A stretch of 64,000 bases of DNA from Escherichia phage JY01. The notes below the pieces were generated by a model. It was not told the origin of the DNA. It did no database searches and was given only the letters and a program-made list of their open reading frames with translations. Within the stretch, counting starts at the first letter, position 1. Each line of letters opens with the position of its first letter. A program made the translations under genes and the position numbers. Positions 1 to 64,000 of the stretch are shown here, piece after piece. The stretch lies in sequence record OR995200.1; one strand, written 5' to 3'.

Positions 1-1
1 T

Positions 2-424
2 GAATCTGTCGCCCTGGAACAACTCCAGATAGTTCATATATCATCTGAGGCAGACTTTAGTGCGGTGTATTCTTTCCGCCCTAAAAACTTAAACTATTTT
101 GTTGATATTATAGCATATGAAGGAAAATTACCTTCAACAATAAGTGAAAAATCACTTGGAGGATATCCTGTTGATAAAACTATGGATGAATATGCAGTTC
201 ATTTAAATGGACGTCATTATTATTCCAACTCAAAATTTGCTTTTTTACCAACTAAAAAGCCTACTCCCGAAATAAACTACATGTACAGTTGTCCATATTT
301 TAATTTGGATAATATCTATGCTGGAACGATAACCATGTACTGGTATAGAAATGATCATATAAGTAATGACCGCCTTGAATCAATATGTGCTCAGGCGGCC
401 AGAATATTAGGAAGGGCTAAATAA
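2..424 (+). CDS. t: Holin T, C-terminal part (5' end lies outside the window)
   Basis: Frame is open from the window edge. Translation ...ESVALEQLQIVHISSEADFSAVYSFRPKNL...AQAARILGRAK matches the recalled T4 holin periplasmic domain. Only plus-strand gene at this end. Confidence 0.8.
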   Translation, partial: ESVALEQLQIVHISSEADFSAVYSFRPKNLNYFVDIIAYEGKLPSTISEKSLGGYPVDKTMDEYAVHLNGRHYYSNSKFAFLPTKKPTPEINYMYSCPYFNLDNIYAGTITMYWYRNDHISNDRLESICAQAARILGRAK

Positions 425-697
425 TTATTTGTTCGTATACATCTCTAGATATCGATATACACCCTCAAAACCCTCGTTGAATTCGTCGATGAGGGTTTTC
501 TTATCTTCTTGAGTTAATTCAGAAACAATTTTACGGAATGAATTCTGATTTAATTTTCTACCTTCATGCGTTACTCCAATCTCATTCAGAAATGCAATAA
601 AATTAGCACGATTTTCAACAATATCTTCTCTGGAAAATTTAATCAAAATAGACGCAACAGTAATAATTTCACGAACTGTATCAATGTTTTTATTCAT
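425..697 (-). CDS. asiA: Anti-sigma70 factor AsiA
   Basis: 90 aa, MNKNIDTVREIITVASILIKFSREDIV...YLEMYTNK, matches recalled T4 AsiA. ATG start. Confidence 0.85.
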   Translation of the reverse strand: MNKNIDTVREIITVASILIKFSREDIVENRANFIAFLNEIGVTHEGRKLNQNSFRKIVSELTQEDKKTLIDEFNEGFEGVYRYLEMYTNK

Positions 698-709
698 TAA
701 CTATACCAC

Positions 710-862
710 TCAATTAGTTGACTTTGTTATAATATCATCAGACGCTTGATTTGTAAACTGGTCTGTGTTATTTTCTTCAAAAATTTTTTCTACGAATTCC
801 TTGAACGACTCGCGTTCCTGAGCTGCATTATGCTCGATTACCTTTTCAAGATTATGACTCAT
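710..862 (-). CDS. Small acidic hypothetical protein (about 50 aa, not in ORF track)
   Basis: Manual translation MSHNLEKVIEHNAAQERESFKEFVEKIFEENNTDQF... ATG overlaps the arn stop (ATGA). Weak Shine-Dalgarno. Confidence 0.3.
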   Translation of the reverse strand: MSHNLEKVIEHNAAQERESFKEFVEKIFEENNTDQFTNQASDDIITKSTN

Positions 863-1137
863 TCGAAATAATCTTCAATTTCGTAATCATGGACGTAAAT
901 CATTATAGTTTTTAATACATCATCAATACTTTTTCCTGGAGCTGGAATTACGTAAAAATATCCTGCTTTTGAGAGGTCTTTATAAGTTCCAACCAAGAAA
1001 TCATTATTCTCGAGATGTAATTCTTCAACTAATTCATTAACAATTGAGTGGTATAAATTTGGTAGAAACTTATACAGCTTTTCTAGAATATCAATTTTGA
1101 TTGTGTATTGAACCACAGACTGAGAATCAATAATCAT
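859..1137 (-). CDS. arn: Anti-restriction nuclease Arn (McrBC inhibitor) candidate
   Basis: 92 aa, same length as T4 Arn, at the asiA-motA position. Acidic protein. Assignment by length and synteny only. Confidence 0.55.
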   Translation of the reverse strand: MIIDSQSVVQYTIKIDILEKLYKFLPNLYHSIVNELVEELHLENNDFLVGTYKDLSKAGYFYVIPAPGKSIDDVLKTIMIYVHDYEIEDYFE

Positions 1138-1220
1138 AGACCTTCCCCTTATGTTTCTGTTTGCGATTAGATTCTTTAAACGCTTTCTTCTTATCCTTAT
1201 GAACAGAAGCTTTATTAAAA

Positions 1221-1439
1221 TTATGTTTTGCGACTAAATTGTTCATAATGCTGAATTACCTCTCTTAAACATTTGCATGTGAATGAGAACTTTTTAGCTA
1301 CACCACATTCAAATATATGTTCTCTTAAATCACGTGTATCAGTATATCCCATCTCAACAATAAAATGCCTTATTAGATTTTTATCTTTATCATTGAGAGA
1401 ATTAAAATAATCAGATTTTGAATTAATTTCCCTGGCCAA
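1221..1439 (-). CDS. Hypothetical protein (arn-motA intergenic block)
   Basis: 72-aa ORF with 2 CxxC-like Cys pairs. Synteny with T4 arn.x ORFs. Confidence 0.4.
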   Translation of the reverse strand: MAREINSKSDYFNSLNDKDKNLIRHFIVEMGYTDTRDLREHIFECGVAKKFSFTCKCLREVIQHYEQFSRKT

Positions 1440-1719
1440 ATTGAATCACCTTCAGTTGACGTTTTAATTCTTTTATCATTTCTTCGTTCATCGCAATATA
1501 AAGATCGCGTAAAGCAGGTTTTAGCATTCCATTTACCGGAGAACTAAATGGGCATACATAATCTTTTCCTACAAGCTTTTTGGTAAATTCCATATCACAA
1601 AATTTAAATGCTGGCTCATTCGCATAAATTCCCCAATTAGTTGACATCATTTTATTGGCATATTCCAGTGCCTGAATTTGATTCATAATTCCATCGATTT
1701 GAAACTTTTTAATATTCAT
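1423..1719 (-). CDS. Hypothetical protein
   Basis: 98-aa ORF packed head-to-tail with neighbours. Confidence 0.4.
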   Translation of the reverse strand: MNIKKFQIDGIMNQIQALEYANKMMSTNWGIYANEPAFKFCDMEFTKKLVGKDYVCPFSSPVNGMLKPALRDLYIAMNEEMIKELKRQLKVIQFGQGN

Positions 1720-2180
1720 TAGTAAAGGTCCTCAGAGTAAAGTTCTTTTTCACTACCACCACGTTCAATACGTACTTGTCCAGCGTAAGTTGCAATAATC
1801 ATTGCTTCTTCACGTGTCCAATAATTACTATATTGGTCAATAAACCCTTGGTCATCATCACAAACTTGTTGAGTAACTAATTGAGGTTTAACTACATCTA
1901 AAACTTCGGCCATATCTTTAGAATAATGACGAGCACCTGGAATAATAAGAGTTCGTCCATCTTTTAATTTAAAACGGTTGGCCGCGCAGACAATTCGTCG
2001 TTGATACTTTTGGTTTTCATCCCAATATGCAGTCTGCCAACATATTTCAGGAACTTCTTTTAGAATATCTTCTTCTGTGCATTTATAACCATGCGCTTTA
2101 AATTTTTCAGCAAGACTTTCTGGAGTTTCACGAGATAAAGGAACATTCAGCATTTTTAAACGATTGATAAATGGGTTCAT
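1719..2180 (-). CDS. Hypothetical protein
   Basis: 153-aa ORF. Its stop overlaps the next start. Confidence 0.45.
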
Positions 2181-2506
2181 TTAAACCATCCTTTAATACG
2201 TTGCCACAAAGTTTTCTGTTGAGCTTTGTTAACACCAATTGAGCGAATAACTGGTTGAGATTCCTGGAATTCTTTATAATCGGCAAGGTAAATTTCGTAA
2301 GCTGCATCTGTAAAGGAACTTATCGCTGCCATGAAATTATTGCGAATACCTACTGGAGCATCTTTACTTTCACGAATAATCATGTATTTACCAGTCTTAA
2401 TCTTTACAATAGTTCCAAGATAAGCTCCATGGTACCAAATATCCCAACCCTCTTGAGTAGGTTCTGCACAACGACGAAGTTCATTGATAATTTCTAACTT
2501 GTTCAT
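2177..2506 (-). CDS. Hypothetical protein
   Basis: 109-aa ORF directly downstream of motA in the same operon. Confidence 0.45.
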
Positions 2507-2516
2507 TATTTATTCC

Positions 2517-3152
2517 TCACAGTTCAGATGCTACAGTGATTACTGCTTCAATGTTTTCTTCCGAGCGTTTAATGTCAAGATACACATTACCGTTTTTAGC
2601 GATTTTACATGACATTCCGATATCAGTAAATTTCTGAATATGATGTTCCATCATTTTGTATCCAAAAATTCGCATATTTCCATTGTTGTTAATTTCAAAA
2701 TTACGAATTCCGTGAGTGCGTTTTTCTAAAATAGCGAGATAGTTACTACGATAAGTTTCGACCTTTTTAAGAACAAATCCATTTTCATCTAAAAGTTTTA
2801 ACATGAGGTCTTTATCTTCTTCCATATCAGAAGTAATCTCACGAGCTTTACGAGTTGCTCGTTTTTTCAGTAGTTCCGGAGCATTTTCCTGTGCGTATAA
2901 AGTTGCTGCATTTGAAATAATATCCTGAGCTTCACCAGTAATGATTAATCCATCACCTGATTTCTCCACCAGGCCTTTTTTAATCAACACCCCAATATTA
3001 CTATTAACTACTGCGTTACCTAAATCTGGATGCACCTCACGAACTTCTGCAGCTGTAATGAAATCTTTCTTAGCAATAGTAATTAAAATCGCAGCAGTTT
3101 TTTCATTCAGAACATCGTTAGAAGCTTTGATGATGTAAGTTACTTTAGACAT
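2517..3152 (-). CDS. motA: Middle transcription activator MotA
   Basis: 211 aa, MSKVTYIIKASNDVLNEKTAAILITIAKKDF..., matches recalled T4 MotA in length and sequence. Confidence 0.85.
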   Translation of the reverse strand: MSKVTYIIKASNDVLNEKTAAILITIAKKDFITAAEVREVHPDLGNAVVNSNIGVLIKKGLVEKSGDGLIITGEAQDIISNAATLYAQENAPELLKKRATRKAREITSDMEEDKDLMLKLLDENGFVLKKVETYRSNYLAILEKRTHGIRNFEINNNGNMRIFGYKMMEHHIQKFTDIGMSCKIAKNGNVYLDIKRSEENIEAVITVASEL

Positions 3153-3189
3153 TTTCTAATCTCCGTAATTCTGTATCAGTAGTTGATAG

Positions 3190-3225
3190 TTGTATAGTAC
3201 CACAGTATGCTTTGGTTGTAAACCG
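3190..3225 (-). promoter_or_regulatory. Early promoter cassette for motA
   Basis: Minus strand reads GTTTAC, 17-18 nt spacer, TGGTACTATA, then the conserved leader CAACTATCAACTACTGATACAG and a GGAG Shine-Dalgarno. Confidence 0.55.
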
Positions 3226-3247
3226 TTTTGTGAAAAAAATTTTTGAA

Positions 3248-3278
3248 ATAAAAAAAGGGAGAGCCGAGGCTCTCCCTA
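3248..3278 (-). terminator. Rho-independent terminator
   Basis: GGGAGAGCC-GAGG-GGCTCTCCC hairpin followed by T8 on the minus strand. Confidence 0.65.
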
Positions 3279-3282
3279 AAAA

Positions 3283-3432
3283 TTACTGCATGACTGTGAT
3301 AACTGTCATGATAACACGTTGAATGCCGAACGCAAGAAGACCTCCTGCTACGGCTGGAACAACACCTAAACCCGCCAGTAAAATGCTACCGGATACTAAT
3401 GCAGCGCTTGTAATACCTATGAATGGACTCAT
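3283..3432 (-). CDS. Small hydrophobic protein (about 49 aa, not in ORF track)
   Basis: MSPFIGITSAALVSGSILLAGLGVVPAVAGG... AGAGGA Shine-Dalgarno. ATG overlaps the gene 52 stop. Confidence 0.35.
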   Translation of the reverse strand: MSPFIGITSAALVSGSILLAGLGVVPAVAGGLLAFGIQRVIMTVITVMQ

Positions 3433-4757
3433 TTGATTTCCTCTAAATCTTTAGTGTATTCGGTAACTACATTAGTAGTTTTCCAATATTCGTTTTCTTC
3501 TTTCTTAGCTTTAGCTTCTTCAGCAAGTTTCTTTGCTTCGTCGGAAGTCATATGAAAAATATTCATTCCAACTAGTTTATCAACATAAGAAGAATACATA
3601 TCGATTTTCGAAAGTTCTTCGGTCAGTTCTTTGCGAGTTTTACCCTGCACAACGATTTCACCTGAAATTACTTTCTTAATGAAATGTGCCTTGGCAAAGG
3701 CTAAACGAAAAGCTGACTCAGTTTCTTTGATTTTGTTATCAATTCGTTTTTTGACATAAGTTTTACGAACTTCAACAAAGTCTTTAATTAAATCGACTAC
3801 GTTATCGTAAACTTGTAGTTTTCCTTTCTCATTAATAACCGTAATATTCTGAGAACGGCGCTCAATTAACCCAAAGTCTTTCATAATTTTTGCATGGCGT
3901 TCTTCTTCATTATCGCTCAAAGAATATTCTTTACGGAATTTAACTTTAAAGCCAAAACCATGCTCACCACAAGCATCATCCCATGTAATGAAGCCTTTAT
4001 CTTCAAGTGGGTCTAAGATTTTACTCACATAAGTTTCACGATCATACTTATACGGAATCTCAGTGATATGCATTTGAGTTCGTGAAGTAAACTTATATGT
4101 TCCACGAATTTCATATTGCCCATCAATCTCAACGACTTCACCACGAAATTCTGGGAATTCTACCTTCGGTTTAGTTACTTTCTTTCCTTGAAGAGCTTGT
4201 AATACAGCTTTCTTAACAGAAGAAACGCTATGAGGAAGAATGTAAGTTGCATAACCAGTTGCAATACCGGAAACGCCATTAAGAAGAACAGTAGGAATAA
4301 TAGGCAAATAGAAAGCAGGCGGAATGTGTTCTTTATCTTGATGTACCGGAGCATATTCAGTATCTTTATATACGTTATAGAAATTTTTACTTACACGAGC
4401 AAAAATATAACGACTTGCTGCTGCTTTTTGGACGGTACGAGAACCAAAGTTTCCTTGACCATCTAACAAAGGAAAGTTATTATTCCAAGTGTTAGCCATC
4501 AAAGCCCCCGCATCTTGTGCAGAGTTTTCACCATGATGATATCCAAGGTCAGCTACACCACCTGCAATAGAAGCAAGTTTGTGAAACTTATCTTTATTTC
4601 CTCGTGCTAAATCAAGGGCTCGAGCAATAACAAATCGTTGGACTGGCTTAAATCCGTCAATCATATTTGGAATGGCACGATTTTCAACCGTGTACATAGC
4701 ATAAGCCAATGCTTCATTATCAATGATACTTTTTAAATCGCGATTATTCAGTTGCAT
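3429..4757 (-). CDS. 52: DNA topoisomerase II medium subunit (GyrA-like)
   Basis: 442 aa as in T4 gp52. GyrA-type N-terminus. ATG start. Confidence 0.9.
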   Translation of the reverse strand: MQLNNRDLKSIIDNEALAYAMYTVENRAIPNMIDGFKPVQRFVIARALDLARGNKDKFHKLASIAGGVADLGYHHGENSAQDAGALMANTWNNNFPLLDGQGNFGSRTVQKAAASRYIFARVSKNFYNVYKDTEYAPVHQDKEHIPPAFYLPIIPTVLLNGVSGIATGYATYILPHSVSSVKKAVLQALQGKKVTKPKVEFPEFRGEVVEIDGQYEIRGTYKFTSRTQMHITEIPYKYDRETYVSKILDPLEDKGFITWDDACGEHGFGFKVKFRKEYSLSDNEEERHAKIMKDFGLIERRSQNITVINEKGKLQVYDNVVDLIKDFVEVRKTYVKKRIDNKIKETESAFRLAFAKAHFIKKVISGEIVVQGKTRKELTEELSKIDMYSSYVDKLVGMNIFHMTSDEAKKLAEEAKAKKEENEYWKTTNVVTEYTKDLEEIK

Positions 4758-4761
4758 AAAT

Positions 4762-4908
4762 TTACCATACTAGTGAATGTAGTGCCATAATAACATCAGA
4801 AATGAAAAGCACGACTTGAATTAATCCGAACATTACTCCATAATATAGTGCTACTAATAAAGTAGCAAGGGCTAATGAATAGCCCAAGATTTTCTTAATC
4901 ATTTTCAT
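4762..4908 (-). CDS. Small hydrophobic protein (about 48 aa, not in ORF track)
   Basis: MKMIKKILGYSLALATLLVALYYG... Start overlaps the 3' end of the ac-like ORF. Weak Shine-Dalgarno. Confidence 0.25.
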   Translation of the reverse strand: MKMIKKILGYSLALATLLVALYYGVMFGLIQVVLFISDVIMALHSLVW

Positions 4909-5047
4909 TTAATAGCCAAAACAATGATAAAATTGCTAATACGCCTTGAGCTGTTGCTTGTAAAAATACTGAAGTTTCTCCAGTTATTACTGTTCCGGCG
5001 AATAAAAAGGACCAGCAGAAAAAGGCTATACCATAAACAAATTTCAT
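4895..5047 (-). CDS. Small membrane protein at the ac position (about 50 aa, not in ORF track)
   Basis: MKFVYGIAFFCWSFLFAGTVITGETSVFLQ... Strong GAGGA Shine-Dalgarno. Lies between stp and gene 52 as T4 ac does. Confidence 0.4.
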   Translation of the reverse strand: MKFVYGIAFFCWSFLFAGTVITGETSVFLQATAQGVLAILSLFWLLNEND

Positions 5048-5054
5048 ATTTTCC

Positions 5055-5135
5055 TCACTGGCGTCCGAAGACGCCTTTAGTTTTAAAATTATTACGATAG
5101 AACTGCATCACATGTTCGTTATGGAAATTACTCAT
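5055..5135 (-). CDS. stp: Stp peptide (activator of the host PrrC anticodon nuclease)
   Basis: 26-aa [29 protein letters not shown], near-identical to recalled T4 Stp. ATG overlaps the ndd stop (TAATG). Below the ORF-track length cutoff. Confidence 0.6.
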
Positions 5136-5593
5136 TAATATGCCTGCAAAACGAATTTAAAGTTATCAGCCAACATACGGTTCATTTCTTCAAGTGTTTG
5201 ATACTCAGAATGATGATTACGAGTAAACGCTAAAGCTAACTGTCCTTTTCCAAATCCCGTCGTCAGAGGTTTCATCTTAGAAGCAGGCAGATAAAACACT
5301 GTGTATGGAACATTGTTATTTGCAATAGTACGTGCAAGCTGAGACCGACGTTGACGAATATGACTTAGAACTGCACTGAATCCTTGCTTAGAACGCTGAT
5401 TACCTACATAAAATCGTGCTGACACACATGGATTACTAAATGGACGACCATCTAATTTACTTACTAAAAAGTAAAATCCAGGTTTAGATAAAATATCTTT
5501 ATGCGGAGTTCCCAAAAACCACTCACCACCCTTGATTGTACCAATAACAGTAGCACCTGCATCATTCAGATCAGTAACAGTCATATATTTCAT
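5135..5593 (-). CDS. ndd: Nucleoid disruption protein Ndd candidate
   Basis: The track ORF starts at an upstream GTG. The ATG with AGAGGA Shine-Dalgarno gives about 152 aa ([13 protein letters not shown]...), the length and position of T4 Ndd. Confidence 0.55.
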
Positions 5594-5651
5594 ATTAATT
5601 TCCTCTAAATTATTTTCTACTCCAAGGCCGCATGAATACGCGGCCATTAAA

Positions 5652-5867
5652 TTAATCGTCGCAGTCGACACTCAATTCCCAAAACTCTTCTACGGTATAA
5701 GTTTCAGTATCATTTTCAATACAGAAACGTTCATTACTATTGTTTGCTAAAGTAGCGTTAACTGTCATTTTTTCGCTAGTGCTCTTAAGAGGTGAAATAC
5801 GAATTAACTGATCGCCGTTATCTAAACAAAAAATTTCACCAACTTTTAAATCTTTAAAGATTTTCAT
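5652..5867 (-). CDS. Hypothetical protein
   Basis: 71 aa, ATG with AGGTGA Shine-Dalgarno. ndd.x position. Confidence 0.45.
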
Positions 5868-5982
5868 AATTCACCTCAAGGAGTATAAAATCCGAATGCA
5901 GTTGTTGACCATCCCATCCAATATGGAAAATTTGCACCAATGTAAAACATAAGAATATAAAACCAACCGCTCAACAAATTCA

Positions 5983-6180
5983 TCATTTTACACCATTCCA
6001 AATTGTTTCAACCACAGATTTTAAACCATTTTGATGAATATCAATTCCGACTACTGTCATCAAATAGATTCCAACTACAACTGAACCTAAGACAAAAATC
6101 AGCATAAAAATGAATAAAGCCGGAAAAATATTATCGAAAAACCATTCAATAAATGTAAAAGCACTGCGTTTACGCTTCAT
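5983..6180 (-). CDS. Small membrane protein (65 aa)
   Basis: Track ORF trimmed to the ATG with GAGGA Shine-Dalgarno. MKRKRSAFTFIEWFFDNIFPALFIFMLIF... has one or two transmembrane segments. Confidence 0.45.
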   Translation of the reverse strand: MKRKRSAFTFIEWFFDNIFPALFIFMLIFVLGSVVVGIYLMTVVGIDIHQNGLKSVVETIWNGVK

Positions 6181-6187
6181 ATTTTCC

Positions 6188-6301
6188 TCACATAAATCCA
6201 AAGTAAACGTTTAATACATCAATCATTAAAACGATTGGGAATATACTCAAAACTATTAGTATTATAACTACATTCCATATAGCTTTAACAATCTTTTTCA
6301 T
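6188..6301 (-). CDS. Small membrane protein (37 aa)
   Basis: Track ORF (69 aa) reads through the promoter-leader cassette. The real start is ATG after the leader GGAGG: MKKIVKAIWNVVIILIVLSIFPIVLMIDVL... Confidence 0.35.
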   Translation of the reverse strand: MKKIVKAIWNVVIILIVLSIFPIVLMIDVLNVYFGFM

Positions 6302-6324
6302 TTTCTGTTCCTCCGTAGTTGATA

Positions 6325-6358
6325 GGGTAATAGTACCACGGAAGAACAGTCTTGTAAA
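6325..6358 (-). promoter_or_regulatory. Early promoter cassette
   Basis: GTTTAC, spacer, TGGTACTATTA, leader CAACTACGGAGGAACAGAAA-ATG (variant 2 of the repeated cassette). Confidence 0.5.
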
Positions 6359-6543
6359 CAACTTTTTAAAAATATTCGTAATAAATGTGAATACCAATCA
6401 CCACTGTTGAAACCTGTGCAACCCACCACGCACAAGCAATAAGTACAGAATTCAAAATTTTCATAATAACCTCATCACAAAAGTAAATGTTAAACAAATT
6501 AATGGAATACTAATTAACCAAACGAAACACCACCATAATGAAC

Positions 6544-6807
6544 TCATAGTTCAATCTCAGCAATTTTCATTTCATTACTATTAATAGCCGCTTTAAGACT
6601 ATCTGAAAGAATTACATCCCAGTGGTCATTCATATGACCATTAATTAAGCGTGTAATTTCTTCTGGAGTTGAAAAATAAGGCGTATCAGACTCCCAATGC
6701 GATAGTCCCAAGCGAGTATAAATCATACCTTCATCATCGCTAGAATATTCAACTGACACAAATTCATCAGTTATTTTATGTTTAGCGTAATAAAATTTAA
6801 ATTTCAT
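6544..6807 (-). CDS. Hypothetical protein (87 aa)
   Basis: Track ORF trimmed to the ATG following the conserved leader GGAGGAGCGGAAA. Confidence 0.5.
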   Translation of the reverse strand: MKFKFYYAKHKITDEFVSVEYSSDDEGMIYTRLGLSHWESDTPYFSTPEEITRLINGHMNDHWDVILSDSLKAAINSNEMKIAEIEL

Positions 6808-6833
6808 TTTCCGCTCCTCCGTAGTTGATAGTT

Positions 6834-6866
6834 GTATAGTACCACGGTCCTTGTGGTATGTAAACT
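6834..6866 (-). promoter_or_regulatory. Early promoter cassette
   Basis: GTTTACATACCACAAGGACCGTGGTACTATACAACTATCAACTACGGAGGAG on the minus strand. Confidence 0.5.
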
Positions 6867-6881
6867 GTTTTATGAAATTTT

Positions 6882-7439
6882 TTAAATAGAAAGATACCAT
6901 CCGTTGTAGTTGCTTTTTCTTACAACCTTACGAAGGTCTTCTCTATCACCGATGAATTTCGGAGTGTACTGGATGACACCTGGATGAATTTCTTTAGTGT
7001 TGAATATAATTATACAGTCAGCGACTTGATGATTTAGAATGGGCCCTAAATTTATTCCAGAACCATATGGATACTCTCCGCTGCATCCCGTTGTTACCGA
7101 AATCCAACGCGAGTCAGTTTGATGTGTTTTGACTTCTACACGAAGCCCGCAATATTTTGGATGCGCTAAAACATCCCATGCATACGTGTACGGATCATCG
7201 ACATTTTCTTGGCCTTTATTGACATATCCGCTTAGCCAATCTGCCACAAAAAACTCTGCGTACACCGCGATACGGCATCTTTCGATAACTTCTGCTTTAT
7301 CCTGGTTCGGGTTTTGTTTTAAAGAGTATCTTGCTGTATCAGCAATTTTGACCTTCATTTCACTAGTCAAGTCACTGTTCGATAGGGTAAATGTCGGAAT
7401 CTGAAATAGTCTCTGCAAACCCGGATTTGTTTTCTGCAT
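6882..7439 (-). CDS. denB: Endonuclease IV (DenB) candidate
   Basis: 185 aa, same length as T4 DenB, between rIIB and ndd. ATG start. Assignment by length and synteny. Confidence 0.5.
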   Translation of the reverse strand: MQKTNPGLQRLFQIPTFTLSNSDLTSEMKVKIADTARYSLKQNPNQDKAEVIERCRIAVYAEFFVADWLSGYVNKGQENVDDPYTYAWDVLAHPKYCGLRVEVKTHQTDSRWISVTTGCSGEYPYGSGINLGPILNHQVADCIIIFNTKEIHPGVIQYTPKFIGDREDLRKVVRKSNYNGWYLSI

Positions 7440-7480
7440 TTAAACTTTCCTTTATGTCGGAATCATAATTTCTCTTAAAA

Positions 7481-7497
7481 CAAAAGGGCCGAAGCCC
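7481..7497 (-). terminator. GGGC-UUCG-GCCC hairpin, bidirectional terminator-like
   Basis: GGGCCGAAGCCCC stem-loop flanked by T-runs on both strands, between the 64-aa ORF and denB. Confidence 0.5.
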
Positions 7498-7503
7498 CTT
7501 ATT

Positions 7504-7698
7504 TTATTTGAATTGTGCAATTCTTTTTTCTAAACACTCTGCGTAAGATTTCATTGAGATGAACTGTGAAAGTAGAAGTTCTTGCTCAACTGCACTAACT
7601 GTTAGAAACTTTGTGCTTTCTAAAAATTTGCTCAGTGCATTAATTTTGAGCATTAATTGATCGTATTCTTCTTTTACTCGTGCTTGATAACCTAACAT
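7504..7698 (-). CDS. Hypothetical protein (64 aa)
   Basis: ORF between rIIB and denB. Predicted helical. Confidence 0.4.
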   Translation of the reverse strand: MLGYQARVKEEYDQLMLKINALSKFLESTKFLTVSAVEQELLLSQFISMKSYAECLEKRIAQFK

Positions 7699-7707
7699 AA
7701 TTTTCCT

Positions 7708-7722
7708 TAGTTAAGGGCCGAA
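7708..7722 (-). other. UUCG-tetraloop RNA hairpin
   Basis: GGGCCGAAGCCC immediately 3' of the rIIB stop. No T-run on the minus strand. Confidence 0.4.
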
Positions 7723-7726
7723 GCCC

Positions 7727-8665
7727 TTATTTAAATTGTTCAGTAACGTCTTCAACTACTTCGTATTGGCAGGTACGCATTTTAGCGTCGTTGTAATCAA
7801 TCGGAATTGATACTACATCACGTGGATGTACTTTAACTTTTACAACTCGGCTGGTTGAACTGCCAAAGTGACGAATATAAGATTTAGAACACACATGCAG
7901 ACCACGAGAACAAGTTTGTGTATCATCATCATTCACACGAGTACGTGGCATTTTAACTACTTTACCCGGACTGTTATCAAAGGTGTTTGAGTGACAGTCA
8001 AAGTAGTTGTCACGAACTACTTTCCAAGCATAGAAGTAACCATCTTCGGTGATTTCAATATCGTTTGCTACCAAGAAATCAAAGAGTCGAGATACCGCTT
8101 TTTGGCTTGGGTTTTCCAGCAGATTTTCCAAGAACGGAAAATAAAATTCAAAGTTTTCGCCTTTTTCCATCGAGTCAAGAATACGATCAACCAAACCAGA
8201 CCGCAATTCAATATTTTGATAGAACAAGCTTCCACCTTCAATTCGAACATCACCGGAAATATATTTTTCAACAGCGCGACGAACATTAATTTTTTGTGCC
8301 GCTTCTTCCAACTTATCTGCTACAAGCAGATTAAGAATTTCCTGGAAGTTTGAATGAGTATTAGGAGTTGCGTTATAAGTTACACCGTCAACAGTAATTG
8401 AAATGAATTTTTTAGAAGCATTCCAAATAATATCAGATTTAGCAACTGGAGCAATAGCTACATCGCTATTAACTTTAACTGTAATATCACCGCTAATAGT
8501 AACTTTAGGGCGTTTAGCTTCTTCAGCATTTTTCAAAACACGACGGATTGTGTCAACCGATACATCCTTCCAATAAGCTAATTCCTGCTGAGTGTAATTA
8601 CCGCTTGAATACAATTTAACAATTTCAGCTTGTTCGTTTTTGGTCAGGCATTTAATATTGTACAT
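7727..8665 (-). CDS. rIIB: rIIB protein
   Basis: 312 aa as in T4 rIIB. Directly downstream of rIIA. Confidence 0.85.
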   Translation of the reverse strand: MYNIKCLTKNEQAEIVKLYSSGNYTQQELAYWKDVSVDTIRRVLKNAEEAKRPKVTISGDITVKVNSDVAIAPVAKSDIIWNASKKFISITVDGVTYNATPNTHSNFQEILNLLVADKLEEAAQKINVRRAVEKYISGDVRIEGGSLFYQNIELRSGLVDRILDSMEKGENFEFYFPFLENLLENPSQKAVSRLFDFLVANDIEITEDGYFYAWKVVRDNYFDCHSNTFDNSPGKVVKMPRTRVNDDDTQTCSRGLHVCSKSYIRHFGSSTSRVVKVKVHPRDVVSIPIDYNDAKMRTCQYEVVEDVTEQFK

Positions 8666-8676
8666 AATTTTCCTTA

Positions 8677-10854
8677 TTAGGCCGCAAGGGCCTTCATAGT
8701 TTTAGCGATTTGGGAAACTTCATCATCACTCAAAGAGTTACGATAACCGATGAAGTCGGAAACAATACGGAATTTCTTGGTAAACTCAGCAACCATTTTA
8801 TCACTATTTTTTGAAGCATTACGTGATAATTCATCAAAGAGATTAGTTACTGTCCAGATATCATGACCGATGGTATCTTTTCCACCATTGAAATACACAC
8901 CGCGTAATGAACTAACCATATTACCAAGTCGTGTATATTCTTCAGAAACTTCATCTGTACTGAAGTACTTCATCATAAAATCTAGTTCAGGATACTTGAT
9001 AATTTTATCAATATATCGTTGAGCTGAACTTGAATAACCTACATACTTATCATAATCTACATCATCAAAAGCATCTACATATAAATCACGCAAAGCTTCA
9101 AAAATACATTGGCACTGACCGAGTTCTTTTACCTTTTTCTGTAAAAGCGGACGAATAACATAAAATTCATTAATGCCAATAAGATTAGCCATACGAATCA
9201 AAATATTCATAGATGGATGACAAAGTGATGTAGTACCATCCATAGAGAAAATATCAGAACGATGCATATACGCTACATAACCAGTAATTTCATCTGCTTC
9301 TGACGTAAGTGTAAATAGTTCCTCTTTTTCCCATCGTCCATCTTTAATTTCAAATTTAAATGCTGTAGCAGCTTTAGGACGAGGAGCTTTACTTTTAACT
9401 ACCTTTGGAATATAGCTTTTAACTAAAGCTTCAATTTCTGACAAATAATGAATGTTAACTTCATCACTTTCAAACATTGCCATAATATCAGGTAGTAAAT
9501 CAATCTGCGATTCTACTTCCGGATTAATAAACAGAAGACGCTCATTGTGATGAATATTTAAAGTGTTATTAAATTCACTATCATCTAACGCATGCGCTAA
9601 TCCACGGACAATATTAACACGATTTTTAATATTATCAATAACGATATTAATTTTTGTTGTATTAATACCAAACAGACGATAACTTGATGCAACGGCTGAA
9701 GTTTCATGGCTTTGCTTAATGCGTTTCAGTCGAGGGTCAAGATTTACTTCATACACAACTCCTGCATTGCATAACTTACTATCAGGTTCAAACATGCTCT
9801 GCATCTTTTTATATGACAGATTTTTAGTCGTGAATTTGACTGAATTACTAATCATATAATCTCGAGCAGAATACCCCATCTTCATCAATTCACGATATGT
9901 GTGACGAGGAGATGTAGATTCTTTAAATCGTTTTACATCTTCATTAAATGCTTTCTCACTGAGTTCTTTAACTCGTTCAATGATATTTTTACGAGTGCGA
10001 TCATCTAGTGAAAGAGCCTCGCGAGATGGAGCAATATCAAGTGAACCCATTGGAAACTTAATGTAATTCACTTCATTGCGAATGCTTAGCCAGTTACGGT
10101 CTCTAATAACACCATCGATAGGATAAACAATACCGCCATAGATAGCATATAATCCACCGCGATCAGGCCAGTATCTTTCTGGATTTACGCCATAATAATC
10201 ATCAAAATCCGGAAAATAATCAATTTCGCGGTCAAGACCATTAATGATAGCCAAATCTTTGAATGGTCGCATGATATAAGAAACTTCATAAGCAAAGTTT
10301 CTAAAGTCTTTTTCTTCAACTGGAACTACGATTTCAATACCAGTTTTATCATTTGGACCCATTTCTTTTACGAATGTAGGTTTAATTTGTGGACCATCGC
10401 CATCCATGTAAGCTACATAACCACGAATTTCACCTTTATGATACGAAGTAATACTAAACGTATCAGTATAACTAAACGGAGATTTAGAACCTAAACCAAA
10501 TCCGCCAATAAAGTCATTAGATTCAGCCTTAGATGAACTGAAATATGAATTATACAGCCCAGGAGAATTATCATCACCCTGAATATCAAAATCACTCATA
10601 CCCGGACCAAAATCTCGACAAACAAATCGTGGATCTAAACGTCCAGGAACTTGAATGATAAATTTTTCAGGATTTCCATTGAGAGCATGGGCATCAATCA
10701 TGTTGGTAATCAATTCACGAACAACTGCGCGAATTTTGTTTGTATACAAATCAGATGACAGAATTTTAAATACTTTAGGAGATGCTGCGATGCTAAATGC
10801 TTTTGATTTAGAACCATTGCCAAGAATTGTTTCTTTTTCAGTGGTGATAATCAT
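8677..10854 (-). CDS. rIIA: rIIA protein
   Basis: 725 aa as in T4 rIIA. N-terminal GHKL-ATPase-like region ([10 protein letters not shown], GxGxG). Confidence 0.9.
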
Positions 10855-10864
10855 AATTTCCTCA

Positions 10865-11068
10865 TTAATTCATATTACGCTTAATAACTTCAGCAACTTC
10901 TAGTAGTTCATCTTTAGTTGCAGTGTCGGATTGAATTTTATCTCTAATATCTTTAAAGCGGTTTTTAAATTCTTCGGCTTCTCCCATATCGAAAAAGCGT
11001 TGAATGATTCTATATTCTCGATGAACTGCTTTATCAAAAAGTTCTAAATTTACTTTATATGATTTCAT
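10865..11068 (-). CDS. Hypothetical protein (rIIA.1 position)
   Basis: 67 aa, ATG start, just upstream of rIIA. Confidence 0.5.
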
Positions 11069-11091
11069 TTCAATATCCTCATTTGCCCAAT

Positions 11092-11123
11092 TAATTATAC
11101 CACATCCTTGTGGTAAAGTAAAC
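11092..11123 (-). promoter_or_regulatory. Early promoter
   Basis: GTTTAC, 17 nt, GTGGTATAAT on the minus strand, upstream of the rIIA.1-position ORF. Confidence 0.5.
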
Positions 11124-12943
11124 TACTGGCTCATCCATTCTTTACGAAGGTCAGCATTATCTCCCATGAGCATTTCAAAAAGATCTTTCCAGTTCTCAGG
11201 AAGTTTAACAACATCATATACTGGATTTTGAATCATCTCACGATATTCAGATTTTTCCAAAGAGCCAAGTCCCTTAATATAACGGATGCTATGTTTAGGT
11301 AGAGCATCTTTAGCACTCTCATATTCAGCGACTGTATAAAACCATTCTTGTTTTTTACCGACCTGGGCGATGATTACAGGAGTTTTGACAAAGCGAATTC
11401 GTCCTTGCTCAAACAATTCTGGCCAATTACTAAAAAATCCAAGAAGAGAAGGATAAATGCTTCCTAGACCATCATGGTCAGCATCAGTCATAATAGCAAT
11501 ATTATGATAATTCAAGTTTTCAGCTTTTTCACCAAGAACTAATCCAGTGATTGCGCAAATATCAAATAGTTCTTTGTTTTTAAGCATATCAGCATATGAC
11601 ATACCCCAACTGTTGAGAACTTTACCGCGCAATGGATAACCACCATGAAGTTCTTTATCACGAACATCAATAAGATATCCGATAGCAGAATCACCCTCAG
11701 TCAAGAAAAGAGTAGTATCAGCATCTTTACCGCAAAGATTCGCTTTGATATGTTTATGAACCTTTGCCTTAGAAGCCTTTTTAGCTGCTTTAGTTTCAGC
11801 TGCTTTTTCTGCTGCCAATTTACGAGCTAGTGCAGCTTCAATAATTGGCATCAGAATTGCTTCATTATTTAGAATAGCGCGTGAAATCTTTTTAGCGTCA
11901 AGTTGAATATGACTACGGATTTCACCAAATGGAGAAGTCAAACGCTCTTTAGTTTGAGAATCAAATCGCATGTTTTTCATATCACGAACAAACATAACGA
12001 TAGTCAAACATTCTTTAACACGTGCTTTAGTTACATCAATTTTGAACTTACGTTTGATTTGTGGAATAAGGTCTTCACAAATATCATCCATAACACAGTC
12101 AATGTGATGACCACCATTCTTAGTATGAATGTTATTGACGTATGTTAATTGACGAAAACCATCCGGTGAACGACCAACCGCAATAGAACAATTTTCTTGT
12201 TCTTGAACAATAGCATGCTCATCATATTGGCGTGCATATTTCTTAAAATTACCCTGAACCTTTTTACCGTTAAAGGTAAATTGAATATCAGGATAAACTA
12301 CTGCAAGTGTCTGGAGACGATCTAGTGTAATGTCAAGATAAACCTGAGATAGCTCATTAGTTTCAAATGACATAAAATCAGGAATGAAAGTAACACGAGT
12401 TCCTTTCCATTTTCCAGGAATATCTTCCCATGATTTATTTTCCATGCCATTTGAACAACGAACTACAATATTATTTTGACCGTCGCCAGTTTCACCGACA
12501 AACATAACAGAAAAAATGTTAGTTAAACTAGAGCCAACACCGTTCATACCGCCAGTGACGCGTTCTTTATCATCGCCGAAGTTACCACCTGCTTTTGGAA
12601 TAGTCCAGGCGGCAACAGGACCAGGAATTTCTTCACCAGTAGGTGTTTTAACCATCGCTTGTGGAATACCACGACCGTTATCTTCAACTGTTACTTGATT
12701 GTTTTTAATAGTAACGTTAATTTTATTTGCGAATTTAAACTTAGTACGAATACCTTCATCTACTGAGTTATCGATAATTTCATCAATAAGCTTAACAAGA
12801 CCAGGTACATACTGAACACTTTCCCATTTACCAAACAGAAAGCGCTCATGCATTTCATTAGCAGAAGAACCAATGTACATGCCGCTACGCTTTTTGATAT
12901 GTTCAATATCGCTCAGAATTTTAATTTCATTCTTAATCATCAC
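11123..12943 (-). CDS. 39: DNA topoisomerase II large subunit (GyrB-like), unsplit 39+60 form
   Basis: 606 aa with GyrB ATPase and TOPRIM regions in one ORF. T4 splits this into gene 39 plus gene 60; here it is continuous. Confidence 0.9.
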   Translation of the reverse strand: MMIKNEIKILSDIEHIKKRSGMYIGSSANEMHERFLFGKWESVQYVPGLVKLIDEIIDNSVDEGIRTKFKFANKINVTIKNNQVTVEDNGRGIPQAMVKTPTGEEIPGPVAAWTIPKAGGNFGDDKERVTGGMNGVGSSLTNIFSVMFVGETGDGQNNIVVRCSNGMENKSWEDIPGKWKGTRVTFIPDFMSFETNELSQVYLDITLDRLQTLAVVYPDIQFTFNGKKVQGNFKKYARQYDEHAIVQEQENCSIAVGRSPDGFRQLTYVNNIHTKNGGHHIDCVMDDICEDLIPQIKRKFKIDVTKARVKECLTIVMFVRDMKNMRFDSQTKERLTSPFGEIRSHIQLDAKKISRAILNNEAILMPIIEAALARKLAAEKAAETKAAKKASKAKVHKHIKANLCGKDADTTLFLTEGDSAIGYLIDVRDKELHGGYPLRGKVLNSWGMSYADMLKNKELFDICAITGLVLGEKAENLNYHNIAIMTDADHDGLGSIYPSLLGFFSNWPELFEQGRIRFVKTPVIIAQVGKKQEWFYTVAEYESAKDALPKHSIRYIKGLGSLEKSEYREMIQNPVYDVVKLPENWKDLFEMLMGDNADLRKEWMSQ

Positions 12944-12991
12944 TTATCCTCGTTTGGTTTCGGGAATATTATACTCCGGTAATCATAAAGC

Positions 12992-13012
12992 TAAAGGCCC
13001 GAAGGCCTTTTA
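12992..13012 (-). other. UUCG-tetraloop RNA hairpin
   Basis: AAGGCCCGAAGGCCTT stem-loop at the 3' end of the lipoprotein gene, upstream of gene 39. Confidence 0.4.
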
Positions 13013-13270
13013 TTTAAAACGGATAGTCGAATCCTTGAAGAATAGACCAGAACATACGGTTCCTTCTACTTTCTGCCCGGTAGGTCCAATAGCGCGAAAT
13101 CCAGTATGTTGGAAATCATTTTCAGAGCAACCGAACCAATTGTATCCAGTGATTTCAATATTAGTAAAACCGCTTGATGACAAAATTTTGGTTGCATTAT
13201 CAGCATCAGTACATCCTGCTAAAGACACTGCTAATACTAATGCTGCGATAGAACGATTAATATATTTCAT
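13010..13270 (-). CDS. Putative lipoprotein (86 aa)
   Basis: Track ORF trimmed to ATG. MKYINRSIAALVLAVSLAGC has a signal peptide and LAGC lipobox. Confidence 0.5.
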   Translation of the reverse strand: MKYINRSIAALVLAVSLAGCTDADNATKILSSSGFTNIEITGYNWFGCSENDFQHTGFRAIGPTGQKVEGTVCSGLFFKDSTIRFK

Positions 13271-13274
13271 AATT

Positions 13275-13646
13275 TCACTCAAATTTAATGGCTTGAAGAA
13301 GACTAATAATTCTCAAGCGACTTCTTTCATCTTTAACTGTAAAAGAAAGAGGGTCACCAGATTTCATAGTGATGATGCATCCAAAATCAAAATCTTCTGT
13401 AACTTCTTCGAAGAAGTCAAATTCTTCATCATAAATTAGAACATTACTCTGAAAGCTGTGAAGAATTTTTCCATCATTTCCAGATGCTGTACTAATCATT
13501 GTAACATTATGACCTTTCATATCTTCAACGATAAATTCGCTTGTAGATATTACTGCATTAATAGAACCGTTCCTATGAATAGCAGAAAATAGATATTTCT
13601 TTTCTTCACCTTCGCGAACACGATATTTCTTACCGATTTTAAACAT
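13275..13646 (-). CDS. Hypothetical protein (123 aa)
   Basis: ATG start in a TAATTATG junction with the upstream small ORF. Confidence 0.45.
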   Translation of the reverse strand: MFKIGKKYRVREGEEKKYLFSAIHRNGSINAVISTSEFIVEDMKGHNVTMISTASGNDGKILHSFQSNVLIYDEEFDFFEEVTEDFDFGCIITMKSGDPLSFTVKDERSRLRIISLLQAIKFE

Positions 13647-13648
13647 AA

Positions 13649-13825
13649 TTACCCTTTAAGTAAGTCGTAAAATCCACCATTCACATGCTTAGGAGCAGAA
13701 GGCCGACGAGTAGACAAACGATGACATTTAGGGCAAACATCATTTTCTCGTTCAGAAATCTTTTTAATTTTTTCATATTCATGCCCGCAATCTTCGGATT
13801 GGCATTTATAATCATACATTGGCAT
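13649..13825 (-). CDS. Zinc-ribbon protein, FmdB-like (58 aa, not in ORF track)
   Basis: Manual translation MPMYDYKCQSEDCGHEYEKIKKISERENDVCPKCHRLSTRR... has two CxxC pairs. AAGGA Shine-Dalgarno. Fills the gap between track ORFs exactly. Confidence 0.4.
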   Translation of the reverse strand: MPMYDYKCQSEDCGHEYEKIKKISERENDVCPKCHRLSTRRPSAPKHVNGGFYDLLKG

Positions 13826-13827
13826 AA

Positions 13828-14247
13828 TTATTCCTTAAAGTGTGCTTTCAACATCTGATACAAGGACCATGCCTGTTCATTATTTTCAATAGTAACTTTC
13901 ATGACTGGGAATTCTGTGAAATCTTCTATTTGTTCTTGCTCTTCCTGCTCTTGTTCTTCAGCTGCCTGATATGGATTTTCCACTTCATCAAAGAACCCAG
14001 CTTCGGTAGTAGAAAGCCAGATAAAGTTTTCGTCAAGGATATCACCATGTGTTGCATATCCAACTGTGCCAGTAGATGTCACAATTTTAGTAGGACGACC
14101 AAGATGGTCAACATCTAAAATTTTAAAAGGATGCATACCTAAACGGCGTGCATAGATTCCGTTATCAGTATGGTCTTTAATAAAATTTTCTTGAGCTTGT
14201 TTATTTTTAAATTGATACCATTTATTAACTTCAAATTTAATAGCCAT
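13828..14247 (-). CDS. Hypothetical protein with acidic EQ repeat (goF position)
   Basis: 139 aa, internal [10 protein letters not shown] low-complexity tract. Position and size resemble T4 goF. Confidence 0.45.
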
Positions 14248-14462
14248 TAATAAATTTCCTTCCAGTAAGTTGTGCCATCTTCAGTAATTTCACGAAATAC
14301 ACCGTAAATTGGTTGTTTATCACCAACCTTTTCATACACATAAACCGAAGTCAAGTGAGTAAACTTGATGGTGTGTTCCTTTTGAACTACTACCAAATCT
14401 GGATCGAATAATACATCTTCAAATTCGTCATTAGTGCAATTCTGAACAATTTTACGTTTCAT
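14247..14462 (-). CDS. Hypothetical protein (71 aa, cef position)
   Basis: Same length as T4 Cef and same relative position. Sequence not independently recognised. Confidence 0.4.
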
Positions 14463-14475
14463 TACAATTTCCTCA

Positions 14476-14745
14476 TTAATTGAACAGTGGAGCGATGCGT
14501 TTCAGAAGAGTAGCAGCACCTTTAGCGAATTTTACATCATGAAAAACAGTTTCTTCTTCCGTTACAACACGAACTTTAATGTTTTCACAATCCCAATTTT
14601 TACGAACAATCTTCAAAAGCTGCAGTAAATCTTTACATTCAGCAATATCGATAACACATCCACGAGAATCTTCCATTATCGCACGATAACCGTAAGCCAT
14701 ACCATAATCGTTGAAAGATTGCTCGATGATAATTAAGTTTTCCAT
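14476..14745 (-). CDS. Hypothetical protein (89 aa)
   Basis: Track ORF starts at a TTG inside the leader (MENKM...). The real ATG follows TTGGAGAATAAA. Confidence 0.5.
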   Translation of the reverse strand: MENLIIIEQSFNDYGMAYGYRAIMEDSRGCVIDIAECKDLLQLLKIVRKNWDCENIKVRVVTEEETVFHDVKFAKGAATLLKRIAPLFN

Positions 14746-14764
14746 TTTATTCTCCAAGTTATTT

Positions 14765-14845
14765 TCTGTATCAGTAGTTGATATTGATATAGTACCATAA
14801 TCAACTACTGATGTATATAGTTTTATGAAAAAATTTTAAACTTTA
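14765..14845 (-). promoter_or_regulatory. Promoter-leader cassette with atypical -35
   Basis: Conserved TGGTACTATA and leader CAACTACTGATACAG are present, but no canonical GTTTAC at -35. Confidence 0.4.
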
Positions 14846-14852
14846 TGCAAAT

Positions 14853-15272
14853 TTATGCTAAAGCTGCTTCGCACCATTTTTTAATTTGGAATTCAGGAAC
14901 TACCATGAACTGGCCTGCAAAAACAATATTGTAGAGCTTGACACCATCTTCTACCCAACGGTCCGAAATAAAACCAGCGACTTGATTCGTTGTCCATGGA
15001 GTTCCATCTGTTGCCGCCGCAATTGTGAATTTATGGTCTTTTACAACTAAAACTGAAGAACAAAGTTTCCATTTAAATGCGCTTTCTTCTGGCTCAATGA
15101 ACTGACTTGAGACATAACCAATGTTACCATCAGCGTCACGAACTTTAACCTCGTTACGACCAAAAACTGGATCACTTACAGAAAGAACTTCAACCAGCTT
15201 TCCTGCAACTTTAGAACGAGAAGCAACGGATACATATACGTAATCACCAGTAGAGAGATTTACAATATTCAT
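14853..15272 (-). CDS. MotB-family paralog A (139 aa)
   Basis: Shares N-terminal VxVASRSKVAGKLVEV and C-terminal D-x-W-V-EDG-x-K-L-Y-N-I-V-F-x-G-x-F motifs with the two upstream genes. Confidence 0.5.
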   Translation of the reverse strand: MNIVNLSTGDYVYVSVASRSKVAGKLVEVLSVSDPVFGRNEVKVRDADGNIGYVSSQFIEPEESAFKWKLCSSVLVVKDHKFTIAAATDGTPWTTNQVAGFISDRWVEDGVKLYNIVFAGQFMVVPEFQIKKWCEAALA

Positions 15273-15281
15273 AATAATTCC

Positions 15282-15755
15282 TTAAGCTTTACGAGGAGAA
15301 GCATAACGAGTGATTTCAGATTCTTCAACAACCCGGAAGTCACCTAAGAATACGATATTGTAGAGCTTTTCACCATCTTCAACCCATTGGTCTGTGATGA
15401 AGCCACACATCCTATCAGTTTTACTTGGACCAGCGAAATCATCAATATAATCGAATTCTTCATCAGTTACAAATTCAACGCCTTTACACAACGCCCATTT
15501 AAATTGTGCATTAGACTCAGTGGATTCAACTTCTTCAACAGAAGCAAAATGAGAGCTAACACGAGTTTCCAGAAATTTAGGACTTACGTAAGCGTACTGA
15601 GTTTCAGTTTTTCCAGAACTAGGAATGATTCGAACTTTAACTTCTATAACACGACCAGTACCATTAGTACGAAGTCCTACCACTTCAACTAGACGACCTG
15701 CAGCTTTAGAACGAGATGCAGACGATACACGCTTAATTTCACCGATAGTAATCAT
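15282..15755 (-). CDS. MotB-family paralog B (157 aa)
   Basis: SSASRSKAAGRLVEV ... FITDQWVEDGEKLYNIVFLGDF. ATG start. Confidence 0.5.
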   Translation of the reverse strand: MITIGEIKRVSSASRSKAAGRLVEVVGLRTNGTGRVIEVKVRIIPSSGKTETQYAYVSPKFLETRVSSHFASVEEVESTESNAQFKWALCKGVEFVTDEEFDYIDDFAGPSKTDRMCGFITDQWVEDGEKLYNIVFLGDFRVVEESEITRYASPRKA

Positions 15756-15793
15756 AATTTTTCTCTCTTTATTGTTAAGATTTATTCTCCATG

Positions 15794-15828
15794 AGAGCCA
15801 TTATAACAGGCTCTCTATAAAGTAAACT
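15794..15828 (-). promoter_or_regulatory. Early promoter with inverted repeat around the -10
   Basis: GTTTAC, spacer, GAGAGCC-TGTTATAAT-GGCTCTC, then a 5-codon mini-ORF ATGGAGAATAAATCTTAA before the paralog B start. Confidence 0.45.
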
Positions 15829-16322
15829 TAATTAAGGATATTAATTACTGCACTACGTGGAACTACACTAAAATCACCTGCATGAACAACGTTCAGAAGT
15901 TCAACACCGTCTTCAATCCACTGATCAGTTACCCATCCACTCACTGGACCTGCGAACGGACGTCGAATTGAAACAGCTTTACACAACAAATCAGTAGGCT
16001 CAATAGGCTTAACCAGAGTACCGTACATACAAGCGATATCCATATCAATACAGATGTCTTTAACGGGTTCTACTTCTTCAATCAACAGTTCAAAGTCGGT
16101 GCTTGGAAGGGCGGTAGTAGAAATTGTACCGTATGAATTTTTAATTTCTAAGAATAACCAAGAGCCTTCAACTTGTTTGATGAAGTTAACAATAGTGAAA
16201 CTATTACCTTGAGTGGCGCCTAAAATTTCACAAAACTTTTCATAAGCTCGCACTGAAGCACCATACCAGTTGATTTGCTTTTCGTCTTTCAGGATGTAAG
16301 TAGCTGTAGTACTGATATTCAT
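15828..16322 (-). CDS. MotB-family paralog C (164 aa, motB position)
   Basis: C-terminal WVTDQWIEDGVELLNVVHAGDF. Size and position resemble T4 MotB (recalled as 162 aa). Confidence 0.5.
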   Translation of the reverse strand: MNISTTATYILKDEKQINWYGASVRAYEKFCEILGATQGNSFTIVNFIKQVEGSWLFLEIKNSYGTISTTALPSTDFELLIEEVEPVKDICIDMDIACMYGTLVKPIEPTDLLCKAVSIRRPFAGPVSGWVTDQWIEDGVELLNVVHAGDFSVVPRSAVINILN

Positions 16323-16334
16323 GATGTTTTCCCC

Positions 16335-16838
16335 TTAATCTAAGGTAATAAAGCCTTTTAATTCGGCATGTGACTTGCGGAACATTACTTGATGACCGCC
16401 AATGATAACTTGGTCATCAGGTACTTCGTATACAGCGAGATAAAATCCTTTAGAAGCTAATTCTTCACGCTCTTCTCGTGTGAACCATCTCATCATATCA
16501 TATTCGCTAGCGAAAGCAAAATGATAAAGAGCTATAAACCATCCTGGAATATAGTGATCTACGCCTACATATTCTTCTTTCTCAAAATTAGTATTAATTG
16601 CTATATTAGCATTTTTAACTAATAGTTTGTCTTCGTGCGGAAGAGGAATTCTTTTATTATCATTACTATGATGCATAAAATTAGGTCTGTCATAACCTAC
16701 GTGTAATAACCACTCTTCACTCCATGAATCTATTATACTCCTGTACGGAGTTATTTGAACACAAAGATCTCGACGTATTGTTATAGCATCTTCATAATTA
16801 AGAATACTAAATGATGATTCAACACGATAAATTTTCAT
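16335..16838 (-). CDS. Hypothetical protein (167 aa)
   Basis: Track ORF starts at a TTG inside the promoter -10. The real ATG has a GAGGA Shine-Dalgarno. Confidence 0.5.
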   Translation of the reverse strand: MKIYRVESSFSILNYEDAITIRRDLCVQITPYRSIIDSWSEEWLLHVGYDRPNFMHHSNDNKRIPLPHEDKLLVKNANIAINTNFEKEEYVGVDHYIPGWFIALYHFAFASEYDMMRWFTREEREELASKGFYLAVYEVPDDQVIIGGHQVMFRKSHAELKGFITLD

Positions 16839-16861
16839 TTTATTATCCTCAGTAGCTATGG

Positions 16862-16895
16862 TGTTATAATACCACAACTAACCGAGGAAGTAAAC
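16862..16895 (-). promoter_or_regulatory. Early promoter
   Basis: GTTTAC, 17 nt, GTGGTATTATAAC on the minus strand. Confidence 0.5.
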
Positions 16896-16901
16896 AACTT
16901 T

Positions 16902-17585
16902 TTATCGTTTTGTTGGAAGAGACAGAGGATCGCACTCTTCCTCTGACGGAGCATCTTCAAGACCCATAGCGTATCGCAAAGCATACTTCATCATCAGGAT
17001 GTCTTTCGCGCAGTCATGAATAGAATCATGTGCAACGAATCCATCTAAAGTTCCTTTTGGAAGAGGACACGTGGTCATATCACGAACAAGCAGAAGTGCT
17101 TCAATTCTGGTACGAATATCACGCTGATTCCAGAATTTACAAGGTTCTAACTTAAATGTATCAAGCTCATTCTCGGAAACGCCGTTAAGACGTTGAATAT
17201 CGCGAATGAGATCGACTAAAATTGGAAAATCAAACGACATTCCACGGCACCAACCTTGAGATTTCCAAGGATCGATATTATGCGCATTGATGTAATCATT
17301 AAATTTTGCAATACCATCGATAGTGCTTACATCTTCATCTGATGGCGCAATATTTTTTCGAGCTTCAGGAGATTGATTCTTCCACCATTCGATAGTGCTT
17401 TTAGTAAAAAGACGATGTCCTTTTTGACTTTTTAAGTCAAATTTAATTTTAATGCCACGTGAAACTAGTTCATCGAATGTTTCAACAACTTCCGGGTTAG
17501 GGTCAAAAGCAATTACAGCCAAATCAATAACAGCTGCTTTTTCACCGCTTCCCATCGTTTCAAAATCTATAATAAAATCAAACAT
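16902..17585 (-). CDS. dexA: Exonuclease A (DexA), DEDD 3'-5' exonuclease
   Basis: 227 aa as in T4 DexA. N-terminal FDFIIDFETMG resembles exonuclease motif I. Confidence 0.8.
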   Translation of the reverse strand: MFDFIIDFETMGSGEKAAVIDLAVIAFDPNPEVVETFDELVSRGIKIKFDLKSQKGHRLFTKSTIEWWKNQSPEARKNIAPSDEDVSTIDGIAKFNDYINAHNIDPWKSQGWCRGMSFDFPILVDLIRDIQRLNGVSENELDTFKLEPCKFWNQRDIRTRIEALLLVRDMTTCPLPKGTLDGFVAHDSIHDCAKDILMMKYALRYAMGLEDAPSEEECDPLSLPTKR

Positions 17586-17827
17586 TAAACTTTCCTCGCT
17601 AAATCGCGAATTTGACCTACAGTATAATCTTGGATATAAACTTTATTAATGGGCTCATCAATAAATTTTGCCATAGATTCAATATCTTTTTGCATCTCTT
17701 CAAGACTGTATACTATCTTTGAAGCTTTTTCACGAATAGTTACATTTTCAGGTCCTGGATTTTCTTCAATGACAGCTTTAACATTTGCCATAAGAGATTT
17801 AAACTGATACCAACTTAATTCAATCAT
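17585..17827 (-). CDS. Hypothetical protein (80 aa)
   Basis: ORF between dda and dexA. Confidence 0.4.
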   Translation of the reverse strand: MIELSWYQFKSLMANVKAVIEENPGPENVTIREKASKIVYSLEEMQKDIESMAKFIDEPINKVYIQDYTVGQIRDLARKV

Positions 17828-18080
17828 TAATAATCGCCTTATAAAGATGGCTAATTTCGCCTAAAACATAATCACTGATTGTAACAGTTTTCACTTCACC
17901 ACAAAAGAATTCTAACGCAATTAAATCTCGTTCAATTTCTTCTAATTGAAGCATTAACTTGCCAGATTCAATTTTTACATTTCTACGATTTTTACTATAA
18001 GCTATTTCATAAATTTCGCTCACATTATCTTGAAGCAGATAAAACTGGTCTTTAGTTATTTCCACGAATAGCTTCCTCAA
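17820..18080 (-). CDS. Hypothetical protein (86 aa)
   Basis: ORF between dda and dexA. Overlaps neighbours by a few nt. Confidence 0.4.
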   Translation of the reverse strand: MRKLFVEITKDQFYLLQDNVSEIYEIAYSKNRRNVKIESGKLMLQLEEIERDLIALEFFCGEVKTVTISDYVLGEISHLYKAIIND

Positions 18081-18312
18081 ATTTAATTAGTAATTTACAG
18101 ACACTTTCATCTAGTGTAATTACCGTATCTGTATTACTGTGATATGATTGTTTTTCAATTCGTTTAATTGCTAATATAGTATCACTTATAAGATAAAGCT
18201 TATGAAGGAGCTCAGCTCCTGTTACCATAACATCGAGATTATCTTGCTTATTAGTATGCTTCCTTATACCATCTATTAGACGATTTAAATATTTTGAATT
18301 GATGTTAATCAT
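18052..18312 (-). CDS. Hypothetical protein (86 aa)
   Basis: ORF directly downstream of dda. Start codon uncertain. Confidence 0.35.
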   Translation of the reverse strand: MININSKYLNRLIDGIRKHTNKQDNLDVMVTGAELLHKLYLISDTILAIKRIEKQSYHSNTDTVITLDESVCKLLIKFEEAIRGNN

Positions 18313-18318
18313 ATAGCC

Positions 18319-19638
18319 TCACACATAAAACACATCATAACGACCACGTGTTACACCAACATAAAGAAGCTGCTGAGCTAGTTCAGCATCTGCATAATGA
18401 ATACAAGGCGTATAAATGAAAGCACGGTCTACAGACATACCCTGGGCTTTATGGAATGTTGATGCAGGAAGTGCTTTCACTTTACTAAACTGTGATTTAG
18501 CATCCCAAAAATCACTCCACGGAGCCTTTCCGCCTTTATTCCAATTTTTATAAGTTTCTGCCGTTTTACCTAAAAACAGGTTAAACTTATATAGCTCTTC
18601 ATCAGATGAAATTATTTTAATCTTTTCACGATAATATTCATCATCGCCGTAAGTTTCTACTGTTAAATCCCAATGACGAATTAAGTATTCTCCAGGAACA
18701 CCACGAGCTTTAACAAACGTTGATGTATACTCTGCTTCTATAATACGAACTAATTGTCCGTTATTAAAAATAATTTCTGATACCGGTTTTCCGTCAATTT
18801 TATACGTTTTAATTAACGGTTCTTGCATTACAATAATTTCACCGACAATAAAATCTTTATCAGTTTCAAAAATCTTTTTACGAATAATGCTATTTAACTT
18901 GTCAACAGATTTATTCGTAAATGCCATTACGCGATTTTCAAACAAATCATCTAATGATTTTACGATTGAAAAATAATTTACCATAAAATCGCGTAAAGCG
19001 GTATCACCAGTAAATCCACGTACTCCATGCCCGTCAACAACTTTATCATAAATCCACTTACCGTTGCGAACATCAGTAGCTACATCAATAATAGGAGCAT
19101 TACTGCGTTTAACTTCAGTAAGTTCACACTGATAAAAATCTTTGTGTGTAAAGAATGGACTGATATAAGCAGTATTTTCTCCTGGATCAACAGGTCTAAT
19201 TTGCTTATTATCACCTATTCCAATTATAGTACACCACGGCGGGATAGTTGAAAGCAGAATTTTAAATAGCTTTCTATCATACATTGACACTTCATCGCAG
19301 ATTAATACTCTGCATTTAGCTAAATCTGGTACTTCTTTTTGTTCAAAAAGAACGTTTTCTTCATATGTTACCGGGTTAATTTTAAGAATGCTGTGAATAG
19401 TACTCGCTTCTTTCCCTGATAGTTTTGAAAGAATCTTTTTAGCTGCATGTGTAGGAGCTGCTAAAATAATACCAGTTTCACCCGTAGATATTAAAGCTTC
19501 AATGATGAATTTAGTAAGAGTAGTCTTACCGGTACCAGCAGGTCCATTAATAGTTACATGATGTTTCTTTTCTTTAATAGCCTTCATAACAATGTTAAAG
19601 GCATTTTTCTGGCCTTCGGTCAAATCATCAAATGTCAT
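18319..19638 (-). CDS. dda: Dda DNA helicase (SF1B)
   Basis: 439 aa as in T4 Dda. Walker A GPAGTGKTT. Confidence 0.9.
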   Translation of the reverse strand: MTFDDLTEGQKNAFNIVMKAIKEKKHHVTINGPAGTGKTTLTKFIIEALISTGETGIILAAPTHAAKKILSKLSGKEASTIHSILKINPVTYEENVLFEQKEVPDLAKCRVLICDEVSMYDRKLFKILLSTIPPWCTIIGIGDNKQIRPVDPGENTAYISPFFTHKDFYQCELTEVKRSNAPIIDVATDVRNGKWIYDKVVDGHGVRGFTGDTALRDFMVNYFSIVKSLDDLFENRVMAFTNKSVDKLNSIIRKKIFETDKDFIVGEIIVMQEPLIKTYKIDGKPVSEIIFNNGQLVRIIEAEYTSTFVKARGVPGEYLIRHWDLTVETYGDDEYYREKIKIISSDEELYKFNLFLGKTAETYKNWNKGGKAPWSDFWDAKSQFSKVKALPASTFHKAQGMSVDRAFIYTPCIHYADAELAQQLLYVGVTRGRYDVFYV

Positions 19639-19946
19639 CGGAAAGTCCCTGCAATTGGAATACTAACAATACGCCCAGTATCTAGAATTCGTTGATATAA
19701 TCTTTGTGTATCTACATCAGGCTTAACATGTTTAACTTCTATTTTATTAAACCAAAACTTGCGTGGAGTCTCAACTAGTCTTGGAATTCCCATACCTAAA
19801 GCTAGTTTATATTGGTCTTTGAGAGTAGTAAAAACTCTATCAGCAATCTCTCTTTCAAAAAACACAGCAGGACGATGTTCATCAAGTGGAACTGGCGCCG
19901 TAAATCCGTCTTTGTCTCGGTAAACTATCGCATATACATAAACCAT
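19635..19946 (-). CDS. Hypothetical protein (103 aa, dda.1 position)
   Basis: Stop overlaps the dda start. Confidence 0.45.
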   Translation of the reverse strand: MVYVYAIVYRDKDGFTAPVPLDEHRPAVFFEREIADRVFTTLKDQYKLALGMGIPRLVETPRKFWFNKIEVKHVKPDVDTQRLYQRILDTGRIVSIPIAGTFR

Positions 19947-19947
19947 A

Positions 19948-20694
19948 TTATCCTCGGATAAGTTTAAAAATTGAACAATTTAGCGGGTATCCTCTTTTCA
20001 GTTTAAGTTTATCAATAAAAGACAAGTTTTGATACCGCTCTACACCTTGAATAATTTTATCACACATGTCATATTGCATTTCTGCTTCTGACAACTTTTT
20101 CACAATTTTCCAATCCGAGCCTTTAAGAAGAACGTTCAGTTTAACAACTTCAGCGCCTTCTGCTATGCGAGAACCATCAATACGAGCTTTAAGTGCTATA
20201 ATCCTTAGCTTAATGTCAGAGGTCTGTTTTGATTTAGAAAGCTGAGAAATGTGTTCAATTCGATTTTCACGCTTTTTCTGTATAGCTTTAATTTGATTAT
20301 AAGTCTTTTTGATTTTAGCCCATTTCTTTTCATCTAAATTTAGTTTATGAACTTTTTTCGCAGATGAACGACCAATTCGCAAAGCAAATAAATCCCGTTT
20401 TTCAATCAACTCTTCTAAAGTATAATCAGAACGAAATGTATTATACTTTTTCTTTACTGCAATAACGTTCCCTTTAATGTATCCAATGTTATTATCAAAA
20501 CGTTCTAATGATAATTTCTCTCCTTCAATACGATTATCAAAAGGTTCTCCCGAGTAAGCACAAACTTTTTGATCTAAAATGTTCTTAATGTAATTGAAGT
20601 CTAAGTTAAAATCTTTAGAACGTCTTTTTGCAGATGCCTGAGTGTGCTCTAAACGACGTTTAATTTTACGAATTTGATTATTAGACAGTTTCAT
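19948..20694 (-). CDS. Basic 248-aa protein at the srd position
   Basis: Size and position between modA and dda match T4 Srd. Contains CAYSGEPFD...LSLERFDNNIGYIKGNVIAV, which resembles a degenerate HNH-like segment. Identity unverified. Confidence 0.45.
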   Translation of the reverse strand: MKLSNNQIRKIKRRLEHTQASAKRRSKDFNLDFNYIKNILDQKVCAYSGEPFDNRIEGEKLSLERFDNNIGYIKGNVIAVKKKYNTFRSDYTLEELIEKRDLFALRIGRSSAKKVHKLNLDEKKWAKIKKTYNQIKAIQKKRENRIEHISQLSKSKQTSDIKLRIIALKARIDGSRIAEGAEVVKLNVLLKGSDWKIVKKLSEAEMQYDMCDKIIQGVERYQNLSFIDKLKLKRGYPLNCSIFKLIRG

Positions 20695-20723
20695 ATTTTT
20701 CTCACATCTTACGGACGATTGAC

Positions 20724-20760
20724 TACTATACTATAACATTTTTACCTTAACTTGTAAACA
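20724..20760 (-). promoter_or_regulatory. Early promoter
   Basis: GTTTAC, 17 nt, GTTATAGTATAG on the minus strand, upstream of the srd-position gene. Confidence 0.45.
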
Positions 20761-20815
20761 ACTTTATGAAAAATGCTTTAAAACTTTCATGGTATAATGA
20801 ATCTAAGTCCTTCCA

Positions 20816-21418
20816 TTATAGATTAAATCCTTCAAAATCAAGAGTATAGATAGTGTATGTTGAATACTTTTTATACTCATATCTATCTGCAATTCTAAAT
20901 ACACTTCCAGCTGGTATCATTACTTCTTGTTCATCTGAAACTAATTCCATATTACGATAACGATGGCTATCCGGAAACTTAAAGTTTGGATTGTATTCTT
21001 TACAACGTAGAGCTTTTATAGCATACTCCTGGAAATTGAATACCATAGGAGCTTTGAATTCAAAAATAACCTGTGTGTTATACTCTAAACCGGAAGCAAA
21101 ATGTAGAGCTATATTTTTATCATATGAAGCTGATACGACTTTATCAAATGTAATAATATCAATTCCTTGATTTAACACCTGCTTAGTCTCAATTGGAACA
21201 CCTCTCCAAAGAGGTTTATCGTTTGGAACCAAACGAGATTTAATTATTTCATTTAACCAAGTATGGTCATCTGGTTTGTTGGTAATACAATGAATTAAAA
21301 GTTCAATTTCAGATAAATTAAACCCTTCAGAAAGTAATTCTTCACGAATAGAAGCACGCACCGATGCATCCATTGATTTTATTTTAAAATCTTTTAGTTG
21401 CATTACTGAGTATTTCAT
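20816..21418 (-). CDS. modA: ADP-ribosyltransferase ModA candidate
   Basis: 200 aa, same as T4 ModA. Paralogous to the adjacent 207-aa gene; both show an R...S...E-type ART pattern. Confidence 0.6.
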   Translation of the reverse strand: MKYSVMQLKDFKIKSMDASVRASIREELLSEGFNLSEIELLIHCITNKPDDHTWLNEIIKSRLVPNDKPLWRGVPIETKQVLNQGIDIITFDKVVSASYDKNIALHFASGLEYNTQVIFEFKAPMVFNFQEYAIKALRCKEYNPNFKFPDSHRYRNMELVSDEQEVMIPAGSVFRIADRYEYKKYSTYTIYTLDFEGFNL

Positions 21419-22038
21419 TCAACTACCTCAATATCATAAACTTTAAATGTTCCAAATGAATCGTGTAATTTTTCTTTTGAAATAGAAGTTATTTTATACT
21501 TTCCAATTGGAATCATCCATTCTTGTTCACGCACAATCATCATTAAGTTATCAGTTCTTTCTGAATCTAACCCGTCAGTATCTTCATACGTGTACTTAAA
21601 CTCAGTATTAGGAGAAGAAAGTATAATATCGCTGATATGGTCAGAATAATTAAAAGCTTTATCAGTTTTTAAGCGAAAAATTATTTCAGTGAAATACTCA
21701 AAATAAGAAAAACCACATGCTGTGTGCAAACTAGTAGTAAATGAATCTACCCTGTTCGTTGAAAACACTTCTCCAACTTGTAAATCTTTAATAAGTTCTT
21801 TTGTCGATTTTGATATACCACGATATAATTGATAAGGCGATTTAGTTAAATGCTTTTTAATGATTTTATTCAATTGCCGATGAAGAGCTTCATTCTTTTT
21901 GGCTTCCATACATTGCCAAAGAACAGACTGCTCAAAGTCAGTAAATTTTTCACAGACTTTTTTATACATATCATATTGAAAATCAACGCTTTCAGCTTTT
22001 ATAGATAACTGTTCAACATCTGCAAGATTAATAATCAT
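21415..22038 (-). CDS. modB: ADP-ribosyltransferase ModB candidate
   Basis: 207 aa, same as T4 ModB. Tandem with modA, 4-nt overlap. Confidence 0.6.
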   Translation of the reverse strand: MIINLADVEQLSIKAESVDFQYDMYKKVCEKFTDFEQSVLWQCMEAKKNEALHRQLNKIIKKHLTKSPYQLYRGISKSTKELIKDLQVGEVFSTNRVDSFTTSLHTACGFSYFEYFTEIIFRLKTDKAFNYSDHISDIILSSPNTEFKYTYEDTDGLDSERTDNLMMIVREQEWMIPIGKYKITSISKEKLHDSFGTFKVYDIEVVE

Positions 22039-22061
22039 GATAGCCTCCGTATACTTCAGAA

Positions 22062-22096
22062 GCTATCATATCATCGTTAGAAAGGAAAGTAAACAA
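22062..22096 (-). promoter_or_regulatory. Early promoter
   Basis: GTTTAC and a TATGATA -10-like element on the minus strand, upstream of modB. Confidence 0.4.
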
Positions 22097-22105
22097 CTTT
22101 TTGAA

Positions 22106-22288
22106 TTATTTTGCCCAGGGAGCCCAAGGCGGAGGGTCAAGATGGTATGAAGCTAGTTCTTCTAGAAGAGCATCTGGGGCTTCAATTCCATAATTCTGTA
22201 ATACTATACGGTATTCTTTCTTATAATCACTAGAATCATTCTGGATATTCGTAGAATGATTATCTTCTAACATCTCAAATAAATCCAT
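22106..22288 (-). CDS. Hypothetical protein (60 aa)
   Basis: Acidic small ORF upstream of modB. Confidence 0.35.
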   Translation of the reverse strand: MDLFEMLEDNHSTNIQNDSSDYKKEYRIVLQNYGIEAPDALLEELASYHLDPPPWAPWAK

Positions 22289-22296
22289 ACTAATTC

Positions 22297-22767
22297 CTAG
22301 CGATAAAAACCAAAGTAACGATTAGCTTCAATAATCTTTCTTTCTTCTTCGGACATTCTCCAGCGTAGTCCAACATCAAAATGAGCCCAGACCATCTTAA
22401 CAAATGCATTTATATCTTTAATATCTTCAATAATGAATGTTTTACTTTTAGAAGGTTGACTCGCTAATTTAACTTTATCGTCTTCAAACATGTCAAAAAG
22501 ACCATATTCATGAGCTCTTTTATAGCCTTTAATAGTTAAAGCTTCAGAAGAAGAAAACGGTGAATCAGTATTCTGCAAAATATCTTCAGTATGCTTTATA
22601 ATTAGAATAACATTTTCTGGATATTTTCTTTCTTTTATATCTTTAATTAAAATATCCGGATTTTCTGCTAAAGGAATAATTAATGAGCACTTTTTATCAA
22701 GTGTATTTACTGATTTACCTTCTTTGGACATAAATTCTATTGAATAATGTTTTGCTACTTCAATCAT
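22297..22767 (-). CDS. Hypothetical protein (156 aa)
   Basis: ORF in the modB-soc interval (T4 mrh region). Confidence 0.45.
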
Positions 22768-22920
22768 GTGATTTCCTTTTGCCTACTAATGGACCGTCAG
22801 GAATTTTATTTTCCTGAATGTATTTTTCATTTTCTTCCATCATTTTACTGCCAATTTTAAGAAGCAAATCCAAAGCTTCATTTGCTTTAGCCTTTGCCTC
22901 TTCTAACGTCATATCTTTGG

Positions 22921-23124
22921 TCATGATTTATCACCATAGATGTCTCTCATCAATTTAAGCGCTGAGCGTTCTAATTTCTTTTCTTTCTCAGCACTAATCA
23001 TTGATTTCATCCATTCTTCTGACTCGTTCTGCATTTCTTTATTTGCTTGTTCAACCCAACCATCATCAATATACATTGAGTTTGGTCTATTGAACCATTC
23101 AAGCATTTTCTTTAGGACTTTCAT
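22921..23124 (-). CDS. Hypothetical protein (67 aa)
   Basis: Charged helical ORF. Confidence 0.35.
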
Positions 23125-23605
23125 TCATTTTACCTAAAACAATAGTAGGAGCATCGTCAAATTTATGAATTTTTAGCAAATTTGGAGTTAATTTATTCCA
23201 TAAAGAAGTAATAAAATATGATAGCGCAATTTCTTCCGCAATTATGAATTTATTTCCCTTATCTCCCTTATCTATTTTCCAGTCATGTACTGAATCATAT
23301 GAATAGAAGGACAACGGTTTATTGTTATAAAATGCTTCACCAGCATCAATATAGTTAGATTTAGTAAATGCTTGAATTGACGTAAATGGAGAATTTTGTA
23401 CAGTTTCAATAATTCCGATCTTTTTAAGTTTTATTTCAACATCTTCTGGAACTGGCATTGAAATAAAATCTTCTACTAGATACATGCTATTGTCATATCT
23501 TTTGTCAATCATTACTGCTACAGTAATTGGAACATCCTTGACAAACACCGTACTAATACTATTGATAAACATTTCAAACAAAATTGCTTCCATAATTTTC
23601 CTCAA
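23099..23605 (-). CDS. Hypothetical protein (168 aa)
   Basis: ORF in the modB-soc interval. Confidence 0.45.
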
Positions 23606-23940
23606 TCACAGGATGTAGATGAACAACTAGAATCACAAGAACTTCCACATGAATCGCCCGTCCATACATGAACAGGAACATTAGTATCATATGAATCAGA
23701 ACTAGACTGTGTATTCTGTGTGTTAGATGATGTAGGTACTGACCAGCGCCAAGGATTTTTATAATATTCTTGGGCTTCTTCATAAGTCATAGTAACTTCT
23801 TCAACTGTTCCATCTCCCATATAAACATACTCAACTACAGTTAAAGGAAGGTAGTCATTTGAAATAGGAACTACACCTTCTCCCGGAGTTGTAGAGAAAA
23901 AATCTGTAAAGAAATTTTTAAACCAATTAAAGATAAACAT
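23602..23940 (-). CDS. Hypothetical protein with Cys/Ser-rich C-terminal tail
   Basis: 112 aa ending [18 protein letters not shown], with an S/T/Q-rich linker. Confidence 0.45.
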
Positions 23941-24146
23941 TACAAAAAGCCTCTTTTGAATTCGACTTGCTTCTCACCATAATCATACCTAATCTCTGCA
24001 TTAAATTCAACAGAACCATCTGCGTACATCATAAATGAATGCACAACAACTTCTGTAGACCATGGCTGCAGTTCATATTTCTTCATTACATGTCGTGAAA
24101 TGATAATATCTAAATCTTCATTTGGTTTAATCCAACGATTTAACAT
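23940..24146 (-). CDS. Hypothetical protein (68 aa)
   Basis: ORF just upstream of the soc terminator region. Confidence 0.4.
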   Translation of the reverse strand: MLNRWIKPNEDLDIIISRHVMKKYELQPWSTEVVVHSFMMYADGSVEFNAEIRYDYGEKQVEFKRGFL

Positions 24147-24216
24147 AGTGCTCTCCTCTATAAGATAATTCTATTATACCATACTCATTTTGATATGTAA
24201 ACCGGTAAAATGAAAA

Positions 24217-24240
24217 AAGGAACCCCGAAGGATTCCTTAA
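24217..24240 (-). terminator. Rho-independent terminator downstream of soc
   Basis: AGGAATCCTTCGGGGTTCCT hairpin followed by TTTTTCATTTT on the minus strand. Confidence 0.55.
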
Positions 24241-24244
24241 ATTA

Positions 24245-24481
24245 TTAACCACCTATTTCTGTAGGTGTAAACATCGCAGCATTCTTAGTTTTCCAGTCAG
24301 CTGCATCAGAAACTACAGTAGAATATGCCGCCTTTTCAGAAGGAAAGGTCTGATAATGAGAATCTGCAATACGATGCTCGTTAGAATAGATTTCAAATGG
24401 AACAGAAACTTCCATACCTTTAACTTCTTTGCCTTCACCTGCTGGATGAGTAAAGGTCTTGATGTTAACGAAACCACCCAT
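24245..24481 (-). CDS. soc: Small outer capsid protein Soc
   Basis: 78 aa, FVNIKTF...HYQTFPSEKAAYSTV matches recalled T4 Soc motifs but is diverged from it. Confidence 0.8.
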   Translation of the reverse strand: MGGFVNIKTFTHPAGEGKEVKGMEVSVPFEIYSNEHRIADSHYQTFPSEKAAYSTVVSDAADWKTKNAAMFTPTEIGG

Positions 24482-24512
24482 AATAAACTCCTTTATTGTT
24501 TAATTACAGGTG

Positions 24513-24520
24513 TATTTATA
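24513..24520 (-). promoter_or_regulatory. Late promoter (TATAAATA) for soc
   Basis: Exact TATAAATA on the minus strand about 30 nt upstream of the soc ATG, with an AAGGAG Shine-Dalgarno. Confidence 0.5.
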
Positions 24521-24522
24521 AC

Positions 24523-24663
24523 TTATAATTTAGCGGCTTTCCAGAGTTGTTCAATAATCTCTTGGTCTATTTCTTTAGTTATTTCATTACGTAATAAAGC
24601 AGTAAGGGCTTTCGCCCTTTTCTTATTCAACTTTTTGAGTTGACGTTTATTTAAACGAGACAT
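24523..24663 (-). CDS. Small basic protein (about 46 aa, not in ORF track)
   Basis: MSRLNKRQLKKLNKKRAKALTALLRNEITKEIDQ... ATG overlaps the gene 56 stop (TAATG). Confidence 0.3.
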   Translation of the reverse strand: MSRLNKRQLKKLNKKRAKALTALLRNEITKEIDQEIIEQLWKAAKL

Positions 24664-25181
24664 TAATAACCTCGGTCTTGACGTGCGAAATTTTCAGCAT
24701 TTTTCAGGTAATAAAGTTTAAAGATTTCTTCTGCTGTAAGACCAAGACCTTGGAACATATTCAGAACGAAATGGAGAATATCAATCATTTCAAATTTAAT
24801 TTCCAGTTGGTCTTGTGGAGACAAATCAGTAATCAGAGTTTCACGACGTTCACCATGCTGCGACTTCCAAGGTTTCCATACAGCAGATGCATCTTTTTCA
24901 CCATTGCTCATACCACCAAGAGAAGTCAGAAGTTCGCGGAATTCATCATCAATATAATCTTTCTGATTACGCATCCAATCAACAACTTCACCTGCAGTAG
25001 CCAAATCATCAGGATGACGGTTATATTCAGGTTTATCTTTAGCTAAACGAACCTGTAAAGATTTCTGCATATCAAGCATAACTTGCAGCGGGTCTTTTTC
25101 ATCACCGAGAATATCCCAATATTCATTTTGAGCTTTATCAGCGCCTTCAATCAGTTGTGAACATTCGTTAAAGTAAGCCAT
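24663..25181 (-). CDS. 56: dCTP pyrophosphatase (MazG-like)
   Basis: Track ORF trimmed to the ATG with AAGGAAA Shine-Dalgarno, giving about 172 aa versus 171 in T4 gp56. Confidence 0.8.
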   Translation of the reverse strand: MAYFNECSQLIEGADKAQNEYWDILGDEKDPLQVMLDMQKSLQVRLAKDKPEYNRHPDDLATAGEVVDWMRNQKDYIDDEFRELLTSLGGMSNGEKDASAVWKPWKSQHGERRETLITDLSPQDQLEIKFEMIDILHFVLNMFQGLGLTAEEIFKLYYLKNAENFARQDRGY

Positions 25182-25252
25182 TATTTTTCCTTTCAATTCA
25201 TGGGTTAGTAGATTAATTATACAATAAATATATAAAGCAATAAGGAGGACAT

Positions 25253-25453
25253 ATGGTACAAAAATTAATGGCACTTGTTAATGCCATCAAAGGTAATAAG
25301 AAACGTATAGCTTTTACTATTTCTGCTATGGTAGGAATTTTACTCTGGAACTTTATTTTATCACCAATTGCAATTGCACATGGTGTTAATATTCCAGTAG
25401 TTACTCTTGATACATTTGTAGATTTAGCATTTGCTTTAGTTGGGTTAATTTAA
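25253..25453 (+). CDS. Small hydrophobic protein on the plus strand (66 aa)
   Basis: Strong AAGGAGG Shine-Dalgarno 5 nt before the ATG. Two predicted transmembrane segments. Convergent with and overlapping the primase stop. Confidence 0.55.
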   Translation: MVQKLMALVNAIKGNKKRIAFTISAMVGILLWNFILSPIAIAHGVNIPVVTLDTFVDLAFALVGLI

Positions 25454-26478
25454 ATCTTAGCATATTTAGATAACCGCATTTTAGCCATCAACCCCTGGGC
25501 AATATTATTTTTCATATATTCCATAATTTGTTCAGGGGTTGCACCTTCCTTTCTAATCATATCATTAACATCTTTTGATTTCCAGGGAGATTTATCCCAA
25601 AACATAACCCTTTCTCCTGCATCAACTAATTTAGTCATTCGCTTAATAGTGTCAGGATGACGAGGTTCATTATCTAAGACCCACACACGCCTATCTTTAA
25701 ATGGAACAACTTCTAGGTCTAATTGACCACCCGTAATAGCTATACCATTTTCAATAAAAAGTGAATCTATAGGTCCTTCTAAAACATATACATCACCATC
25801 TTTAACTCGTTCGACTCCATATATTTTTGTTGCCTCAGGATAAGCTTTGATGGTGATATATTTTTGAGGAGCATCTTTCTTTAATGCACGCCCTTGAAAC
25901 GACTCGGCTTTTCCATTAGCATTATAAATTGGAATAACAAGACGAGGCTCAGAAATTTCCTTTTTGTATGTTCCCGGTGCTATGCTATTAACTAATTTAG
26001 GCCATTCGGTTGTAAACCAAAGATATTTCCATTTATCCTTTGGAATACAACGAGCTTTTACATATTTTATAATTGGATGGTCTTCCACCAGTTTATCTAA
26101 TCTAACACATGACTGAAGAGATTTAATTATTTTCTTCTCAGGATGTTTAGGAAGTTCTTTAGGTTTTTCTACTGGACGACTTTTACCTTTTTCTTTTCTT
26201 ATTTCAAAGATATACTCACGATATAAATCAGGTTCAAACTCCTTTAAATATATTCCGATTGGTGCATGATAGTTACAGTTATAACAATGAATATTTCCTT
26301 CATTATTATCACCGTAATACCATCCACGGGCTTTATTCTGGTCGGTTTTTGAATCTCCACAAACAGGGCATCTAAACCGTAATTTAAAAGTTGAACTATT
26401 ATTTACTTGTGTGAATTTAGGTAAATGAGCTAATGCACGATACGCAAACTCATTATCAATCCAAGGTATTGATGACAT
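25450..26478 (-). CDS. 61: DNA primase
   Basis: 342 aa as in T4 gp61. N-terminal zinc ribbon CPVCGDSK...CYNC. Confidence 0.9.
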   Translation of the reverse strand: MSSIPWIDNEFAYRALAHLPKFTQVNNSSTFKLRFRCPVCGDSKTDQNKARGWYYGDNNEGNIHCYNCNYHAPIGIYLKEFEPDLYREYIFEIRKEKGKSRPVEKPKELPKHPEKKIIKSLQSCVRLDKLVEDHPIIKYVKARCIPKDKWKYLWFTTEWPKLVNSIAPGTYKKEISEPRLVIPIYNANGKAESFQGRALKKDAPQKYITIKAYPEATKIYGVERVKDGDVYVLEGPIDSLFIENGIAITGGQLDLEVVPFKDRRVWVLDNEPRHPDTIKRMTKLVDAGERVMFWDKSPWKSKDVNDMIRKEGATPEQIMEYMKNNIAQGLMAKMRLSKYAKI

Positions 26479-26480
26479 TT

Positions 26481-26645
26481 TTACTCTTCTTTTTCTTTAG
26501 ATTCCTCTTTTTTCTTTTTAGGAATCTGTTCAGGACCTTTATTTACTACAGCGCCCGACGTTGTTCCAGTAGAGATATTTTCAGGATTACCACCTGAATC
26601 TCCAGCTACCATATCTTCTTTAATAAATTCTTTATATGTTTTCAT
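26481..26645 (-). CDS. Small hypothetical protein (54 aa, not in ORF track)
   Basis: MKTYKEFIKEDMVAGDSGGNPENISTGTTSGAVVNKGPEQIPKKKKEE... AGAGGT Shine-Dalgarno. Fills the gap before the primase gene. Confidence 0.35.
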   Translation of the reverse strand: MKTYKEFIKEDMVAGDSGGNPENISTGTTSGAVVNKGPEQIPKKKKEESKEKEE

Positions 26646-26646
26646 A

Positions 26647-27003
26647 TTAACCTCTATTCATAAAAGCATTAAAAATTTGGTCATCAATAGATGGAATAGC
26701 AACCTTTTCGGCATCATTTAGCAAATCATTAATTTCATCAGATAGCATAACACATGTGCCTTTATTTCCTGTAATTGTTACTGCGCAATTACGAACGTTT
26801 TCTTTATCAAATTTTAGGTTAATATTTTCGTAGTGAAAATCCTTTAATGCCGAATATATCTTTAAAATGAAATTGTCTTTTACTACAATAAACCCAACCT
26901 CACTATTAAAACGTGGTTCATGGAAACTGTAATAAACCTTTTCATCTATAAAATCGTATGAAATTTTTTCCATTTTTAAATATGAAAATTCAGAACTATA
27001 CAT
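26647..27003 (-). CDS. Hypothetical protein (118 aa), paralogous tail with the next gene
   Basis: C-terminus SIDDQIFNAFMNRG. The 3' coding DNA is repeated at 27001-27045. Confidence 0.5.
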   Translation of the reverse strand: MYSSEFSYLKMEKISYDFIDEKVYYSFHEPRFNSEVGFIVVKDNFILKIYSALKDFHYENINLKFDKENVRNCAVTITGNKGTCVMLSDEINDLLNDAEKVAIPSIDDQIFNAFMNRG

Positions 27004-27004
27004 A

Positions 27005-27646
27005 TTAACCTTTATTCATAAAAGCATTAAAAATTTGATCGTCAATAGAAACTTTTACTTTAGGCTGTTCTTCAAACGGTAATTCATATCCACATATTAC
27101 AATTTTGTGATCAATATCAAAATACACAGAAGAAATATGATTAATGATGTTTTCAGTAAAGTCTAAATCAACATCAATATCTTTTTGACCACAGCCCAAA
27201 GGATAAATAATGCGAGTAATTCGATTATCTTTAACAAATATTCCACCGACATACTCTGTGCTGCGTTTAAAGTTTACACGTTTCCTAAATGAAAAATATT
27301 CAGGCTCTCTATGAGCTCGGCTCATAGGACACAACGAGTAACTAGAATAAGAGATGTCAAATCCTACACCTTCAATATGAGCCAACGCGTCATGATTAAA
27401 CCAATTATAATCGTACGCCAAATCCATTATATTGTAATATGTGAAAGGCACCGGATTAACATCATGCGTTGTACCTTTAAAATCTGCCCAGGCAACGATT
27501 TCGTTATCTTTAACAATTACAAAAATTGTGCCAATAAGATATCCACGGTTATTTTCATCAGGCGTTATATTATAACATTGTGCACCAGGAAATTTACCGT
27601 ATTTAAACGGTGGATTTTTGTGCATATAATAAATCATATTATTCAC
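27005..27646 (-). CDS. Hypothetical protein (213 aa)
   Basis: C-terminus SIDDQIFNAFMNKG, shared with the downstream 118-aa gene. Confidence 0.5.
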   Translation of the reverse strand: MNNMIYYMHKNPPFKYGKFPGAQCYNITPDENNRGYLIGTIFVIVKDNEIVAWADFKGTTHDVNPVPFTYYNIMDLAYDYNWFNHDALAHIEGVGFDISYSSYSLCPMSRAHREPEYFSFRKRVNFKRSTEYVGGIFVKDNRITRIIYPLGCGQKDIDVDLDFTENIINHISSVYFDIDHKIVICGYELPFEEQPKVKVSIDDQIFNAFMNKG

Positions 27647-27932
27647 CTGTGATTTCGGTTACGATATCTTTGTTATTAAAGTTTTTATCGCAATACAAAA
27701 CATAATTATACTGCATTACACCACCAGACTTAAGCTGTTTTTGCACTTCAGCTTTCATTTCAGGACGATCGCGCTCAACAATATTCATAATATCCGCTTC
27801 AATTTGAGTTTCAACTTCAGTCTGATCCGCAGTCATAGACCATTCACACAAATCTTTATCATAACCTGCCATAGCAGGCTGAGCAGCACAAGAAGCTAAA
27901 GCAAAAATTGTAGCAAAAATAAATTTTTTCAT
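27639..27932 (-). CDS. sp: Spackle (periplasmic superinfection-exclusion protein)
   Basis: 97 aa with a cleavable signal peptide (MKKFIFATIFALASCAAQPAMA), in the 61-41 interval, matching T4 Sp in length and position. Confidence 0.7.
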   Translation of the reverse strand: MKKFIFATIFALASCAAQPAMAGYDKDLCEWSMTADQTEVETQIEADIMNIVERDRPEMKAEVQKQLKSGGVMQYNYVLYCDKNFNNKDIVTEITGE

Positions 27933-27992
27933 GATAATCTCCTCAGTAGTTTATGTTTATATAGTATCTCAATTTCCAACAAAAGTAAATAG

Positions 27993-28250
27993 TTATTTTA
28001 AAACTTCTGCATAATCACATGTTACAAACTGTTTCTCTAACTTAACGATCTTACGAAAATATCTTTTGCATTGACGAATCTGCCTCTTCGTAGGACGTAC
28101 AGCAAACTTAATAAATTCCACTCGACCAAATGGAGGGCTTTCTTCTGCTGGAATATCTAACACCAATTCCCACGTTTCTGCAATAAGTGCTTTGAATTGA
28201 GTATTTTTCCTGACGTTATACGGAGTAGGTTTAAATAAAACAATATGCAT
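27993..28250 (-). CDS. Hypothetical protein (85 aa, 61.4 position)
   Basis: Basic ORF adjacent to dmd. As I recall, T4 61.4 has been reported as a ToxN inhibitor (TifA); homology here is unverified. Confidence 0.45.
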   Translation of the reverse strand: MHIVLFKPTPYNVRKNTQFKALIAETWELVLDIPAEESPPFGRVEFIKFAVRPTKRQIRQCKRYFRKIVKLEKQFVTCDYAEVLK

Positions 28251-28251
28251 A

Positions 28252-28434
28252 TTATCCTCGGCAATCTACTTCACATACTTTCTTGTCATCAATGAAAGCT
28301 TTAACTAATGCTTTATTAACTTCAGCATATTGAGTAGTAGCCCATTGAACGTCATCTTTCATCATTGTGGTTTCTTTAGTAAACATGCTTTCATTCTTAA
28401 ACCACCCCATAAAAACTACCTTTACCAATTCCAT
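28252..28434 (-). CDS. dmd: Dmd, antitoxin against host RnlA/LsoA
   Basis: 60 aa, MELVKVVFMGWFKNESMFTKETTMMKDDVQW..., matches recalled T4 Dmd (gene 61.5) in length and position. Confidence 0.65.
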   Translation of the reverse strand: MELVKVVFMGWFKNESMFTKETTMMKDDVQWATTQYAEVNKALVKAFIDDKKVCEVDCRG

Positions 28435-28461
28435 AACAATCTCCTCATTTAACCAACAAGA

Positions 28462-28494
28462 CTACTATACCATAGTCTTGTCAGCTTGTAAACT
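28462..28494 (-). promoter_or_regulatory. Early promoter upstream of dmd
   Basis: GTTTAC, 17 nt, TGGTATAGT on the minus strand. Confidence 0.5.
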
Positions 28495-29920
28495 AAAATT
28501 TTAATTCATTTGCCAAAGCATCTAACTGAGCTCGAGTGGATTCATTTCTTTGATAGCGATTCTGTTCAGCCTGAATCTGTTGTGAACCTGCTACTTCACT
28601 CACTTCAGTTGGAGTAGAATCTTGTTCAATTTCTACCCATTTTTGATTTCCTTTTTGAACACCCATCAAAAACTTATTCCACTTATTCTTATCACCATAT
28701 CGTGATTTGATTTGCTTAATGAGTTGTTGTTCAGCAGCTGCTAGCTCCTCGGTTTCAATGACCGCAAGCATAAAATCAGCTGTTGCTGGAAGACCAGCAG
28801 ATTCTGCAATATCACTCATGTTAACATCAGAAGAGTCCCAAGCTTGTTTACCGACCTGTGCTGCAGTCCAAAGAACAGTTTCGGTTTCAACAGCCAGAGC
28901 ACGTAATTCCTCTGCAATAGCTTTAACAGTTGTGTAACTATTTTCTGAATAAACTCTAATGCGACAAGATTTACAAATACCTAGATAGTCGACAATAATG
29001 ATCGTTGGAACAAAATTCTTTTTGAGCTTCAATTCATTCAAGAGAGACCTGAATGTATTAGCGTCTGCTCCACCAGTGGGATACTGTTTAACGATTAAAC
29101 GACCGAGAGTAGATTTCTCACGCCATTTTTCCATTTTTCCTTTATACTCGGCGTAAGAAATATGTCCATCATCAATATCGTCAAGAGAAACATCGAGCAT
29201 GTTAGCATCAATACGTTTAGCACAGACTTCTTCTGCCATTTCCATGGAGATATAAAGAACGTTATGACCAAGCTGTAAATAATCCGCTGCTAATGAACAA
29301 AGTCCTAATGATTTACCAACGTTAACGCCAGCCATTAAAACGTTCAGTGTTCCTGTCTCAGCTCCGCCTTTAGTAATTTTGTTTAGAATTCTGAGTTTAA
29401 ATGGAACTTTACGAGCTTTATTCATATAAGATAGCCAGCGTGCTTCGTAGTCATCCATCCAATCATGACCAACGTAGCTATCAAATGAAATTGATAATGC
29501 TTGACGCATGATATCAGGAATAGCACCTACATCTGGCATTTTCTTATTTCGTTTTTCCGGAGGAAGCTCAGCATTAGTTTGAATTTCGATTATTTTAGAC
29601 GTAGCATTAAACATCGCCCTTTGCTGAACATATTTTTCTGTTTCTTTTACTAACCAACTGTGGTCTTCTGGAGAATCGGCTAGTTTTGAAATAAGTGTTT
29701 TTACACCAGAATATTCTGTTTCAGTAAATGAACTATTTTCTAATGCAACATTTAACGCATTAATAGATGGAACGCTATGATACTCATTAACATGAGATTT
29801 AATTAATTTGAATGTATTTTTAGCTGGACCACTTTCAAAATATTCTGAATCCATATATGGCCAAACTTTTGAAAAATAAGCTTGATCAAATATAAGATGA
29901 GAAAGAATAATTTCTACCAC
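28493..29920 (-). CDS. 41: Replicative DNA helicase (DnaB family)
   Basis: 475 aa as in T4 gp41. Walker A GVNVGKS. GTG start codon. Confidence 0.9.
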   Translation of the reverse strand: MVEIILSHLIFDQAYFSKVWPYMDSEYFESGPAKNTFKLIKSHVNEYHSVPSINALNVALENSSFTETEYSGVKTLISKLADSPEDHSWLVKETEKYVQQRAMFNATSKIIEIQTNAELPPEKRNKKMPDVGAIPDIMRQALSISFDSYVGHDWMDDYEARWLSYMNKARKVPFKLRILNKITKGGAETGTLNVLMAGVNVGKSLGLCSLAADYLQLGHNVLYISMEMAEEVCAKRIDANMLDVSLDDIDDGHISYAEYKGKMEKWREKSTLGRLIVKQYPTGGADANTFRSLLNELKLKKNFVPTIIIVDYLGICKSCRIRVYSENSYTTVKAIAEELRALAVETETVLWTAAQVGKQAWDSSDVNMSDIAESAGLPATADFMLAVIETEELAAAEQQLIKQIKSRYGDKNKWNKFLMGVQKGNQKWVEIEQDSTPTEVSEVAGSQQIQAEQNRYQRNESTRAQLDALANELKF

Positions 29921-29929
29921 ACTTACTCC

Positions 29930-30274
29930 TTAAAAGAATTTAAATTTTTTCTTTGACCTTTTATTAAATGCATCTTGTAGTTGCATTGTAATACATTTTT
30001 CTACATGAGGAGCTAACTCAGCTTTTCTTTCTTGGTCAAGAACAGCAAAGTCCATTACGACTTTTCCATCAACCCAATCTAATTTTGTCACATACACAAT
30101 GTGTGTAGAACCATCTTCTAGTTTAATGACAATCTCCTGGATAACATTTTCCATGGCAGATTTAATTATCTTAAGAGATTCATTAAAAAGACGTTCTTTT
30201 CTTTCTTCTTCCCCCTCCGAAGAGGGGGATTCATCGATAATTTCTAGATCTAAGTCTAAATCATCTTTATTCAT
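29930..30274 (-). CDS. 40: Head vertex assembly chaperone gp40 candidate
   Basis: Between uvsX and 41. The track ORF starts at a GTG inside uvsX; the first ATG gives 114 aa. Start uncertain. Confidence 0.5.
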   Translation of the reverse strand: MNKDDLDLDLEIIDESPSSEGEEERKERLFNESLKIIKSAMENVIQEIVIKLEDGSTHIVYVTKLDWVDGKVVMDFAVLDQERKAELAPHVEKCITMQLQDAFNKRSKKKFKFF

Positions 30275-31448
30275 TAAATTCTTCCATATCACTTAACTGT
30301 TCGAGGTCAGTTTCTAAATCAGCAGCTGATTTACTTTTACTTTCTGGAGATTTAAATTTTTCAACCTTTGAGTTAATCAATTCATCAACTTCAGCTTCAA
30401 CAATTTCATTACTATCAATAGCACCTAACTGATAAGCACGTTTAATAGCATCTCGGAATGGTTGATGCTTAAATAAAGGACCCCAGAATGTAGTGCAGTT
30501 AGTATCTTTTGCACGCCAAGATTTTTCTTCGCGAATCATCTCGCCGGTTTCTTCTTCAAGAAATTCACGAGCATACCAACCATTCTTAGGTTTTACTACA
30601 AATCCTAATTCTAGAGCCATATCTAACAATCCAGAATAAGGATCGATACCACCGTCAAATTTAACATCAATAAAGAATTTACTTTTTTCTTTAACGGTAC
30701 GAGATTTTTCTACATTTAGAACAAATTGATACCCCTGAAGATCAGAACCATCTTTAATCTGACGCTTACCGATAATGAATACAGTATCAGCCGAATACAT
30801 TACGCCTGTACCACCTGTCATCACGGTTTTACTAAACATTTCAATTGTTTCAATTGTATGGTTAACCGCAACACACGGAATATTTTTAATGCTAAAATAA
30901 GGAGTAACGATACGGAATAATGACTTCAGTGATTTAGCACGAGTCATATCTGCAACAGATTTTTCATTCAAGGCATCTTCCGTTTCTTTCTTAGAAGCCA
31001 TATTACCGATTGAGTCGATGAATACAATAACCTTTTCGCCACGCTCAATAGCTTCAAGCTGATTCACCATATCAATTTTCAGCTGTTCAACTGATTGAAT
31101 TGGCGTATGAATTACACGTTCCGGGTCAACTCCCATGGATCGCAAATAAGCTGGAGTAATACCAAATTCGCTATCATAGAATAGACAAACCGCGTCAGGA
31201 TATTTGTTCAAATATGCCGCAACCATAGTCAAAGACATATTTGATTTAAAGTGTTTAGAAGGCCCTGCGAAAATAGTTAAACCAGACTGCATACCGCCAT
31301 CAATCGCACCAGAAATAGCGATATTAAGCATTGGGATTTTTGTACGAATTACATCCTTTTCATTAAAGAATTTAGATGTAGTCAGTTCGGCAGTCATTTT
31401 AGAAGTGGAAGCTTTAATCAAACGGGATTTTAAATCTGCAATAGACAT
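30267..31448 (-). CDS. uvsX: UvsX recombinase (RecA-like)
   Basis: 393 aa, Walker A GPSKHFKS. Similar to recalled T4 UvsX with scattered substitutions. Confidence 0.9.
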   Translation of the reverse strand: MSIADLKSRLIKASTSKMTAELTTSKFFNEKDVIRTKIPMLNIAISGAIDGGMQSGLTIFAGPSKHFKSNMSLTMVAAYLNKYPDAVCLFYDSEFGITPAYLRSMGVDPERVIHTPIQSVEQLKIDMVNQLEAIERGEKVIVFIDSIGNMASKKETEDALNEKSVADMTRAKSLKSLFRIVTPYFSIKNIPCVAVNHTIETIEMFSKTVMTGGTGVMYSADTVFIIGKRQIKDGSDLQGYQFVLNVEKSRTVKEKSKFFIDVKFDGGIDPYSGLLDMALELGFVVKPKNGWYAREFLEEETGEMIREEKSWRAKDTNCTTFWGPLFKHQPFRDAIKRAYQLGAIDSNEIVEAEVDELINSKVEKFKSPESKSKSAADLETDLEQLSDMEEFNE

Positions 31449-31525
31449 TCATTTTTTCCATAGGCATCATTATATTTTCCTCACTGGTTAAAGATAGAGT
31501 AATTATAACACAATAAATTTAGGCA

Positions 31526-32368
31526 TTAATCAACTGCTATTGGATGAATAGCATTAAACTTATGAAACGCTTCTGATTTTTCTTTGCGCGAAACACACAT
31601 GCGAAGAACCTTTAATGGCTCGTCTTCTTCACCCAACGATTTTCTCTTTTCAATATTCGATGTTTTCCAACGAGCTTGCTCTGGAAACTCTCTATTGATT
31701 TGCTCAAGCGCTCTATTATGTTTAGAATTACTACGAATTGAACTACATCCGCCAGGAGCTTGTGCTTTTCCAGATACAACCAGATATTTGAACAGGGCCA
31801 AATGCGGATAACCTTGACTAATTAAATTGAGAAATGCATACATATCTTCGCATAAATCAATTTTTCCATACCCAATTTGTTCTGTCGTAAGTTTTCCGAG
31901 GTCATACCATGTATTCGTGAATCCATATGAATTTTCACGATAATTACCCCAAGATGAAGTAATTTTAAAAATAGGTAGACGAGCATGGCCATGATAATAC
32001 CCGCAATCCATGGCATCCTCAACATATTGAATCAATTCATAGAACTGTTCACGAGTCAATTGATTGACTTTATCTACGCAACGACGATCATCTCTTTTTC
32101 GCATTGAACTCATACGAATAGTAGTATCATCGTCAATCATCCAGATTCGTTGACCTGCATATATATCGGTAATTGCTTTACGAGTACCGGCAATTCCGTT
32201 TACATCATCAGGAATAGTTATAATTTTAGCTCTAGACCCATAAGCGTCATGATAAGCTTTTTCTTCATGTTCACGCACTACAATATGGGGTTCATAATCA
32301 GTCGGAAACATATCAAGGGCAGAAACTGCCCCGACACGCTGATAACTTGGAATTACGAATTGAATCAT
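31526..32368 (-). CDS. Putative DNA hydroxymethylcytosine glycosyltransferase, GT-A-like
   Basis: About 280 aa at the locus where T4 has bgt (351 aa). IWMIDDDTTI has a DxD-like motif. ATG overlaps the gene 42 stop. Resembles the T2/T6 arrangement by position only. Confidence 0.55.
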   Translation of the reverse strand: MIQFVIPSYQRVGAVSALDMFPTDYEPHIVVREHEEKAYHDAYGSRAKIITIPDDVNGIAGTRKAITDIYAGQRIWMIDDDTTIRMSSMRKRDDRRCVDKVNQLTREQFYELIQYVEDAMDCGYYHGHARLPIFKITSSWGNYRENSYGFTNTWYDLGKLTTEQIGYGKIDLCEDMYAFLNLISQGYPHLALFKYLVVSGKAQAPGGCSSIRSNSKHNRALEQINREFPEQARWKTSNIEKRKSLGEEDEPLKVLRMCVSRKEKSEAFHKFNAIHPIAVD

Positions 32369-33105
32369 TTCCACTCACCGTTATAATCTTTTTTCACAAT
32401 ATGAGTTTCGCCAGTATTCCACCAATGATCAACCAAGTAAAAATGACGAGAATATACATGAAGACTTCCAACATTCCATATAATAGAACCTGCTTTATAC
32501 TGACGAGTTGAATCGCCGGCATTCAAATCAGATACTAATTTATCTAATACGTATTTTTGCCATGCATAATCATTACGGAATCCGAAGACCACGTCATTTG
32601 AGCGCATGCTTACTACTGCATTGACTTTCTTATCACGAATCAGATACTGTACGGTATTCGTACACATGAAATCTGACATACCATCTTTATTGTAGTCAAA
32701 TTGCATGGATGGACGAGTATAAATCATGATACCACGTCGAGAATCAGGATTTTGACCAAGTTCAGCTAAACACATATCATACTGGGCATAGTTATCTTCT
32801 GACCAGATAGCCCAACCATAATTCGAGTTAATTTCGCCTTTAGAAGATGCTACCTGCTGCCAAATCTTTGGTGTTTCACCTGGAATATCTTTAACAAACA
32901 AGCTCTTAGATTTATACCATTCAAGTTCGCGCTGAATGTATTCATCATTAAGAGCGCCAAAAATAAACGGTTCATCTGCTACAAATGATGCGCCAATAAT
33001 TTCAATAGTTTTAACACCAGTTTTATCAACTACGAAATCTTTTTCTTTTAATGCAAGCCCCAAATGAAGACGGATTTCTTCAACTGTCATAGAGTCACTA
33101 ATCAT
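32365..33105 (-). CDS. 42: dCMP hydroxymethylase
   Basis: 246 aa as in T4 gp42. Thymidylate-synthase-like fold expected. Confidence 0.9.
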   Translation of the reverse strand: MISDSMTVEEIRLHLGLALKEKDFVVDKTGVKTIEIIGASFVADEPFIFGALNDEYIQRELEWYKSKSLFVKDIPGETPKIWQQVASSKGEINSNYGWAIWSEDNYAQYDMCLAELGQNPDSRRGIMIYTRPSMQFDYNKDGMSDFMCTNTVQYLIRDKKVNAVVSMRSNDVVFGFRNDYAWQKYVLDKLVSDLNAGDSTRQYKAGSIIWNVGSLHVYSRHFYLVDHWWNTGETHIVKKDYNGEWK

Positions 33106-33258
33106 TTAAACCTCAATTGATACATTCATATTTAACTTGTAACAGTAATAAGCTCCAACCTAAAATAATAGTTGGAATCATAAGAGGAACCGTTACACTA
33201 TAGTATATACTTATTATAATCATCAAGATTAAAAGCAACACTGTTATAATTTTGCTTT

Positions 33259-33510
33259 TCATTCCTTCTCTCTGATGATAATTACCTGATTTGGTTGTGC
33301 AGACTTTTTAGTTTCACCCGCAATTGACCAAATAAATGTAATAAACCAACCAATAATTGACCAGTTAAACAGTAAAGATGTGAAAAAGATTCCTACTGTC
33401 GATTTTGACCCACGCATCAAAGCAATAAACCATGGAAGCATGTATATAATAATAGCCAACACACCTGAAACTAAAACCATAAAAATTGAACCTGCTACTA
33501 AAGTTTCCAT
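33259..33510 (-). CDS. imm: Immunity protein Imm (superinfection exclusion)
   Basis: 83 aa with two transmembrane segments, between 42 and 43 as in T4. Confidence 0.7.
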   Translation of the reverse strand: METLVAGSIFMVLVSGVLAIIIYMLPWFIALMRGSKSTVGIFFTSLLFNWSIIGWFITFIWSIAGETKKSAQPNQVIIIREKE

Positions 33511-33516
33511 ATTTCC

Positions 33517-33897
33517 TCACTTAGTCAAATTTTTTACGCATGAATTATAAGAATTCACTACATACTCCATCGGAGCATTTTTACCAGTACGCCATTGGTA
33601 ATTATTAGCCCAATTAGCCCAAATTTCGGCGCAGTAGTTTTCAATTTTTTCTTCGCGTGTAATTACATCAGAATTACGATATGCTTGAGCAGATTCATCT
33701 GGACGAATAGCTTCGTCAAAATTTGCCTGCATTTGTTCTACTGTTTGCTTTGGAGCTTCTTTATAACACTTGACATTAGGATTATAAAACTTGCTTGAAC
33801 AGTTTACAATTTTTCCTACATCAGACTGATTTACTACCGGTCCTTGAGCCACACAACCAGTAAGACCTAATGCAATAACCAAAATAGCGATTTTCAT
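33517..33897 (-). CDS. Putative lipoprotein (126 aa)
   Basis: MKIAILVIALGLTGC signal peptide with lipobox. Confidence 0.5.
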   Translation of the reverse strand: MKIAILVIALGLTGCVAQGPVVNQSDVGKIVNCSSKFYNPNVKCYKEAPKQTVEQMQANFDEAIRPDESAQAYRNSDVITREEKIENYCAEIWANWANNYQWRTGKNAPMEYVVNSYNSCVKNLTK

Positions 33898-33907
33898 AAT
33901 AATTTCC

Positions 33908-34144
33908 TCAAATGCAAGTAGTAATTACTCCAGTAGTGCTTATACAGGTATTACCCATTTGCACACCTAAAGATCCATTTGTATTCACATGAAGATTATC
34001 ATCAATTTTAACTGATATTTTACCATTAGTGTGAATAACGGTGCTAGATTTAATCACAGGTTGAGTATCATTTTCAACACTAACAAATGGAACTGCTACT
34101 AATGCAACTAAACAAACTGCTAAACATCCCATAACAATTTTCAT
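33908..34144 (-). CDS. Small secreted protein (78 aa)
   Basis: Track ORF trimmed from the TTG in the leader to the ATG. MKIVMGCLAVCLVALVAVPFVSVEN is a signal peptide. Confidence 0.5.
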   Translation of the reverse strand: MKIVMGCLAVCLVALVAVPFVSVENDTQPVIKSSTVIHTNGKISVKIDDNLHVNTNGSLGVQMGNTCISTTGVITTCI

Positions 34145-34179
34145 TTTATTCTCCAAATCTGTATCAGTAGTTGATAGTT

Positions 34180-34222
34180 GTATAGTACCACAGAAGAACA
34201 GTCTTGTAAACAGTTTTGTGAA
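34180..34222 (-). promoter_or_regulatory. Early promoter cassette
   Basis: GTTTAC, spacer, TGTGGTACTATACAACTATCAACTACTGATACAGATTTGGAGAATAAA-ATG. Confidence 0.55.
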
Positions 34223-34287
34223 AATTTTTTAGGGAATTCTAAAGGTCCAGAATCATCTGTTTTTCATAAGTATAGATTTATATTACT

Positions 34288-34312
34288 TGTATGAAAAAGG
34301 GACCCGGAGGTC
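34288..34312 (-). terminator. Rho-independent terminator downstream of gene 43
   Basis: GGGACC-UCCG-GGUCCC hairpin followed by a T-run on the minus strand. Confidence 0.55.
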
Positions 34313-34327
34313 CCTAGATTTATTCTA

Positions 34328-37024
34328 TCAGCCAAACAGGAAGTCTAACGAAGCTTTTTCTTCATAGTCCATACCAGCCGATTCACACATGCCTGCAAGC
34401 GGTTTAACAAACGATTTTTGGAACAAAGTTGAGTAGTCAATCCAAGACAGTACGTCAGAACGAATTTCTTTTGGAAGTTCTGTACCCGACGGCCAAGCAA
34501 TGCATTTGTCACCAAATGGATTTCCTTCACGCAATGGAAGAACCATTACTTTATTTCCATCCAAAATTGGAGCTACACCTAAACCGCTAACAGCTCGACG
34601 ATAAGTTAGCACACCACGAATATGGAACGGACATTTAAATCCTGGCCAACCTTTATCATCATATTTCGCTATATCGTTCGCAGTTTTTACTTCAGCAATA
34701 ACTTTATAGTCAAGTTGACGATATTCTTTCTCGAAGTTCTTGTAATATTCTTGGACAGACTCTTCACCTTCCTGAAGAATACGACGGATACTTTCTTCAA
34801 GAGCTTCTTGGACCGCTTTAGGCGTTGAACTTTGCTGAGTTTCCATACCCATGATTTTTAGATGCGGTTCAGCAAATCGCTTATCTTCCATATCATAAAC
34901 GTTCAGAGCATAACGTTTTTTCGCTTTCCAAAATCCACCAACACCCTTTGAACCAAGTGGAGGGCAAGAAATAGCTTCACGGTCCATATGCATCAGATGC
35001 TCGCGGTTATTCATATAATCACATAACTCACGATATGCAACATCAATCATAGGTTCCATCTTTTTCTTACCGAACTGATTCATGAATTCAACTAAATCGT
35101 TCTGCTCTTTGAATCGGTCAAGACCAACTTTTTCAATAACTTTATCTACACAAACATATACCGAATCAGTATCACCTGCTGCGATGAAATCTTCGCCATT
35201 AGTTCCACATACTTTATTCAGATACTCATTAATTTTACGAGCAATCCACTGAATACCGACTTGACCAAAAATTGTAATAGCAGTAGCATTTCGCAAATCA
35301 TAGTAGCGGAAATGAATATTACCAAGAGCACCGTAAAGGCTGTTAATAAGAATTTTACGGTTCAGCTGATTTGTATTAGCAAGTGTAGCCGCTTTTTCAC
35401 ATTCTTCAATCAAACTATTGAGAACAGATTCAGTATAATTCGATAGTTCATTTAAGAAATCATCACTGAACTTAACATATCGTTTAACTTCAGGTTTAGT
35501 TGAACAAGACCCTGCGCCTTTCATAATAATCTTTTTAATAGCTTCGGCATTCATTTCTTCAGCGAACATTTTCTTTTTCCAATCTTTACGCTGGAAAAAT
35601 ACTTTAGCGATTTCCTTTGGAATGATACCTTCTTGATGCTTATCATACATCCATCCATTCGGAGAACAAGAATATTCATCACTCGGTTTAGGAGCTGTTC
35701 CTGCGATATATTCATGAATTGGATGAACTTTAAACTGACCACGAATAGTCTCAGGACTAATGTTAACCTGACGAATAATGCTCGGATACAGAGACGTCAA
35801 GTCAAAACTCATAATATATCGACGAGCAATTGGTTTAGGTTCAAATACAAATGCACCCGGAAAACTTTGTTTAACGTGCGAACCTTGTTGAGGAATAACC
35901 TTATGTTCACCTTTCAATGAGTTAAAAATAATAGCATCCCAAGTTTTAATAGGACTCATTACACCAGAAAAAGGCATTTTAGCATAATAAGACATACTTA
36001 AAACTAGATCGATAAACCCGCGAATTTTATCAATTGCTTGAACTGATTCTACGTCAATGATGTTATAACTAATGTATCGTTGATGATTAGTCTCACGAAG
36101 TTTATTAATAGGACCGTCGTATGGTAATTTACCTTTTTTGGTTTCATGCTGAGCAACTGATTCCAAAGAGAATGACGGCAAATTAGTAAATGCGAATTTC
36201 TTATACAAATCTAAATAATCAAGAATAGATACGCCATCAATAGAATAAATTTCTTTGCTACCGTACATATTTTGGATAAGTTTAGATTTTACTCGACCGA
36301 TTGGAGAGAAGCGTTTCATACTGCGTTCACCAAGAACCATTTTAACACGATTCATGATATACGGAACGTCAAATCCCTCAATATTCCAACCAGTAAAAAT
36401 AGCAGGTCGTTTCTGTTCCCAAAGATTAATATATTCCATGAGCATATCACGCTCATTATCGAATGGCATATAAATTACTCGGTCAAGAATTTCTTGAGGA
36501 ACTTCATCACCACCTTCACAGTCAAGCTTAGCAGCTAACTTTGCATCCCATTTTGATACTGAACCGTACATTGAATTCAAAAGGTCGAAAACATAAAAAC
36601 GATCATCAATTGAATCGTAATGAGTGATAGCATCAATTTCATATTCAGCTTTCATTGGGTCAGGAAATTTATCACCAGTAACCTCAATGTCACAGTTAGC
36701 TACACGAACAAATTTTCGGTCATAAACAATTTCTGAACCATATGTATCACTGATATAAGCGAGTTTAAAATCGTTCATACCGAGAGCTTCGAGACCGATG
36801 TCTTCCATTCGTTTCATCCAATCTCGAGCATCTTTCATTGATGGAAATTTTTGAGGAGCACAGTTTTTACCATAGATGTCTTTGTACTTTGACTCTTCCT
36901 TACAATGTCTAAACATAGTTGGAAGATATTCTACTTCACGAGTACGTTCCTTTCCGTTTTCATCAATATAACGTTCAACAATGTTATTTCCGACTGTTTC
37001 AATAGAGATATAAAATTCTTTCAT
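34328..37024 (-). CDS. 43: DNA polymerase (family B)
   Basis: 898 aa as in T4 gp43. Exonuclease and polymerase motifs present, including DTDS. Confidence 0.95.
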   Translation of the reverse strand: MKEFYISIETVGNNIVERYIDENGKERTREVEYLPTMFRHCKEESKYKDIYGKNCAPQKFPSMKDARDWMKRMEDIGLEALGMNDFKLAYISDTYGSEIVYDRKFVRVANCDIEVTGDKFPDPMKAEYEIDAITHYDSIDDRFYVFDLLNSMYGSVSKWDAKLAAKLDCEGGDEVPQEILDRVIYMPFDNERDMLMEYINLWEQKRPAIFTGWNIEGFDVPYIMNRVKMVLGERSMKRFSPIGRVKSKLIQNMYGSKEIYSIDGVSILDYLDLYKKFAFTNLPSFSLESVAQHETKKGKLPYDGPINKLRETNHQRYISYNIIDVESVQAIDKIRGFIDLVLSMSYYAKMPFSGVMSPIKTWDAIIFNSLKGEHKVIPQQGSHVKQSFPGAFVFEPKPIARRYIMSFDLTSLYPSIIRQVNISPETIRGQFKVHPIHEYIAGTAPKPSDEYSCSPNGWMYDKHQEGIIPKEIAKVFFQRKDWKKKMFAEEMNAEAIKKIIMKGAGSCSTKPEVKRYVKFSDDFLNELSNYTESVLNSLIEECEKAATLANTNQLNRKILINSLYGALGNIHFRYYDLRNATAITIFGQVGIQWIARKINEYLNKVCGTNGEDFIAAGDTDSVYVCVDKVIEKVGLDRFKEQNDLVEFMNQFGKKKMEPMIDVAYRELCDYMNNREHLMHMDREAISCPPLGSKGVGGFWKAKKRYALNVYDMEDKRFAEPHLKIMGMETQQSSTPKAVQEALEESIRRILQEGEESVQEYYKNFEKEYRQLDYKVIAEVKTANDIAKYDDKGWPGFKCPFHIRGVLTYRRAVSGLGVAPILDGNKVMVLPLREGNPFGDKCIAWPSGTELPKEIRSDVLSWIDYSTLFQKSFVKPLAGMCESAGMDYEEKASLDFLFG

Positions 37025-37040
37025 AGATATTCCTTAGTTT

Positions 37041-37062
37041 ATAGCCCGAGTTATTAGGCTCT
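37041..37062 (-). promoter_or_regulatory. gp43 translational operator hairpin
   Basis: The mRNA reads AGCC-UAAUAACUC-GGGCU immediately 5' of the AAGGA Shine-Dalgarno. The AAUAACUC loop is the known gp43 autoregulatory operator. Confidence 0.55.
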
Positions 37063-37081
37063 TGATATATTATACTCCAAA

Positions 37082-37098
37082 TAAGGGGCCGAAGCCCC
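37082..37098 (-). other. UUCG-tetraloop RNA hairpin
   Basis: GGGGCCGAAGCCCC between the 78-aa ORF and the gene 43 leader. Confidence 0.45.
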
Positions 37099-37104
37099 TT
37101 TGCT

Positions 37105-37341
37105 TTAAATTTCTATTGTACGACGCGATATAACGGACTTGCCATCTTTATTTGTGGTTTTGATAATCGCATGAAATACGCGTTGGCGTGGGTAAACTAA
37201 TCGTTGGAATTCTTTTTGGAATTCTATTTGTTTATCTTCCGGGAGGTCAAAAACTAGTTGGGTAGAAGACAGACCATATGTTTGTTTTAGATTTTCGAAT
37301 ATTAGAAAAGCTTCGGTAAACTGAATCTCTGATTGTGTCAT
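37105..37341 (-). CDS. Hypothetical protein (78 aa) between regA and 43
   Basis: Track ORF trimmed to the ATG with AAGGT Shine-Dalgarno, 10 nt after the regA stop. Confidence 0.45.
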   Translation of the reverse strand: MTQSEIQFTEAFLIFENLKQTYGLSSTQLVFDLPEDKQIEFQKEFQRLVYPRQRVFHAIIKTTNKDGKSVISRRTIEI

Positions 37342-37351
37342 ATAATTTACC

Positions 37352-37720
37352 TTAATTACCAATCGTATATTTAGGAACGAGTTTCCATTCGTGCTTTTGT
37401 TTAAAAGAAATAACTCGGAAGTTATTAGTTAAATCTTTCATAAAAGTTCTTTGTCCAGGAACGATTTCAATTAGTCCCCAATCTTCTAACAGCCATGCAA
37501 TCGAATCACGACGAACTTCATCTTCTTCTGTCATTTCAACTTGGCGACCATCCATACGAAGCATTTCTTTAAAATGAACGATATAGTATAGTCCTTTTTT
37601 CTGAAGAATATGACAGGACTGATACAGAACTTTATCTTTATTATTAGCAATTCCCATACGAGTCAAAGTTTCTTTTACTTTCAGAAAATCTTCAGGTTTT
37701 TTAAGAGTAATTTCAATCAT
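37352..37720 (-). CDS. regA: Translational repressor RegA
   Basis: 122 aa as in T4 RegA. Position downstream of 62. Confidence 0.8.
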   Translation of the reverse strand: MIEITLKKPEDFLKVKETLTRMGIANNKDKVLYQSCHILQKKGLYYIVHFKEMLRMDGRQVEMTEEDEVRRDSIAWLLEDWGLIEIVPGQRTFMKDLTNNFRVISFKQKHEWKLVPKYTIGN

Positions 37721-37721
37721 T

Positions 37722-38285
37722 TTACCATTCCAATGCTAGTTTTTTGAGTTGTTTCTGTTCTTTTACGTTCTTAGTCACTTCTTTCAAAAAATCATCCGTG
37801 ACTAAACCTTTTAGTTCTTTTAATACTAAAGGAAGTTTTCCATTTTTAGTAAGAATTGATTTATAGTTAATTGCATCATTTGTGTTAACTTGATACCGCT
37901 TAGCAAGTAACTTAATAATCAATACTTCGGTGGAATCTTCAACTAGTTTTGCCCATTTACCATATCTTTTACCACGAGGAACTGCAGCCATTAGATAATT
38001 AAAATGAGCTTCATCGCTTAAGCCTGATCCAATTAAATTCATAGCATATACAGCTGGCATGCACTCTGGAAATTGTGATAATGCATTTTCAACCATGAAT
38101 TTTGAATAATCTTTTTGAGCAATAGAGCATTTAGTTTTATTATTAATAGCTCCAATTATTTCAAAAAATTCATTTTCAGCTTTTTCTTTAAAAGAATCAG
38201 CAGCGGATTGGACAGCTGTCCAATCTTTTGAATACCAAGCAACTTGATGCTCGTTTAATTGAATATCATCTTCAAATAAGCTCAT
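37722..38285 (-). CDS. 62: Clamp loader small subunit
   Basis: Trimmed to [22 protein letters not shown]... (187 aa as in T4 gp62). Confidence 0.85.
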
Positions 38286-38286
38286 A

Positions 38287-39246
38287 TCACTTCCACTGCA
38301 TTTCACATGCTAACTGAATGAAAAGATAAACTAGATGCAATTCAGTATTAGCTGCAATACCATGATACTGATTATTTTCGCCGACAATTTCGTACATACG
38401 AATAATACTCTGTGGAGTTACACGTGAATAGATTTCTTCGGCAAGTTTACCCACGAACCACGAATAATCGGCTGCATATTTTGGTGCTAAAGCTCTGAGT
38501 TGTTTAACATCTTTATTTTTGAGAGACTCAAGAACATCATCAATAGCACCACGATCGTTAGTAACCAGTGATAAAATACCAGCATCCAAAACACCTTTAG
38601 ATGAATAACTATCGAGCTCGCCAATAGTTTTACGAAAATCAGGAAAATTCTTTTTAACCAAAGCTGCTACAACTTTCATATCAGCTATAGCAATTCCTTC
38701 ATGCTTACAGATTTCAGTCAATCGACGAATCATCTGCTTCATCATTTCAATTTTATCTTCATCGGTCGGTTGACCGAATGTGATAACTCGGCAGCGTGAC
38801 TGAAGCGGTTTAATAATACCATCAATATTGTTAGCAGTAATAATAATACTACAGTTCGAACTATAAGCTTCCATAAAGGAACGAAGATGTCGCTGAGACT
38901 CTGCTAATCCTGAACGGTCAAATTCATCAATAACGATTACTTTTTGACGACCGTCAAATGAAGCGGCGCTGGCAAAATTAGTCAAAGGACCGCGAACGAA
39001 ATCAATTTTACAATCTGATCCATTCACAAACATCATATCAGCATTTACATCATGACACAATGCTTTTGCTACAGTTGTTTTACCTGTTCCTGGAGAAGGA
39101 GAATGAAGAATAATATGTGGAATCTTACCTTTACTTGTAATAGATTTAAAGGTTTCTTTATCAAAGGCGGGAAGAATACATTCATCGATAGTAGATGGAC
39201 GATATTTCTGTTCAAGAATGTGTTCTTTTTCATTTACGGTAATCAT
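38287..39246 (-). CDS. 44: Clamp loader large subunit (AAA+)
   Basis: Trimmed from the TTG to the ATG with GAGGA Shine-Dalgarno, giving 319 aa as in T4 gp44. Walker [11 protein letters not shown]. Confidence 0.9.
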
Positions 39247-39277
39247 AATTTCCTCATTCAAGTTTTAGTGTAAATTA

Positions 39278-39294
39278 TAAAGGGCCGAAGCCCT
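39278..39294 (-). other. UUCG-tetraloop RNA hairpin between genes 45 and 44
   Basis: GGGCCGAAGCCC followed by a U-rich tract on the minus strand. Attenuator or RNA stability element. Confidence 0.45.
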
Positions 39295-39297
39295 CTA

Positions 39298-39984
39298 TTA
39301 AAAATCGTGGGTAGAATCAGCTTCAAGAGCTACTACATAATTCGCGTGTTCACCTTCAAATTTAGCAGCACCTTGTTTACCTTTTGCCCAGAGCAGAAGT
39401 TTATAATTTCCTGGTTGCATTTTCATATTTGCCATATTGATAATGAAATTAAATGTATTTTCACCATCATAATCACCAAGAGTCAAAGAATATTTAACAC
39501 GGGTCAGAGCAGAATCTTCTACTTTATTAAAACCGTTAATTACGATTTTACCTTCTTTTACCGTGATAGCAATTGTATCAATCTGCAGACCACGAGATAC
39601 ACGCAACAGCTGTTGAAGGTCTTCAGCTTTAATTTCAGTAACAACAGATGCTACTGGGAATGGAATTGGTTTATTAGGAGCAACTACTGTACTCGGATCG
39701 GCTGCTGGCCAAAAAATTGTTGAACGGGCATCAGCAATTTTAATATTTCCATCTTCTGACTGGGAAATTTCTGCATCATCATTAACTAAAGACAGAATAC
39801 CGAGAAAACCATTCAAATCGTAAATTGCTACATCAAAATCAATAGTGTCAGAAATATTTGCTTCCGCATAAGTTGTACCATTAACTGCACGAGTCATAAT
39901 AAATTGACCGGATTTAAGCATAATACCAGAGTTAATAGTAGCGAAATTTTTAAGCAGAGCAGTAGTATCTTTAGACAGTTTCAT
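39298..39984 (-). CDS. 45: Sliding clamp
   Basis: 228 aa as in T4 gp45. Confidence 0.9.
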   Translation of the reverse strand: MKLSKDTTALLKNFATINSGIMLKSGQFIMTRAVNGTTYAEANISDTIDFDVAIYDLNGFLGILSLVNDDAEISQSEDGNIKIADARSTIFWPAADPSTVVAPNKPIPFPVASVVTEIKAEDLQQLLRVSRGLQIDTIAITVKEGKIVINGFNKVEDSALTRVKYSLTLGDYDGENTFNFIINMANMKMQPGNYKLLLWAKGKQGAAKFEGEHANYVVALEADSTHDF

Positions 39985-40039
39985 GTAATTTCCTTCAATT
40001 CAAATGAGATTTAATTTTATAACTAATTTAATAAAGCAA

Positions 40040-40429
40040 TTAACGATTAAAATCAGCAGCAATTGTTTCCGCAACAATTTGAGCAGCAACAATTAGACGT
40101 TCATCTGCATTACCGCAATAATCATCTTCAAGGCGTTCACCGCATGAAGTCATAATAAATTTAGCACCAGCATTTAGAGATTCTGTCGTATGTTTGCGCA
40201 TTAGTTCAATCCATTTATTACTTACTTCACGATCGATAGCTTCATAATATGCATGACGAGCAGGTGCAGATTTAATTTTGTTCTGAATAACTTCCATTGC
40301 GTTATCAGAAAGAGACAAAACCCATGCGCGACGAATTTTATTTTGGTTTTGCGGATTTGAGTCAGAACGCACGTGTTTTGGCTGAATATCTTTTACATCA
40401 ACAGTATAATTCACAGTAATTTTAGTCAT
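40040..40429 (-). CDS. rpbA: RNA polymerase binding protein RpbA candidate
   Basis: 129 aa, same length and position (between 46 and 45) as T4 RpbA. Confidence 0.55.
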
Positions 40430-40438
40430 AATACACCT

Positions 40439-40627
40439 TTAGTCATAATAATCAGTAACAGTCCAAGCTTCATTTCTATTGGACATTATTTTTGTATATT
40501 CTGCTTTAAATGCATTCCTAAGCATAGATTCAGTAACTATATGCTCTTCATTAGAAAAATTATTTCTCAGAATATATCGTTTTATTTCAGGAATAGTTAA
40601 TAGATGCTGTCCAGTTGAATATTCCAT
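40439..40627 (-). CDS. Hypothetical protein (62 aa)
   Basis: ORF between 46 and rpbA (45.2 position). Confidence 0.4.
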   Translation of the reverse strand: MEYSTGQHLLTIPEIKRYILRNNFSNEEHIVTESMLRNAFKAEYTKIMSNRNEAWTVTDYYD

Positions 40628-40682
40628 GTTTTTCCTCCATAGAGATTATACTCTAATAAATTAAAGCATAATCTCTTATAAA

Positions 40683-42365
40683 TTAAACCATTACAGTAAA
40701 TCGACCAACTTTCTTCATTTGAAGATGCTGACCGTATGCTTGCGGGTCATGGTCTCTATGCGAAATAACAAAAACATTAGTATTTTTTAAACTATCTAAA
40801 ATAGTTGAAATAGCTTTTACACCTTCAACGTCGGTCGCTGAATCAAAAACTTCATCAAGAATTAGTGTGTTTATTTTAACGCCTGAAACTTTTTCAGCAA
40901 TATCACGCCAAGTAAATAAAAGAGCAATATCAATTCGCGCTTTTTCACCTTGACTGAATGAAGCATAACTAAAATCTTCACGACCACGTGATTTAATTGT
41001 CTCATTAAATTCTTCATCTAATGTAAACACATAATCCGCTTCCATTATTTTAAGATAATGGTTAATCTGCTTATTAAATAATGGAATGTACTTTTTAATA
41101 ATAGCACCTTTAATACCAGAATCTTTGAGCATATCAGTCAAAATTCCTCGGTGGTATTTTTCCATTACTAAATTAGTTTTTGTCTTAACAATTTTATCAA
41201 GTTCTTCTTGAAGCAGTGCTATTTCATCAGCATGGTCAATAAACTCAGAAGATGCTTTTTCTATAGCCGCTTTAACCTTTTTAGCTTTATCTACTGCTGC
41301 GATCAGAGATTGCTTTTTATTGCGAATATCATTTGCCAACGACTGCTGGGTTTTAATATTATCTCGGTATTCATCAACAAGAACTTTTAAATTATCACGA
41401 TGTGTTGAAAGCTGTTCAAACGAATGCGTACATTCAGAAACTTTATCTTTAATTTTAGAAACAACTTTATCACCTGAACTTAATTGTGACAAGCAGGTTG
41501 GGCATAATCCACCTTCGTGATACATATTAATGACTTTATTATACGAGTCAATTTTTGATTTAATTAAAACTGCTTCTTGACCGATTTTATTAAATGCATC
41601 AGTCGGGTCTTCATCTAAAACAATATTAACTAATCTTTCATTAGCTTCTTCTATTTCCGATTTTAGCGTTCTAGCTTCTTTTGCCAAATCATCATACATA
41701 TTTTGAAGACGAGTAAGGTTGTCACCCGTTAATTTTTTCTGGCGTTCAACGTTATCATTATATATTTTAATTTGTTGGATAATACTATCTTTTTTAACAT
41801 CAAGCACTTGGTTTTGTGAATTTAATTCACGTATTAGTGCTTTATTAAGCTTATCCATTTCAGCTAATGTTCCTACCTCAAGCAGGTCTTCCACAAGCTT
41901 TCTTCGCGCAGGGGTCGACAAACCCATGAAAGGGGTATACCCTGCTGTACCAAGGACAACAATCTGCTTGAAACTGGCATATGACATTCCGATAAGCTGT
42001 TCAAATTCTGCTTGGAAATCTTTACTGCTGGCAGATTCATTAAGACGTGTACCGTTAACGGTGATTTCGAAAACGTTTGGTTTTTGTCCTCTTTTGATAT
42101 AGTACTTTTTCTCATCATATTCCATCCACAGTTCAACTAAAAGTTCTTTCTTATTTGTGCTGTTTATTAATTGACCTTTCTTTACATCACGAAATGGCTT
42201 GCCAAAAAGCCCAAATGTGATGGCTTCTAACATAGTAGACTTACCACCGCCATTTCGTCCAGTAATAAGAGTTTTTTGAACCTTATCTAATTGAATGCCA
42301 ATAGGATTTCCACCTACTGACATTATATTTTGATACCTAACTCGGTTTAGTTTAAAATTCTTCAC
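40683..42365 (-). CDS. 46: Recombination endonuclease subunit (SbcC/Rad50-like)
   Basis: 560 aa as in T4 gp46. Walker A GRNGGGKST, central coiled coil, C-terminal LILDEVFD. GTG start. Confidence 0.9.
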   Translation of the reverse strand: MKNFKLNRVRYQNIMSVGGNPIGIQLDKVQKTLITGRNGGGKSTMLEAITFGLFGKPFRDVKKGQLINSTNKKELLVELWMEYDEKKYYIKRGQKPNVFEITVNGTRLNESASSKDFQAEFEQLIGMSYASFKQIVVLGTAGYTPFMGLSTPARRKLVEDLLEVGTLAEMDKLNKALIRELNSQNQVLDVKKDSIIQQIKIYNDNVERQKKLTGDNLTRLQNMYDDLAKEARTLKSEIEEANERLVNIVLDEDPTDAFNKIGQEAVLIKSKIDSYNKVINMYHEGGLCPTCLSQLSSGDKVVSKIKDKVSECTHSFEQLSTHRDNLKVLVDEYRDNIKTQQSLANDIRNKKQSLIAAVDKAKKVKAAIEKASSEFIDHADEIALLQEELDKIVKTKTNLVMEKYHRGILTDMLKDSGIKGAIIKKYIPLFNKQINHYLKIMEADYVFTLDEEFNETIKSRGREDFSYASFSQGEKARIDIALLFTWRDIAEKVSGVKINTLILDEVFDSATDVEGVKAISTILDSLKNTNVFVISHRDHDPQAYGQHLQMKKVGRFTVMV

Positions 42366-42625
42366 AAAAGATTCCTTTTAATGTATCTTTTAGACCATTC
42401 TATCATATCATCATAATCTAAAAAGTATTCATCAAATTCAGCCATGCAAACAACACCTTGTGCTACTTTTGATGTGATATAAATTATTCCAACATATCTA
42501 GAATCTTCTTCGGTATAATCAATATTTGCTATGAATTCATCATTAATGTCAAATGTCGAAAACTTCACAGTATGCATCCTTAATACAAGATACAGCCATA
42601 TCTTGTAATGATTTAGGTGTATCAT
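42362..42625 (-). CDS. Hypothetical protein (46.1 position)
   Basis: 87-aa ORF overlapping the next ORF in another frame. Start uncertain. Confidence 0.35.
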   Translation of the reverse strand: MIHLNHYKIWLYLVLRMHTVKFSTFDINDEFIANIDYTEEDSRYVGIIYITSKVAQGVVCMAEFDEYFLDYDDMIEWSKRYIKRNLL

Positions 42626-42812
42626 TATCTAAAATGTTGAAGTTAAAAGATACGGCCCAATCAGTGCATACCGTAACCTTTTTAATACAATTATCTTCAA
42701 CCTCTAACGGTTCAAACCAATATTCAATAATTTCTTTATGCCCAATATCATCTTTTACTTCGCATTCAAAATGCTGACTCATCATAACATTTTTAAATTC
42801 ATCAAAAGTCAT
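42549..42812 (-). CDS. Hypothetical protein (46.2 position)
   Basis: 87-aa ORF. ATG overlaps the gene 47 stop. Confidence 0.4.
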   Translation of the reverse strand: MTFDEFKNVMMSQHFECEVKDDIGHKEIIEYWFEPLEVEDNCIKKVTVCTDWAVSFNFNILDNDTPKSLQDMAVSCIKDAYCEVFDI

Positions 42813-43828
42813 TGTGTTGCCTCTACATATAACTGATTTGCATATTGAATAAGTGCTTCGCGATCAGAATCAGTGATGTCTGGAATTGCATTAATGTATT
42901 CTTCCATCAATGTCTGAAGAGATTGAACTTCAACTTCTTCACTATCATCTGACTCAACAGAGTTATCAATCTTTGACACAACTCGTAATGAATGCACAAC
43001 TTTTTCTAGTTCAGATTCGAACTTCGTTAAATTTTTGTCTACTTCAGTTACTATAACACGCACTGATAGATTTGTAAAATCTTTATAGTCAATTTTTCCT
43101 TTAAATGGATAATGAATTCTACGATGCCAGGTAGTATTGTTTGGAATAAATTCCATTCGTTCTGTTTCTGTATCAAACATCCAGAACCCACGAGGGTCAT
43201 TCTCGTCACCTGCAGTTAGTGTCCATGGTGTCCCAATATATCTAACGTTAGCAGCCTCAGAGATAGTATGGAAGTGACCAGACCACACTTCTTTATAAGT
43301 CTTAAGGAAATCAGGTTCAAGACCATGAGATTTCATTCCTTTATAAAAATAAAATCCATTCAGTTCCCAGTGACCAACACAAAAAGAAGCAGATGAAGTT
43401 TTGATGTGTTCAAGAATTTCACCAGTATTTTCTTCACACATCCAAGGAATCAAATCAATCAAACACCCGTCAAAATCTACTGTAGTAGGCTTATCATATA
43501 CTTTAACATTAGGATATTTAGCCAAAAGCTCAGTAGAAGCATTTGGATGCATTACATTTTTGTAGTGAAGATCGTGATTTCCTACAATAGTATGTAGGGT
43601 AATACCAGCATCATCAAGCATTTGAACTATTTCACGAGCAAACTCCATAGTTTTATGCGTGATCGCTTTTCGCACATCAAAAATATCACCGTATTGAATC
43701 CATACCGTAATTCCATTTTTCTTAGAATATTCTATCGCTTGCTTAATTCCATCAATTTGAATACCGCGAATCCACTCATCATCAGCTTTAACGCCTAAAT
43801 GCCAATCACCTAAATTTAAAATTTTCAT
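42809..43828 (-). CDS. 47: Recombination endonuclease subunit (SbcD/Mre11-like)
   Basis: 339 aa as in T4 gp47. N-terminal GDWHLG phosphoesterase motif. Confidence 0.9.
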   Translation of the reverse strand: MKILNLGDWHLGVKADDEWIRGIQIDGIKQAIEYSKKNGITVWIQYGDIFDVRKAITHKTMEFAREIVQMLDDAGITLHTIVGNHDLHYKNVMHPNASTELLAKYPNVKVYDKPTTVDFDGCLIDLIPWMCEENTGEILEHIKTSSASFCVGHWELNGFYFYKGMKSHGLEPDFLKTYKEVWSGHFHTISEAANVRYIGTPWTLTAGDENDPRGFWMFDTETERMEFIPNNTTWHRRIHYPFKGKIDYKDFTNLSVRVIVTEVDKNLTKFESELEKVVHSLRVVSKIDNSVESDDSEEVEVQSLQTLMEEYINAIPDITDSDREALIQYANQLYVEATQ

Positions 43829-43965
43829 ATATCAAGAACCGTCATTGAAATGCAAAATAAAATTATTGAAATAAACCCATCTGGTGTGCTAAAGAACCCA
43901 ATCCAACATGCTCTAGTGAATAGATAAAATGCGAGAAAAAGTATCACATATCCAAGAAATATCAT
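43825..43965 (-). CDS. Small hydrophobic protein (about 46 aa, not in ORF track)
   Basis: MIFLGYVILFLAFYLFTRACWIGFF... Stop overlaps the gene 47 start. GGAG is 12 nt upstream. Confidence 0.3.
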   Translation of the reverse strand: MIFLGYVILFLAFYLFTRACWIGFFSTPDGFISIILFCISMTVLDI

Positions 43966-43989
43966 TATATCAAACTCCGTATAAAGCTA

Positions 43990-44006
43990 AAGGGCCGAAG
44001 CCCTTT
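43990..44006 (-). terminator. UUCG-tetraloop hairpin, terminator-like
   Basis: GGGCCGAAGCCC followed by a T-rich tract on the minus strand at the end of the 400-aa gene. Confidence 0.45.
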
Positions 44007-45207
44007 ATTTTGTAATAATGTCAAACTGTTCTTTAAAACAGAAGCTTGAATCTTGATGCTGATACAAAAATTCATAAGCTTTTTCACGTTCGCGGTCATA
44101 AAGAGCTCGGTCAGATGACAGTTCTTTAATACGTTCAAATGTTGATTCCATATCATTTTCATCAAACCAAATGATACCGCTATCATGCGAGGTCAAAGGA
44201 GTATTATCAACACGGAATTTTAAATTTTCGCCAGTAGATTTCCAAAATACCGGAATTGTTCCACATGCACCAAGCTCGAGATGAGTATATTCTAAAGAAC
44301 GTTGTAGATATTTTTTATCCAACTTACTCAACTGATAACCAAAACCGGATTTACTCATACGTTCAAGCATTTCGCTATTTACATAACGGTCAAGAATTTG
44401 CGTTGGCAAATTAGGAGCAATTTTAATTTGGTCTACTTGATGAAGACGATAATACTCGTATGGAATTCCTTTTTCTTTAATAGGAATGAACGCTGGAGAA
44501 CGTTCCAGACCTTCCATAATAGTACTTAGTCCTGCAGGTTTAAGATGTTTTTCATGAAAATCAAACATCTGATAAAAACCTTTCCATGTAGTCGTACGAC
44601 CAATCCAACGGTTAACATTCATGTTAACTTCAGAAACATCTTTCCAGTAGGTTGACCGAACCTTCGCAATATCCATAGGAGGCTGAAAGTTATATACTGT
44701 CGGTGCTTCTTCAATATCATCAAACAGAGAAACAGTTTCTGGATACCATTCTTTCATCAGAACTTTATTAAAATCGCCATTATCAGAATGGCTAAAAATA
44801 ACATCAGCTCGACGAACAGTTTCTTCTAATCCCAAATTTCGACGCAAAGAAAGAGAAGAATGGTCATGCTGATAAACTACAACACGAACAGAAGGTTTAA
44901 TGTTATCAATAATTTTTTTATAGTTATTAATAGTGTCTTCTTCAACCGAAGTAGCAGGAACTGAATTGATAATTAGAATATCACAATCATTTACCAGCTT
45001 AAGTGTTTTATCGTATTCTTTTGCCAATAAAACCGGAATTGAAAATGATTTATAATCATGCGCACAATTACGAGTAAATGATTTATCTTTAGCATAAACC
45101 AAAGTTACTTCATGACCATTTTTAATAAACCAATCACGTTGCTCAAGAGAAAATTTAGTTACACCACAACCTTCAAGACCTCGAGCCATAAAAATACATA
45201 CTTTCAT
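44005..45207 (-). CDS. agt: Alpha-glucosyltransferase candidate
   Basis: 400 aa, same length and position (between 55 and 47) as T4 a-gt. Not verified by motif. Confidence 0.6.
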   Translation of the reverse strand: MKVCIFMARGLEGCGVTKFSLEQRDWFIKNGHEVTLVYAKDKSFTRNCAHDYKSFSIPVLLAKEYDKTLKLVNDCDILIINSVPATSVEEDTINNYKKIIDNIKPSVRVVVYQHDHSSLSLRRNLGLEETVRRADVIFSHSDNGDFNKVLMKEWYPETVSLFDDIEEAPTVYNFQPPMDIAKVRSTYWKDVSEVNMNVNRWIGRTTTWKGFYQMFDFHEKHLKPAGLSTIMEGLERSPAFIPIKEKGIPYEYYRLHQVDQIKIAPNLPTQILDRYVNSEMLERMSKSGFGYQLSKLDKKYLQRSLEYTHLELGACGTIPVFWKSTGENLKFRVDNTPLTSHDSGIIWFDENDMESTFERIKELSSDRALYDREREKAYEFLYQHQDSSFCFKEQFDIITK

Positions 45208-45261
45208 TTAATATCCTCTTTGTTTTGGTTTATTTTACCAAAAATTTATAAAGCAATATAG

Positions 45262-45276
45262 GAGCCGAAGCTCCTA
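45262..45276 (-). other. UUCG-type RNA hairpin
   Basis: GGAGCCGAAGCTCC stem-loop. Confidence 0.4.
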
Positions 45277-45447
45277 TCCGCATAATACACCGTATAGAGG
45301 CTCATTAGAGCTTCTAAATTTTATACGCTTATATGTTATAGTTCCTTCTGCTTTAGCTTTATCATGAGACTCTTTAAAGCGTCTCATCATTTCCTTTTTA
45401 GAGGAACGAATTTTATTATAATCTATTTCAGAAGTCTGGATGTTCAT
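45274..45447 (-). CDS. Small basic protein (about 57 aa, not in ORF track)
   Basis: MNIQTSEIDYNKIRSSKKEMMRRFKESHDKAKAEG... Starts 4 nt after the upstream stop. Confidence 0.3.
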   Translation of the reverse strand: MNIQTSEIDYNKIRSSKKEMMRRFKESHDKAKAEGTITYKRIKFRSSNEPLYGVLCG

Positions 45448-45450
45448 CTT

Positions 45451-45657
45451 TCATAACTGCCACCATTTTTTGACTTGATAAGAATCAACCCACACTTTCA
45501 TATTAGGGTCTGCTCTTACAATAGGAGGATTAACTTCTTTAATTGAACTATCATGGTATTCTTTTTCAGAAATTTTCACACAAAGATGACCATTCAAAGA
45601 TTCAGTAAATCCTGCATTAATTTTAAGACGCTTGAATTTTACATGTGTAAGCATCAA
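45451..45657 (-). CDS. Hypothetical protein (68 aa)
   Basis: ORF in the 55 to a-gt interval. Start uncertain. Confidence 0.35.
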   Translation of the reverse strand: MMLTHVKFKRLKINAGFTESLNGHLCVKISEKEYHDSSIKEVNPPIVRADPNMKVWVDSYQVKKWWQL

Positions 45658-45940
45658 TCATATCCTCAATCTGCGATCTAGTAGTCTTCCAAAGAATACT
45701 AATAAGTTCATCGTTATATGGCTGTTTTAGAATATCCCGACTTTTCTTGATAGCATATTCGTATTGAGCAAAATTATTATTTTCAGCTGCAATCTGAGCG
45801 TGCTTATAAAGACGATTCAGTTCGCGTTTGTTTTTAGACAATAACTTATTTGCTTTTCTTTCTGCTTCAAGACGGTTCTTTTCTTCAATAGAAGAAATAA
45901 GCTTTTCCACTTCATCATTAATTTCGGGTTTATCAGTCAT
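45623..45940 (-). CDS. Hypothetical protein (105 aa)
   Basis: Helical, charged ORF. Confidence 0.45.
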   Translation of the reverse strand: MTDKPEINDEVEKLISSIEEKNRLEAERKANKLLSKNKRELNRLYKHAQIAAENNNFAQYEYAIKKSRDILKQPYNDELISILWKTTRSQIEDMIDAYTCKIQAS

Positions 45941-45941
45941 A

Positions 45942-46160
45942 TTATTTCTCTAATATAAAATAAAAATCATCATCTGTTAAATGATACCGATAGTTTAATT
46001 CTACACCATTAGATTTAAAAGCGGTATCATACGGATTTTCTGGATCAATATCAATGTCAAGAGCTAAAACTTCCCTGAGATACATTTTAAGTAAATAGGG
46101 AATAGCTTCAACTTCAGGTATTTCTTCCAAGAATCCGGAGAGGTTAATCGTTAGCCTCAT
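45942..46160 (-). CDS. Hypothetical protein (72 aa)
   Basis: ORF directly downstream of gene 55. Confidence 0.45.
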
Positions 46161-46701
46161 ATAAAAAATCCAAACTAGGAGAATCGTCTACAACACTTTT
46201 CTTTTCAGCCCCCGGTGTTCTATAGGTTGATTCTTCGTAATGCGTCATTTTATCATAGATGTCTTGAATAAAAGTTTCATCTACTAACGCAACCATATCG
46301 TCGTCACGGCTGTCATAGACATTGTGAACGAAGTAACTATATTTCTTTGCAACTTCCTTACGTTCTTTTTTAATACGCTGGACGAATGCATTAAAACAAG
46401 CTTGAGTTATATATGCATGTGGGTTTTTATATTTCGTTTCATCAAAATTATGAAGCCCCTTAATAGAAGCTTCTATACCATCTGCAATCATTTCTTGTTT
46501 CCAAGACTGGGTGTATCCTGAAAAGTTGAAACGTTTAGATAAGCCTTCTGCAATAAGCATAATGGCTAATCCGATAGTATCATTCTGACGAACTACTTTA
46601 TTTGGGTCTTTATTATTTGCTAATTCTGTTTTCCAATCAATAATAGCTTGTAAAAGCTCTTTATTGTTTACGTAATTATATTTAGGCTTAGTTTCTGACA
46701 T
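46144..46701 (-). CDS. 55: Late-promoter sigma factor
   Basis: Trimmed to [24 protein letters not shown]... (185 aa as in T4 gp55). AGAGGTGA Shine-Dalgarno. Confidence 0.85.
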
Positions 46702-46728
46702 TTTCACCTCTTAGCTCAATTCATAGAT

Positions 46729-46768
46729 CTATTATATCATAATATTTGAAGATCTATCTTAAAGCATA
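46729..46768 (-). promoter_or_regulatory. Candidate MotA-dependent middle promoter for gene 55
   Basis: Minus strand has a MotA-box-like TATGCTTTA about 12 nt upstream of a TATTAT/TATAAT -10 region. Confidence 0.35.
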
Positions 46769-46779
46769 GAGGATATCAG

Positions 46780-47049
46780 TTATCTAAGTAAACAGTATGC
46801 TTGGAACACTTTCTCCATCATCTTTTTAAATTCATGAATATCTATGTAATGATCATTAATATCAGCGCGATATAAAAAGTCTAAAAACTTTTTATGGGTA
46901 TTAGAATATTTACTTCCAGTTAATTCAGAAACATGGCTTTCCCAATATCCAACACCAGTTTTATTTGGGAAAAATGAAATTTTCATGTATTGGTCAACAT
47001 AGAAAATACCAAAATTTTCAATAGCAATAGAAATATTAATTAATTTCAT
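46780..47049 (-). CDS. Hypothetical protein (89 aa)
   Basis: ORF upstream of gene 55. Confidence 0.4.
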   Translation of the reverse strand: MKLINISIAIENFGIFYVDQYMKISFFPNKTGVGYWESHVSELTGSKYSNTHKKFLDFLYRADINDHYIDIHEFKKMMEKVFQAYCLLR

Positions 47050-47267
47050 ACATTCATCAACTTAGCCGCTTCAAGAGCTGCATCTAGTGAATCAAATTGG
47101 TCAACATATTCAATTAATTCGCCGTAATTAGCGTATAACCACCATTGGCTAAATTCATACTCAAGGATGAATCCGTTTCCTTCAATTTGAGTTAAACCAA
47201 TGCCATTTGTATTTACTTCGTATCCGGCAAGACGCAAATCGTTAATAAGAGATTCGTTCATATTCAT
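47046..47267 (-). CDS. Hypothetical protein (73 aa)
   Basis: Acidic ORF. Stop overlaps the next start. Confidence 0.4.
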   Translation of the reverse strand: MNMNESLINDLRLAGYEVNTNGIGLTQIEGNGFILEYEFSQWWLYANYGELIEYVDQFDSLDAALEAAKLMNV

Positions 47268-47590
47268 ACCTTAGCAATTTTCAGGTCAGCAAATTTTTTC
47301 TTGCGTTGATTTTTCATGCGACGAATAGTTTTATCGGAAATTTCATGCTTTTGATAAGCTTTAGATTCTACACCAAAAGCTTTAACATCAAATTCTGACA
47401 AGATATATTGAACCAACAATTCACGGACAGTATTGCGTCCAATTTTCTGATCATTCTGTTTCATCGTCTGATGAAGTTCTTTTTCCCATTTATCCAAAAT
47501 TTGAGGAGTTACAATATCGCCTTTTTCTAGCAAAGAAACTACTTTATCATATGCGTAAGAATTGATGGCGTTTTTAATTTGAATAGTCAT
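47264..47590 (-). CDS. Hypothetical protein (108 aa)
   Basis: ATG start. Basic C-terminus. Confidence 0.45.
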   Translation of the reverse strand: MTIQIKNAINSYAYDKVVSLLEKGDIVTPQILDKWEKELHQTMKQNDQKIGRNTVRELLVQYILSEFDVKAFGVESKAYQKHEISDKTIRRMKNQRKKKFADLKIAKV

Positions 47591-47629
47591 ACATTATCCT
47601 CAATTGCATTAAAAATTTATTATCCAAAA

Positions 47630-47644
47630 AAGGGCCGAAGCCCT
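47630..47644 (-). terminator. UUCG-tetraloop hairpin terminator
   Basis: GGGCCGAAGCCC followed by CTTTTTT on the minus strand. Confidence 0.5.
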
Positions 47645-47844
47645 TAGCTAAACTTTTTGGCACCCTTCCAGCCTTCATACATCATTGCGGCTGATATTAA
47701 TATTGCTCCTGAGCAACTTGAATATTTGTGATTCCAAAACCAGTTTAGAAAAACTTCGTCATCAATACCTTGTGCTATCATATTTTCAAAGAACTGACGA
47801 CGAGCTTCTGCAATTCGCTGCGATAATTTAGATTCAGGATTCAT
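47644..47844 (-). CDS. Hypothetical protein (66 aa)
   Basis: ORF with ATG start. Confidence 0.4.
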   Translation of the reverse strand: MNPESKLSQRIAEARRQFFENMIAQGIDDEVFLNWFWNHKYSSCSGAILISAAMMYEGWKGAKKFS

Positions 47845-47976
47845 TTAAATTTTCCAATTACCGTTTTCATCAATGAATTTAATCCAGTCATTTACTGACC
47901 ACTTAGTTGTATCGCCTTTTGGAGTAACATTTAAAGTATATAGCCCTTGCTTAAAAAGCATTCGTTTGATATTCAT
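47845..47976 (-). CDS. Small hypothetical protein (43 aa)
   Basis: Track ORF trimmed to the ATG with strong GAGGAAAAT Shine-Dalgarno: MNIKRMLFKQGLYTLNVTPKGDTTKW... Confidence 0.4.
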   Translation of the reverse strand: MNIKRMLFKQGLYTLNVTPKGDTTKWSVNDWIKFIDENGNWKI

Positions 47977-47983
47977 ATTTTCC

Positions 47984-48277
47984 TCAGCTGTAACGATAAC
48001 ACTCGTTTGATTTACGTTTAGCAACTCGTTGAGAAGTATTATAATCAAAATCATCGTCAATGTAAACTGATTTTTTCAACTTTCTTACTTCACCGCGTAA
48101 TTGACGATTTAACTCATCTTTAACTTCTGAATCAATGCCTTTCATTCTACGCCATTTATCTGAGCGAAAAATGTTTTCAACCATATCTTTATGACTTACA
48201 CCGTCTGGAGCTTTACGCTTTCCAAAATAGTCATAATCACGCACTTTTAAGTCTTTACGACGATACGTTTTACCCAT
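47984..48277 (-). CDS. Basic hypothetical protein (97 aa)
   Basis: Track ORF trimmed to MGKTYRRKDLKVRDYDYFGKRK... with AAGGA Shine-Dalgarno. Confidence 0.45.
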   Translation of the reverse strand: MGKTYRRKDLKVRDYDYFGKRKAPDGVSHKDMVENIFRSDKWRRMKGIDSEVKDELNRQLRGEVRKLKKSVYIDDDFDYNTSQRVAKRKSNECYRYS

Positions 48278-48446
48278 GGAGTTTAATTTCCTTAGCAACT
48301 GAACTAAATACAGCACGATCACAAATCATACGTTTGTTCCATTTAATCACAGTATAATGAACATCTAAATCATCGACTGCTGTAACAATAACGATATGTC
48401 CGTTAACACGATAGTACTGGTCAATTTTAATCTCTTTATCAACCAT
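48270..48446 (-). CDS. Small hypothetical protein (58 aa, not in ORF track)
   Basis: MVDKEIKIDQYYRVNGHIVIVTAVDDLDVHYTV... GAGGA Shine-Dalgarno. First gene after the promoter at 48475-48507. Confidence 0.4.
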   Translation of the reverse strand: MVDKEIKIDQYYRVNGHIVIVTAVDDLDVHYTVIKWNKRMICDRAVFSSVAKEIKLHG

Positions 48447-48474
48447 ATCAATTCCTCAAAGGTAATTCATATGT

Positions 48475-48507
48475 TAATAATACCACGGTTTGAACTTCTT
48501 GTAAACA
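48475..48507 (-). promoter_or_regulatory. Early promoter
   Basis: GTTTAC, 17 nt, GTGGTATTATTAAC on the minus strand. Confidence 0.5.
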
Positions 48508-48587
48508 ACTTTGTGAAAATTATTTTAGGGAATGATAAGAAGGGAACGATAGCTTAGAATGGTAATATACAGAATGTAAGAAAGAAA

Positions 48588-48602
48588 GGCCCAGAGGGCC
48601 CG
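48588..48602 (-). terminator. Hairpin terminator downstream of nrdH
   Basis: GGGCCC-UCU-GGGCC stem-loop followed by a U-rich tract on the minus strand. Confidence 0.45.
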
Positions 48603-48604
48603 TC

Positions 48605-48928
48605 TTAGTCTTCTATGATATCTCTATCATATCCAAGTGAAATGAGAGTTTCTTTGAAGTGTTTAATGTTCTTTTGTCTAGAATCATTAATGAAAATGAC
48701 TGGATAACGAATGTTAAGAGATGTGAATCCAGCGCGTTTAGCAAGAGATACAATCAGCGGACGATCATACTCAATCTTACCATTATTTGTAAGAACTTTA
48801 TAGAAAGTAAAAGGAGCATTGAGCTCCTTTAGAAGTTTTGTAACTGATTGACATCCAGGACAACGACCAACTTCATCTGGAATTCCGTAGACTTCAATCT
48901 TATTCTTTAAGTTCGAGTTTTGTTCCAC
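48605..48928 (-). CDS. nrdH: Glutaredoxin-like protein NrdH candidate
   Basis: CPGC redox motif (KIEVYGIPDEVGRCPGCQ). The track start is an upstream ATG overlapping the neighbour; likely starts at an in-frame GTG. Start uncertain. Confidence 0.5.
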   Translation of the reverse strand: MEQNSNLKNKIEVYGIPDEVGRCPGCQSVTKLLKELNAPFTFYKVLTNNGKIEYDRPLIVSLAKRAGFTSLNIRYPVIFINDSRQKNIKHFKETLISLGYDRDIIED

Positions 48929-49211
48929 GAGAAATAATTCCTTGGTAAGCCCAATAAGGAGGATTAACAGAATCCTCACCAGAGTTTTCTTCAGGAAAAT
49001 AAACCTGGATAACGAAGCCGGATTCATCAAAGGTGAAATAAGTAGTAGGCAGTTCACCTAACAAATCGGCACGAGCGTTGATTTCTTCGAGGTCTTGTTC
49101 ACGTCCAGCCCAGAAGCTTGGGTTCAGACTACATTCATAGAAATAATAGTCATTACCGAACATATCAAAACCATTCCAACTCTCTACTACATACCGCTCA
49201 AAACTAATCAT
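48900..49211 (-). CDS. Hypothetical protein (103 aa)
   Basis: ORF between nrdG and nrdH. Overlaps the nrdH 5' end. Confidence 0.45.
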   Translation of the reverse strand: MISFERYVVESWNGFDMFGNDYYFYECSLNPSFWAGREQDLEEINARADLLGELPTTYFTFDESGFVIQVYFPEENSGEDSVNPPYWAYQGIISRGTKLELKE

Positions 49212-49213
49212 AA

Positions 49214-49429
49214 TTAAGCCTTTTTATCAAGAACAGCATTCAGCTTGTTAGTAATTTTATCCAGACGCTCATTGAACTCACTAGAAGATAAGCCTTTTTC
49301 TGGAGAAATTAAGCTAATCACGAAAAATACAACAATAAAAGGAATAAGGAAAATAGCTCCAACTGCCATAAACAGAAAGAATGTTACAGTTGTAAGAAAA
49401 TCAGCTAAACCTTTACGAAATTTATACAT
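49214..49429 (-). CDS. Small membrane protein (71 aa)
   Basis: Two predicted transmembrane helices (LTTVTFFLFMAVGAIFLIPFIVVFFVISLI). Confidence 0.45.
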   Translation of the reverse strand: MYKFRKGLADFLTTVTFFLFMAVGAIFLIPFIVVFFVISLISPEKGLSSSEFNERLDKITNKLNAVLDKKA

Positions 49430-49549
49430 ATTTTACCCTTAATTGATTAACCAAGCATTGATAAGCACTAAACTATATTGGGAATAAAATTCTGGACCAA
49501 AATGAAAAATCATATCATTTATAGTATCCATAATATAATATAATTCAAT

Positions 49550-50020
49550 TTAATCATGTTTCCACACCCCATCGGTATTTGACCAAAGTCGCTGATTGTC
49601 TGATCCTCGCCACAGCTTTTTGGTCGGAAGATTTTTCTCATACTTCCCATCAATAATAACATCAACATATTTAAGCATTTCTAGTTGTTTAATATCTTCA
49701 AACTTATATCCTGTCCACAACCAAATGCTTTTATTGGGATAAAGATTTTTTACTGTTTGAACGATGCAATGAATAACATCTCGGTTATCAGGATAGAGAG
49801 GGTCACCTCCGGTTATAGTCAATCCTTCTATATAATCATTATTCAAACATTCAATCAATTGTTCTAGTGTTTCACCAGTGAATGGAATACCATTTCTAGC
49901 ATTCCATGTTGATTTATTATAACACCCTTCGCATTTATGCAAACAACCTGTGACGAAAAGAACGACCCTGCATCCAGGGCCATTCACAAAATCACAGGGA
50001 TAAAATCTATCATAATTCAT
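49550..50020 (-). CDS. nrdG: Anaerobic ribonucleotide reductase activating protein (radical SAM)
   Basis: 156 aa as in T4 NrdG. Cys cluster GCLHKCEGC. Confidence 0.85.
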   Translation of the reverse strand: MNYDRFYPCDFVNGPGCRVVLFVTGCLHKCEGCYNKSTWNARNGIPFTGETLEQLIECLNNDYIEGLTITGGDPLYPDNRDVIHCIVQTVKNLYPNKSIWLWTGYKFEDIKQLEMLKYVDVIIDGKYEKNLPTKKLWRGSDNQRLWSNTDGVWKHD

Positions 50021-51834
50021 TGGTGTTTAACCCTATGCATGATTTCTTTATTTTTACCGAGATTAAATCCGCGTTCGTTCGGATTTCCCAAATAACCACA
50101 TGTTCTTCTTATGGTATTCATCTTTTTAGGATCAGTTTCTCCGCAAATAGAACAAACAAATCCGTTTTCAGTAGGAGTCATTTCATGGGTACTTCCACAT
50201 GTAAAACATTTATCTACTGGCATATTAACACCAAAATAATCTAAATGTTGTGCGGCATAATCCCATACAGCCTCAAGACCTTTTAAGTTATTTTTCATAT
50301 CAGGAAGTTCAACATAAGAAATGTGACCACCTGTCGCAATGAAATGATATGGCGCTTCACGAGAAATCTTTTCAAACGGAGTAACATTTTCTTCTACTGA
50401 AACGTGGAAACTGTTAGTGTACCAGCCTTTATCAGTAACATCCTTTACACTTCCATATTTTTCTGTATCAAGTTTACAGAAGCGATAGCAAAGGTTTTCA
50501 GCAGGAGTAGAATACAAGCTAAAAGCAAATCCAGTTCTTTCAGTCCACTGTTTAAGATGAGCATTCATTTTAGTTAAAATTTCTTGCCCAATATCACGAC
50601 CGACAAGAATATTCAATTCGTGAATACCAATGTATCCTAAAGACACTGAACTTCTACCGTTTTTAAATAACTCAATTATGTCGTCATCAGGTTTAAGACG
50701 AACCCCGAATGCACCTTCTTGGTAAAGAATAGGAGCAACAGTCGCTTTAACTCCTTTTAAGGAACTAATTCTACACATCAAAGCTTCAAAACATAAATCC
50801 ATTCGCTCATTGAACAATTCAGTAAATTTCTGTTCATTGAACTGTGTTCCAATATAAGAATCTAACGCAATACGAGGAAGATTCAGTGTTACAACACCAA
50901 GATTATTACGTCCATCAAGAATTTCATTGCCAGTCGAATCTTTCCATACGCTCAAGAAACTACGGCATCCCATCGGGGAAACAGGAACAGATGAACCAGT
51001 GATAGCTTTATTGTTCTTAGCTGAAATAATATCAGGATACATCCTTTTGCTTGCACACTCTAAAGCAAGCTGCTTAATATCATAGTTCGGATCGTCTTTA
51101 TAAAGATTAACACCTTCTTCAACAAACATAACAAGCTTAGGGAAAATAGGAGTTATCCCATCACGACCAAGACCTTTAATACGATTTTTCAAAATTGCTT
51201 TCTGAATCATTCGTTCAGTCCAGTCAGTTCCTGTACCAAATGTAATTGTTACAAAAGGAGTCTGTCCGTTTGAACTAAAGAGAGTATTTACTTCATATTC
51301 ATAAGCTTGGAATGCATCGTATACGTCTTTTTCTGTTTTAGATTGGGCATAATTCAGTGCATCGGCGATTTGCCATTTTTCTGCGTCTTCGATATGTTTT
51401 GCATAGGTGCGTTTAACATAAGGAGAAAGTACTTTATCTACATTAGCAAAAGTCGTTCCGCCATATTGATGGGAAGCAACTTGCGCAGTAATTTGTGCCA
51501 TAATTGCAGTAGCAACACCGATTGATTTAGGAGTTTCAATCTGCGCATTACCAAGCTTAAATCCGTTCTCAAGCATTCCTTTTAAATCTACTAAACAACA
51601 ATTAGTAAATGGAAGAGCAGGGGAATAATCAATATCATGAAAATGAATAATTCCGCTTTCATGCGCTTTCATAATAAAAGACGGGACCATATTTTTGGCA
51701 ATGTGTTTAGACACAATACCAGCCATAAGGTCCCGTTGAGTTGGAAAAACACGAGAATCTTTATTAGCATTCTCGTTTAAAAGGTCTTTATTAGTTTTAT
51801 GAATCAATCCTTCAATTTCTTTTTCAATTGTCAT
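50017..51834 (-). CDS. nrdD: Anaerobic ribonucleotide reductase, intronless
   Basis: Continuous 605-aa ORF with C-terminal glycyl-radical motif RTCGYLG and a Cys-rich tail. Confidence 0.9.
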   Translation of the reverse strand: MTIEKEIEGLIHKTNKDLLNENANKDSRVFPTQRDLMAGIVSKHIAKNMVPSFIMKAHESGIIHFHDIDYSPALPFTNCCLVDLKGMLENGFKLGNAQIETPKSIGVATAIMAQITAQVASHQYGGTTFANVDKVLSPYVKRTYAKHIEDAEKWQIADALNYAQSKTEKDVYDAFQAYEYEVNTLFSSNGQTPFVTITFGTGTDWTERMIQKAILKNRIKGLGRDGITPIFPKLVMFVEEGVNLYKDDPNYDIKQLALECASKRMYPDIISAKNNKAITGSSVPVSPMGCRSFLSVWKDSTGNEILDGRNNLGVVTLNLPRIALDSYIGTQFNEQKFTELFNERMDLCFEALMCRISSLKGVKATVAPILYQEGAFGVRLKPDDDIIELFKNGRSSVSLGYIGIHELNILVGRDIGQEILTKMNAHLKQWTERTGFAFSLYSTPAENLCYRFCKLDTEKYGSVKDVTDKGWYTNSFHVSVEENVTPFEKISREAPYHFIATGGHISYVELPDMKNNLKGLEAVWDYAAQHLDYFGVNMPVDKCFTCGSTHEMTPTENGFVCSICGETDPKKMNTIRRTCGYLGNPNERGFNLGKNKEIMHRVKHQ

Positions 51835-52304
51835 TTTAAACTCTTTCTAAGCTGCTTCTTAAATGAAGCTATTAATTGTGTTTTAGTGTCAGATTCATTA
51901 TATTCAAATCCTCTTTGAAGCATCTCGGCCATCATTTCCTCTTTTCCTAAACGAGAAAATTCCTTTGATTTATCTCCAACAAAGTTAGGGTGAATATTAT
52001 TTTGGGTGTAATCGGATTTTAAATAAGTAAGTAAATTTTCTAACCATTCAAGATAATCAACACCTTGTCCCTTTAAGCCAGAACGATTAAATTTATGCTT
52101 CATTTGACCTTCTGCGGCATTGCATAGATTACAAAGCAATCCACGTACCTTTCCTGCTTTTGGTCCATTTAATTCATGGTCATGATCAAGATGATTAGCT
52201 TGAACATCAGGATTTAGTTCTCGTTGGCAAATTAAGCATTTACCGTTTTGTGCATTATAAAATTTTTGTTTTTCTTCTTTGTATAATTTGCCAGTCAATA
52301 ACAT
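51831..52304 (-). CDS. 49: Endonuclease VII (Holliday junction resolvase)
   Basis: 157 aa as in T4 gp49. Zinc-binding CLICQ...HLDHDH...CNLC. Confidence 0.85.
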   Translation of the reverse strand: MLLTGKLYKEEKQKFYNAQNGKCLICQRELNPDVQANHLDHDHELNGPKAGKVRGLLCNLCNAAEGQMKHKFNRSGLKGQGVDYLEWLENLLTYLKSDYTQNNIHPNFVGDKSKEFSRLGKEEMMAEMLQRGFEYNESDTKTQLIASFKKQLRKSLK

Positions 52305-52346
52305 AATAAAACCCTTACCTTAAATAGATAAGGGTATTTATTATTT

Positions 52347-52523
52347 TTAAGTATTGTAAAACATTCGATGCAATCGTTTATACTGTCGAATCATCTTTTT
52401 AGTAGGACGAGAATAGGTTCCTACGCAAGTGGTCATATGAGGGTCCGTAGAATGTCCTTTAATAAAAAGTTTCCAAACCTTACCGCCATTTAACTTTTCA
52501 GTATAAACCAATTCGGTTTTCAT
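52347..52523 (-). CDS. Small ORF (58 aa) that is a partial duplicate of the upstream gene's 3' end
   Basis: MKTELVYTEKLNGGKVWKLFIKGHSTDPHMTTCVGTYSRPTKKMIRQYKRLHRMFYNT. The last 14 aa and about 45 nt of DNA repeat the end of the 167-aa gene. Confidence 0.35.
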   Translation of the reverse strand: MKTELVYTEKLNGGKVWKLFIKGHSTDPHMTTCVGTYSRPTKKMIRQYKRLHRMFYNT

Positions 52524-52559
52524 TAAAATGTCCTGTCAGAAAAAGAATTTTGAGTTTTT

Positions 52560-53063
52560 TCAAGTATTGTAAAACATTTGATGCAATCGCTTATATTGCC
52601 GAATCTTTTGGTCAGAAAAAGAAATTTGAGTTTCAAGCCATTCAATGTACTCTGCGGCAGCTTGCATCAGGTTACCTTCATAGCCATCGTTATTTTCTTG
52701 CGCAGCTAATTTAGCTAATGCGTATGAAATACGTTCACCTTGAAAAGCGGCTTTAGGATTCTGAACATCTTGGCTAGTTCTCTCTACAACTTCTTCAATT
52801 TCGCCATTTTCAACGGATTCAGTATTCCACAAACACCAGTATGTAATTGGCTTATCATAGATGTTAATAATCTTTCCGTCGGAAAGTTCAATTTCAATAA
52901 TTCCAGTATCAGGTTCTATATCATCTTCGCATTCTTTTGCAAGTTCACGAACTTTAAAGACAGTACCTGCACTAAGTTCCGGCCAGTAATTACATAGCCC
53001 TGTATCAACACGATTAATTCTAAACCACTTATCTACTGTAATCATGTCCCATCTCCATATCAA
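52560..53063 (-). CDS. Hypothetical protein (167 aa)
   Basis: ORF upstream of gene 49, ending ...KIRQYKRLHQMFYNT. T4 pin lies near here but identity is not established. Confidence 0.45.
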   Translation of the reverse strand: MIWRWDMITVDKWFRINRVDTGLCNYWPELSAGTVFKVRELAKECEDDIEPDTGIIEIELSDGKIINIYDKPITYWCLWNTESVENGEIEEVVERTSQDVQNPKAAFQGERISYALAKLAAQENNDGYEGNLMQAAAEYIEWLETQISFSDQKIRQYKRLHQMFYNT

Positions 53064-53167
53064 TTAAGTCATTTATCGTTGGTTCATTATATACTGTTTC
53101 TTCATCAGTGTAAACCGGTTCTTCCGGCTCTGGCTCTACAGTTTCCCATCTAGCCGCCCACCAAGGT

Positions 53168-53377
53168 TTAACCCCGAAGCTTATTAAGTTCTTCATAATC
53201 AATCCAGGATTCTAATCCTGATGGCAGGTCACATTCAATTTCCCAAAGAAGTTCTTCAATTTTATGAAGACGATCTAATTCTTCAACAGGAATAGTAACC
53301 ATTGATGGAGCTCTTGCTGCACTAATATCGTATATCATATTTACCCCAGTTTGACCATGCAATCGCCGTATTTCCAC
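53168..53377 (-). CDS. Hypothetical protein
   Basis: 69-aa track ORF. An internal ATG (MIYDISAARAPS...) would remove the overlap with the upstream gene. Confidence 0.35.
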   Translation of the reverse strand: MEIRRLHGQTGVNMIYDISAARAPSMVTIPVEELDRLHKIEELLWEIECDLPSGLESWIDYEELNKLRG

Positions 53378-53556
53378 TTAGAAATAGACTTTTCACCATT
53401 AGAATAATAAACTTCGAGTTTAGCACGATTATTTTTAATTTGAATAACCTTGGCTGTCATCAAAGTTCCATACCCATAATAAACTGCAACTTCATCACCT
53501 ACATATACCGCGCTTCCGCGGTAATCATGAATATAGTCAGTTCCTTCGAGCATCAT
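53341..53556 (-). CDS. Hypothetical protein (71 aa)
   Basis: ORF directly downstream of nrdC. Confidence 0.4.
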   Translation of the reverse strand: MMLEGTDYIHDYRGSAVYVGDEVAVYYGYGTLMTAKVIQIKNNRAKLEVYYSNGEKSISKWKYGDCMVKLG

Positions 53557-53816
53557 TTAAAATATTCTCGCAGTTGGTCAAATCCACCAATATGACTTCC
53601 ATCAGGAGCAAATACCTGAGGCATTGTCAAGCCGATTTGAGTATCACGACCTAGTTTAGTCAGAAGCTCAGCGATTTTCTCATCATCAAAAACACCTTTT
53701 TCCGGCATAATGTTGATAAATTCAAACGGCTGTTTCTTCACAGTCAAAAGACGTTTTGCATTATCGCAATACACGCATTTATGAATGTTGCTATCATAAC
53801 CATATACTTTAAACAT
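53553..53816 (-). CDS. nrdC: Thioredoxin/glutaredoxin NrdC
   Basis: 87 aa, MFKVYGYDSNIHKCVYCDNAKRLL..., matches recalled T4 NrdC including the CVYC active site. Confidence 0.8.
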   Translation of the reverse strand: MFKVYGYDSNIHKCVYCDNAKRLLTVKKQPFEFINIMPEKGVFDDEKIAELLTKLGRDTQIGLTMPQVFAPDGSHIGGFDQLREYFK

Positions 53817-53817
53817 A

Positions 53818-54060
53818 TTATTCCTTAATTCCTAGTACTTGTTTAAAAGTCTCGTCGTAATCAAGACTTTGGCCCGTTTGTTCTTTATGTTTGTATATAA
53901 TATCACTTACTTCTGATAGCATATTTTTATATGAACGAGTTAAAGCAGATTTAAGCACGCTGTATCTATCAGGAAATTTACCGTGTTCATTATAATAAGC
54001 TATTGCTAATTCACGGACTGCCTTTTCAGCAGCCTCCATATATTCTTTACGCTTGGTCAT
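53818..54060 (-). CDS. Hypothetical protein (80 aa)
   Basis: ORF tightly packed upstream of nrdC. Confidence 0.45.
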
Positions 54061-54062
54061 TT

Positions 54063-54452
54063 TTAATCCAAAATATTATTAGGCATTGGTTGAACACTCA
54101 CAAGTTCTTTAAAGAACTCAGTAGAGTCAGGCAATTTAACCATTTCCGGAGCATGCTTACTGAATTTATGTTTACATTGACGGCATTTATATTCAAGCTC
54201 TGGTTTACGCCAGTTAATCAACTGAACTTGTTCAGTACCGCATTCAGGGCAATTAGGAACGTTTTTAGAAGCTCTTTCACGTCGTTCAACCATAGCCATA
54301 ATAGCATCCCATGCTGGAGGTTTAAAATCTAAATCGTCGCAGCCGTGAATCTTTCCACGCATTTCCATATCATCTTCCTCACCAGCCATAATAATTTTAA
54401 TTAAACTGGAATTACTTGAAGCTGCAATGTCTTCTAATAAACGCTTTTTCAT
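54063..54452 (-). CDS. Zinc-ribbon hypothetical protein (129 aa)
   Basis: C-terminal CPECGTE...CRQCKHKF has four Cys. Confidence 0.45.
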
Positions 54453-55378
54453 TTCAATACCTCAATAGCATTACGTAAACCATTTGCTTTTGCATTAAGA
54501 GCTTTTAACAATTTGGTGTGTTCTGCAATTTGGGCTTCAACTTCAATCAAACGGGCATTGAGATATTCACGTTCTTCACTCAGATTATCAACCTTTTCTA
54601 CTTTAGGCTCTTTTACAACTGTCTTATATGTATTAGGGTTCTTCAGTTTAATTAGAATGCGTGAACTGTATAACATTGAACCATTATCTTCGGTTTCGTC
54701 ATACATTTCCACTACGTCCATAATTTTTAACATCATGCGGAGTTTATAAGACAACGAACGAATAGTTTTGTTGTGCTTATTAATTTCTTTAGCTGTCATG
54801 GTGCCAAGATTACGTGAGTAATAATAAGGAACCTGGATATTAATTAATACTGATGAACCACCTGGCTTGTGTGTTACTTCATCAGCAATAACCCAGTCCT
54901 TAACATGAACTGTATTTGTACGGTCATCGCCCGCGGTAAATAGTTTGCGAGCATGCTTAAAAAGCATATTCACTTGGTCATTGAATTGACAAGCAAATTT
55001 ATCAGCAAATTTAGTTTCAGGAATGGTAGAAAACCAATCAGCCAAATGAGTCTTTTTAACATCATTAACAATAGTAAATTCAACCAAATCGGTTATAGAT
55101 GTCTCAGATTTAATGAAGCTTGGCTTCATAAAGTTTTTAATGTTCTCATGAGCTACAGTAGAAGATAACATACGAGAACGTTTAAACCATTCAAGCAAAT
55201 TTCCTAACGAATGAGAATAAGCATTCTGAGTATCTTTACAGATATGATTTTCCTGCCCAACATATTGAAGAAAATCACGAAGAATATTATTAACTACTGC
55301 TCTGTGCCCTATCTGATAATTACGATGTTTAGTAATAAGACTGTCAAAATAATCAATATAATGTTTACGAGTTTTCAT
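54449..55378 (-). CDS. Coiled-coil-tailed hypothetical protein, paralog 1 of 4
   Basis: 309 aa, starts MKTR. C-terminal about 45 aa is a predicted coiled coil (LSEEREYLNARLIEVEAQIAEHTKLLKALNAKANGL). Confidence 0.5.
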   Translation of the reverse strand: MKTRKHYIDYFDSLITKHRNYQIGHRAVVNNILRDFLQYVGQENHICKDTQNAYSHSLGNLLEWFKRSRMLSSTVAHENIKNFMKPSFIKSETSITDLVEFTIVNDVKKTHLADWFSTIPETKFADKFACQFNDQVNMLFKHARKLFTAGDDRTNTVHVKDWVIADEVTHKPGGSSVLINIQVPYYYSRNLGTMTAKEINKHNKTIRSLSYKLRMMLKIMDVVEMYDETEDNGSMLYSSRILIKLKNPNTYKTVVKEPKVEKVDNLSEEREYLNARLIEVEAQIAEHTKLLKALNAKANGLRNAIEVLK

Positions 55379-55430
55379 ATTCTTCTCACTTGGTTAATGA
55401 TTTATGCTCCAAGCCATCCTTGGCTTTAAA

Positions 55431-56432
55431 TTACTTAATTAACTGTAAAGCTTGTTCAAGACGATCTAGGCGATTAACAGATTCTTCCCAAATCCTTTTA
55501 GCCTGTTCATATTCTTTTTGCGCTTTATTAGAAATTTCTAGAACTTCTTTATAAGCTTTTTCCAGTGCAATAACTTCTGGACGAATTTCTACCGGTTCAG
55601 GTGAATCGTCAAGATTATCCATTAGTTCCTCAAGGGTAGTTTCTTCTTTAGGAGTATTCACAATTTCCTCACATTTTTGTTGGTAAATTTCTTTATCAGT
55701 CGGTGAGTACGCACACTTTACTTCACGAAGGCTAATTATAATTTTATATCCTTCCCAACCGCATATATTCTTAAAAGGATAAGTATGAATATTTTCTACT
55801 GTTTCCATACAAAGTAATGCGGTCTCTAATTGACGAGTTATAGTGCTAGCAATTGAGAAAAATTTATTAATGTTCTTTTGGTTAGTTTCTGGTGTAAAAA
55901 ATCCATAATTCACAAAAATAGCTACTTTATTTTTATCAAGCTCATATTCTTTTACGATAATCATATCAGAAGCTAAAGGATGAATTTGACGATAATCACC
56001 ATAACATAATTTAGAAGCTGATTTTAAAATTTGTCCTTTAAAAAGTCTGAAATTACTAATCCAACGACGAGTAAAAATATTCTCAGGGTCTTCTTTATTA
56101 TTAAGATGATAAGAATTAACATCACCGAACCAATTATATCCTACTACATCTTTGGTTCGTTTAATTTCTTTCCCAAAATTACCAAGAATATCCCGATTAA
56201 CCAAATATGAAAGAAGACGAGACTCTTTAAAGGTTTTCTTGATAACATCTTTATCTACACGGCTAGAAATTTTACGAATTTCATGAATAAATTTAGTAGA
56301 AGAAACAATACTTGCATCAACACTATTGAGCCATTGATTGATAATAGAAAGAACGATATTTTGACCAAACATCGGTATAGCTTTATCATCAATAACGCTA
56401 TTGAATGATTTGATATATTCGTTACGAGTCAT
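55431..56432 (-). CDS. Coiled-coil-tailed hypothetical protein, paralog 2
   Basis: Track ORF trimmed to MTRNEYIKSF... with GAGGAG Shine-Dalgarno (333 aa). Core RRWISNFRLFKGQILKSASKL. C-terminal coiled coil. Confidence 0.5.
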   Translation of the reverse strand: MTRNEYIKSFNSVIDDKAIPMFGQNIVLSIINQWLNSVDASIVSSTKFIHEIRKISSRVDKDVIKKTFKESRLLSYLVNRDILGNFGKEIKRTKDVVGYNWFGDVNSYHLNNKEDPENIFTRRWISNFRLFKGQILKSASKLCYGDYRQIHPLASDMIIVKEYELDKNKVAIFVNYGFFTPETNQKNINKFFSIASTITRQLETALLCMETVENIHTYPFKNICGWEGYKIIISLREVKCAYSPTDKEIYQQKCEEIVNTPKEETTLEELMDNLDDSPEPVEIRPEVIALEKAYKEVLEISNKAQKEYEQAKRIWEESVNRLDRLEQALQLIK

Positions 56433-56459
56433 AATAATCTCCTCAGTAGAAAGTAAGAA

Positions 56460-56491
56460 CATTATACCACATCCTTGTGGCGAAGTAAACT
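56460..56491 (-). promoter_or_regulatory. Early promoter
   Basis: GTTTAC, 17 nt, GTGGTATAATG on the minus strand. Confidence 0.5.
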
Positions 56492-57494
56492 AGTTCAGTG
56501 CATTTAGTGCGTTGTTCAGTTTAGAACGTTGCTTTGTCAGATTTTGAACTCTTGACTGCGCTTGTTCTAGCACCTTTTCAGCTTCTAGCATTTCATTGGT
56601 TGCTTTAACGAGTTCATCATCTACTGCTTTAAGAGACTTCTCAATCGCATCGGCGTGCCATTTTTCTACAGGTTTAAAATTTGAATTTTCAGTAGGAAGA
56701 AAACTCACTTTATTAAGTTTCCATGCATCTGTACTACTTGAACTGTACATCCAACATTTAGGATCGTTGGATGAGCAATTAGTTTGAGGTTCAGGTTTTT
56801 TCTCTTGCGTAACTTCGTCCTTTCTCAAAAAATCGTATTTAAATGAAACGATCATATCAAGTTCATATGTTGTCGTATCTAACTTAAATCGTTCAAAACG
56901 AGGTAAAATCTTAGATTGAACAGCAGAAACAACATCCATATACTTAAATGCTTCTGTCAACTGTGATTTAAGGCATTCACAAATTGAAAGAGAATTTTTT
57001 GTATTAGGTTTAAAGCTAATTCGTGCAGTTCTGTTATTTTCTTTTAATGGTCTTACTTCCATCTGAAGAGTATAACCATCAAATTTCAGATTCTTTAAGT
57101 TAATGTCAGAGCCTTTTAATCGACTAGCTGTGGACAAAATTTGCTTTAATTGTCTACGGAACAGAGCAATAAATCTCCATTCAATACGATAATGATTTGG
57201 ATTGAAAAATCCAGATGATAAATCGACCTTACTTTGACCAACGCCTTGAACAAATAGAGGATTTTTATAATCAATAGTTTTACAGAAATCGGTGAGCTGT
57301 TCACGAGCAGTCATTTGTGTAATATACCCCGCTTTACTAAAATGACGTAACCATTCACTGCTATTCATATATTTAAAGTGAATATCACGATTAACTTTAT
57401 CAGGGTCTAAATTATTTTGGCACAAAAATGTCATAACATCACGAGTATAGCTGGCATTACGAACCATATCTTCAATTTGAGAACGAGTTTTCAT
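56490..57494 (-). CDS. Coiled-coil-tailed hypothetical protein, paralog 3
   Basis: 334 aa, starts MKTR. Core RIEWRFIALFRRQLKQILSTASRLKG. C-terminal coiled coil. Confidence 0.5.
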   Translation of the reverse strand: MKTRSQIEDMVRNASYTRDVMTFLCQNNLDPDKVNRDIHFKYMNSSEWLRHFSKAGYITQMTAREQLTDFCKTIDYKNPLFVQGVGQSKVDLSSGFFNPNHYRIEWRFIALFRRQLKQILSTASRLKGSDINLKNLKFDGYTLQMEVRPLKENNRTARISFKPNTKNSLSICECLKSQLTEAFKYMDVVSAVQSKILPRFERFKLDTTTYELDMIVSFKYDFLRKDEVTQEKKPEPQTNCSSNDPKCWMYSSSSTDAWKLNKVSFLPTENSNFKPVEKWHADAIEKSLKAVDDELVKATNEMLEAEKVLEQAQSRVQNLTKQRSKLNNALNALN

Positions 57495-57502
57495 GGTGTT
57501 CC

Positions 57503-58390
57503 TTAAGATTTAAGTAAATCAACAATTTTAATTAATTTTTCACGCTCAGATTTAGCTTTACTACTCAATCCAGATAGTCTAAAAATTTCATCATCATATT
57601 GTTGAATAGAAATATTCAGCTCTTCAATCTGCTTATTAAAATAATCAATTTGTTCAGAATGTTTTTCGTTACTACGAACTGGTACAGGTTTTGTAGGCAA
57701 TTTAGTTGAACTGGATTCATCCGGGCGATAAATTAAAATACAACTTGAACCAATTGGACATTTTGCACCAGATGAATATTCTAATGTTCCAGATTCTTTT
57801 AAAACTTCAAAAGCTAAACAGAGATGATGACCCATATTGACATAATCAGTAGAGCGAGCTCTGATGTAATAATCATCTCCACGAGTACTAAATTTAAAGC
57901 ATTTAAGGTCTTCTGTATTATTGGTCTTAAAAATCATTTGTTTATCTAGACCTTTAGCTAATCGAGCGCCTAATGCTAATAATCGTCGTTGATTTTCCCA
58001 CAAATCTGCAATCATTTGGTCAAATGATAATTTTGGCATTAGTCGACCATAAAGGTCATATCCTTTATTATAATTACGAAGAATTTCACTCGCATTAATA
58101 CGAGACAATGCTCCAATTTTATTAAGGGCTTTCATGATGCGATTAGATAAACTCATTCCAGATCCGTTTGTTCGCTGTAAATGTTTTTCTAATCCAAATC
58201 CAATATCAACTTTAAATTTATCTAAAATTTCAGCATGAACATCTCTGTCAATAACATTCAAATCCAAAGTTGGGTTAAATCTATGAAAAAATTTATCTGG
58301 CTCTCCACGACGAAGTACAGTCCATTCATTCAATTTTTTATTAACTAAAGATTTAATTACTGTATTGACATTATTAATTACTACTGACAT
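57503..58390 (-). CDS. Coiled-coil-tailed hypothetical protein, paralog 4
   Basis: Trimmed to the ATG with GAGGA Shine-Dalgarno (295 aa). Core DLWENQRRLLALGARLAKG. C-terminal coiled coil. Confidence 0.45.
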   Translation of the reverse strand: MSVVINNVNTVIKSLVNKKLNEWTVLRRGEPDKFFHRFNPTLDLNVIDRDVHAEILDKFKVDIGFGLEKHLQRTNGSGMSLSNRIMKALNKIGALSRINASEILRNYNKGYDLYGRLMPKLSFDQMIADLWENQRRLLALGARLAKGLDKQMIFKTNNTEDLKCFKFSTRGDDYYIRARSTDYVNMGHHLCLAFEVLKESGTLEYSSGAKCPIGSSCILIYRPDESSSTKLPTKPVPVRSNEKHSEQIDYFNKQIEELNISIQQYDDEIFRLSGLSSKAKSEREKLIKIVDLLKS

Positions 58391-58397
58391 ATTTTCC

Positions 58398-58805
58398 TCA
58401 CTCAATTTCAATTTTACTAAATACACAGAATATGATGGAAAAGACTATATAAGCACCGCATACAGATTGAACTAATACCATTCCAAAGAACCAAACGATA
58501 TTATCAAACAATGTCTGTTTTACGTCGAAAGGACGTAAACTTACAGTAATATTATCACCTTTTTCTATTGAAGAATACATCTCTGGGGAAATATATTCAC
58601 TAAATCTATAACCGTCTTTGAGTTCATATACGGCAATAAACGATAAACTAGACCCCTTTCCTTGAGTTCCTGTAATGGTATTAACTACAGTAACATCATA
58701 ATCTTTATAATGCATATAATCATTAATAGCATAATAACCATATGCAATTACTATACATAAACAACATATCAATAAATTCAATCTTTTAATTATCAACTGT
58801 TTCAT
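58398..58805 (-). CDS. Membrane protein (135 aa)
   Basis: N-terminal and C-terminal transmembrane helices around a soluble domain. Confidence 0.5.
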   Translation of the reverse strand: MKQLIIKRLNLLICCLCIVIAYGYYAINDYMHYKDYDVTVVNTITGTQGKGSSLSFIAVYELKDGYRFSEYISPEMYSSIEKGDNITVSLRPFDVKQTLFDNIVWFFGMVLVQSVCGAYIVFSIIFCVFSKIEIE

Positions 58806-58860
58806 AATAATCTCAATTAAAAGGGCTTAGAACCATTATACCATCCTTGGTATAAAGCGG

Positions 58861-59388
58861 TTATGCGAGTACCGTCTTTAACCGTTCTTCAAATTTCCGA
58901 AGAGTGTTCTGGCGTTCAGCTCTTTGCTTTTTGTAAGTTTCAATACGCTCTGAAATGAGAGTGTATCGTTCATTTACTGATTCTTTCATAAAATCAGGAA
59001 TTTCACGAGAAGCTTTAATCTCATCAAATTTATCAATAACAGCTTGCTCTTCAGCAATTAAGTTATCATACATTAAAATATCTTTCTTGATGAACTCAAT
59101 ATCTTCTTGAGTTACACGAGATAATTTAGATGCTTTATCCTTTTTGTACTGTTCGTTAGTATCACGAGACCAGTGTAATGTACGATTTTTATTCGTATTT
59201 TTGTAAATTTCTACAATACCAATTTCATCAATAATAACGATCCAATTCCAACGGGATTTGTAAATTTGTCCTCCATCAACAGTGATTTCACCTCCGATTG
59301 AGATGTCGTTAAAGAACTTGCTTTGTGCTTCAGATTTAAATTTACCATCGTTGTAATTTACCAAGTTGAAAATATCTTTAGCGTTCAT
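58861..59388 (-). CDS. Hypothetical protein (175 aa)
   Basis: Track ORF trimmed to the ATG following the leader GGAGGAACAGAAA. Charged, helical C-terminus. Confidence 0.5.
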   Translation of the reverse strand: MNAKDIFNLVNYNDGKFKSEAQSKFFNDISIGGEITVDGGQIYKSRWNWIVIIDEIGIVEIYKNTNKNRTLHWSRDTNEQYKKDKASKLSRVTQEDIEFIKKDILMYDNLIAEEQAVIDKFDEIKASREIPDFMKESVNERYTLISERIETYKKQRAERQNTLRKFEERLKTVLA

Positions 59389-59413
59389 TTTCTGTTCCTC
59401 CGTAGTTGATAGT

Positions 59414-59447
59414 TGTATAGTACCACAGAGGAACAGTCTTGTAAACA
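59414..59447 (-). promoter_or_regulatory. Early promoter cassette
   Basis: GTTTAC, spacer, TGTGGTACTATACAACTATCAACTACGGAGGAACAG. Confidence 0.5.
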
Positions 59448-59448
59448 A

Positions 59449-59763
59449 CTAAAAGAAACTTCTTTCACAATTTTTTCCACTGAACCAAGCGCTCACTGCT
59501 TTCTTAGTCTCAGGAGCAGTGTTATCCATAAACCATTCAAAGGCAGCCTTTTTATGATTCTGGAGGGCTTCTCGGGCTTTAATCTGCTCACGGTCTATTA
59601 ACACTAACATATGAGCCTTTCTTGTCACCAAGGGCTTCTTATGATTCTTGGAGTATTCCCAGTCATTTGTCCAACGCATTGTCGTTGCGAACTGAAATAC
59701 TGCTTCTTTAATTTTAGTTTCGTAAATTTCACGAGCCTTTGAGTATAACATCATTACCTCCAT
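59449..59763 (-). CDS. Hypothetical protein (104 aa)
   Basis: ORF whose 3' end runs into the promoter cassette. Start uncertain. Confidence 0.35.
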   Translation of the reverse strand: MEVMMLYSKAREIYETKIKEAVFQFATTMRWTNDWEYSKNHKKPLVTRKAHMLVLIDREQIKAREALQNHKKAAFEWFMDNTAPETKKAVSAWFSGKNCERSFF

Positions 59764-59852
59764 TTACCAGTTTAATTCTAGTCATCTTTTTGATGGCAGT
59801 CCATATAATCTATTTCTGAACTGCCTTTTTGTCATAGAAGGCCTCTTATGAA

Positions 59853-60821
59853 TTATTTCAGAAGAGTAACCTCAGCAATTTCTTCCCAACCGTTTTTGTC
59901 GGTCATAATAAAGTCAGCAAGATAAAGAGCAGTACGCAGTGAAACATTGCGTAAACGATTAACATTGACTTTCATCCATGATAATGCTTTATAAGTTTCT
60001 TCATCAGAAAGACCGCGCTTTTGCATCATGTCAGTTGAAAGAATAACATCTTCAACCCTGACCATAATTTCTTCATTAGTGTGAACACCCAAATCCAAAT
60101 AAACTGAGCGGGACACTAATGCTTGTAAATGTGGAGCAAGTTTAGTACCACGGTCTAATTCGCGGTCAATGTCAACGTTTGTGATAAAAACAATCGTTCC
60201 TTTAAATTCAAACTCACGCTCAATGCCTTTTTCTTCTAAGTAAGAAGATGCAGTGCTCCAGCAGACTTTACGGGTCTCTCCAGTGTCCAGAGCGGCTTTT
60301 AGAAGATTAAGAATATCCATATCAGAGAAAACATCCACATCATCAATCAAAAGGACAGAATTCTCTTCACGATTATTCCAAAGCTGCTCATAAAGACCGA
60401 TACCGGAGATTTTACCGTTAATGCTTTTATATTCAATGTATCCAATATCATTTGCTTTATTTAAAGCTTTATCTAAAGAATACGTTTTACCAATACCTGC
60501 TGCACCAGAGATAATTAATGAACGAATGTTTCCGTTAATAATACCATTCGTCATCATTCCCATAACATTAAATCTTTTATTAATGCGGGTTTTCATATCT
60601 TCATACGATTCTTTAACTTCTTCAACTTTTACACCATCATATGAAATGTCTGATTTGTAAACCCAAACACCGCGACGTTTACCGTCAATTTCAACAAAAA
60701 CTTTACCATCTCCTTGTGCATCTACCGGAGCATTATCTGGGAACCATTCGCCTAAGAGCTCAAAAGTTCCAGAGATTTCTTTACCGAAGTAGATACCCTT
60801 ATTGATAGTTACAGTTTTCAT
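59853..60821 (-). CDS. AAA+ family ATPase (322 aa)
   Basis: Walker A SGAAGIGKTYS and Walker B VLLIDDVD. Track ORF trimmed from the TTG in the leader to the ATG. Confidence 0.6.
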   Translation of the reverse strand: MKTVTINKGIYFGKEISGTFELLGEWFPDNAPVDAQGDGKVFVEIDGKRRGVWVYKSDISYDGVKVEEVKESYEDMKTRINKRFNVMGMMTNGIINGNIRSLIISGAAGIGKTYSLDKALNKANDIGYIEYKSINGKISGIGLYEQLWNNREENSVLLIDDVDVFSDMDILNLLKAALDTGETRKVCWSTASSYLEEKGIEREFEFKGTIVFITNVDIDRELDRGTKLAPHLQALVSRSVYLDLGVHTNEEIMVRVEDVILSTDMMQKRGLSDEETYKALSWMKVNVNRLRNVSLRTALYLADFIMTDKNGWEEIAEVTLLK

Positions 60822-60856
60822 TTTATTCTCCAAATCTGTATCAGTAGTTGATAGTT

Positions 60857-60889
60857 GTATAGTACCATAAAGCTTTATGATTGTAAACC
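60857..60889 (-). promoter_or_regulatory. Early promoter cassette
   Basis: GTTTAC, spacer, TATGGTACTATACAACTATCAACTACTGATACAGATTTGGAGAATAAA-ATG. Confidence 0.55.
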
Positions 60890-60907
60890 GTTTTGTGAAA
60901 AATTTTT

Positions 60908-60932
60908 GAAATAAAAAAGGGAGCCCGAAGGC
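60908..60932 (-). terminator. Rho-independent terminator
   Basis: GGGAGCC-UUCG-GGCUCCC hairpin followed by TTTTTTATTT on the minus strand. Confidence 0.6.
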
Positions 60933-60938
60933 TCCCTA

Positions 60939-61952
60939 TCATTTATAATAACTTCGGTGGTTTTCAAGATAGACCTTCTCAAGGAAGTCATCCCAGAAAC
61001 TCATGTCTACTGTTTTAGGCATACCGTTCTTAGAAGCTTCAGTAGATGCTGCTTCTACTTGATCGACCACATCTTCTAAAAACTCTTGAACCGTTTTAAA
61101 TGGATGCTTACCCAACTTCACGTCGAGAATAAATGGAGCGTCTTGAAGTGGATAAATCAAGTCGCCAGTTTTGTAAATTTCCAATAGTTGAAGTCCACCA
61201 CGACAGGCATGACTCAGAGCTTTCCAGTCAATGCCTTCATTGGCTTCGGCCTTACGAGCACGTTCACCATATTCAGCATCTAATTTGTTCAGTGACTGCT
61301 TAAGCTCAATAAGAGAAAGCGTTGTCTGATATTTACGACCCAATACAGTGTAGAACGTTTGTGGACCTGTTTTCTCATGATTATGGAATACCCATTCACA
61401 GAACTCGTTTTCTGGAAGACGATGCTTAATATCTTCAATTTTAGTGCGACGTTGTCCTTGTGTTCCATCTTCTCGGTAGACATTCCGTTGATCAGGAATT
61501 TGATTAACTACTTTCAATACATCACGTAATGCAGCCAAACGAGAACCCTTGACACCGTATTTAGAAGCTTGCTTGCGGACATATCCTAAATAGGATTTCA
61601 TGTTAGTCGTATAAAAACGAGAACGGTTGTCTTGAATAAACTTCCACACATCAGGCAAATCGGATTTAACCACTAGTTCAGGTGGAGTGTGAAGCATATC
61701 CAATGCTACAGTTTCACCATCTGCTGCTAATTTAAAGAAATATTTAAGACTGTATAGTTCATGGTCAATATCATCTTTAGTGTTTTTAGATGATGTGTTG
61801 TTAGTGTTTTTACTCATATGCTCTTTAACATTTCCGATAAGAATATCGCGAGCACGAGGAACAAAGATTTCTTTAAAATCTACATCAGATTCTGGAGTAG
61901 AAGTTCCATAAAGATGACTACCAAAATAGCTTTTCATTACTGTTTTCATCAT
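60939..61952 (-). CDS. Nucleotidyltransferase-motif protein (pol-beta / MNT-type), 337 aa
   Basis: N-terminal FGSHLYGTSTPESDVDF fits the GS-x(9-13)-DxD nucleotidyltransferase signature. The rest of the protein is not recognised. Confidence 0.5.
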   Translation of the reverse strand: MMKTVMKSYFGSHLYGTSTPESDVDFKEIFVPRARDILIGNVKEHMSKNTNNTSSKNTKDDIDHELYSLKYFFKLAADGETVALDMLHTPPELVVKSDLPDVWKFIQDNRSRFYTTNMKSYLGYVRKQASKYGVKGSRLAALRDVLKVVNQIPDQRNVYREDGTQGQRRTKIEDIKHRLPENEFCEWVFHNHEKTGPQTFYTVLGRKYQTTLSLIELKQSLNKLDAEYGERARKAEANEGIDWKALSHACRGGLQLLEIYKTGDLIYPLQDAPFILDVKLGKHPFKTVQEFLEDVVDQVEAASTEASKNGMPKTVDMSFWDDFLEKVYLENHRSYYK

Positions 61953-62410
61953 TCAGCCTTATATTCAATAACAGGACATACTTTAGCTTTACGGGCTTTT
62001 AAAAATTCGACGATAATAGATTTCTTGGGTTGAATAGGAGGTAAACCTTTATACGCCCTATCAATATTTTCTACATGTAAAGCATAATCCTTTTTCCATT
62101 TATAATCTTTATATTTTTCATGCAGTTGTGCAGGAATAACAAATGAACCAATAATAAGTAAAACAAGCAAAATGGCAAGTATAAATGCTGATGGAATAAG
62201 AGTCCATAAACTACCAAAAATAAGCCATTTCTGCATGATTTCTGCACAGATAATAGTTAGACCTGCGAGTATAGTACATCCGAAAAAAGAAACGAAAAAT
62301 GTAGGAATAACAACAGACCAAAAATACGCGCATAGTGTCTTAGGTCGTTGCCATTCATCGTTAAACAATTTGAATAATTTATAGTGCCAAGAGTTTTCAT
62401 TAATAATCAT
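61949..62410 (-). CDS. Polytopic membrane protein (153 aa)
   Basis: Three or four hydrophobic helices. Stop overlaps the nucleotidyltransferase start by 4 nt. Confidence 0.5.
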   Translation of the reverse strand: MIINENSWHYKLFKLFNDEWQRPKTLCAYFWSVVIPTFFVSFFGCTILAGLTIICAEIMQKWLIFGSLWTLIPSAFILAILLVLLIIGSFVIPAQLHEKYKDYKWKKDYALHVENIDRAYKGLPPIQPKKSIIVEFLKARKAKVCPVIEYKAE

Positions 62411-62412
62411 AA

Positions 62413-62934
62413 TTATCCTTTCATTGAAGGCGTAACGGTTGTTAAATACTTAATCATAGCTTCAGCTTCTGATTTTGATAATGAAATTTCTTCATTGTTT
62501 TGACGAATAGAAATAAAATCCGGATGACGGTCACCACCAGCTTTTAAAACACACATATAAGTATCGACTTCGCCTTCAATATTTGAAATGATTGAAGCAG
62601 TTCCGCATGAATGTGGTTTTTGATAAATCAATACAGCTTTTCTTCCACCGTTTGACTGTTCATAGGCTTTTAATACATCAAGCAAATCAGTTCTTTTATC
62701 AATAGCTAAAATGTTATTTTCATCTTCAATGTTAAATCCTTCGGATACTTCATAAAGTGTTACCCATAAATCACCGATGTCAATAACAGCATTTACTTTT
62801 CCACGACTTTCAAGAGTATGACAAATTTTCTTGATTTCGTCATAACTCATTTTAATAATATCATCTCCTTGACTAAGGAAGATGTCATTTTTAAATTCAA
62901 CACGAATTAAACCGCTTCCACTTGAAATAAACAT
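62413..62934 (-). CDS. Hypothetical protein (173 aa), tandem paralog a
   Basis: C-terminal SKSEAEAMIKYLTTVTPSM resembles the end of the upstream 184-aa gene. Confidence 0.45.
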   Translation of the reverse strand: MFISSGSGLIRVEFKNDIFLSQGDDIIKMSYDEIKKICHTLESRGKVNAVIDIGDLWVTLYEVSEGFNIEDENNILAIDKRTDLLDVLKAYEQSNGGRKAVLIYQKPHSCGTASIISNIEGEVDTYMCVLKAGGDRHPDFISIRQNNEEISLSKSEAEAMIKYLTTVTPSMKG

Positions 62935-62940
62935 ATTTCC

Positions 62941-63495
62941 TCACTTTGAAATCATAGTTGGAATGACAGAATCAAGATAAGTCTTTAGTGCAATAGCTTC
63001 GTCTTTGGTAAATGTGACAATATGTGATCGAAAATCGTCAATTTGACGAATAGATACTATATCTCCCTCTTCATAGCATTTTGAAACATTTAAAATAGTT
63101 TCATCATTCTGATTACAGGAGTTAGTAATAATAGCATTACATTTTTTAAACCATTTTAAATTATGTTTTCTTTTAGTAGAATCATAAAAATATTTAATGT
63201 TAGTTATAAAATTATCCCAATTATTAATTGATAAGCACATTGACTCGCTTTTAATATTAAATCCTGGGCATGAAGAATAAAAATGAATTTTATGCTCATC
63301 ATTAATGCTTACAATTTTATCAGTGTAAGCATATTCAATTTGGGTTAAATGAACAATTTCACTAGACGTAAAATATAACATATCATCTTCTTGCGTCAAA
63401 CGATACATGTTATTTACTTTTTCTATAGCCAATTCACCAAAAAGCACACTATCTTCTAATACTAATCGTTTCATATTAATCCTTTTTATTGGCAT
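62941..63495 (-). CDS. Hypothetical protein (184 aa), tandem paralog b
   Basis: C-terminal TKDEAIALKTYLDSVIPTM. Confidence 0.45.
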   Translation of the reverse strand: MPIKRINMKRLVLEDSVLFGELAIEKVNNMYRLTQEDDMLYFTSSEIVHLTQIEYAYTDKIVSINDEHKIHFYSSCPGFNIKSESMCLSINNWDNFITNIKYFYDSTKRKHNLKWFKKCNAIITNSCNQNDETILNVSKCYEEGDIVSIRQIDDFRSHIVTFTKDEAIALKTYLDSVIPTMISK

Positions 63496-63754
63496 GAATT
63501 TGTTCTAAAATTTTAGAGTATTCCTTTGTATCAGATTTACGTACAATCGATACACTATACGGCATACTATCGGTGTCTTTTATAAAGCGTTCCAAATGAC
63601 ATTCTAATAAAATTTCTGGATTATAAATCGTGTACATCAAATTACCTGTTGCTCCACGATATTGACAGATTTCTACTGATTGAACACCATTCCATAATTT
63701 TGTTAAGACCAAATCACCTACTTCTAATTTAGGAAAGCCCATGTTATTCACCAA
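63476..63754 (-). CDS. Hypothetical protein (92 aa)
   Basis: ORF overlapping neighbours by a few codons. Confidence 0.4.
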   Translation of the reverse strand: MVNNMGFPKLEVGDLVLTKLWNGVQSVEICQYRGATGNLMYTIYNPEILLECHLERFIKDTDSMPYSVSIVRKSDTKEYSKILEQIHANKKD

Positions 63755-63929
63755 TTAAAGTTTCAATATAAGAATCAAGATTTACTTTAGCTTCTTCCAT
63801 AAGAGTTTTGTATTTAATCTTGTTGGCATGTCCGGAGAAAGCTGATTCATCAATAATTGTTGATGTATGAACAGCTTTACTATACGTCTCAATTAATTCT
63901 CTTAATTTAAAAGCCTGCTCACTTGTCAT
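63744..63929 (-). CDS. Hypothetical protein (61 aa)
   Basis: Small ORF at the window end. Confidence 0.35.
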   Translation of the reverse strand: MTSEQAFKLRELIETYSKAVHTSTIIDESAFSGHANKIKYKTLMEEAKVNLDSYIETLIGE

Positions 63930-64000
63930 TACATACTCCTTTGAATAATATCAATAATGTTGTTCACCAAATTATAAGTAAACATTGGGTAATTATATTG

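Follow-up and report, generated by a model that had tools for sequence, protein, structure and literature searches.

Gene 39 and its partner subunit

The window, meaning the whole 64,000-nucleotide stretch of DNA that was analysed, comes from a Tequatrovirus genome (T4-like, Straboviridae) and is collinear with the T4 genome between gene t and mobD.1, an interval that includes rIIB, rIIA and gene 39. The topoisomerase genes, and the site at which the large-subunit gene is split in T4, are the following:

11123..12943, minus strand: unsplit topoisomerase II large subunit gene ('60plus39' type), an ORF of 606 codons from GTG
11459..11522, minus strand: native gene 39 segment, the un-invaded MobA target region, marked by a gap in the T4 alignment
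3429..4757, minus strand: gene 52, GyrA-like topoisomerase partner subunit (99.3% amino acid identity to T4 gp52; Pfam DNA_topoisoIV, 9.3e-77)

Gene 39 lies between rIIA.1 and 39.1, as it does in relatives that have an unsplit gene. Because the codon after the GTG is an ATG (12940) with GAGG before it, translation probably starts there and yields a protein of 605 amino acids, the length annotated for gp39 of both T2 and T6. The initial annotation had described a single uninterrupted gene, and this is borne out by the collinearity of the one ORF with T4 gp39 followed by gp60: residues 2-474 correspond to T4 gp39 1-473 (98.5%), and residues 473-606 to T4 gp60 27-160 (94.8%). Gapless amino acid identity is 99.5% to T6 gp39 and 99.7% to T2 gp39, while at the DNA level the best-matching records reach 96-97.6% identity. 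From the unsplit 60plus39 genes of T2, T6, RB14, RB32 and most Tequatrovirus genomes, the gene differs by point substitutions only. Hundreds of phage records carry the large-subunit annotation for this gene, and its product matches the Pfam families HATPase_c, DNA_gyraseB and TOPRIM_C. Judged by these sequence features, the protein is a complete large subunit with GHKL ATPase, GyrB transducer and Toprim regions in one polypeptide, partnered by gp52. Given an identity of at least 99.5% to the T2 and T6 proteins, the enzyme would be expected to carry out ATP-dependent DNA relaxation.

In T4, the same enzyme is split between genes 39 and 60 by the MobA/50-nt bypass cassette, whereas the window lacks the 50-nt coding gap, 60.1 and mobA. 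The alignment passes from 11458 to 11523 in the window where it passes from 2793 to 3911 in T4; nothing in the window corresponds to the T4 segment with the bypass, 60.1 and mobA, and native sequence occupies 11459-11522. The terminal extensions encoded by the T4 cassette are absent from the window protein, which has the native 64-bp segment there instead. Across 11440-11540, 99 of the 101 nucleotides are identical to T2, and the junction is uninterrupted in 454 of 498 records.

The nrdD and nrdG genes

The anaerobic ribonucleotide reductase genes differ from those of T4 in a similar way:

50017..51834, minus strand: intronless nrdD, anaerobic ribonucleotide reductase large subunit, a continuous 605-aa ORF
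51296..51299, minus strand: unoccupied site at which the I-TevII-encoding group I intron is inserted in T4 nrdD (T4 44815-45847 absent)
49550..50020, minus strand: nrdG, the start of which overlaps the nrdD stop (ATGA), leaving the mobC/segH slot empty (Pfam Fer4_12/Radical_SAM)

The reading of nrdD as one continuous ORF stands. The protein shares 602 of its 605 residues with the product of spliced T4 nrdD and matches full-length NRDD (4e-171) as well as Gly_radical in Pfam. The T4 intron (1033 nt) is exactly missing. At gathering thresholds, the group I intron model (Rfam RF00028) had no match in the whole 64-kb window, and the T4 nrdD region, used as a positive control, was identified as Intron_gpI with 105 bits. 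The flanks of the insertion point carry eight silent changes relative to the T4 exons and match T2 at 87 of 89 positions, which makes this a T2-type allele. The intron junction is uninterrupted in 612 of 672 records. T4 42916-43518 (mobC) is absent between nrdG and nrdD, a junction that is uninterrupted in 584 of 761 records.

Other homing-endonuclease sites

All seven T4 endonuclease slots in this interval (the mobA/bypass cassette, segF, segA, mobB, mobC, the I-TevII intron and mobD) are either empty or hold other genes, and the large T4-only segments of the collinear alignment all fall on annotated T4 endonuclease elements. The remaining T4 slots are listed here together with one slot that is occupied in T6:

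24482..24662, minus strand: soc/gene 56 interval (T4 segF slot), sole content a 46-aa ORF without a GIY-YIG match (T4 15610-16270 absent)
31526..32374, minus strand: beta-glucosyl-HMC-alpha-glucosyltransferase gene, 282 aa (phrog_842, 2.7e-88; Pfam TAGT, 1.4e-10)
42362..42365, minus strand: overlap of the gene 46 start and the gene 46.1 stop (ORFs 40683-42365 and 42362-42625), an empty slot
45208..45273, strand not applicable: alpha-gt/a-gt.2 interval, the empty mobB slot (T4 37817-38679, mobB, absent)
61949..62934, minus strand: mobD slot, occupied by two non-endonuclease genes, one for a membrane protein (153 aa) and one for a y05I-like putative transcription factor (173 aa)

The glucosyltransferase gene has no T4 homologue and takes the place of T4 segA and beta-gt; T6 has such a gene at the same position. 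The arrangement of the soc/gene 56 interval is identical in CAM-21. In the mobD slot, T4 56449-57258 has been replaced, and the two genes found there match phrog_944 (1.8e-50) and the Pfam families T4_y05I_N (1.5e-33) and T4_y05I_C (1e-22). These ORFs were considered as endonuclease genes and rejected on account of their products. The mobB site is uninterrupted in 475 of 501 records.

The 46/46.1 slot holds an HNH endonuclease gene in T6 and a disrupted copy in T2, and the window has none; T6 32489-33343 and T2 32898-33750 are without a counterpart. This junction is uninterrupted in 445 of 517 records. T6 has annotated homing endonuclease genes at both 46/46.1 and nrdG/nrdD, so that the idea of T2 and T6 as free of such genes in this interval has to be given up.

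Searches for endonuclease genes

The initial annotation had reported no homing-endonuclease ORFs, and the searches agree with it. Fifteen T4 endonuclease proteins together with those of T2 and T6 were compared with the window by tblastn, with a best E of 0.06. HMMs of the Seg/I-Tev (GIY-YIG) and Mob (HNH) groups gave no match with E < 0.6 among 1182 six-frame fragments of the window. For GIY-YIG (Seg/I-TevI/I-TevII), the best HMM match had E = 0.62 and all tblastn matches had E > 0.2; for HNH of the Mob/I-TevIII type, the best HMM match had E = 0.98. As positive controls, all T4 copies were recovered (GIY-YIG 1e-23 to 1e-43; HNH 1e-45 to 1e-51), including a 37-aa mobA remnant outside the training set (2.8e-14). 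A segA tblastn match at the edge of the window (64000-63953, E = 9.6) was considered as a truncated GIY-YIG gene and rejected, since it stops after 23 codons and has no GIY-YIG motif. ORFs with T4 homologues were cleared by the curated T4 annotation and the six-frame Seg/Mob profiles, and those without T4 homologues all match non-endonuclease PHROG or Pfam families. This absence applies to 64 kb of a genome of about 167 kb, and endonuclease genes may therefore occur elsewhere in the phage. The contrast drawn with T4, with its split 39/60 and its nrdD intron, is real.

An endonuclease of an unrecognised family might be encoded by one of the small window-specific ORFs (such as 13275-13646, 18052-18312, 33908-34156, 37105-37362, 46780-47049, 48900-49211 and 61949-62934). 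Most of them match only PHROGs of unknown function, and, like free-standing endonuclease genes, they lie in intergenic slots. However, at 82-173 aa they fall below the size of most free-standing phage endonucleases (intact T4 ones have 140-264 aa), no nuclease domain was matched in Pfam or PHROGs, and the matches that were found are to a membrane protein, a putative transcription factor, DUF7200 and RB18 ORF43.1. Such a hidden endonuclease is thus extremely improbable.

The HNH-like segment of Srd

A degenerate HNH-like segment had been noted in the protein at the srd position, and profile matches and a predicted fold agree with this:

19948..20694, minus strand: srd (99.6% identical to T4 Srd)

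Besides the Srd family, the protein matches phrog_3118, 'HNH endonuclease' (1.4e-16), and endonuclease VII (1.3e-7) in PHROGs. The AF2 model (pLDDT 93), built with 53 homologues, predicts a beta-beta-alpha unit at residues 61-88, made of strand 61-65, strand 77-81 and helix 82-88. The top fold match of the model in the PDB (Foldseek) is the HNH enzyme PacI, with probability 0.99 and a TM of 0.50 on the target at E = 0.23. The motif E64-R65 ... N76 ... N85 maps onto (D/E)H-N-(H/N), and the conserved Asn residues sit where the metal or structural residues of PacI-type HNH (His-Me finger) nucleases lie. The position of the catalytic His at the end of the first strand is Arg65 in 150 of about 153 aligned sequences (150 library representatives and the query), and Arg65 is invariant in the Srd-length alignment. 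The first 100 residues are part of a very large family without a Pfam model (2024 cluster representatives, E <= 0.001), with the invariant motif C...E-R...G-Y...N...N and Arg at the position of the HNH catalytic His; the homologue search with this domain returned three close matches.

It is conceivable, if rather doubtful, that Srd is a domesticated and catalytically altered relative of HNH endonucleases, which would leave one 'selfish-element-like' protein in the window after all. The PHROG matches, the high-confidence model with PacI as its best match, and the motif are consistent with this, but the Foldseek E-value is poor, and neither Srd nor 56 relatives have a Pfam HNH match. Profile-profile comparison of the Srd family with the T4 Mob HNH proteins gave no similarity (probability 0.1), and a PDB sequence search with Srd returned only coiled-coil noise from the C-terminal helices. 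Srd departs from PacI-type nucleases in the replacement of the first His by Arg, in a long helical domain at its C-terminus and in its reported function, which is not that of a nuclease (stimulating RNase E, according to PMC7430671, which cites Qi et al. 2015). It is also a conserved core early gene found in T2, T6 and CAM-21, rather than a mobile insertion. A literature search that combined Srd and HNH found no paper. If the domain with the predicted PacI-like fold binds or cuts nucleic acids, the reported RNase E stimulation by T4 Srd might use direct contact with RNA or DNA through a repurposed nuclease fold, although this is rather unlikely. The fold may merit a short follow-up, independent of this phage.

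Relatives of the phage

Mean nucleotide identity of the window over aligned parts is 95.4% to T2, 94.0% to T6 and 94.1% to T4, and the records that come closest, at about 97% identity, include the phages CAM-21 and ECML-363. CAM-21 (Escherichia virus, OP611477) and similar Tequatroviruses of O157 and Shigella have the gene order of positions 1-34224, with 97-98.6% identity. CAM-21 and the window have in common the unsplit gene 39, two MotB-like genes, a 61.2 paralogue pair and the beta-alpha glucosyltransferase, and both lack segF, dam and segA. An additional 330-bp ORF in the denB/denB.1 interval of CAM-21 is absent from the window, and the overall divergence of about 3% indicates that the window comes from a different isolate.

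A T2/T6-like lineage had been proposed for the phage. As far as gene content is concerned, this fits: gp39 is unsplit, nrdD is intronless, the beta-alpha glucosyltransferase is present, and dam is missing, as in T6. A specific T2/T6 lineage is not upheld, since CAM-21 and ECML-363 are nearest, and T2, T4 and T6 are nearly equidistant (94-95%).

Un-invaded alleles or secondary loss

The window is almost certainly an ordinary Tequatrovirus segment that carries un-invaded alleles wherever T4 has a homing-endonuclease element in this interval. Directly observed are the structures of the genes, the lack of these elements and the frequencies of the empty alleles among sequenced relatives. At all five sites that were counted, the empty allele is the majority, in 77-95% of sequenced relatives, and in the literature it is T4 that is the outlier among its relatives (PMC2988022). 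The description of the genome as 'streamlined' is for this reason misleading: the majority of empty alleles at each counted site, together with the gene order of CAM-21, point to an un-invaded default.

In T4, a mobile MobA/50-nt-bypass cassette has split the gene into 39 and 60. In the present phage, the cassette would never have arrived, or recombination with a naive allele would have replaced it, and the two histories would look alike. In the same way, nrdD is without the I-TevII group I intron, with nrdG directly after it, and the segF, segA, mobB, mobC and mobD slots are empty or hold other genes.

The alternative, in which an endonuclease-rich T4-like ancestor lost its elements by deletion, draws on the cycle of invasion, decay and loss proposed for homing endonuclease genes (PMC2988022); decay is visible in T4 mobA and in the T2 46/46.1 endonuclease. 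However, the MobA cassette removes 55-75 nt of native gene 39, which plain deletion could not restore, and the window has kept the native segment in nearly its T2 form. The flanks of the nrdD junction are likewise of the T2 type without the silent changes of T4, and the six-frame search found no remnants in the window. At each site most of the population carries the empty state, which makes a naive ancestry the more parsimonious account, and secondary streamlining is very unlikely.

Among T4 relatives, an unsplit gene 39, an intronless nrdD and few endonuclease genes are the documented and already known norm, and published genomes, CAM-21 among them, are laid out in the same way, so that the observation has little discovery value. 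For annotation, a suitable label for the window is Tequatrovirus, with hydroxymethylcytosine glucosylation genes of the T2/T6 type and homing sites that are naive. MobA-mediated homing into T2 has been shown, according to the cited papers. Since the target regions hardly differ from the T2 ones, the phage would be expected to act as a recipient rather than a donor in mixed infections with T4, and its naive homing sites should receive the T4 MobA cassette and the I-TevII intron.

Gene 39 and nrdD

In Escherichia phage JY01 (OR995200.1), the large subunit of topoisomerase II is encoded by a single reading frame, as the initial annotation had proposed, and not by the genes 39 and 60 into which the MobA/50-nt bypass cassette splits the T4 version. 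Counted from GTG, the ORF at 11123-12943 (minus strand) has 606 codons; an ATG follows directly, preceded by a GAGG box, and a start there gives 605 aa, the length annotated in T2 and T6. Residues 2-474 are collinear with T4 gp39 1-473 (98.5% identity) and residues 473-606 with T4 gp60 27-160 (94.8%), while the whole protein aligns gap-free with gp39 of T6 (99.5% identity) and T2 (99.7%). In the DNA alignment, nothing in the window corresponds to T4 2793-3911 (the 50-nt translational bypass region, 60.1 and the mobA remnant), and 64 bp of native coding sequence (11459-11522) are found where T4 has the cassette. Pfam identifies the HATPase_c, DNA_gyraseB and TOPRIM_C domains in the protein, and its GyrA-like partner, gp52, is encoded at 3429-4757. 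A 188-aa ORF on the plus strand (12873-13439), antisense to the beginning of gene 39 and to 39.1, has probably arisen by chance in AT-rich sequence; its first ~109 codons are open in T4 too (97% identity there), where the frame is unannotated.

The gene nrdD was likewise said to be continuous, and this was borne out. The ORF at 50017-51834 (minus strand) is an uninterrupted 605-aa frame with a full-length match to the NRDD profile and a glycyl-radical domain. Removing exactly 1033 nt (44815-45847) from T4 yields a protein that agrees with it at 602 of 605 positions. No RNA family was detected anywhere in the window by an Rfam search at gathering thresholds; the same search of T4 42000-47000 returned Intron_gpI at 105 bits. 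The insertion point is as in T2 at 87 of 89 positions, whereas the T4 exon flanks differ from the window by eight silent changes, clustered beside the insertion site.

The start codon of the adjoining nrdG overlaps the nrdD stop (ATGA; 50000-50040, minus strand). NrdG of the window starts MNYDRFY and T4 MobC starts MNYDRIY; the near-identity of the two suggests that the opening codons of nrdG may have been duplicated when mobC inserted.

Homing-endonuclease sites

In the interval covered by the window, T4 has seven endonuclease elements (T4 record; Table 1 of PMC2988022), and every one of them coincides with a large T4-only gap in the alignment.

T4 endonuclease elements absent from the window, and the state of each site
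mobA cassette: T4 2793-3911 absent; native gene 39 sequence in the window
segF: T4 15610-16270 absent; empty in the window
segA (with beta-gt): T4 23555-25497 absent; a different 947-bp segment instead
mobB: T4 37817-38679 absent; empty in the window
mobC: T4 42916-43518 absent; empty in the window
nrdD intron (I-TevII): T4 44815-45847 absent; empty in the window
mobD: T4 56449-57258 absent; 963 bp instead

Searches for hidden copies were also negative. In tblastn with the full set of 15 T4 endonuclease proteins plus those of T2 and T6, the best hit in the window had E = 0.06, and the best hit of Seg/I-Tev and Mob profile HMMs among its 1182 six-frame stop-to-stop fragments had E = 0.6. The same profiles find every T4 copy, including a 37-aa mobA remnant absent from the training set. 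A weak segA match at the right edge of the window is not a gene, as judged by translation. All minus-strand ORFs without a T4 homologue were scanned against Pfam and PHROGs, and no nuclease family was found among them. Their matches were to a beta-glucosyl-HMC-alpha-glucosyltransferase, MotB-like paralogues, an AdfA-like paralogue, a membrane protein, a y05I-like putative transcription factor, an 'antitoxin' PHROG, RB18 ORF43.1, DUF7200, and several families of unknown function. Where T4 has mobD, 61949-62934 (minus strand) holds two genes, one for a predicted membrane protein of 153 aa (phrog_944), the other for a y05I-like putative transcription factor of 173 aa (Pfam T4_y05I_N, T4_y05I_C).

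The window was compared with T2 and T6 as well as with T4. In T6, homing endonuclease genes are annotated at the 46/46.1 and nrdG/nrdD junctions, and a disrupted copy of the first is present in T2; all are missing here. Since the T4-only gaps coincide with endonuclease elements, no insertion was misread in 39 or nrdD and the searches were negative, the three parts of the initial claim (unsplit gene 39, intronless nrdD, no GIY-YIG or HNH homing-endonuclease ORFs) all hold.

Prevalence and origin of the empty sites

Short queries were centred on each empty junction, such that an insertion longer than ~560-590 bp splits the match into two places.

Phage records with an uninterrupted junction among matching records
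Gene 39 junction: 454 of 498 (91%)
nrdD intron site: 612 of 672 (91%)
alpha-gt/a-gt.2 (mobB site): 475 of 501 (95%)
nrdD/nrdG (mobC/segH site): 584 of 761 (77%, a lower bound, since diverged Klebsiella phages are among the remainder)
46/46.1 junction: 445 of 517 (86%)

T4 strain records are included in the interrupted minority at the nrdD intron site. The empty state at such sites is not unusual, and the literature agrees: one survey found the MobA/bypass element in only 14 close relatives of T4, and also found highly similar 'parental' genomes that lack it (bioRxiv 10.1101/2022.08.31.505936). The combination of unsplit 39, intronless nrdD and no homing endonucleases is already known and ordinary for the genus.

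The empty sites are most likely naive alleles. On insertion, the MobA element removes 55-75 nt of the native topoisomerase gene (bioRxiv 10.1101/2022.08.31.505936), yet the native stretch is kept in the window, 99 of 101 positions being as in T2, so simple excision from a T4-like ancestor is no explanation. Decayed endonuclease remnants were not detected by the Seg/Mob profile HMMs in any of the six frames of the window. A naive state could reflect either a lineage that was never invaded or restoration by recombination with a naive phage; both differ from streamlining, and that part of the initial annotation did not stand. MobA nicking and insertion are reported for T2 in the cited papers; by inference from its sequence identity to T2, the phage studied here would be a recipient in crosses with T4.

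Relationship to T2, T6 and other relatives

The window is AT-rich (30-37% GC), with nearly all long ORFs on the minus strand and no tRNA found by ARAGORN. Oriented like the T4 reference, it begins within gene t (T4 160454) and ends just beyond mobD.1 (T4 ~57814), in the order t, asiA, motA, 52, ndd, denB, rIIB, T4 origin, rIIA, 39, dexA, dda, srd, modA/B, 56, 61, 41, uvsX, 42, 43, 45, 46, 47, alpha-gt, 55, nrdG, nrdD, 49 and the nrdC cluster. Among 50,697 phage records searched by megablast, there are hundreds of Tequatrovirus matches (phages of Escherichia, Shigella and Yersinia) at 95-99% identity, the top ones being Escherichia virus CAM-21 (OP611477; ~97% over 1-25000) and ECML-363 (97% over 39001-64000).

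A T2/T6-like lineage, as initially suggested, is only partly upheld. Three features are of T2/T6 type: the unsplit gene 39 together with the intronless nrdD; the pairing of alpha-gt (44005-45207) with a beta-alpha glucosyltransferase; and the lack of dam between genes 56 and 61, which resembles T6. Against this, the aligned parts average 95.4% nucleotide identity to T2, 94.0% to T6 and 94.1% to T4, so the genome is a typical Tequatrovirus mosaic, about equally far from all three. The second enzyme of the pair, a 282-aa beta-glucosyl-HMC-alpha-glucosyltransferase (31526-32374, minus strand), replaces the T4 beta-glucosyltransferase, and the two together predict a gentiobiosyl-type HMC modification.

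Between gene 56 (24663-25274) and gene 61 (25450-26478), at 25221-25450, there is no dam gene (DNA adenine methyltransferase; T4 16846-17625), and T6 and CAM-21 lack it here too; in contrast, T2 has dam and an adjoining 181-aa ORF (T2 15995-16540). Neither the window nor T4 or T6 has an equivalent of this ORF, whose sole annotation, 'head outer capsid protein', comes from similarity transfer.

Over the first 34 kb, CAM-21 is organised like the window: its gene 39 is also unsplit, segF, dam and segA are all missing, genes of the MotB-like and 61.2-like kinds are doubled, and the glucosyltransferase is of T2/T6 type. In place of T4 motB and motB.1 there are three neighbouring MotB-related ORFs (139, 157 and 164 aa; 14853-16322, minus strand), an arrangement also seen in CAM-21, with only 37-46% identity to the T4 genes. 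Two 61.2-type genes (Pfam name AdfA, anti-DarT factor A) lie side by side at 26647-27646 (minus strand): a 213-aa copy 77% identical to T4 gp61.2, and a 118-aa paralogue whose match to the AdfA profile is confined to the C-terminal part. T2 has the short form alone. T4 49.2 and 49.3 are swapped for two small ORFs (53168-53556, minus strand), the same pair as in T6, of which the 69-aa product matches phrog_3402 ('antitoxin from a toxin-antitoxin system') and the 71-aa product DUF7205.

An HNH-like domain in Srd

Srd (19948-20694, minus strand) is 99.6% identical to T4 Srd; stimulation of RNase E has been reported for the protein (Qi et al. 2015, as cited in PMC7430671). Beyond the Srd family, its PHROG matches are to 'endonuclease' (1.4e-18), 'HNH endonuclease' (1.4e-16) and 'endonuclease VII' (1.3e-7); there is no match to any Pfam HNH family. 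The protein consists of an N-terminal domain of ~100 residues and a C-terminal half of long helices. An exhaustive HMMER search with residues 1-125 returned 2024 cluster representatives (E <= 0.001), in many of which the domain is repeated or occurs in other contexts; no Pfam model covers the 56 members sampled. C45, R65, G71, Y72, N76 and N85 are near-invariant across this family, and position 64 is always Glu or Asp, with E64 also invariant in the Srd-length subset.

An AlphaFold model built with a 53-sequence alignment (pLDDT 93.4) has a beta-beta-alpha unit (strands 61-65 and 77-81, helix 82-88) followed by long helices, in which E64-R65 ends strand 1, N76 precedes strand 2 and N85 lies within the helix. 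The top PDB match in Foldseek was the HNH restriction enzyme PacI (probability 0.99, TM 0.50 on target, 114 columns), with an E-value of only 0.23; matches in a viral-structure library were to Srd homologues, uncharacterised proteins and one protein named 'HNH endonuclease'. As modelled, the motif would have the HNH layout (D/E)H-N-(H/N), with Arg replacing the catalytic His. Because this Arg is invariant across the family, it is a conserved variant rather than decay particular to this phage. The HNH-like segment ascribed earlier to the srd-position protein thus appears to be correct, given the PHROG matches, the predicted beta-beta-alpha unit and the PacI fold match. Srd is a conserved core early gene and not a mobile element, so the absence of homing endonucleases is unweakened by it. 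Its HNH-like, Arg-substituted N-terminal domain is the sole lead worth noting here, and is somewhat more interesting than the main claim of a backbone free of mobile elements.

Follow-up and report, generated by a model that had tools for sequence, protein, structure and literature searches.

The window analysed here is the whole 64,000-nucleotide stretch of Escherichia phage JY01 (OR995200.1), which is a Tequatrovirus and shares 99.5% identity with Ge15 and Sf23 by megablast. On its minus strand lie three adjoining open reading frames for proteins of 139, 157 and 164 aa (Table 1), which are real and as the first-pass annotation of the sequence had reported them. The order of genes in the region is dda, dexA, motB.2, motB.1, motB, motB-like, an 89-aa ORF, cef and goF, and the neighboring genes agree in synteny with the annotated T4, Ge15 and RB51 genomes. 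The locus is the part of a T4-like phage's dispensable early region that carries motB.1, motB and the motB-like gene. Upstream of these, motB.2 has a start codon that fits the 504-nt coding sequence of Ge15 and RB51; its 167-aa product gave no Pfam motB match, which places it outside the MotB family as the upstream partner in a motB.2-motB.1 pair.

Table 1. Positions of genes and regulatory features at the motB locus of the window
Feature	Position	Strand	Details
Second paralog of MotB type (139 aa, short linker; type of RB51ncORF010c)	14853..15272	-	BLASTP against 157-aa MotB E=4e-29; phrog_1671 E=1e-50; RB51 note
motB ortholog of 157 aa with a KOW-like N-domain, a disordered linker at residues 66-82 and a beta domain at the C-terminus	15282..15755	-	
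Predicted RegB/S1-type cleavage motif in motB leader, GGAGAATAAAT	15780..15790	-	10/11 match to consensus GGAGRAYARAA
7-bp hairpin, -10 element in 9-nt loop	15793..15815	-	arms GAGAGCC 15815-15809 / GGCTCTC 15799-15793; loop TGTTATAAT 15808-15800
P(motB), T4-type early promoter	15800..15827	-	-35 GTTTAC 15827-15822; TGn (TGT) 15808-15806; -10 TATAAT 15805-15800
motB.1 ortholog, 164 aa	15828..16322	-	phrog_2333 E=7e-83; Pfam motB 35 bits (residues 84-159 only); annotated motB.1 in RB51; AF2 pLDDT 79
motB.2 ortholog, 167 aa, ATG at 16838	16335..16838	-	phrog_1106 E=6e-57
P(motB.2), layout like P(motB)	16838..16895	-	-35 GTTTAC 16895-16890; -10 TATTAT 16871-16866; 10-bp hairpin, arms 16880-16871 / 16862-16853 around the -10; GGATAATAAAA 16848-16838

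All three proteins belong to the MotB family. Against PF17613 (motB), the 139-aa protein scores 72.1 bits, the 157-aa protein 140.4 and the 164-aa protein 35.0, each above the Pfam gathering score of 25 bits that served as the membership threshold. A full-length match takes in both the KOW-like N-domain with its SRSKAAG motif and the C-terminal domain. The 157-aa protein shows one, its residues 1-153 aligning to profile positions 2-158, as does the 139-aa protein, with phrog_1671 covering residues 5-139. The match of the 164-aa protein runs through its C-terminal part alone, and this protein is placed in the MotB.1 family by phrog_2333 over residues 1-164 and by 74-94% identity to annotated motB.1 proteins. 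In pairwise BLASTP, the 139- and 157-aa proteins align over their full length with 40% identity, while the 164-aa protein aligns with the 157-aa protein over 42 aa (E=1e-11) and with the 139-aa protein over 29 aa (E=6e-11). Common to all three is the C-terminal block G-(F/W)-(I/V)-(S/T)-D-(Q/R)-W-(V/I)-E-D-G-x-x-L-x-N-(I/V)-V, so this part of the first-pass annotation holds. An HMM of the C-terminal domain searched against the six-frame translation of the 64 kb found exactly 3 copies, and among 1.84 billion proteins a profile of it recovered no more than 31 cluster representatives. The shared module is one small all-beta domain, joined to the N-domain by a disordered linker of variable length. 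MotB and the 139-aa paralog carry a KOW-like SH3 barrel as their N-domain; that of MotB.1 is a putative LSm-like barrel, a fold with a bent five-stranded antiparallel sheet.

The three genes had been annotated at first as MotB-position paralogs of one gene, with N- and C-terminal motifs in common and only their middles different. The C-terminal block favors this, and MAFFT does align GASVRAYEKFCEIL of the 164-aa protein under SASRSKAAGRLVEV, with few identities. However, the N-terminal motif (S/V)ASRSK(V/A)AG(K/R)LVEV is found in the 139- and 157-aa proteins only. BLASTP detects no significant similarity between the N-terminal half of the 164-aa protein and those of the other two, and an N-domain-only profile-profile comparison of MotB with MotB.1 (hhalign, hybrid proteins left out) returned a probability of 0.1% and E=0.53. 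In the AF2 models the motif-aligned stretch forms a helix in the 164-aa protein, where MotB has a loop that leads into a strand. The PHROG families are distinct (phrog_2333 and phrog_1671), and in published work the N-domain of MotB.1, described as LSm-like, is grouped with GoF and Frd.2 and kept apart from MotB (Kim et al. 2025, PMC12152347). We consider this reading of the three genes very improbable, and at the level of sequence it is already refuted: two of the genes are of MotB type, and the third is motB.1, whose N-domain is unrelated and which shares the C-terminal domain alone. An end-to-end similarity of MotB and MotB.1 obtained by hhalign of the full alignments was set aside as confounded, one of the two alignments having contained hybrids with a MotB-type N-domain.

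This picture fits the published one, in which MotB and MotB.1 have a common C-terminal domain and different N-domains, and phages with extra copies are noted (Patterson-West et al. 2021, PMC7827196). The paralogs add little to that small, Tevenvirinae-restricted family. T4 MotB, the modifier of transcription characterized by Patterson-West et al. (2018, 2021), binds DNA tightly without sequence specificity and changes the position of H-NS on DNA (PMC6070864, PMC7827196), and it is for T4 MotB only that non-specific binding and the altered H-NS footprint are established. Others have shown that its overproduction is toxic and that it doubles burst size, and that T4 MotB.1 is dispensable. By homology, the 139- and 164-aa proteins are assumed to bind DNA as well; the 139-aa protein would be a second DNA-binding MotB variant, and the C-terminal domain may be a common nucleic-acid- or partner-binding module on which the N-domains confer different specificity.

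Copy number, which the first-pass annotation had proposed comparing, ranges from 1 to 3 across about 30 loci. RB51-type Tequatrovirus and Mosigvirus phages, the latter with the same three-gene layout as the window, carry 3 copies, most others carry 2, and T2 and Kosakonia phage 305 carry 1. These loci come mostly from a GenBank phage collection; viral contigs gave 3 loci with a single-protein query and 16 with an alignment query. Three chimeric proteins (P0104, P0036 and P0035) combine a MotB N-domain with a 139-aa-type C-terminal domain, and the family has diversified by tandem duplication together with recombination between tandem copies.

Upstream of motB lies P(motB), which has the elements of a T4 early promoter (a -35 of the GTTTAC type, a TGn, the -10 TATAAT and an upstream A/T-rich region). 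The same element precedes motB in T4, T2, JS98, Bp7, SP18 and others; its -35/-10 spacing is 15-16 nt in the window and 17 nt in T4. A generic sigma-70 scan of 14400-17700 did not include P(motB) among its calls, so its identification rests on comparison with T4, for whose motB promoter PMC1702504 mentions primer-extension stops. The "internal promoter" of the first-pass annotation is there, as the counterpart of this T4 promoter with its primer-extension evidence, and downstream of it comes a RegB-type site, which the annotation had passed over. Expression is predicted to run in two units, both driven from early promoters of the T4 type: motB.2 and motB.1 from P(motB.2), and motB and the 139-aa gene from P(motB). 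Within each pair a gap of 9-12 nt separates the stop codon of the first gene from the start of the second, whose Shine-Dalgarno sequence overlaps that stop codon. For the 139-aa gene the sequence is AAGGA, and the motB stop ends 9 nt before its ATG.

The -10 element of P(motB) does lie inside a perfect 7-bp inverted repeat, as had been noted from the sequence. We found that this repeat is a conserved RNA hairpin, which is the one addition made by this analysis. Across 11 distinct variants from three genera, 100% of cells are paired and both-sided changes occur in 5 of the 7 pairs, compared with at most 55% pairing in slid controls. The 8 non-Watson-Crick cells are all G·U on the sense strand. 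These counts were taken from a realignment of the stem-loop only (N pad), since a MAFFT alignment of the whole intergenic region misplaced one stem gap, and the covariation reflects few independent events, namely two main stem types and single wobble changes. The predicted RNA fold is stable (MFE -18.9 kcal/mol, z=-4.4); the hairpin of Mosigvirus phages is not the same one, lying upstream of the -10 and being weaker (z=-1.3). In an Rfam scan of 14300-17100 the sole match was a sub-threshold one to Y_RNA, within the coding sequence of motB.1, which we take as chance. The hairpin of P(motB.2) likewise keeps its pairing in other phages, through sense-strand G·U or A-U changes. Spacer and downstream sequence were complementary in a way that singled out the partner belonging to the same promoter (permutation p about 0.001). 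This specificity appeared solely in the duplex test of own versus other promoters, not in a scan for stems around TATAAT.

Directly downstream of P(motB), and about 35 nt ahead of the start codon of motB, is the predicted RegB motif, which is kept in the aligned phages and reads GGAU in JS98. In T4, RegB efficiently cuts the GGAG of motB, a model substrate, and the motB.2 GGAU is a mapped RegB cut, according to Durand et al. (2006, NAR, PMC1702504). The motB and motB.2 promoters sit inside conserved RNA hairpins beside mapped RegB sites, which gives rise to the idea that RegB might treat read-through and promoter-proximal early transcripts differently. Because the 5' arm is upstream of the P(motB) start site, the hairpin would form only in transcripts reading through from motB.1. 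In such RNA an extended stem is predicted to pair with the adjoining RegB site (the GGAG and its A-rich tail). With the site paired, the structure could shield read-through RNA from RegB, or form a cap at the 3' end that a cut leaves on the upstream fragment, or do both. Transcripts initiated at P(motB) would lack the 5' arm and leave the RegB site exposed. The stem-GGAG pairing is weak in the window, with two G·U pairs, and shows almost no covariation because the GGAG is invariant.

The function we attribute to the hairpin has to be weighed against other explanations of the repeat. One of them makes it a DNA-level element, either a palindrome that a repressor or activator uses as its operator, or a cruciform controlling the motB promoter; its centering on the -10 is typical of an operator. 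The stem sequence, however, differs fully between lineages (GAGAGCC, GGGACC, GGGGTC) while pairing is kept, which fits poorly with a sequence-specific protein site. Read from the opposite strand, or in a cruciform, all eight G·U cells would moreover turn into C·A mismatches, and no such regulator was found in the T4 literature searched, so that we regard a DNA-level role as improbable. Chance in AT-rich phage DNA, as a source of both the shared protein motifs and the repeat, is scarcely credible. In its favor, repeats of at least 6 bp flanking an exact TATAAT are no commoner in the window than in shuffles (6 against 9.4 ± 2.9), so a -10 within a hairpin is no general property of the window. 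Yet the hairpin is conserved with both-sided changes in three genera, and chance motifs, the outcome named in the first-pass annotation as one that would overturn it, are ruled out by BLASTP similarities of E 1e-11 to 4e-29 in a family of hundreds of members.

Alternatively, the hairpin could act mainly as a 3'-end element of the motB.2-motB.1 mRNA, a terminator or an exonuclease barrier, with the promoter overlap reflecting a compact genome. It begins 13 nt past the motB.1 stop codon, it has the stable fold described above, and a RegB cut at GG/AG would create a new 3' end just 4 nt away from it. Other results speak against this role: the stem is followed by AUGGAGAAUAAA, with no U-run of the kind that accompanies the GC-rich stem of an intrinsic terminator, a terminator scan of 14400-17700 found 0 terminator-like sites, and T2, which has lost motB.1 and motB.2, keeps the hairpin. 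We view such a role as possible, if on the unlikely side; it is compatible with masking of the RegB site.

Taking the masking idea further, we tentatively propose that inverted repeats spanning early promoters work as RNA switches by which transcripts are told apart according to where they began: read-through RNA would hide the RegB site or Shine-Dalgarno sequence in the extended stem of its hairpin, and promoter-initiated RNA, lacking the 5' arm, would be open to RegB and ribosomes. We offer this generalization as a speculative one. The candidate sites are P(motB.2), P(motB), a promoter-like site after the 139-aa gene, and early promoter-like sites at 59446 and 6359. If the proposal is correct, a mechanism of the T4 late promoters of e, soc, 49 and I-TevI would extend to early promoters and be tied to RegB-driven mRNA decay. 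We hold with high confidence the account as a whole, that is, a known motB.1/motB/motB-like cluster, its protein domains, and expression in two units with a read-through hairpin. Because the genes are already described and the promoter corresponds to that of T4 motB, the cluster itself is a real but ordinary finding, and none of the initial observations made from the sequence is new.

Comparison with known relatives shows where the window departs from T4. The 157-aa protein is the ortholog of T4 MotB, alike in genomic position, length class and full-length Pfam match (140 bits), with about 43-46% identity between the two. The 139-aa protein has the two-domain layout of T4 MotB with a much shorter linker, and has no T4 counterpart. 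It is the same gene as RB51ncORF010c, whose protein is 100% identical and which the GenBank entry for RB51 notes as "similar to motB and RB32ORF010c"; further counterparts are that RB32 gene itself and, in RB69, the second copy of motB. The 164-aa protein is orthologous to T4 MotB.1 (phrog_2333), both being encoded upstream of motB and probably having the same type of N-domain. Unlike T4 MotB.1, it retains the C-terminal domain intact, and its linker contains an additional segment, DMDIACMYGTLVKP. The 119-aa T4 reference protein is shortened by a +1 G frameshift within the C-terminal domain, so that the reference motB.1 is a frameshifted allele without most of the shared domain, which affects how experiments with T4 MotB.1 are read.

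The RegB site occupies the same place after the promoter in both phages, a GGAG with an A-rich tail (GGAGAAUAAAU in the window, GGAGUAUAAAA in T4). Cleavage is known for the T4 site and predicted from sequence for its window counterpart; the role of the neighboring hairpin is not discussed in the available parts of PMC1702504. The closest parallel to the proposed arrangement is found in the T4 genes e, soc, 49 and I-TevI, in which hairpins hide the ribosome-binding site in long transcripts and the proximal promoter lies inside the hairpin (PMC3014915). The logic is alike, as the 5' arm is upstream of the proximal start and read-through RNA alone folds. In those genes the promoters are late and it is the Shine-Dalgarno sequence or AUG that is hidden, whereas at motB the promoter is an early one and the element that could be paired is the predicted RegB site.

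The genes of this locus follow one another as they are annotated in T4, Ge15 and RB51 (see table). When we searched with 14700-16950 by megablast, 688 phage records were returned, and the best matches were Tequatrovirus without exception, headed by Escherichia phage Ge15 and Shigella phage Sf23 at 99.5% identity over the whole query. The RB51 annotation calls the three tandem genes motB.1 (164 aa), motB (157 aa) and RB51ncORF010c (139 aa), the last described as "similar to motB and RB32ORF010c". A mechanical ORF list gave two neighboring ORFs TTG starts, at 16335-16877 (180 aa) and 14476-14757 (93 aa). The context of Shine-Dalgarno (SD) and RegB motifs, along with GenBank annotations, instead indicates ATG starts at 16838 (167 aa, motB.2) and 14745 (89-aa ORF). 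A sub-threshold Rfam match to Y_RNA within the motB.1 coding sequence (16083-16173, minus strand; E 0.007) was taken as chance, as its 28.1 bits fall below the gathering score of 38.

Features of the motB region and of related promoter-like sites
Feature	Position	Strand	Remark
dda	18319-19638	-	first in transcription order
three small ORFs	between dda and dexA	-	
dexA	16902-17585	-	
P(motB.2) -35 GTTTAC	16895-16890	-	
P(motB.2) 10-bp stem around -10 TATTAT	16880-16871 with 16862-16853	-	two sense-strand G·U pairs
GGATAATAAAA	16848-16838	-	after P(motB.2) stem; last bases are the start codon
motB.2	16335-16838	-	followed by the 164-, 157- and 139-aa genes
motB.1 (164 aa)	15828-16322	-	
P(motB) inverted repeat	15815-15809 with 15799-15793	-	encloses -10
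P(motB) RegB site	15790-15780	-	
motB (157 aa)	15282-15755	-	
139-aa gene	14853-15272	-	
11-bp perfect inverted repeat CAGTAGTTGAT / ATCAACTACTG	14810-14800 with 14782-14772	-	after 139-aa gene
GGAGAATAAAA	14755-14745	-	perfect RegB consensus; doubles as SD of 89-aa ORF
89-aa ORF, cef, goF	after 139-aa gene, in that order	-	
four complementary promoter-like sites	59446, 16895, 15827, 6359	-	-35/-10 spacer against first 45 nt downstream

The first-pass annotation had described the three genes as paralogs sharing an N-terminal motif and a C-terminal block. All three ORFs are present, and the C-terminal block is common to their products at a level far above chance by BLASTP. The 139- and 157-aa proteins align over their full length (E=4e-29, 40% identity), while the 164-aa protein aligns with the 157-aa protein over 42 residues (E=1e-11) and with the 139-aa protein over 29 residues (E=6e-11). 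Each passes the curated threshold of the Pfam motB model, PF17613, the match of the 164-aa protein being confined to its C-terminal part (residues 84-159), and an HMM of the shared domain found exactly three copies in a six-frame translation of the window. The N-terminal motif holds for the 139- and 157-aa proteins but not for the 164-aa protein, where the aligned place reads GASVRAYEKFCEIL. BLASTP detected no significant N-terminal similarity between the 164-aa protein and the other two, and a profile-profile comparison of the N-domains only (MotB type versus MotB.1 type) gave a probability of 0.1% (E=0.53). A full-length profile comparison had suggested end-to-end likeness, which we rejected because one alignment contained hybrid proteins, a confounder. 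In PHROGs, the 139- and 157-aa proteins both belong to phrog_1671 (MotB-like), and the family of the 164-aa protein is phrog_2333. The observation is therefore real, yet partly misstated. Its interpretation, a diversifying family rather than a single motB, is right in outline but not new, as it is already contained in PMC7827196, PMC12152347 and work on T4 MotB.

AlphaFold2 models built on family alignments show two small beta domains both in the 157-aa MotB (mean pLDDT 81) and in the 164-aa MotB.1 (mean pLDDT 79). Between the domains lies a linker modeled with low confidence, which spans residues 66-82 of MotB and 86-106 of MotB.1; it corresponds to the variable middle noted earlier and carries large indels across the family. 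The common C-terminal domain is modeled with five strands and zero helices, and may be closer to a barrel of the SH3 type than to an OB fold. For MotB, Patterson-West et al. (2021, PMC7827196) predicted a KOW-like N-domain followed by a C-domain with an OB fold; in their homolog search, RB69 carried motB in two copies, motB.1 in one, and a remnant of 29 aa. The MotB.1 N-domain has been grouped with GoF and Frd.2 in an LSm-like fold family, and T4 motB.1 is dispensable (Kim et al. 2025, PMC12152347). Experimentally, T4 MotB binds DNA tightly and non-specifically and alters the H-NS footprint (PMC6070864, PMC7827196). MotB is detected in T4 among the early proteins; in experiments it proved toxic on overproduction, and it doubles the burst size.

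The family is narrow. A profile of the shared domain matched just 31 proteins at E<=0.001 among 1.84 billion cluster representatives. A collection of 5.8 billion proteins contained 106 MotB-type and 220 MotB.1-type clusters, every one with PF17613, and nearly all named members came from T4-like phages or samples contaminated by them. With the shared domain removed, the N-terminal parts form two BLAST-connected groups, one holding the 139- and 157-aa proteins and the other the 164-aa protein. Copy number, which the first-pass annotation had proposed to compare, varies from one to three among about 30 fetched loci. RB51-type Tequatrovirus and Mosigvirus have three copies, most phages have two (T4, JS98, Bp7, SP18 and AR1 among them), and T2, where motB.1 and motB.2 are missing, has one. 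Kosakonia phage 305 (L034, Kanagawavirus; 1673-2122) also has a single copy, and its product is a hybrid in which an N-domain like that of MotB (VS..SRS.LAGK) precedes a C-terminal domain of the MotB.1 type. Four database proteins (P0165, P0167, P0172 and P0206) are hybrids of the same kind. Two others, P0104 and P0036, consist of a MotB N-domain and linker (T4-type or RB69-type) followed by a 139-aa-type C-domain, and in P0035 the switch of type falls within the C-domain. These last three chimeras suggest that tandem copies recombine with each other, which, if true, would account for both diversification and changes in copy number.

The T4 reference motB.1 (L001, NC_000866, 2142-2651, minus strand; also L004) encodes 119 aa ending in ...GWVTDQWIGRWR, and the 149-bp "intergenic" DNA after it holds the remainder of the shared domain in a different reading frame. 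Removal of one G from GGATTGGAAGATGG yields a 143-aa protein with a complete MotB-type C-terminal domain, identical to P0121 (256 contigs). Only the two T4 reference records have the extra G among all fetched loci. Judged by its sequence, the T4 reference motB.1 is an allele frameshifted by +1 G, and the truncated protein of 13.8 kDa is what published experiments on T4 MotB.1 used.

Turning to expression, the motB.1 ATG lies 12 nt past the motB.2 stop with the SD AAGGGG, and the 139-aa gene has its ATG 9 nt past the motB stop with an SD, AAGGA, that overlaps the stop. From this spacing, motB.2 and motB.1 appear to form one pair and motB and the 139-aa gene another, each pair headed by a promoter and the two linked by read-through. 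The minus-strand sequence of the 72 nt that separate motB.1 from motB is TAA GTTTAC TTTATA GAGAGCC TGTTATAAT GGCTCTC AT GGAGAATAAAT ... AAAGAGAGAAAAATT ATG. T4 early promoters have the elements GTTTAC, TGn and TATAAT; these are present here, as previously proposed, and the same arrangement recurs before motB in T4, T2, AR1, JS98, Bp7, SP18 and others. For the motB promoter of T4, Durand et al. (2006, PMC1702504) mention stops in primer extension; the window promoter, P(motB), is by sequence its counterpart. Its -35/-10 spacing is only 15-16 nt, and it was absent from the list of a generic sigma-70 scan. The 11-nt GGAGAATAAAT after the repeat, overlooked in the first-pass annotation, matches the RegB/S1 consensus GGAGRAYARAA at 10 of 11 positions. 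According to that paper, the GGAG of T4 motB mRNA is cut efficiently by RegB and was a main model substrate in defining the consensus, and GGAU, found at this position in JS98, is the substitution best tolerated. Structured GGAG sites are resistant to RegB.

The 7-bp inverted repeat around the P(motB) -10 is perfect in the window. We compared 11 distinct stem variants from Tequatrovirus, Dhakavirus and Gaprivervirus, and found that the sequence differs (GAGAGCC, GGGACC, GGGGTC and others) while every cell pairs (77/77, 100%). Two-sided changes occur in five of the seven stem pairs, drawn from few independent changes: two principal types of stem and a few individual wobbles. None of 500 shuffles matched the observed pairing or covariation score, and sliding the partner by 1-3 columns lowered pairing to 25-55%. 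In all eight non-Watson-Crick cells the sense strand has G·U, which fits an RNA structure of the motB-sense transcript and speaks against two DNA-level readings of the repeat, an operator bound by a protein and a cruciform. The fold in the window reaches -18.9 kcal/mol (z -4.4), with comparable values in T4 and SP18. Before motB in Mosigvirus (L008, L009 and L033), a 5-bp stem, CATCC/GGATG, lies between -35 and -10 with a weak fold (z -1.3), and GGAG overlaps its 3' arm immediately 5' of the TATAAT/TATAGT box. T2 (L032, 1367-1551), where motB.1 is missing and motB.2 is reduced to a short remnant of its start, retains the motB promoter, hairpin and GGAG site directly before motB, with the motB.2 promoter further upstream.

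Similar layouts are found at other promoters. The P(motB.2) stem is retained in other phages through G·U or A-U changes; in Dhakavirus the spacer CTCCTCATG instead pairs with CATGAGGAG at the SD. According to PMC1702504, RegB was found to cut just two GGAU sites, one of them that of T4 motB.2. The repeat after the 139-aa gene encloses a promoter-like TACTAT box (TGGTACTAT). Strong complementarity between spacer and downstream sequence (-15 to -24 kcal/mol) occurs in 4 of 16 early-promoter-like sites on the minus strand, each spacer preferring its own downstream region over those of other promoters (permutation p ~0.001), and two of them (59446 and 6359) have a GGAGG SD within the 3' arm. Stems flanking exact TATAAT boxes in the window showed no excess over shuffles, so the feature is limited to a subset of promoters.

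Transcription from P(motB) should start about 7 nt past the -10, where the 3' arm ends, so the hairpin would be possible only in read-through RNA from motB.1. In predicted folds, an extended stem pairs GGAG with CUCU (T4, SP18) or CUUU (window) just 5' of the 5' arm. A two-part model is the best we can infer: in read-through RNA the RegB site would be hidden and/or, after cutting, a protective hairpin would be left at the end, while RNA begun at P(motB) would expose the site. This logic is already known from the T4 genes e, soc, 49 and I-TevI, whose late promoters are embedded in hairpins that hide the ribosome-binding site. The conserved promoter-spanning hairpin beside a RegB site is the sole element for which we found no description in the T4 literature searched, and we infer its function.

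Follow-up and report, generated by a model that had tools for sequence, protein, structure and literature searches.

The closest described counterpart of the locus presented here is a gene of T4-like phages that goes by the name of RB69ORF029w in RB69 and of RB32ORF030w in RB32, RB51, and RB14. Nolan et al. (2006) tabled RB69ORF029w with a predicted transmembrane segment at residues 21-41 (PMC1524935). The corresponding protein family, PHROG 2024, is labeled as of unknown function in the database. A few records bear odd labels ("holin," "putative holin," "putative head morphogenesis protein"), none of which is backed by a family match. A search of the literature gave no match for the ORF names, and nothing specific in work on T4 ribosome profiling, small ORFs, and start sites.

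We analyzed a 66-codon ORF in a 64,000-nt stretch of DNA (hereafter, the window) from a T4-type phage (Tequatrovirus). Its product, MVQKLMALVNAIKGNKKRIAFTISAMVGILLWNFILSPIAIAHGVNIPVVTLDTFVDLAFALVGLI, matches the phrog_2024 HMM with an E value of 1.5e-31, residues 2-66 aligning to profile positions 1-65 of 65. RB69ORF029w, RB32ORF030w, PHROG 2024, and the ORF are one and the same gene, alike in place, orientation, and single transmembrane segment, with no structural difference between them; the RB51 protein is identical and annotated as RB32ORF030w, "similar to RB69ORF029w." The gene is therefore already catalogued as a hypothetical protein and is not a new kind of element. What the present analysis adds is evidence for its being a late gene that is conserved across Tevenvirinae, the observation that it is omitted from the curated T4 annotation, and a specific picture of its predicted product.

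The Locus and Its Signals

The sequence-only reading of this DNA had drawn attention to a hydrophobic plus-strand ORF of 66 aa in a minus-strand region, preceded by a strong Shine-Dalgarno sequence and running convergently into the primase gene, whose stop it overlaps. The coordinates bear out each of these points (table 1): the neighboring real genes (soc, 56, 61, 61.1 ... 41) all lie on the minus strand, and the two stop codons share 4 nt. Over 1.9 kb, the locus is 99.9% identical to that of Escherichia phage ECML-363 and ~98% identical to those of wV7, RB51, and RB68.

The Shine-Dalgarno heptamer AAGGAGG occurs in two exact copies in the 64-kb window, both strands considered, and the copy at 48956 has no start codon behind it. 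At 17 loci of Tequatrovirus, Mosigvirus, and Gaprivervirus the sequence is kept as AGGAGG or AAGGAG, 4-6 nt 5' of the ATG; at more distant loci it is kept as GGAGG or GGAG. The Shine-Dalgarno sequence and the ATG are present in every lineage compared. The AAGGAGG at 48956 and the second plus-strand ATAAATA of the window, at 27203, both lie antisense within minus-strand genes.

Table 1. Features of the ORF Locus and Its Surroundings in the Window.
Feature	Position	Strand	Remarks
CDS, 66-aa predicted single-pass membrane protein	25253..25453	+	Orthologue of RB69ORF029w / RB32ORF030w, PHROG 2024
Shine-Dalgarno AAGGAGG	25242-25248	+	4 nt 5' of ATG
Putative gp55-type late promoter AATAAATA	25223..25230	+	Positions -13 to -6; core ATAAATA 25224-25230
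MotA-box middle promoter for gene 56	25216..25239	-	TGCTTTA, 11 nt, TATAAT
Terminator-like hairpin, then UUUUUGU	25255..25290	-	11 pairs, loop 4; hairpin 25290..25265; in ORF codons 5-13
Convergent stop overlap, 4 nt	25450..25453	both	ORF TAA 25451-25453; gene 61 TAA 25450-25452 on minus strand
Gene 61, primase, 342 aa	25450..26478	-	Converges on ORF
Gene 41	28493..29920	-	61.1 and further genes between 61 and 41
Gene 56, dCTPase	Real start 25181 (MAYFNE...)	-	
soc	24245..24481	-	
Perfect TATAAATA	24513-24520	-	Upstream of soc

Conservation and Selection

The ORF list of the window contains dozens of spurious antisense ORFs of 30-120 aa. In DNA this rich in A and T the length of an ORF is not significant in itself, and the status of the gene has to be decided by comparative evidence. 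The sequence-only reading had taken absence from close relatives as fatal to the ORF; instead, 692 phage records gave a tblastn match, which was nearly full length in 686 cases. Some 500 of these matches show at least 90% identity and 190 fall at 44-56%, the latter belonging to Mosigvirus (RB69, G53) and Gaprivervirus (DK-13, TH40), where the ORF occupies the same place in the same orientation.

The substitution pattern is that of a protein-coding sequence. Within genera, Nei-Gojobori dN/dS comes to 0.11-0.22 (Tequatrovirus), 0.13-0.21 (Mosigvirus), and 0.34-0.56 (Gaprivervirus); comparisons across genera give 0.18-0.48, with dS saturated. Summed over the three genera, variable sites are distributed over codon positions 1, 2, and 3 as 27, 6, and 36. 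Stops interrupt every one of the other five reading frames, and the only indels among the aligned homologues are in-frame 3-residue deletions, found in two length variants. On the strength of these sequence comparisons, we conclude that this is a genuine gene, inherited vertically among the T4-like phages of enterobacteria (Tevenvirinae) and under purifying selection.

Only 10 hits came back when 1.84 billion representative proteins were searched with a family profile, so the family is narrow. Those distant hits that can be placed (P0078, P0080, and P0077, at 23-29% identity) come from T4-like phages, where the flanking genes are again those for dCTPase and primase, both in opposite orientation. 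When distant members were used as tblastn queries, the family extended to Jiaodavirus (KPV15), Gelderlandvirus (Melville), and Kanagawavirus (KLB31) with the arrangement unchanged. In relatives at 23-29% identity the protein motif survives while the DNA can no longer be aligned. Overall, an ORF between genes 56 and 61 and on the strand opposite to both is found in the window, T4, RB51, T2, RB69, G53, DK-13, KPV15, Melville, KLB31, and metagenomic T4-like contigs. Synteny and orientation are kept in at least six genera of Tevenvirinae, and the hosts of the carrier phages include Escherichia, Shigella, Salmonella, Klebsiella, Citrobacter, Yersinia, and Enterobacter.

The immediate surroundings are less constant. 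The 4-nt stop overlap recurs in T4, T2, RB51, RB69, Melville, KLB31, L022, and L023, and is absent from Gaprivervirus DK-13, where a homing endonuclease gene lies in between, as well as from KPV15 and L017. The ORF keeps its promoter core where dam (T4, T2) or the homing endonuclease gene (DK-13) has been inserted beside it; in T2, dam plus a further gene separate the ORF from the gene-56 promoter. A weak family member (P0081) resides in a siphovirus-like prophage, next to a tail-tip protein, endonuclease VII, a weak "minor tail" hit, and a recombinase. This prophage was considered as a lead toward a holin and set aside, its neighbors being neither endolysin nor spanin.

T4 itself requires a correction. 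The interval between 56 and 61 had been thought to hold different content in T4, and this is right insofar as dam is inserted there, between gene 56 and the ORF. The ORF itself is nevertheless intact at T4 17738..17938, adjoining gene 61, with 66 codons, 96% identical DNA, and two amino-acid changes; it is merely unannotated. No annotation is given for it in the curated T4 records NC_000866.4 and AF158101.6, and studies based on the reference annotation therefore miss the gene, which is annotated in a T4 derivative with automated annotation. T4 being a reference organism of molecular biology, adding the gene would be a small but real correction.

Putative Late Promoter and Timing

In T4, the early and middle transcripts all run counter-clockwise, which corresponds to the minus strand here, while late ones run either way (PMC2988020). 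The early and middle genes all lie on the other strand from the ORF, and given that early and middle transcripts share one polarity, a plus-strand gene at this place should be late. A candidate promoter is at hand: the core ATAAATA of the putative gp55-type late promoter lies 22 nt 5' of the ATG in the window, and the predicted start of transcription, at about A25236, would leave a 17-nt leader carrying the Shine-Dalgarno sequence. Counting both strands of the window (128 kb), ATAAATA occurs 5 times versus 40.5 expected. The perfect TATAAATA occurs once versus 10.7 expected, upstream of soc, and is absent upstream of the ORF.

Among the lineages examined, 11 of 12 carry ATAAATA 12-22 nt 5' of the ATG, in an upstream sequence that is otherwise divergent. 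The carriers comprise T4, T2, RB69/G53, Gaprivervirus, KPV15, KLB31, and three uncultured lineages; the exception is Salmonella phage Melville, which has ATTAAATA instead of NATAAATA. In comparisons of the window with T4 or T2, homology starts right at the ATAAATA motif. The base at -13 is A, G, or C across lineages and never T, which means that the promoter may be weak. This position is poorly conserved among T4-like phages, and A(-13) is the commonest variant of T4 late promoters, found in 9 of the 50 listed (PMC2988020).

Other signals were looked for as well. No sigma-70-type plus-strand promoter for the ORF rises above background, and the 2006 HMM scan of RB69 called no late promoter at RB69ORF029w. 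In KPV15 and L017, a GC-rich hairpin stands directly 3' of the ORF stop, an arrangement that suggests a self-contained transcription unit. For T4, a dRNA-seq preprint reports 150 start sites, 22 of them antisense (10.1101/2024.04.04.588121). Judging from polarity and promoter sequence, the gene is very probably a gp55-dependent late gene. Of the two roles that the sequence-only reading had offered, late gene or host-interaction gene, the former is the better one, supported by the polarity of T4 transcripts (PMC2988020) and by the core present in 11 of 12 lineages.

Probable Minus-Strand Terminator and Overlapping Middle Promoter

The opposite strand also makes use of this DNA. The minus-strand RNA of the terminator-like hairpin has a folding energy of -14.0 kcal/mol (z = -3.8), as against z = -0.08 for the plus-strand RNA, and Yersinia phage fPS-65 has a "terminator" annotated at this very site. 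It is probable that the hairpin marks the end of the primase transcript. In aligned sequences inspected by eye, the hairpin is not conserved in Mosigvirus or Gaprivervirus; since it was not seen outside Tequatrovirus, it cannot explain the conservation of the ORF.

The MotA-box promoter pattern occurs 11 times in the window versus 2.6 expected, with 8 of the occurrences on the minus strand, and the same MotA-box architecture is found upstream of gene 56 in T4. In T4, the gene-56 middle promoter also makes the oriA primer. Read in reverse complement, the spacer of the MotA promoter gives the late core; the divergent middle and late promoters therefore physically overlap. The locus thus appears as compact dual-use DNA, in which a coding sequence holds the probable primase terminator and a putative late promoter lies inside the spacer of a middle promoter.

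Predicted Product

The small membrane protein first proposed from the hydrophobic ORF agrees with hydrophobicity analysis, which yields a single confident transmembrane prediction, at about residues 19-42. Ahead of this segment stand five K/R and no acidic residue, and behind it no K/R but two Asp; in the family, the corresponding counts of K/R are 5-7 and 0-2. The best 19-residue segment has a summed insertion energy near zero or negative. For the C-terminal 19 residues the corresponding values are +6 to +13 kcal/mol across the family, so that this part is unlikely to span the membrane alone. An AlphaFold2 model built from an alignment of 25 sequences has helices at residues 2-12, 16-42, and 52-65 (mean pLDDT 76.5). 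The resulting layout consists of an amphipathic helix (2-12), a basic cluster (K13-R18), the transmembrane segment (about 19-42), and a C-terminal tail of ~24 residues that includes the short helix 52-65. The protein is accordingly modeled as a single-pass inner-membrane protein with predicted N-in/C-out topology and ~24 residues outside.

The family motif W-N-[FY]-x4-P-x5-G-x3-P-x4-[DE] is present. W32, P38, G44, and P48 are invariant, N33 is found in >90% of sequences, and position 53 holds an acidic residue. These conserved residues are concentrated within the outer half of the transmembrane helix and at the start of the external tail, which suggests that the protein makes a specific contact, on the periplasmic side, with a second membrane protein.

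Database searches offered no functional lead. Pfam gave no hit and NCBIfam sub-threshold noise only; the best match of the sequence profile search against the PDB had an E value of 2.4, and Foldseek found nothing in the PDB. Against viral structures, Foldseek retrieved family members only, a protein of Enterobacter phage CIP9 being the sole non-self hit worth mention.

Taking conservation, promoter, and topology together, we consider it likely that the gene is real, is transcribed late, and encodes a single-pass membrane protein. We envisage that, late in infection, RNA polymerase modified by gp55, gp33, and gp45 would start at the variant late promoter NATAAATA, here AATAAATA, and produce a short-leader mRNA from about 25236, on which the very strong Shine-Dalgarno sequence would drive translation of the 66-residue protein. 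The product would then enter the inner membrane in a single pass, with its basic amphipathic N-terminus predicted to remain in the cytoplasm and its ~24 C-terminal residues to reach the periplasm. Its most likely action would be to bind a second membrane protein on that side, and not to work as an enzyme or a channel.

Dispensability and Possible Roles

The HIDEN-SEQ transposon-sequencing preprint, which covers T4 and its relative Bas37, provides a view of the gene's importance (10.1101/2025.11.20.689424). The orthologue is bas37_0144, a "hypothetical protein" at 91945..92145 (+) with a 4-nt overlap with the primase gene bas37_0145 (92142..93170, minus) (10.1101/2025.11.20.689424); its coordinates coincide with our blastn match to MZ501089.1. 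Insertions were recovered at 20 of 24 TA sites and the gene was classed "Non-essential" on E. coli K-12, with log2 fold changes of 0.33, 0.20, and -0.28, none significant, in three of six host comparisons whose strains are partly identified (10.1101/2025.11.20.689424). Reads per site were 119.5 for bas37_0144, a neutral-like value, versus a lowered 16.2 for disruption of RI, and the T4 gene table of the same source lists nothing between dam and gene 61 (10.1101/2025.11.20.689424). Since the orthologue tolerates transposon insertions, the gene is accessory under the tested conditions. The earlier suggestion of a host-interaction gene stays speculative, with the orthologue dispensable on E. coli K-12 and without effect in three host comparisons.

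The process served by the protein can be addressed tentatively at best. From its topology and conservation pattern, our guess, a doubtful one, is the late envelope and lysis program, through holin modulation, lysis timing, or envelope integrity. A host-specific or anti-defense role comes next, at slightly lower odds. After decades of T4 r-mutant hunting, no rapid-lysis mutation is known to map to this interval, which makes a strong part in lysis inhibition less likely. We regard it as rather improbable that the protein is either an unrecognized late component of the envelope and lysis program, for instance a membrane partner that tunes the triggering of holin T or relays the lysis-inhibition signal, or else a conditionally essential countermeasure to a membrane-acting host defense. 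If either were true, T4 would carry a conserved, functionally important gene that is missing from its curated annotation.

A conditional host-range or anti-defense factor, directed at a membrane-located system of natural Enterobacteriaceae that laboratory strains lack, would account for a gene conserved across at least six genera yet dispensable on E. coli K-12 in the transposon screen. Known T4 anti-defense genes are mostly early, which we count against such a factor, and no PADLOC-type or other homology lead was obtained. In the HIDEN-SEQ screen, many non-essential T-even genes proved to be of this conditional kind (10.1101/2025.11.20.689424), but the three host comparisons considered here, one of them apparently with the Druantia III isolate, show no depletion of bas37_0144. 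On balance, we think a factor of this sort unlikely.

The overlapping promoters raise another scenario, in which the main role of the locus would be regulatory: convergent late transcription, entering gene 61 and passing over the middle promoter of gene 56, would help to shut off primase and middle transcription late in infection, with the peptide being secondary. The position of the late core within the MotA-box spacer agrees with this, and so do plus-strand transcripts antisense to gene 61, for which Tequatrovirus has no predicted terminator. In the window no plus-strand terminator is predicted before 30007, so plus-strand transcription would run antisense through 61 into gene 41. Nevertheless, T4 and T2 retain the ORF and its promoter core even though dam (in T2, with a further gene) separates them from the gene-56 promoter, and the hairpin behind the stop in KPV15 and L017 would end the transcript ahead of the primase gene. 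Selection at the protein level would moreover go unexplained, and a mainly regulatory role strikes us as very unlikely.

Could the product be a holin or pinholin, permeabilizing the inner membrane to trigger lysis? It is small, membrane-embedded, and probably late. It also carries the label "Holin" in UniRef (phage OE5505) and "putative holin" in Klebsiella phage KP1079, and distant members match a holin PHROG (E 0.012) and GTA_holin_3TM (E 0.1) weakly and below threshold. But there is no match to a Pfam or NCBIfam holin family, and the PHROG that is matched has no assigned function. Holins usually end in a charged, hydrophilic C-terminal tail; here all K/R are N-terminal and the C-terminus, ...LAFALVGLI, is hydrophobic and devoid of basic residues. 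The flanking genes are those for dCTPase and primase, with no endolysin or spanin adjoining, and T4 already has an essential, well-characterized holin, gpt. The tolerance of the orthologue to transposon insertions also argues against a role as sole holin. The holin label, which fails three of four defining features (family match, charged C-terminal tail, lysis cassette), is unsupported, and we judge a holin function highly improbable.

That the ORF is not translated at all, its frame being fortuitous and its DNA conserved as the 3' UTR and terminator of the primase mRNA or as the template of a late antisense RNA, can draw on the minus-strand hairpin in codons 5-13 and on the lack of a predicted plus-strand terminator before 30007 in Tequatrovirus, but is next to impossible to reconcile with a hairpin that accounts for just 26 of 201 nt and lacks conservation beyond that genus, with coding-type substitutions (dN/dS 0.1-0.5; codon positions 27/6/36), with a protein motif that survives at 23-29% identity behind a Shine-Dalgarno sequence and ATG kept in every lineage, and with an ORF detached from the primase gene in DK-13, KPV15, and L017.

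Comparison with Known Systems

A late gene for a single-pass membrane protein, the reading that we favor, would make the ORF a candidate among the few late, membrane-located T-even proteins without an assigned role. In size, hydrophobicity, and probable lateness its product resembles the canonical small holins (class II, pinholins of ~70 aa), but these have two transmembrane segments versus one confident segment here, and the charge distribution of the ORF product is reversed, its gene stands outside any lysis cassette, and the orthologue is dispensable in the transposon screen.

Small T4 membrane proteins of the lysis and exclusion program (the antiholin RI, Imm, and holin T) offer a likeness in kind only, as inner-membrane phage proteins with one or two helices that act through contacts in the membrane or the periplasm. 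Expression of RI and T is late, and their periplasmic domains are sizeable, whereas the ORF product is predicted to expose only ~24 residues; family and structure searches found no similarity to RI, Imm, or T in sequence or fold.

The closest parallel in genomic setting is soc, which, like the ORF, is a short gene within the early 39-56-61 region with a late-promoter motif of its own. The two differ in that soc, on the minus strand, has a promoter of perfect consensus and a soluble product that decorates the capsid, whereas the ORF lies on the plus strand behind a putative promoter with a variant base at -13 and encodes a predicted membrane protein.

Late-promoter words and overlapping promoters

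Words typical of late promoters are strongly under-represented in this early part of the phage JY01 genome. Over the whole window TATAAATA is found once against 10.7 expected copies, and ATAAATA five times against 40. The core ATAAATA at 25224-25230 (plus strand), the putative late promoter of the 66-codon membrane-protein ORF, is the reverse complement of the spacer in the MotA-box promoter of gene 56 (table). Divergent middle and late promoters therefore share one stretch of DNA. The equivalent gene-56 transcript in T4 has been noted as the oriA primer.

A second plus-strand ATAAATA abuts the start of a 34-codon ORF, which is antisense to a 213-aa minus-strand ORF (27005..27646), a neighbour of a 61.2-like ORF. 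No Shine-Dalgarno sequence was found for the 34-codon ORF, and its pairing with ATAAATA is probably due to chance.

Features located in the window and in the prophage locus L021
Feature	Location	Strand	Remarks
Sole perfect TATAAATA of the window	24513-24520	-	Upstream of soc (24245..24481, minus strand)
46-codon ORF	24523..24663	-	Occupies the segF position of T4
Middle promoter of gene 56	25216-25239	-	MotA box TGCTTTA, 11 nt, TATAAT
Terminator-like hairpin and U-run	25255-25290	-	Within the 5' codons of the plus-strand 66-codon ORF
Second ATAAATA	27203-27209	+	Abuts ATG (27210) of the 34-codon ORF
P0081, weak family member beyond T4-like phages	L021, 4001-4210	+	Profile E 9e-4; PHROG 2024 E 5.8e-11

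Hairpins inside and beyond the ORF

The hairpin within the ORF is stable as minus-strand RNA only (z -3.8, versus -0.08 for the plus strand), because its G-U pairs turn into C-A mismatches in the plus-strand RNA. It probably represents the terminator of the primase transcript; in the record of Yersinia phage fPS-65 the same site carries the annotation "terminator". A different, GC-rich hairpin lies directly 3' of the ORF stop, between the convergent genes, in KPV15 (Jiaodavirus) and in the uncultured T4-like lineage L017 (AAGGGGCtttgGCCCCT; AGGGGGttacaCCCCT), and could end transcription on one strand or on both. Upstream of the ORF, KPV15 carries ATAAATA twice.

A doubtful homologue, a weak family member and insertions at the 56-61 junction

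The database "homologue" P0076 resembles a C-to-T converted version of the ORF, with Ala to Val, Thr to Ile, Pro to Leu, His to Tyr and Ser to Phe replacements throughout, and is probably the product of assembling bisulfite-type or deaminated reads rather than a natural variant. P0081 is encoded in a siphovirus-like prophage, next to genes for a tail-tip protein, endonuclease VII and a serine recombinase; ATAAATA is absent upstream of its gene.

Compared with T4, the window between 24482 and 25252 lacks both segF, which T4 carries between soc and 56, and dam, which T4 carries between 56 and the ORF. T2 has dam plus an additional 181-aa gene upstream of the ORF, while in the Gaprivervirus phage DK-13 a homing endonuclease gene parts the ORF from the primase gene. 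The 56-61 junction is thus an insertion hotspot, and the ORF and its promoter core are retained through every insertion seen there, in T4, T2 and DK-13.
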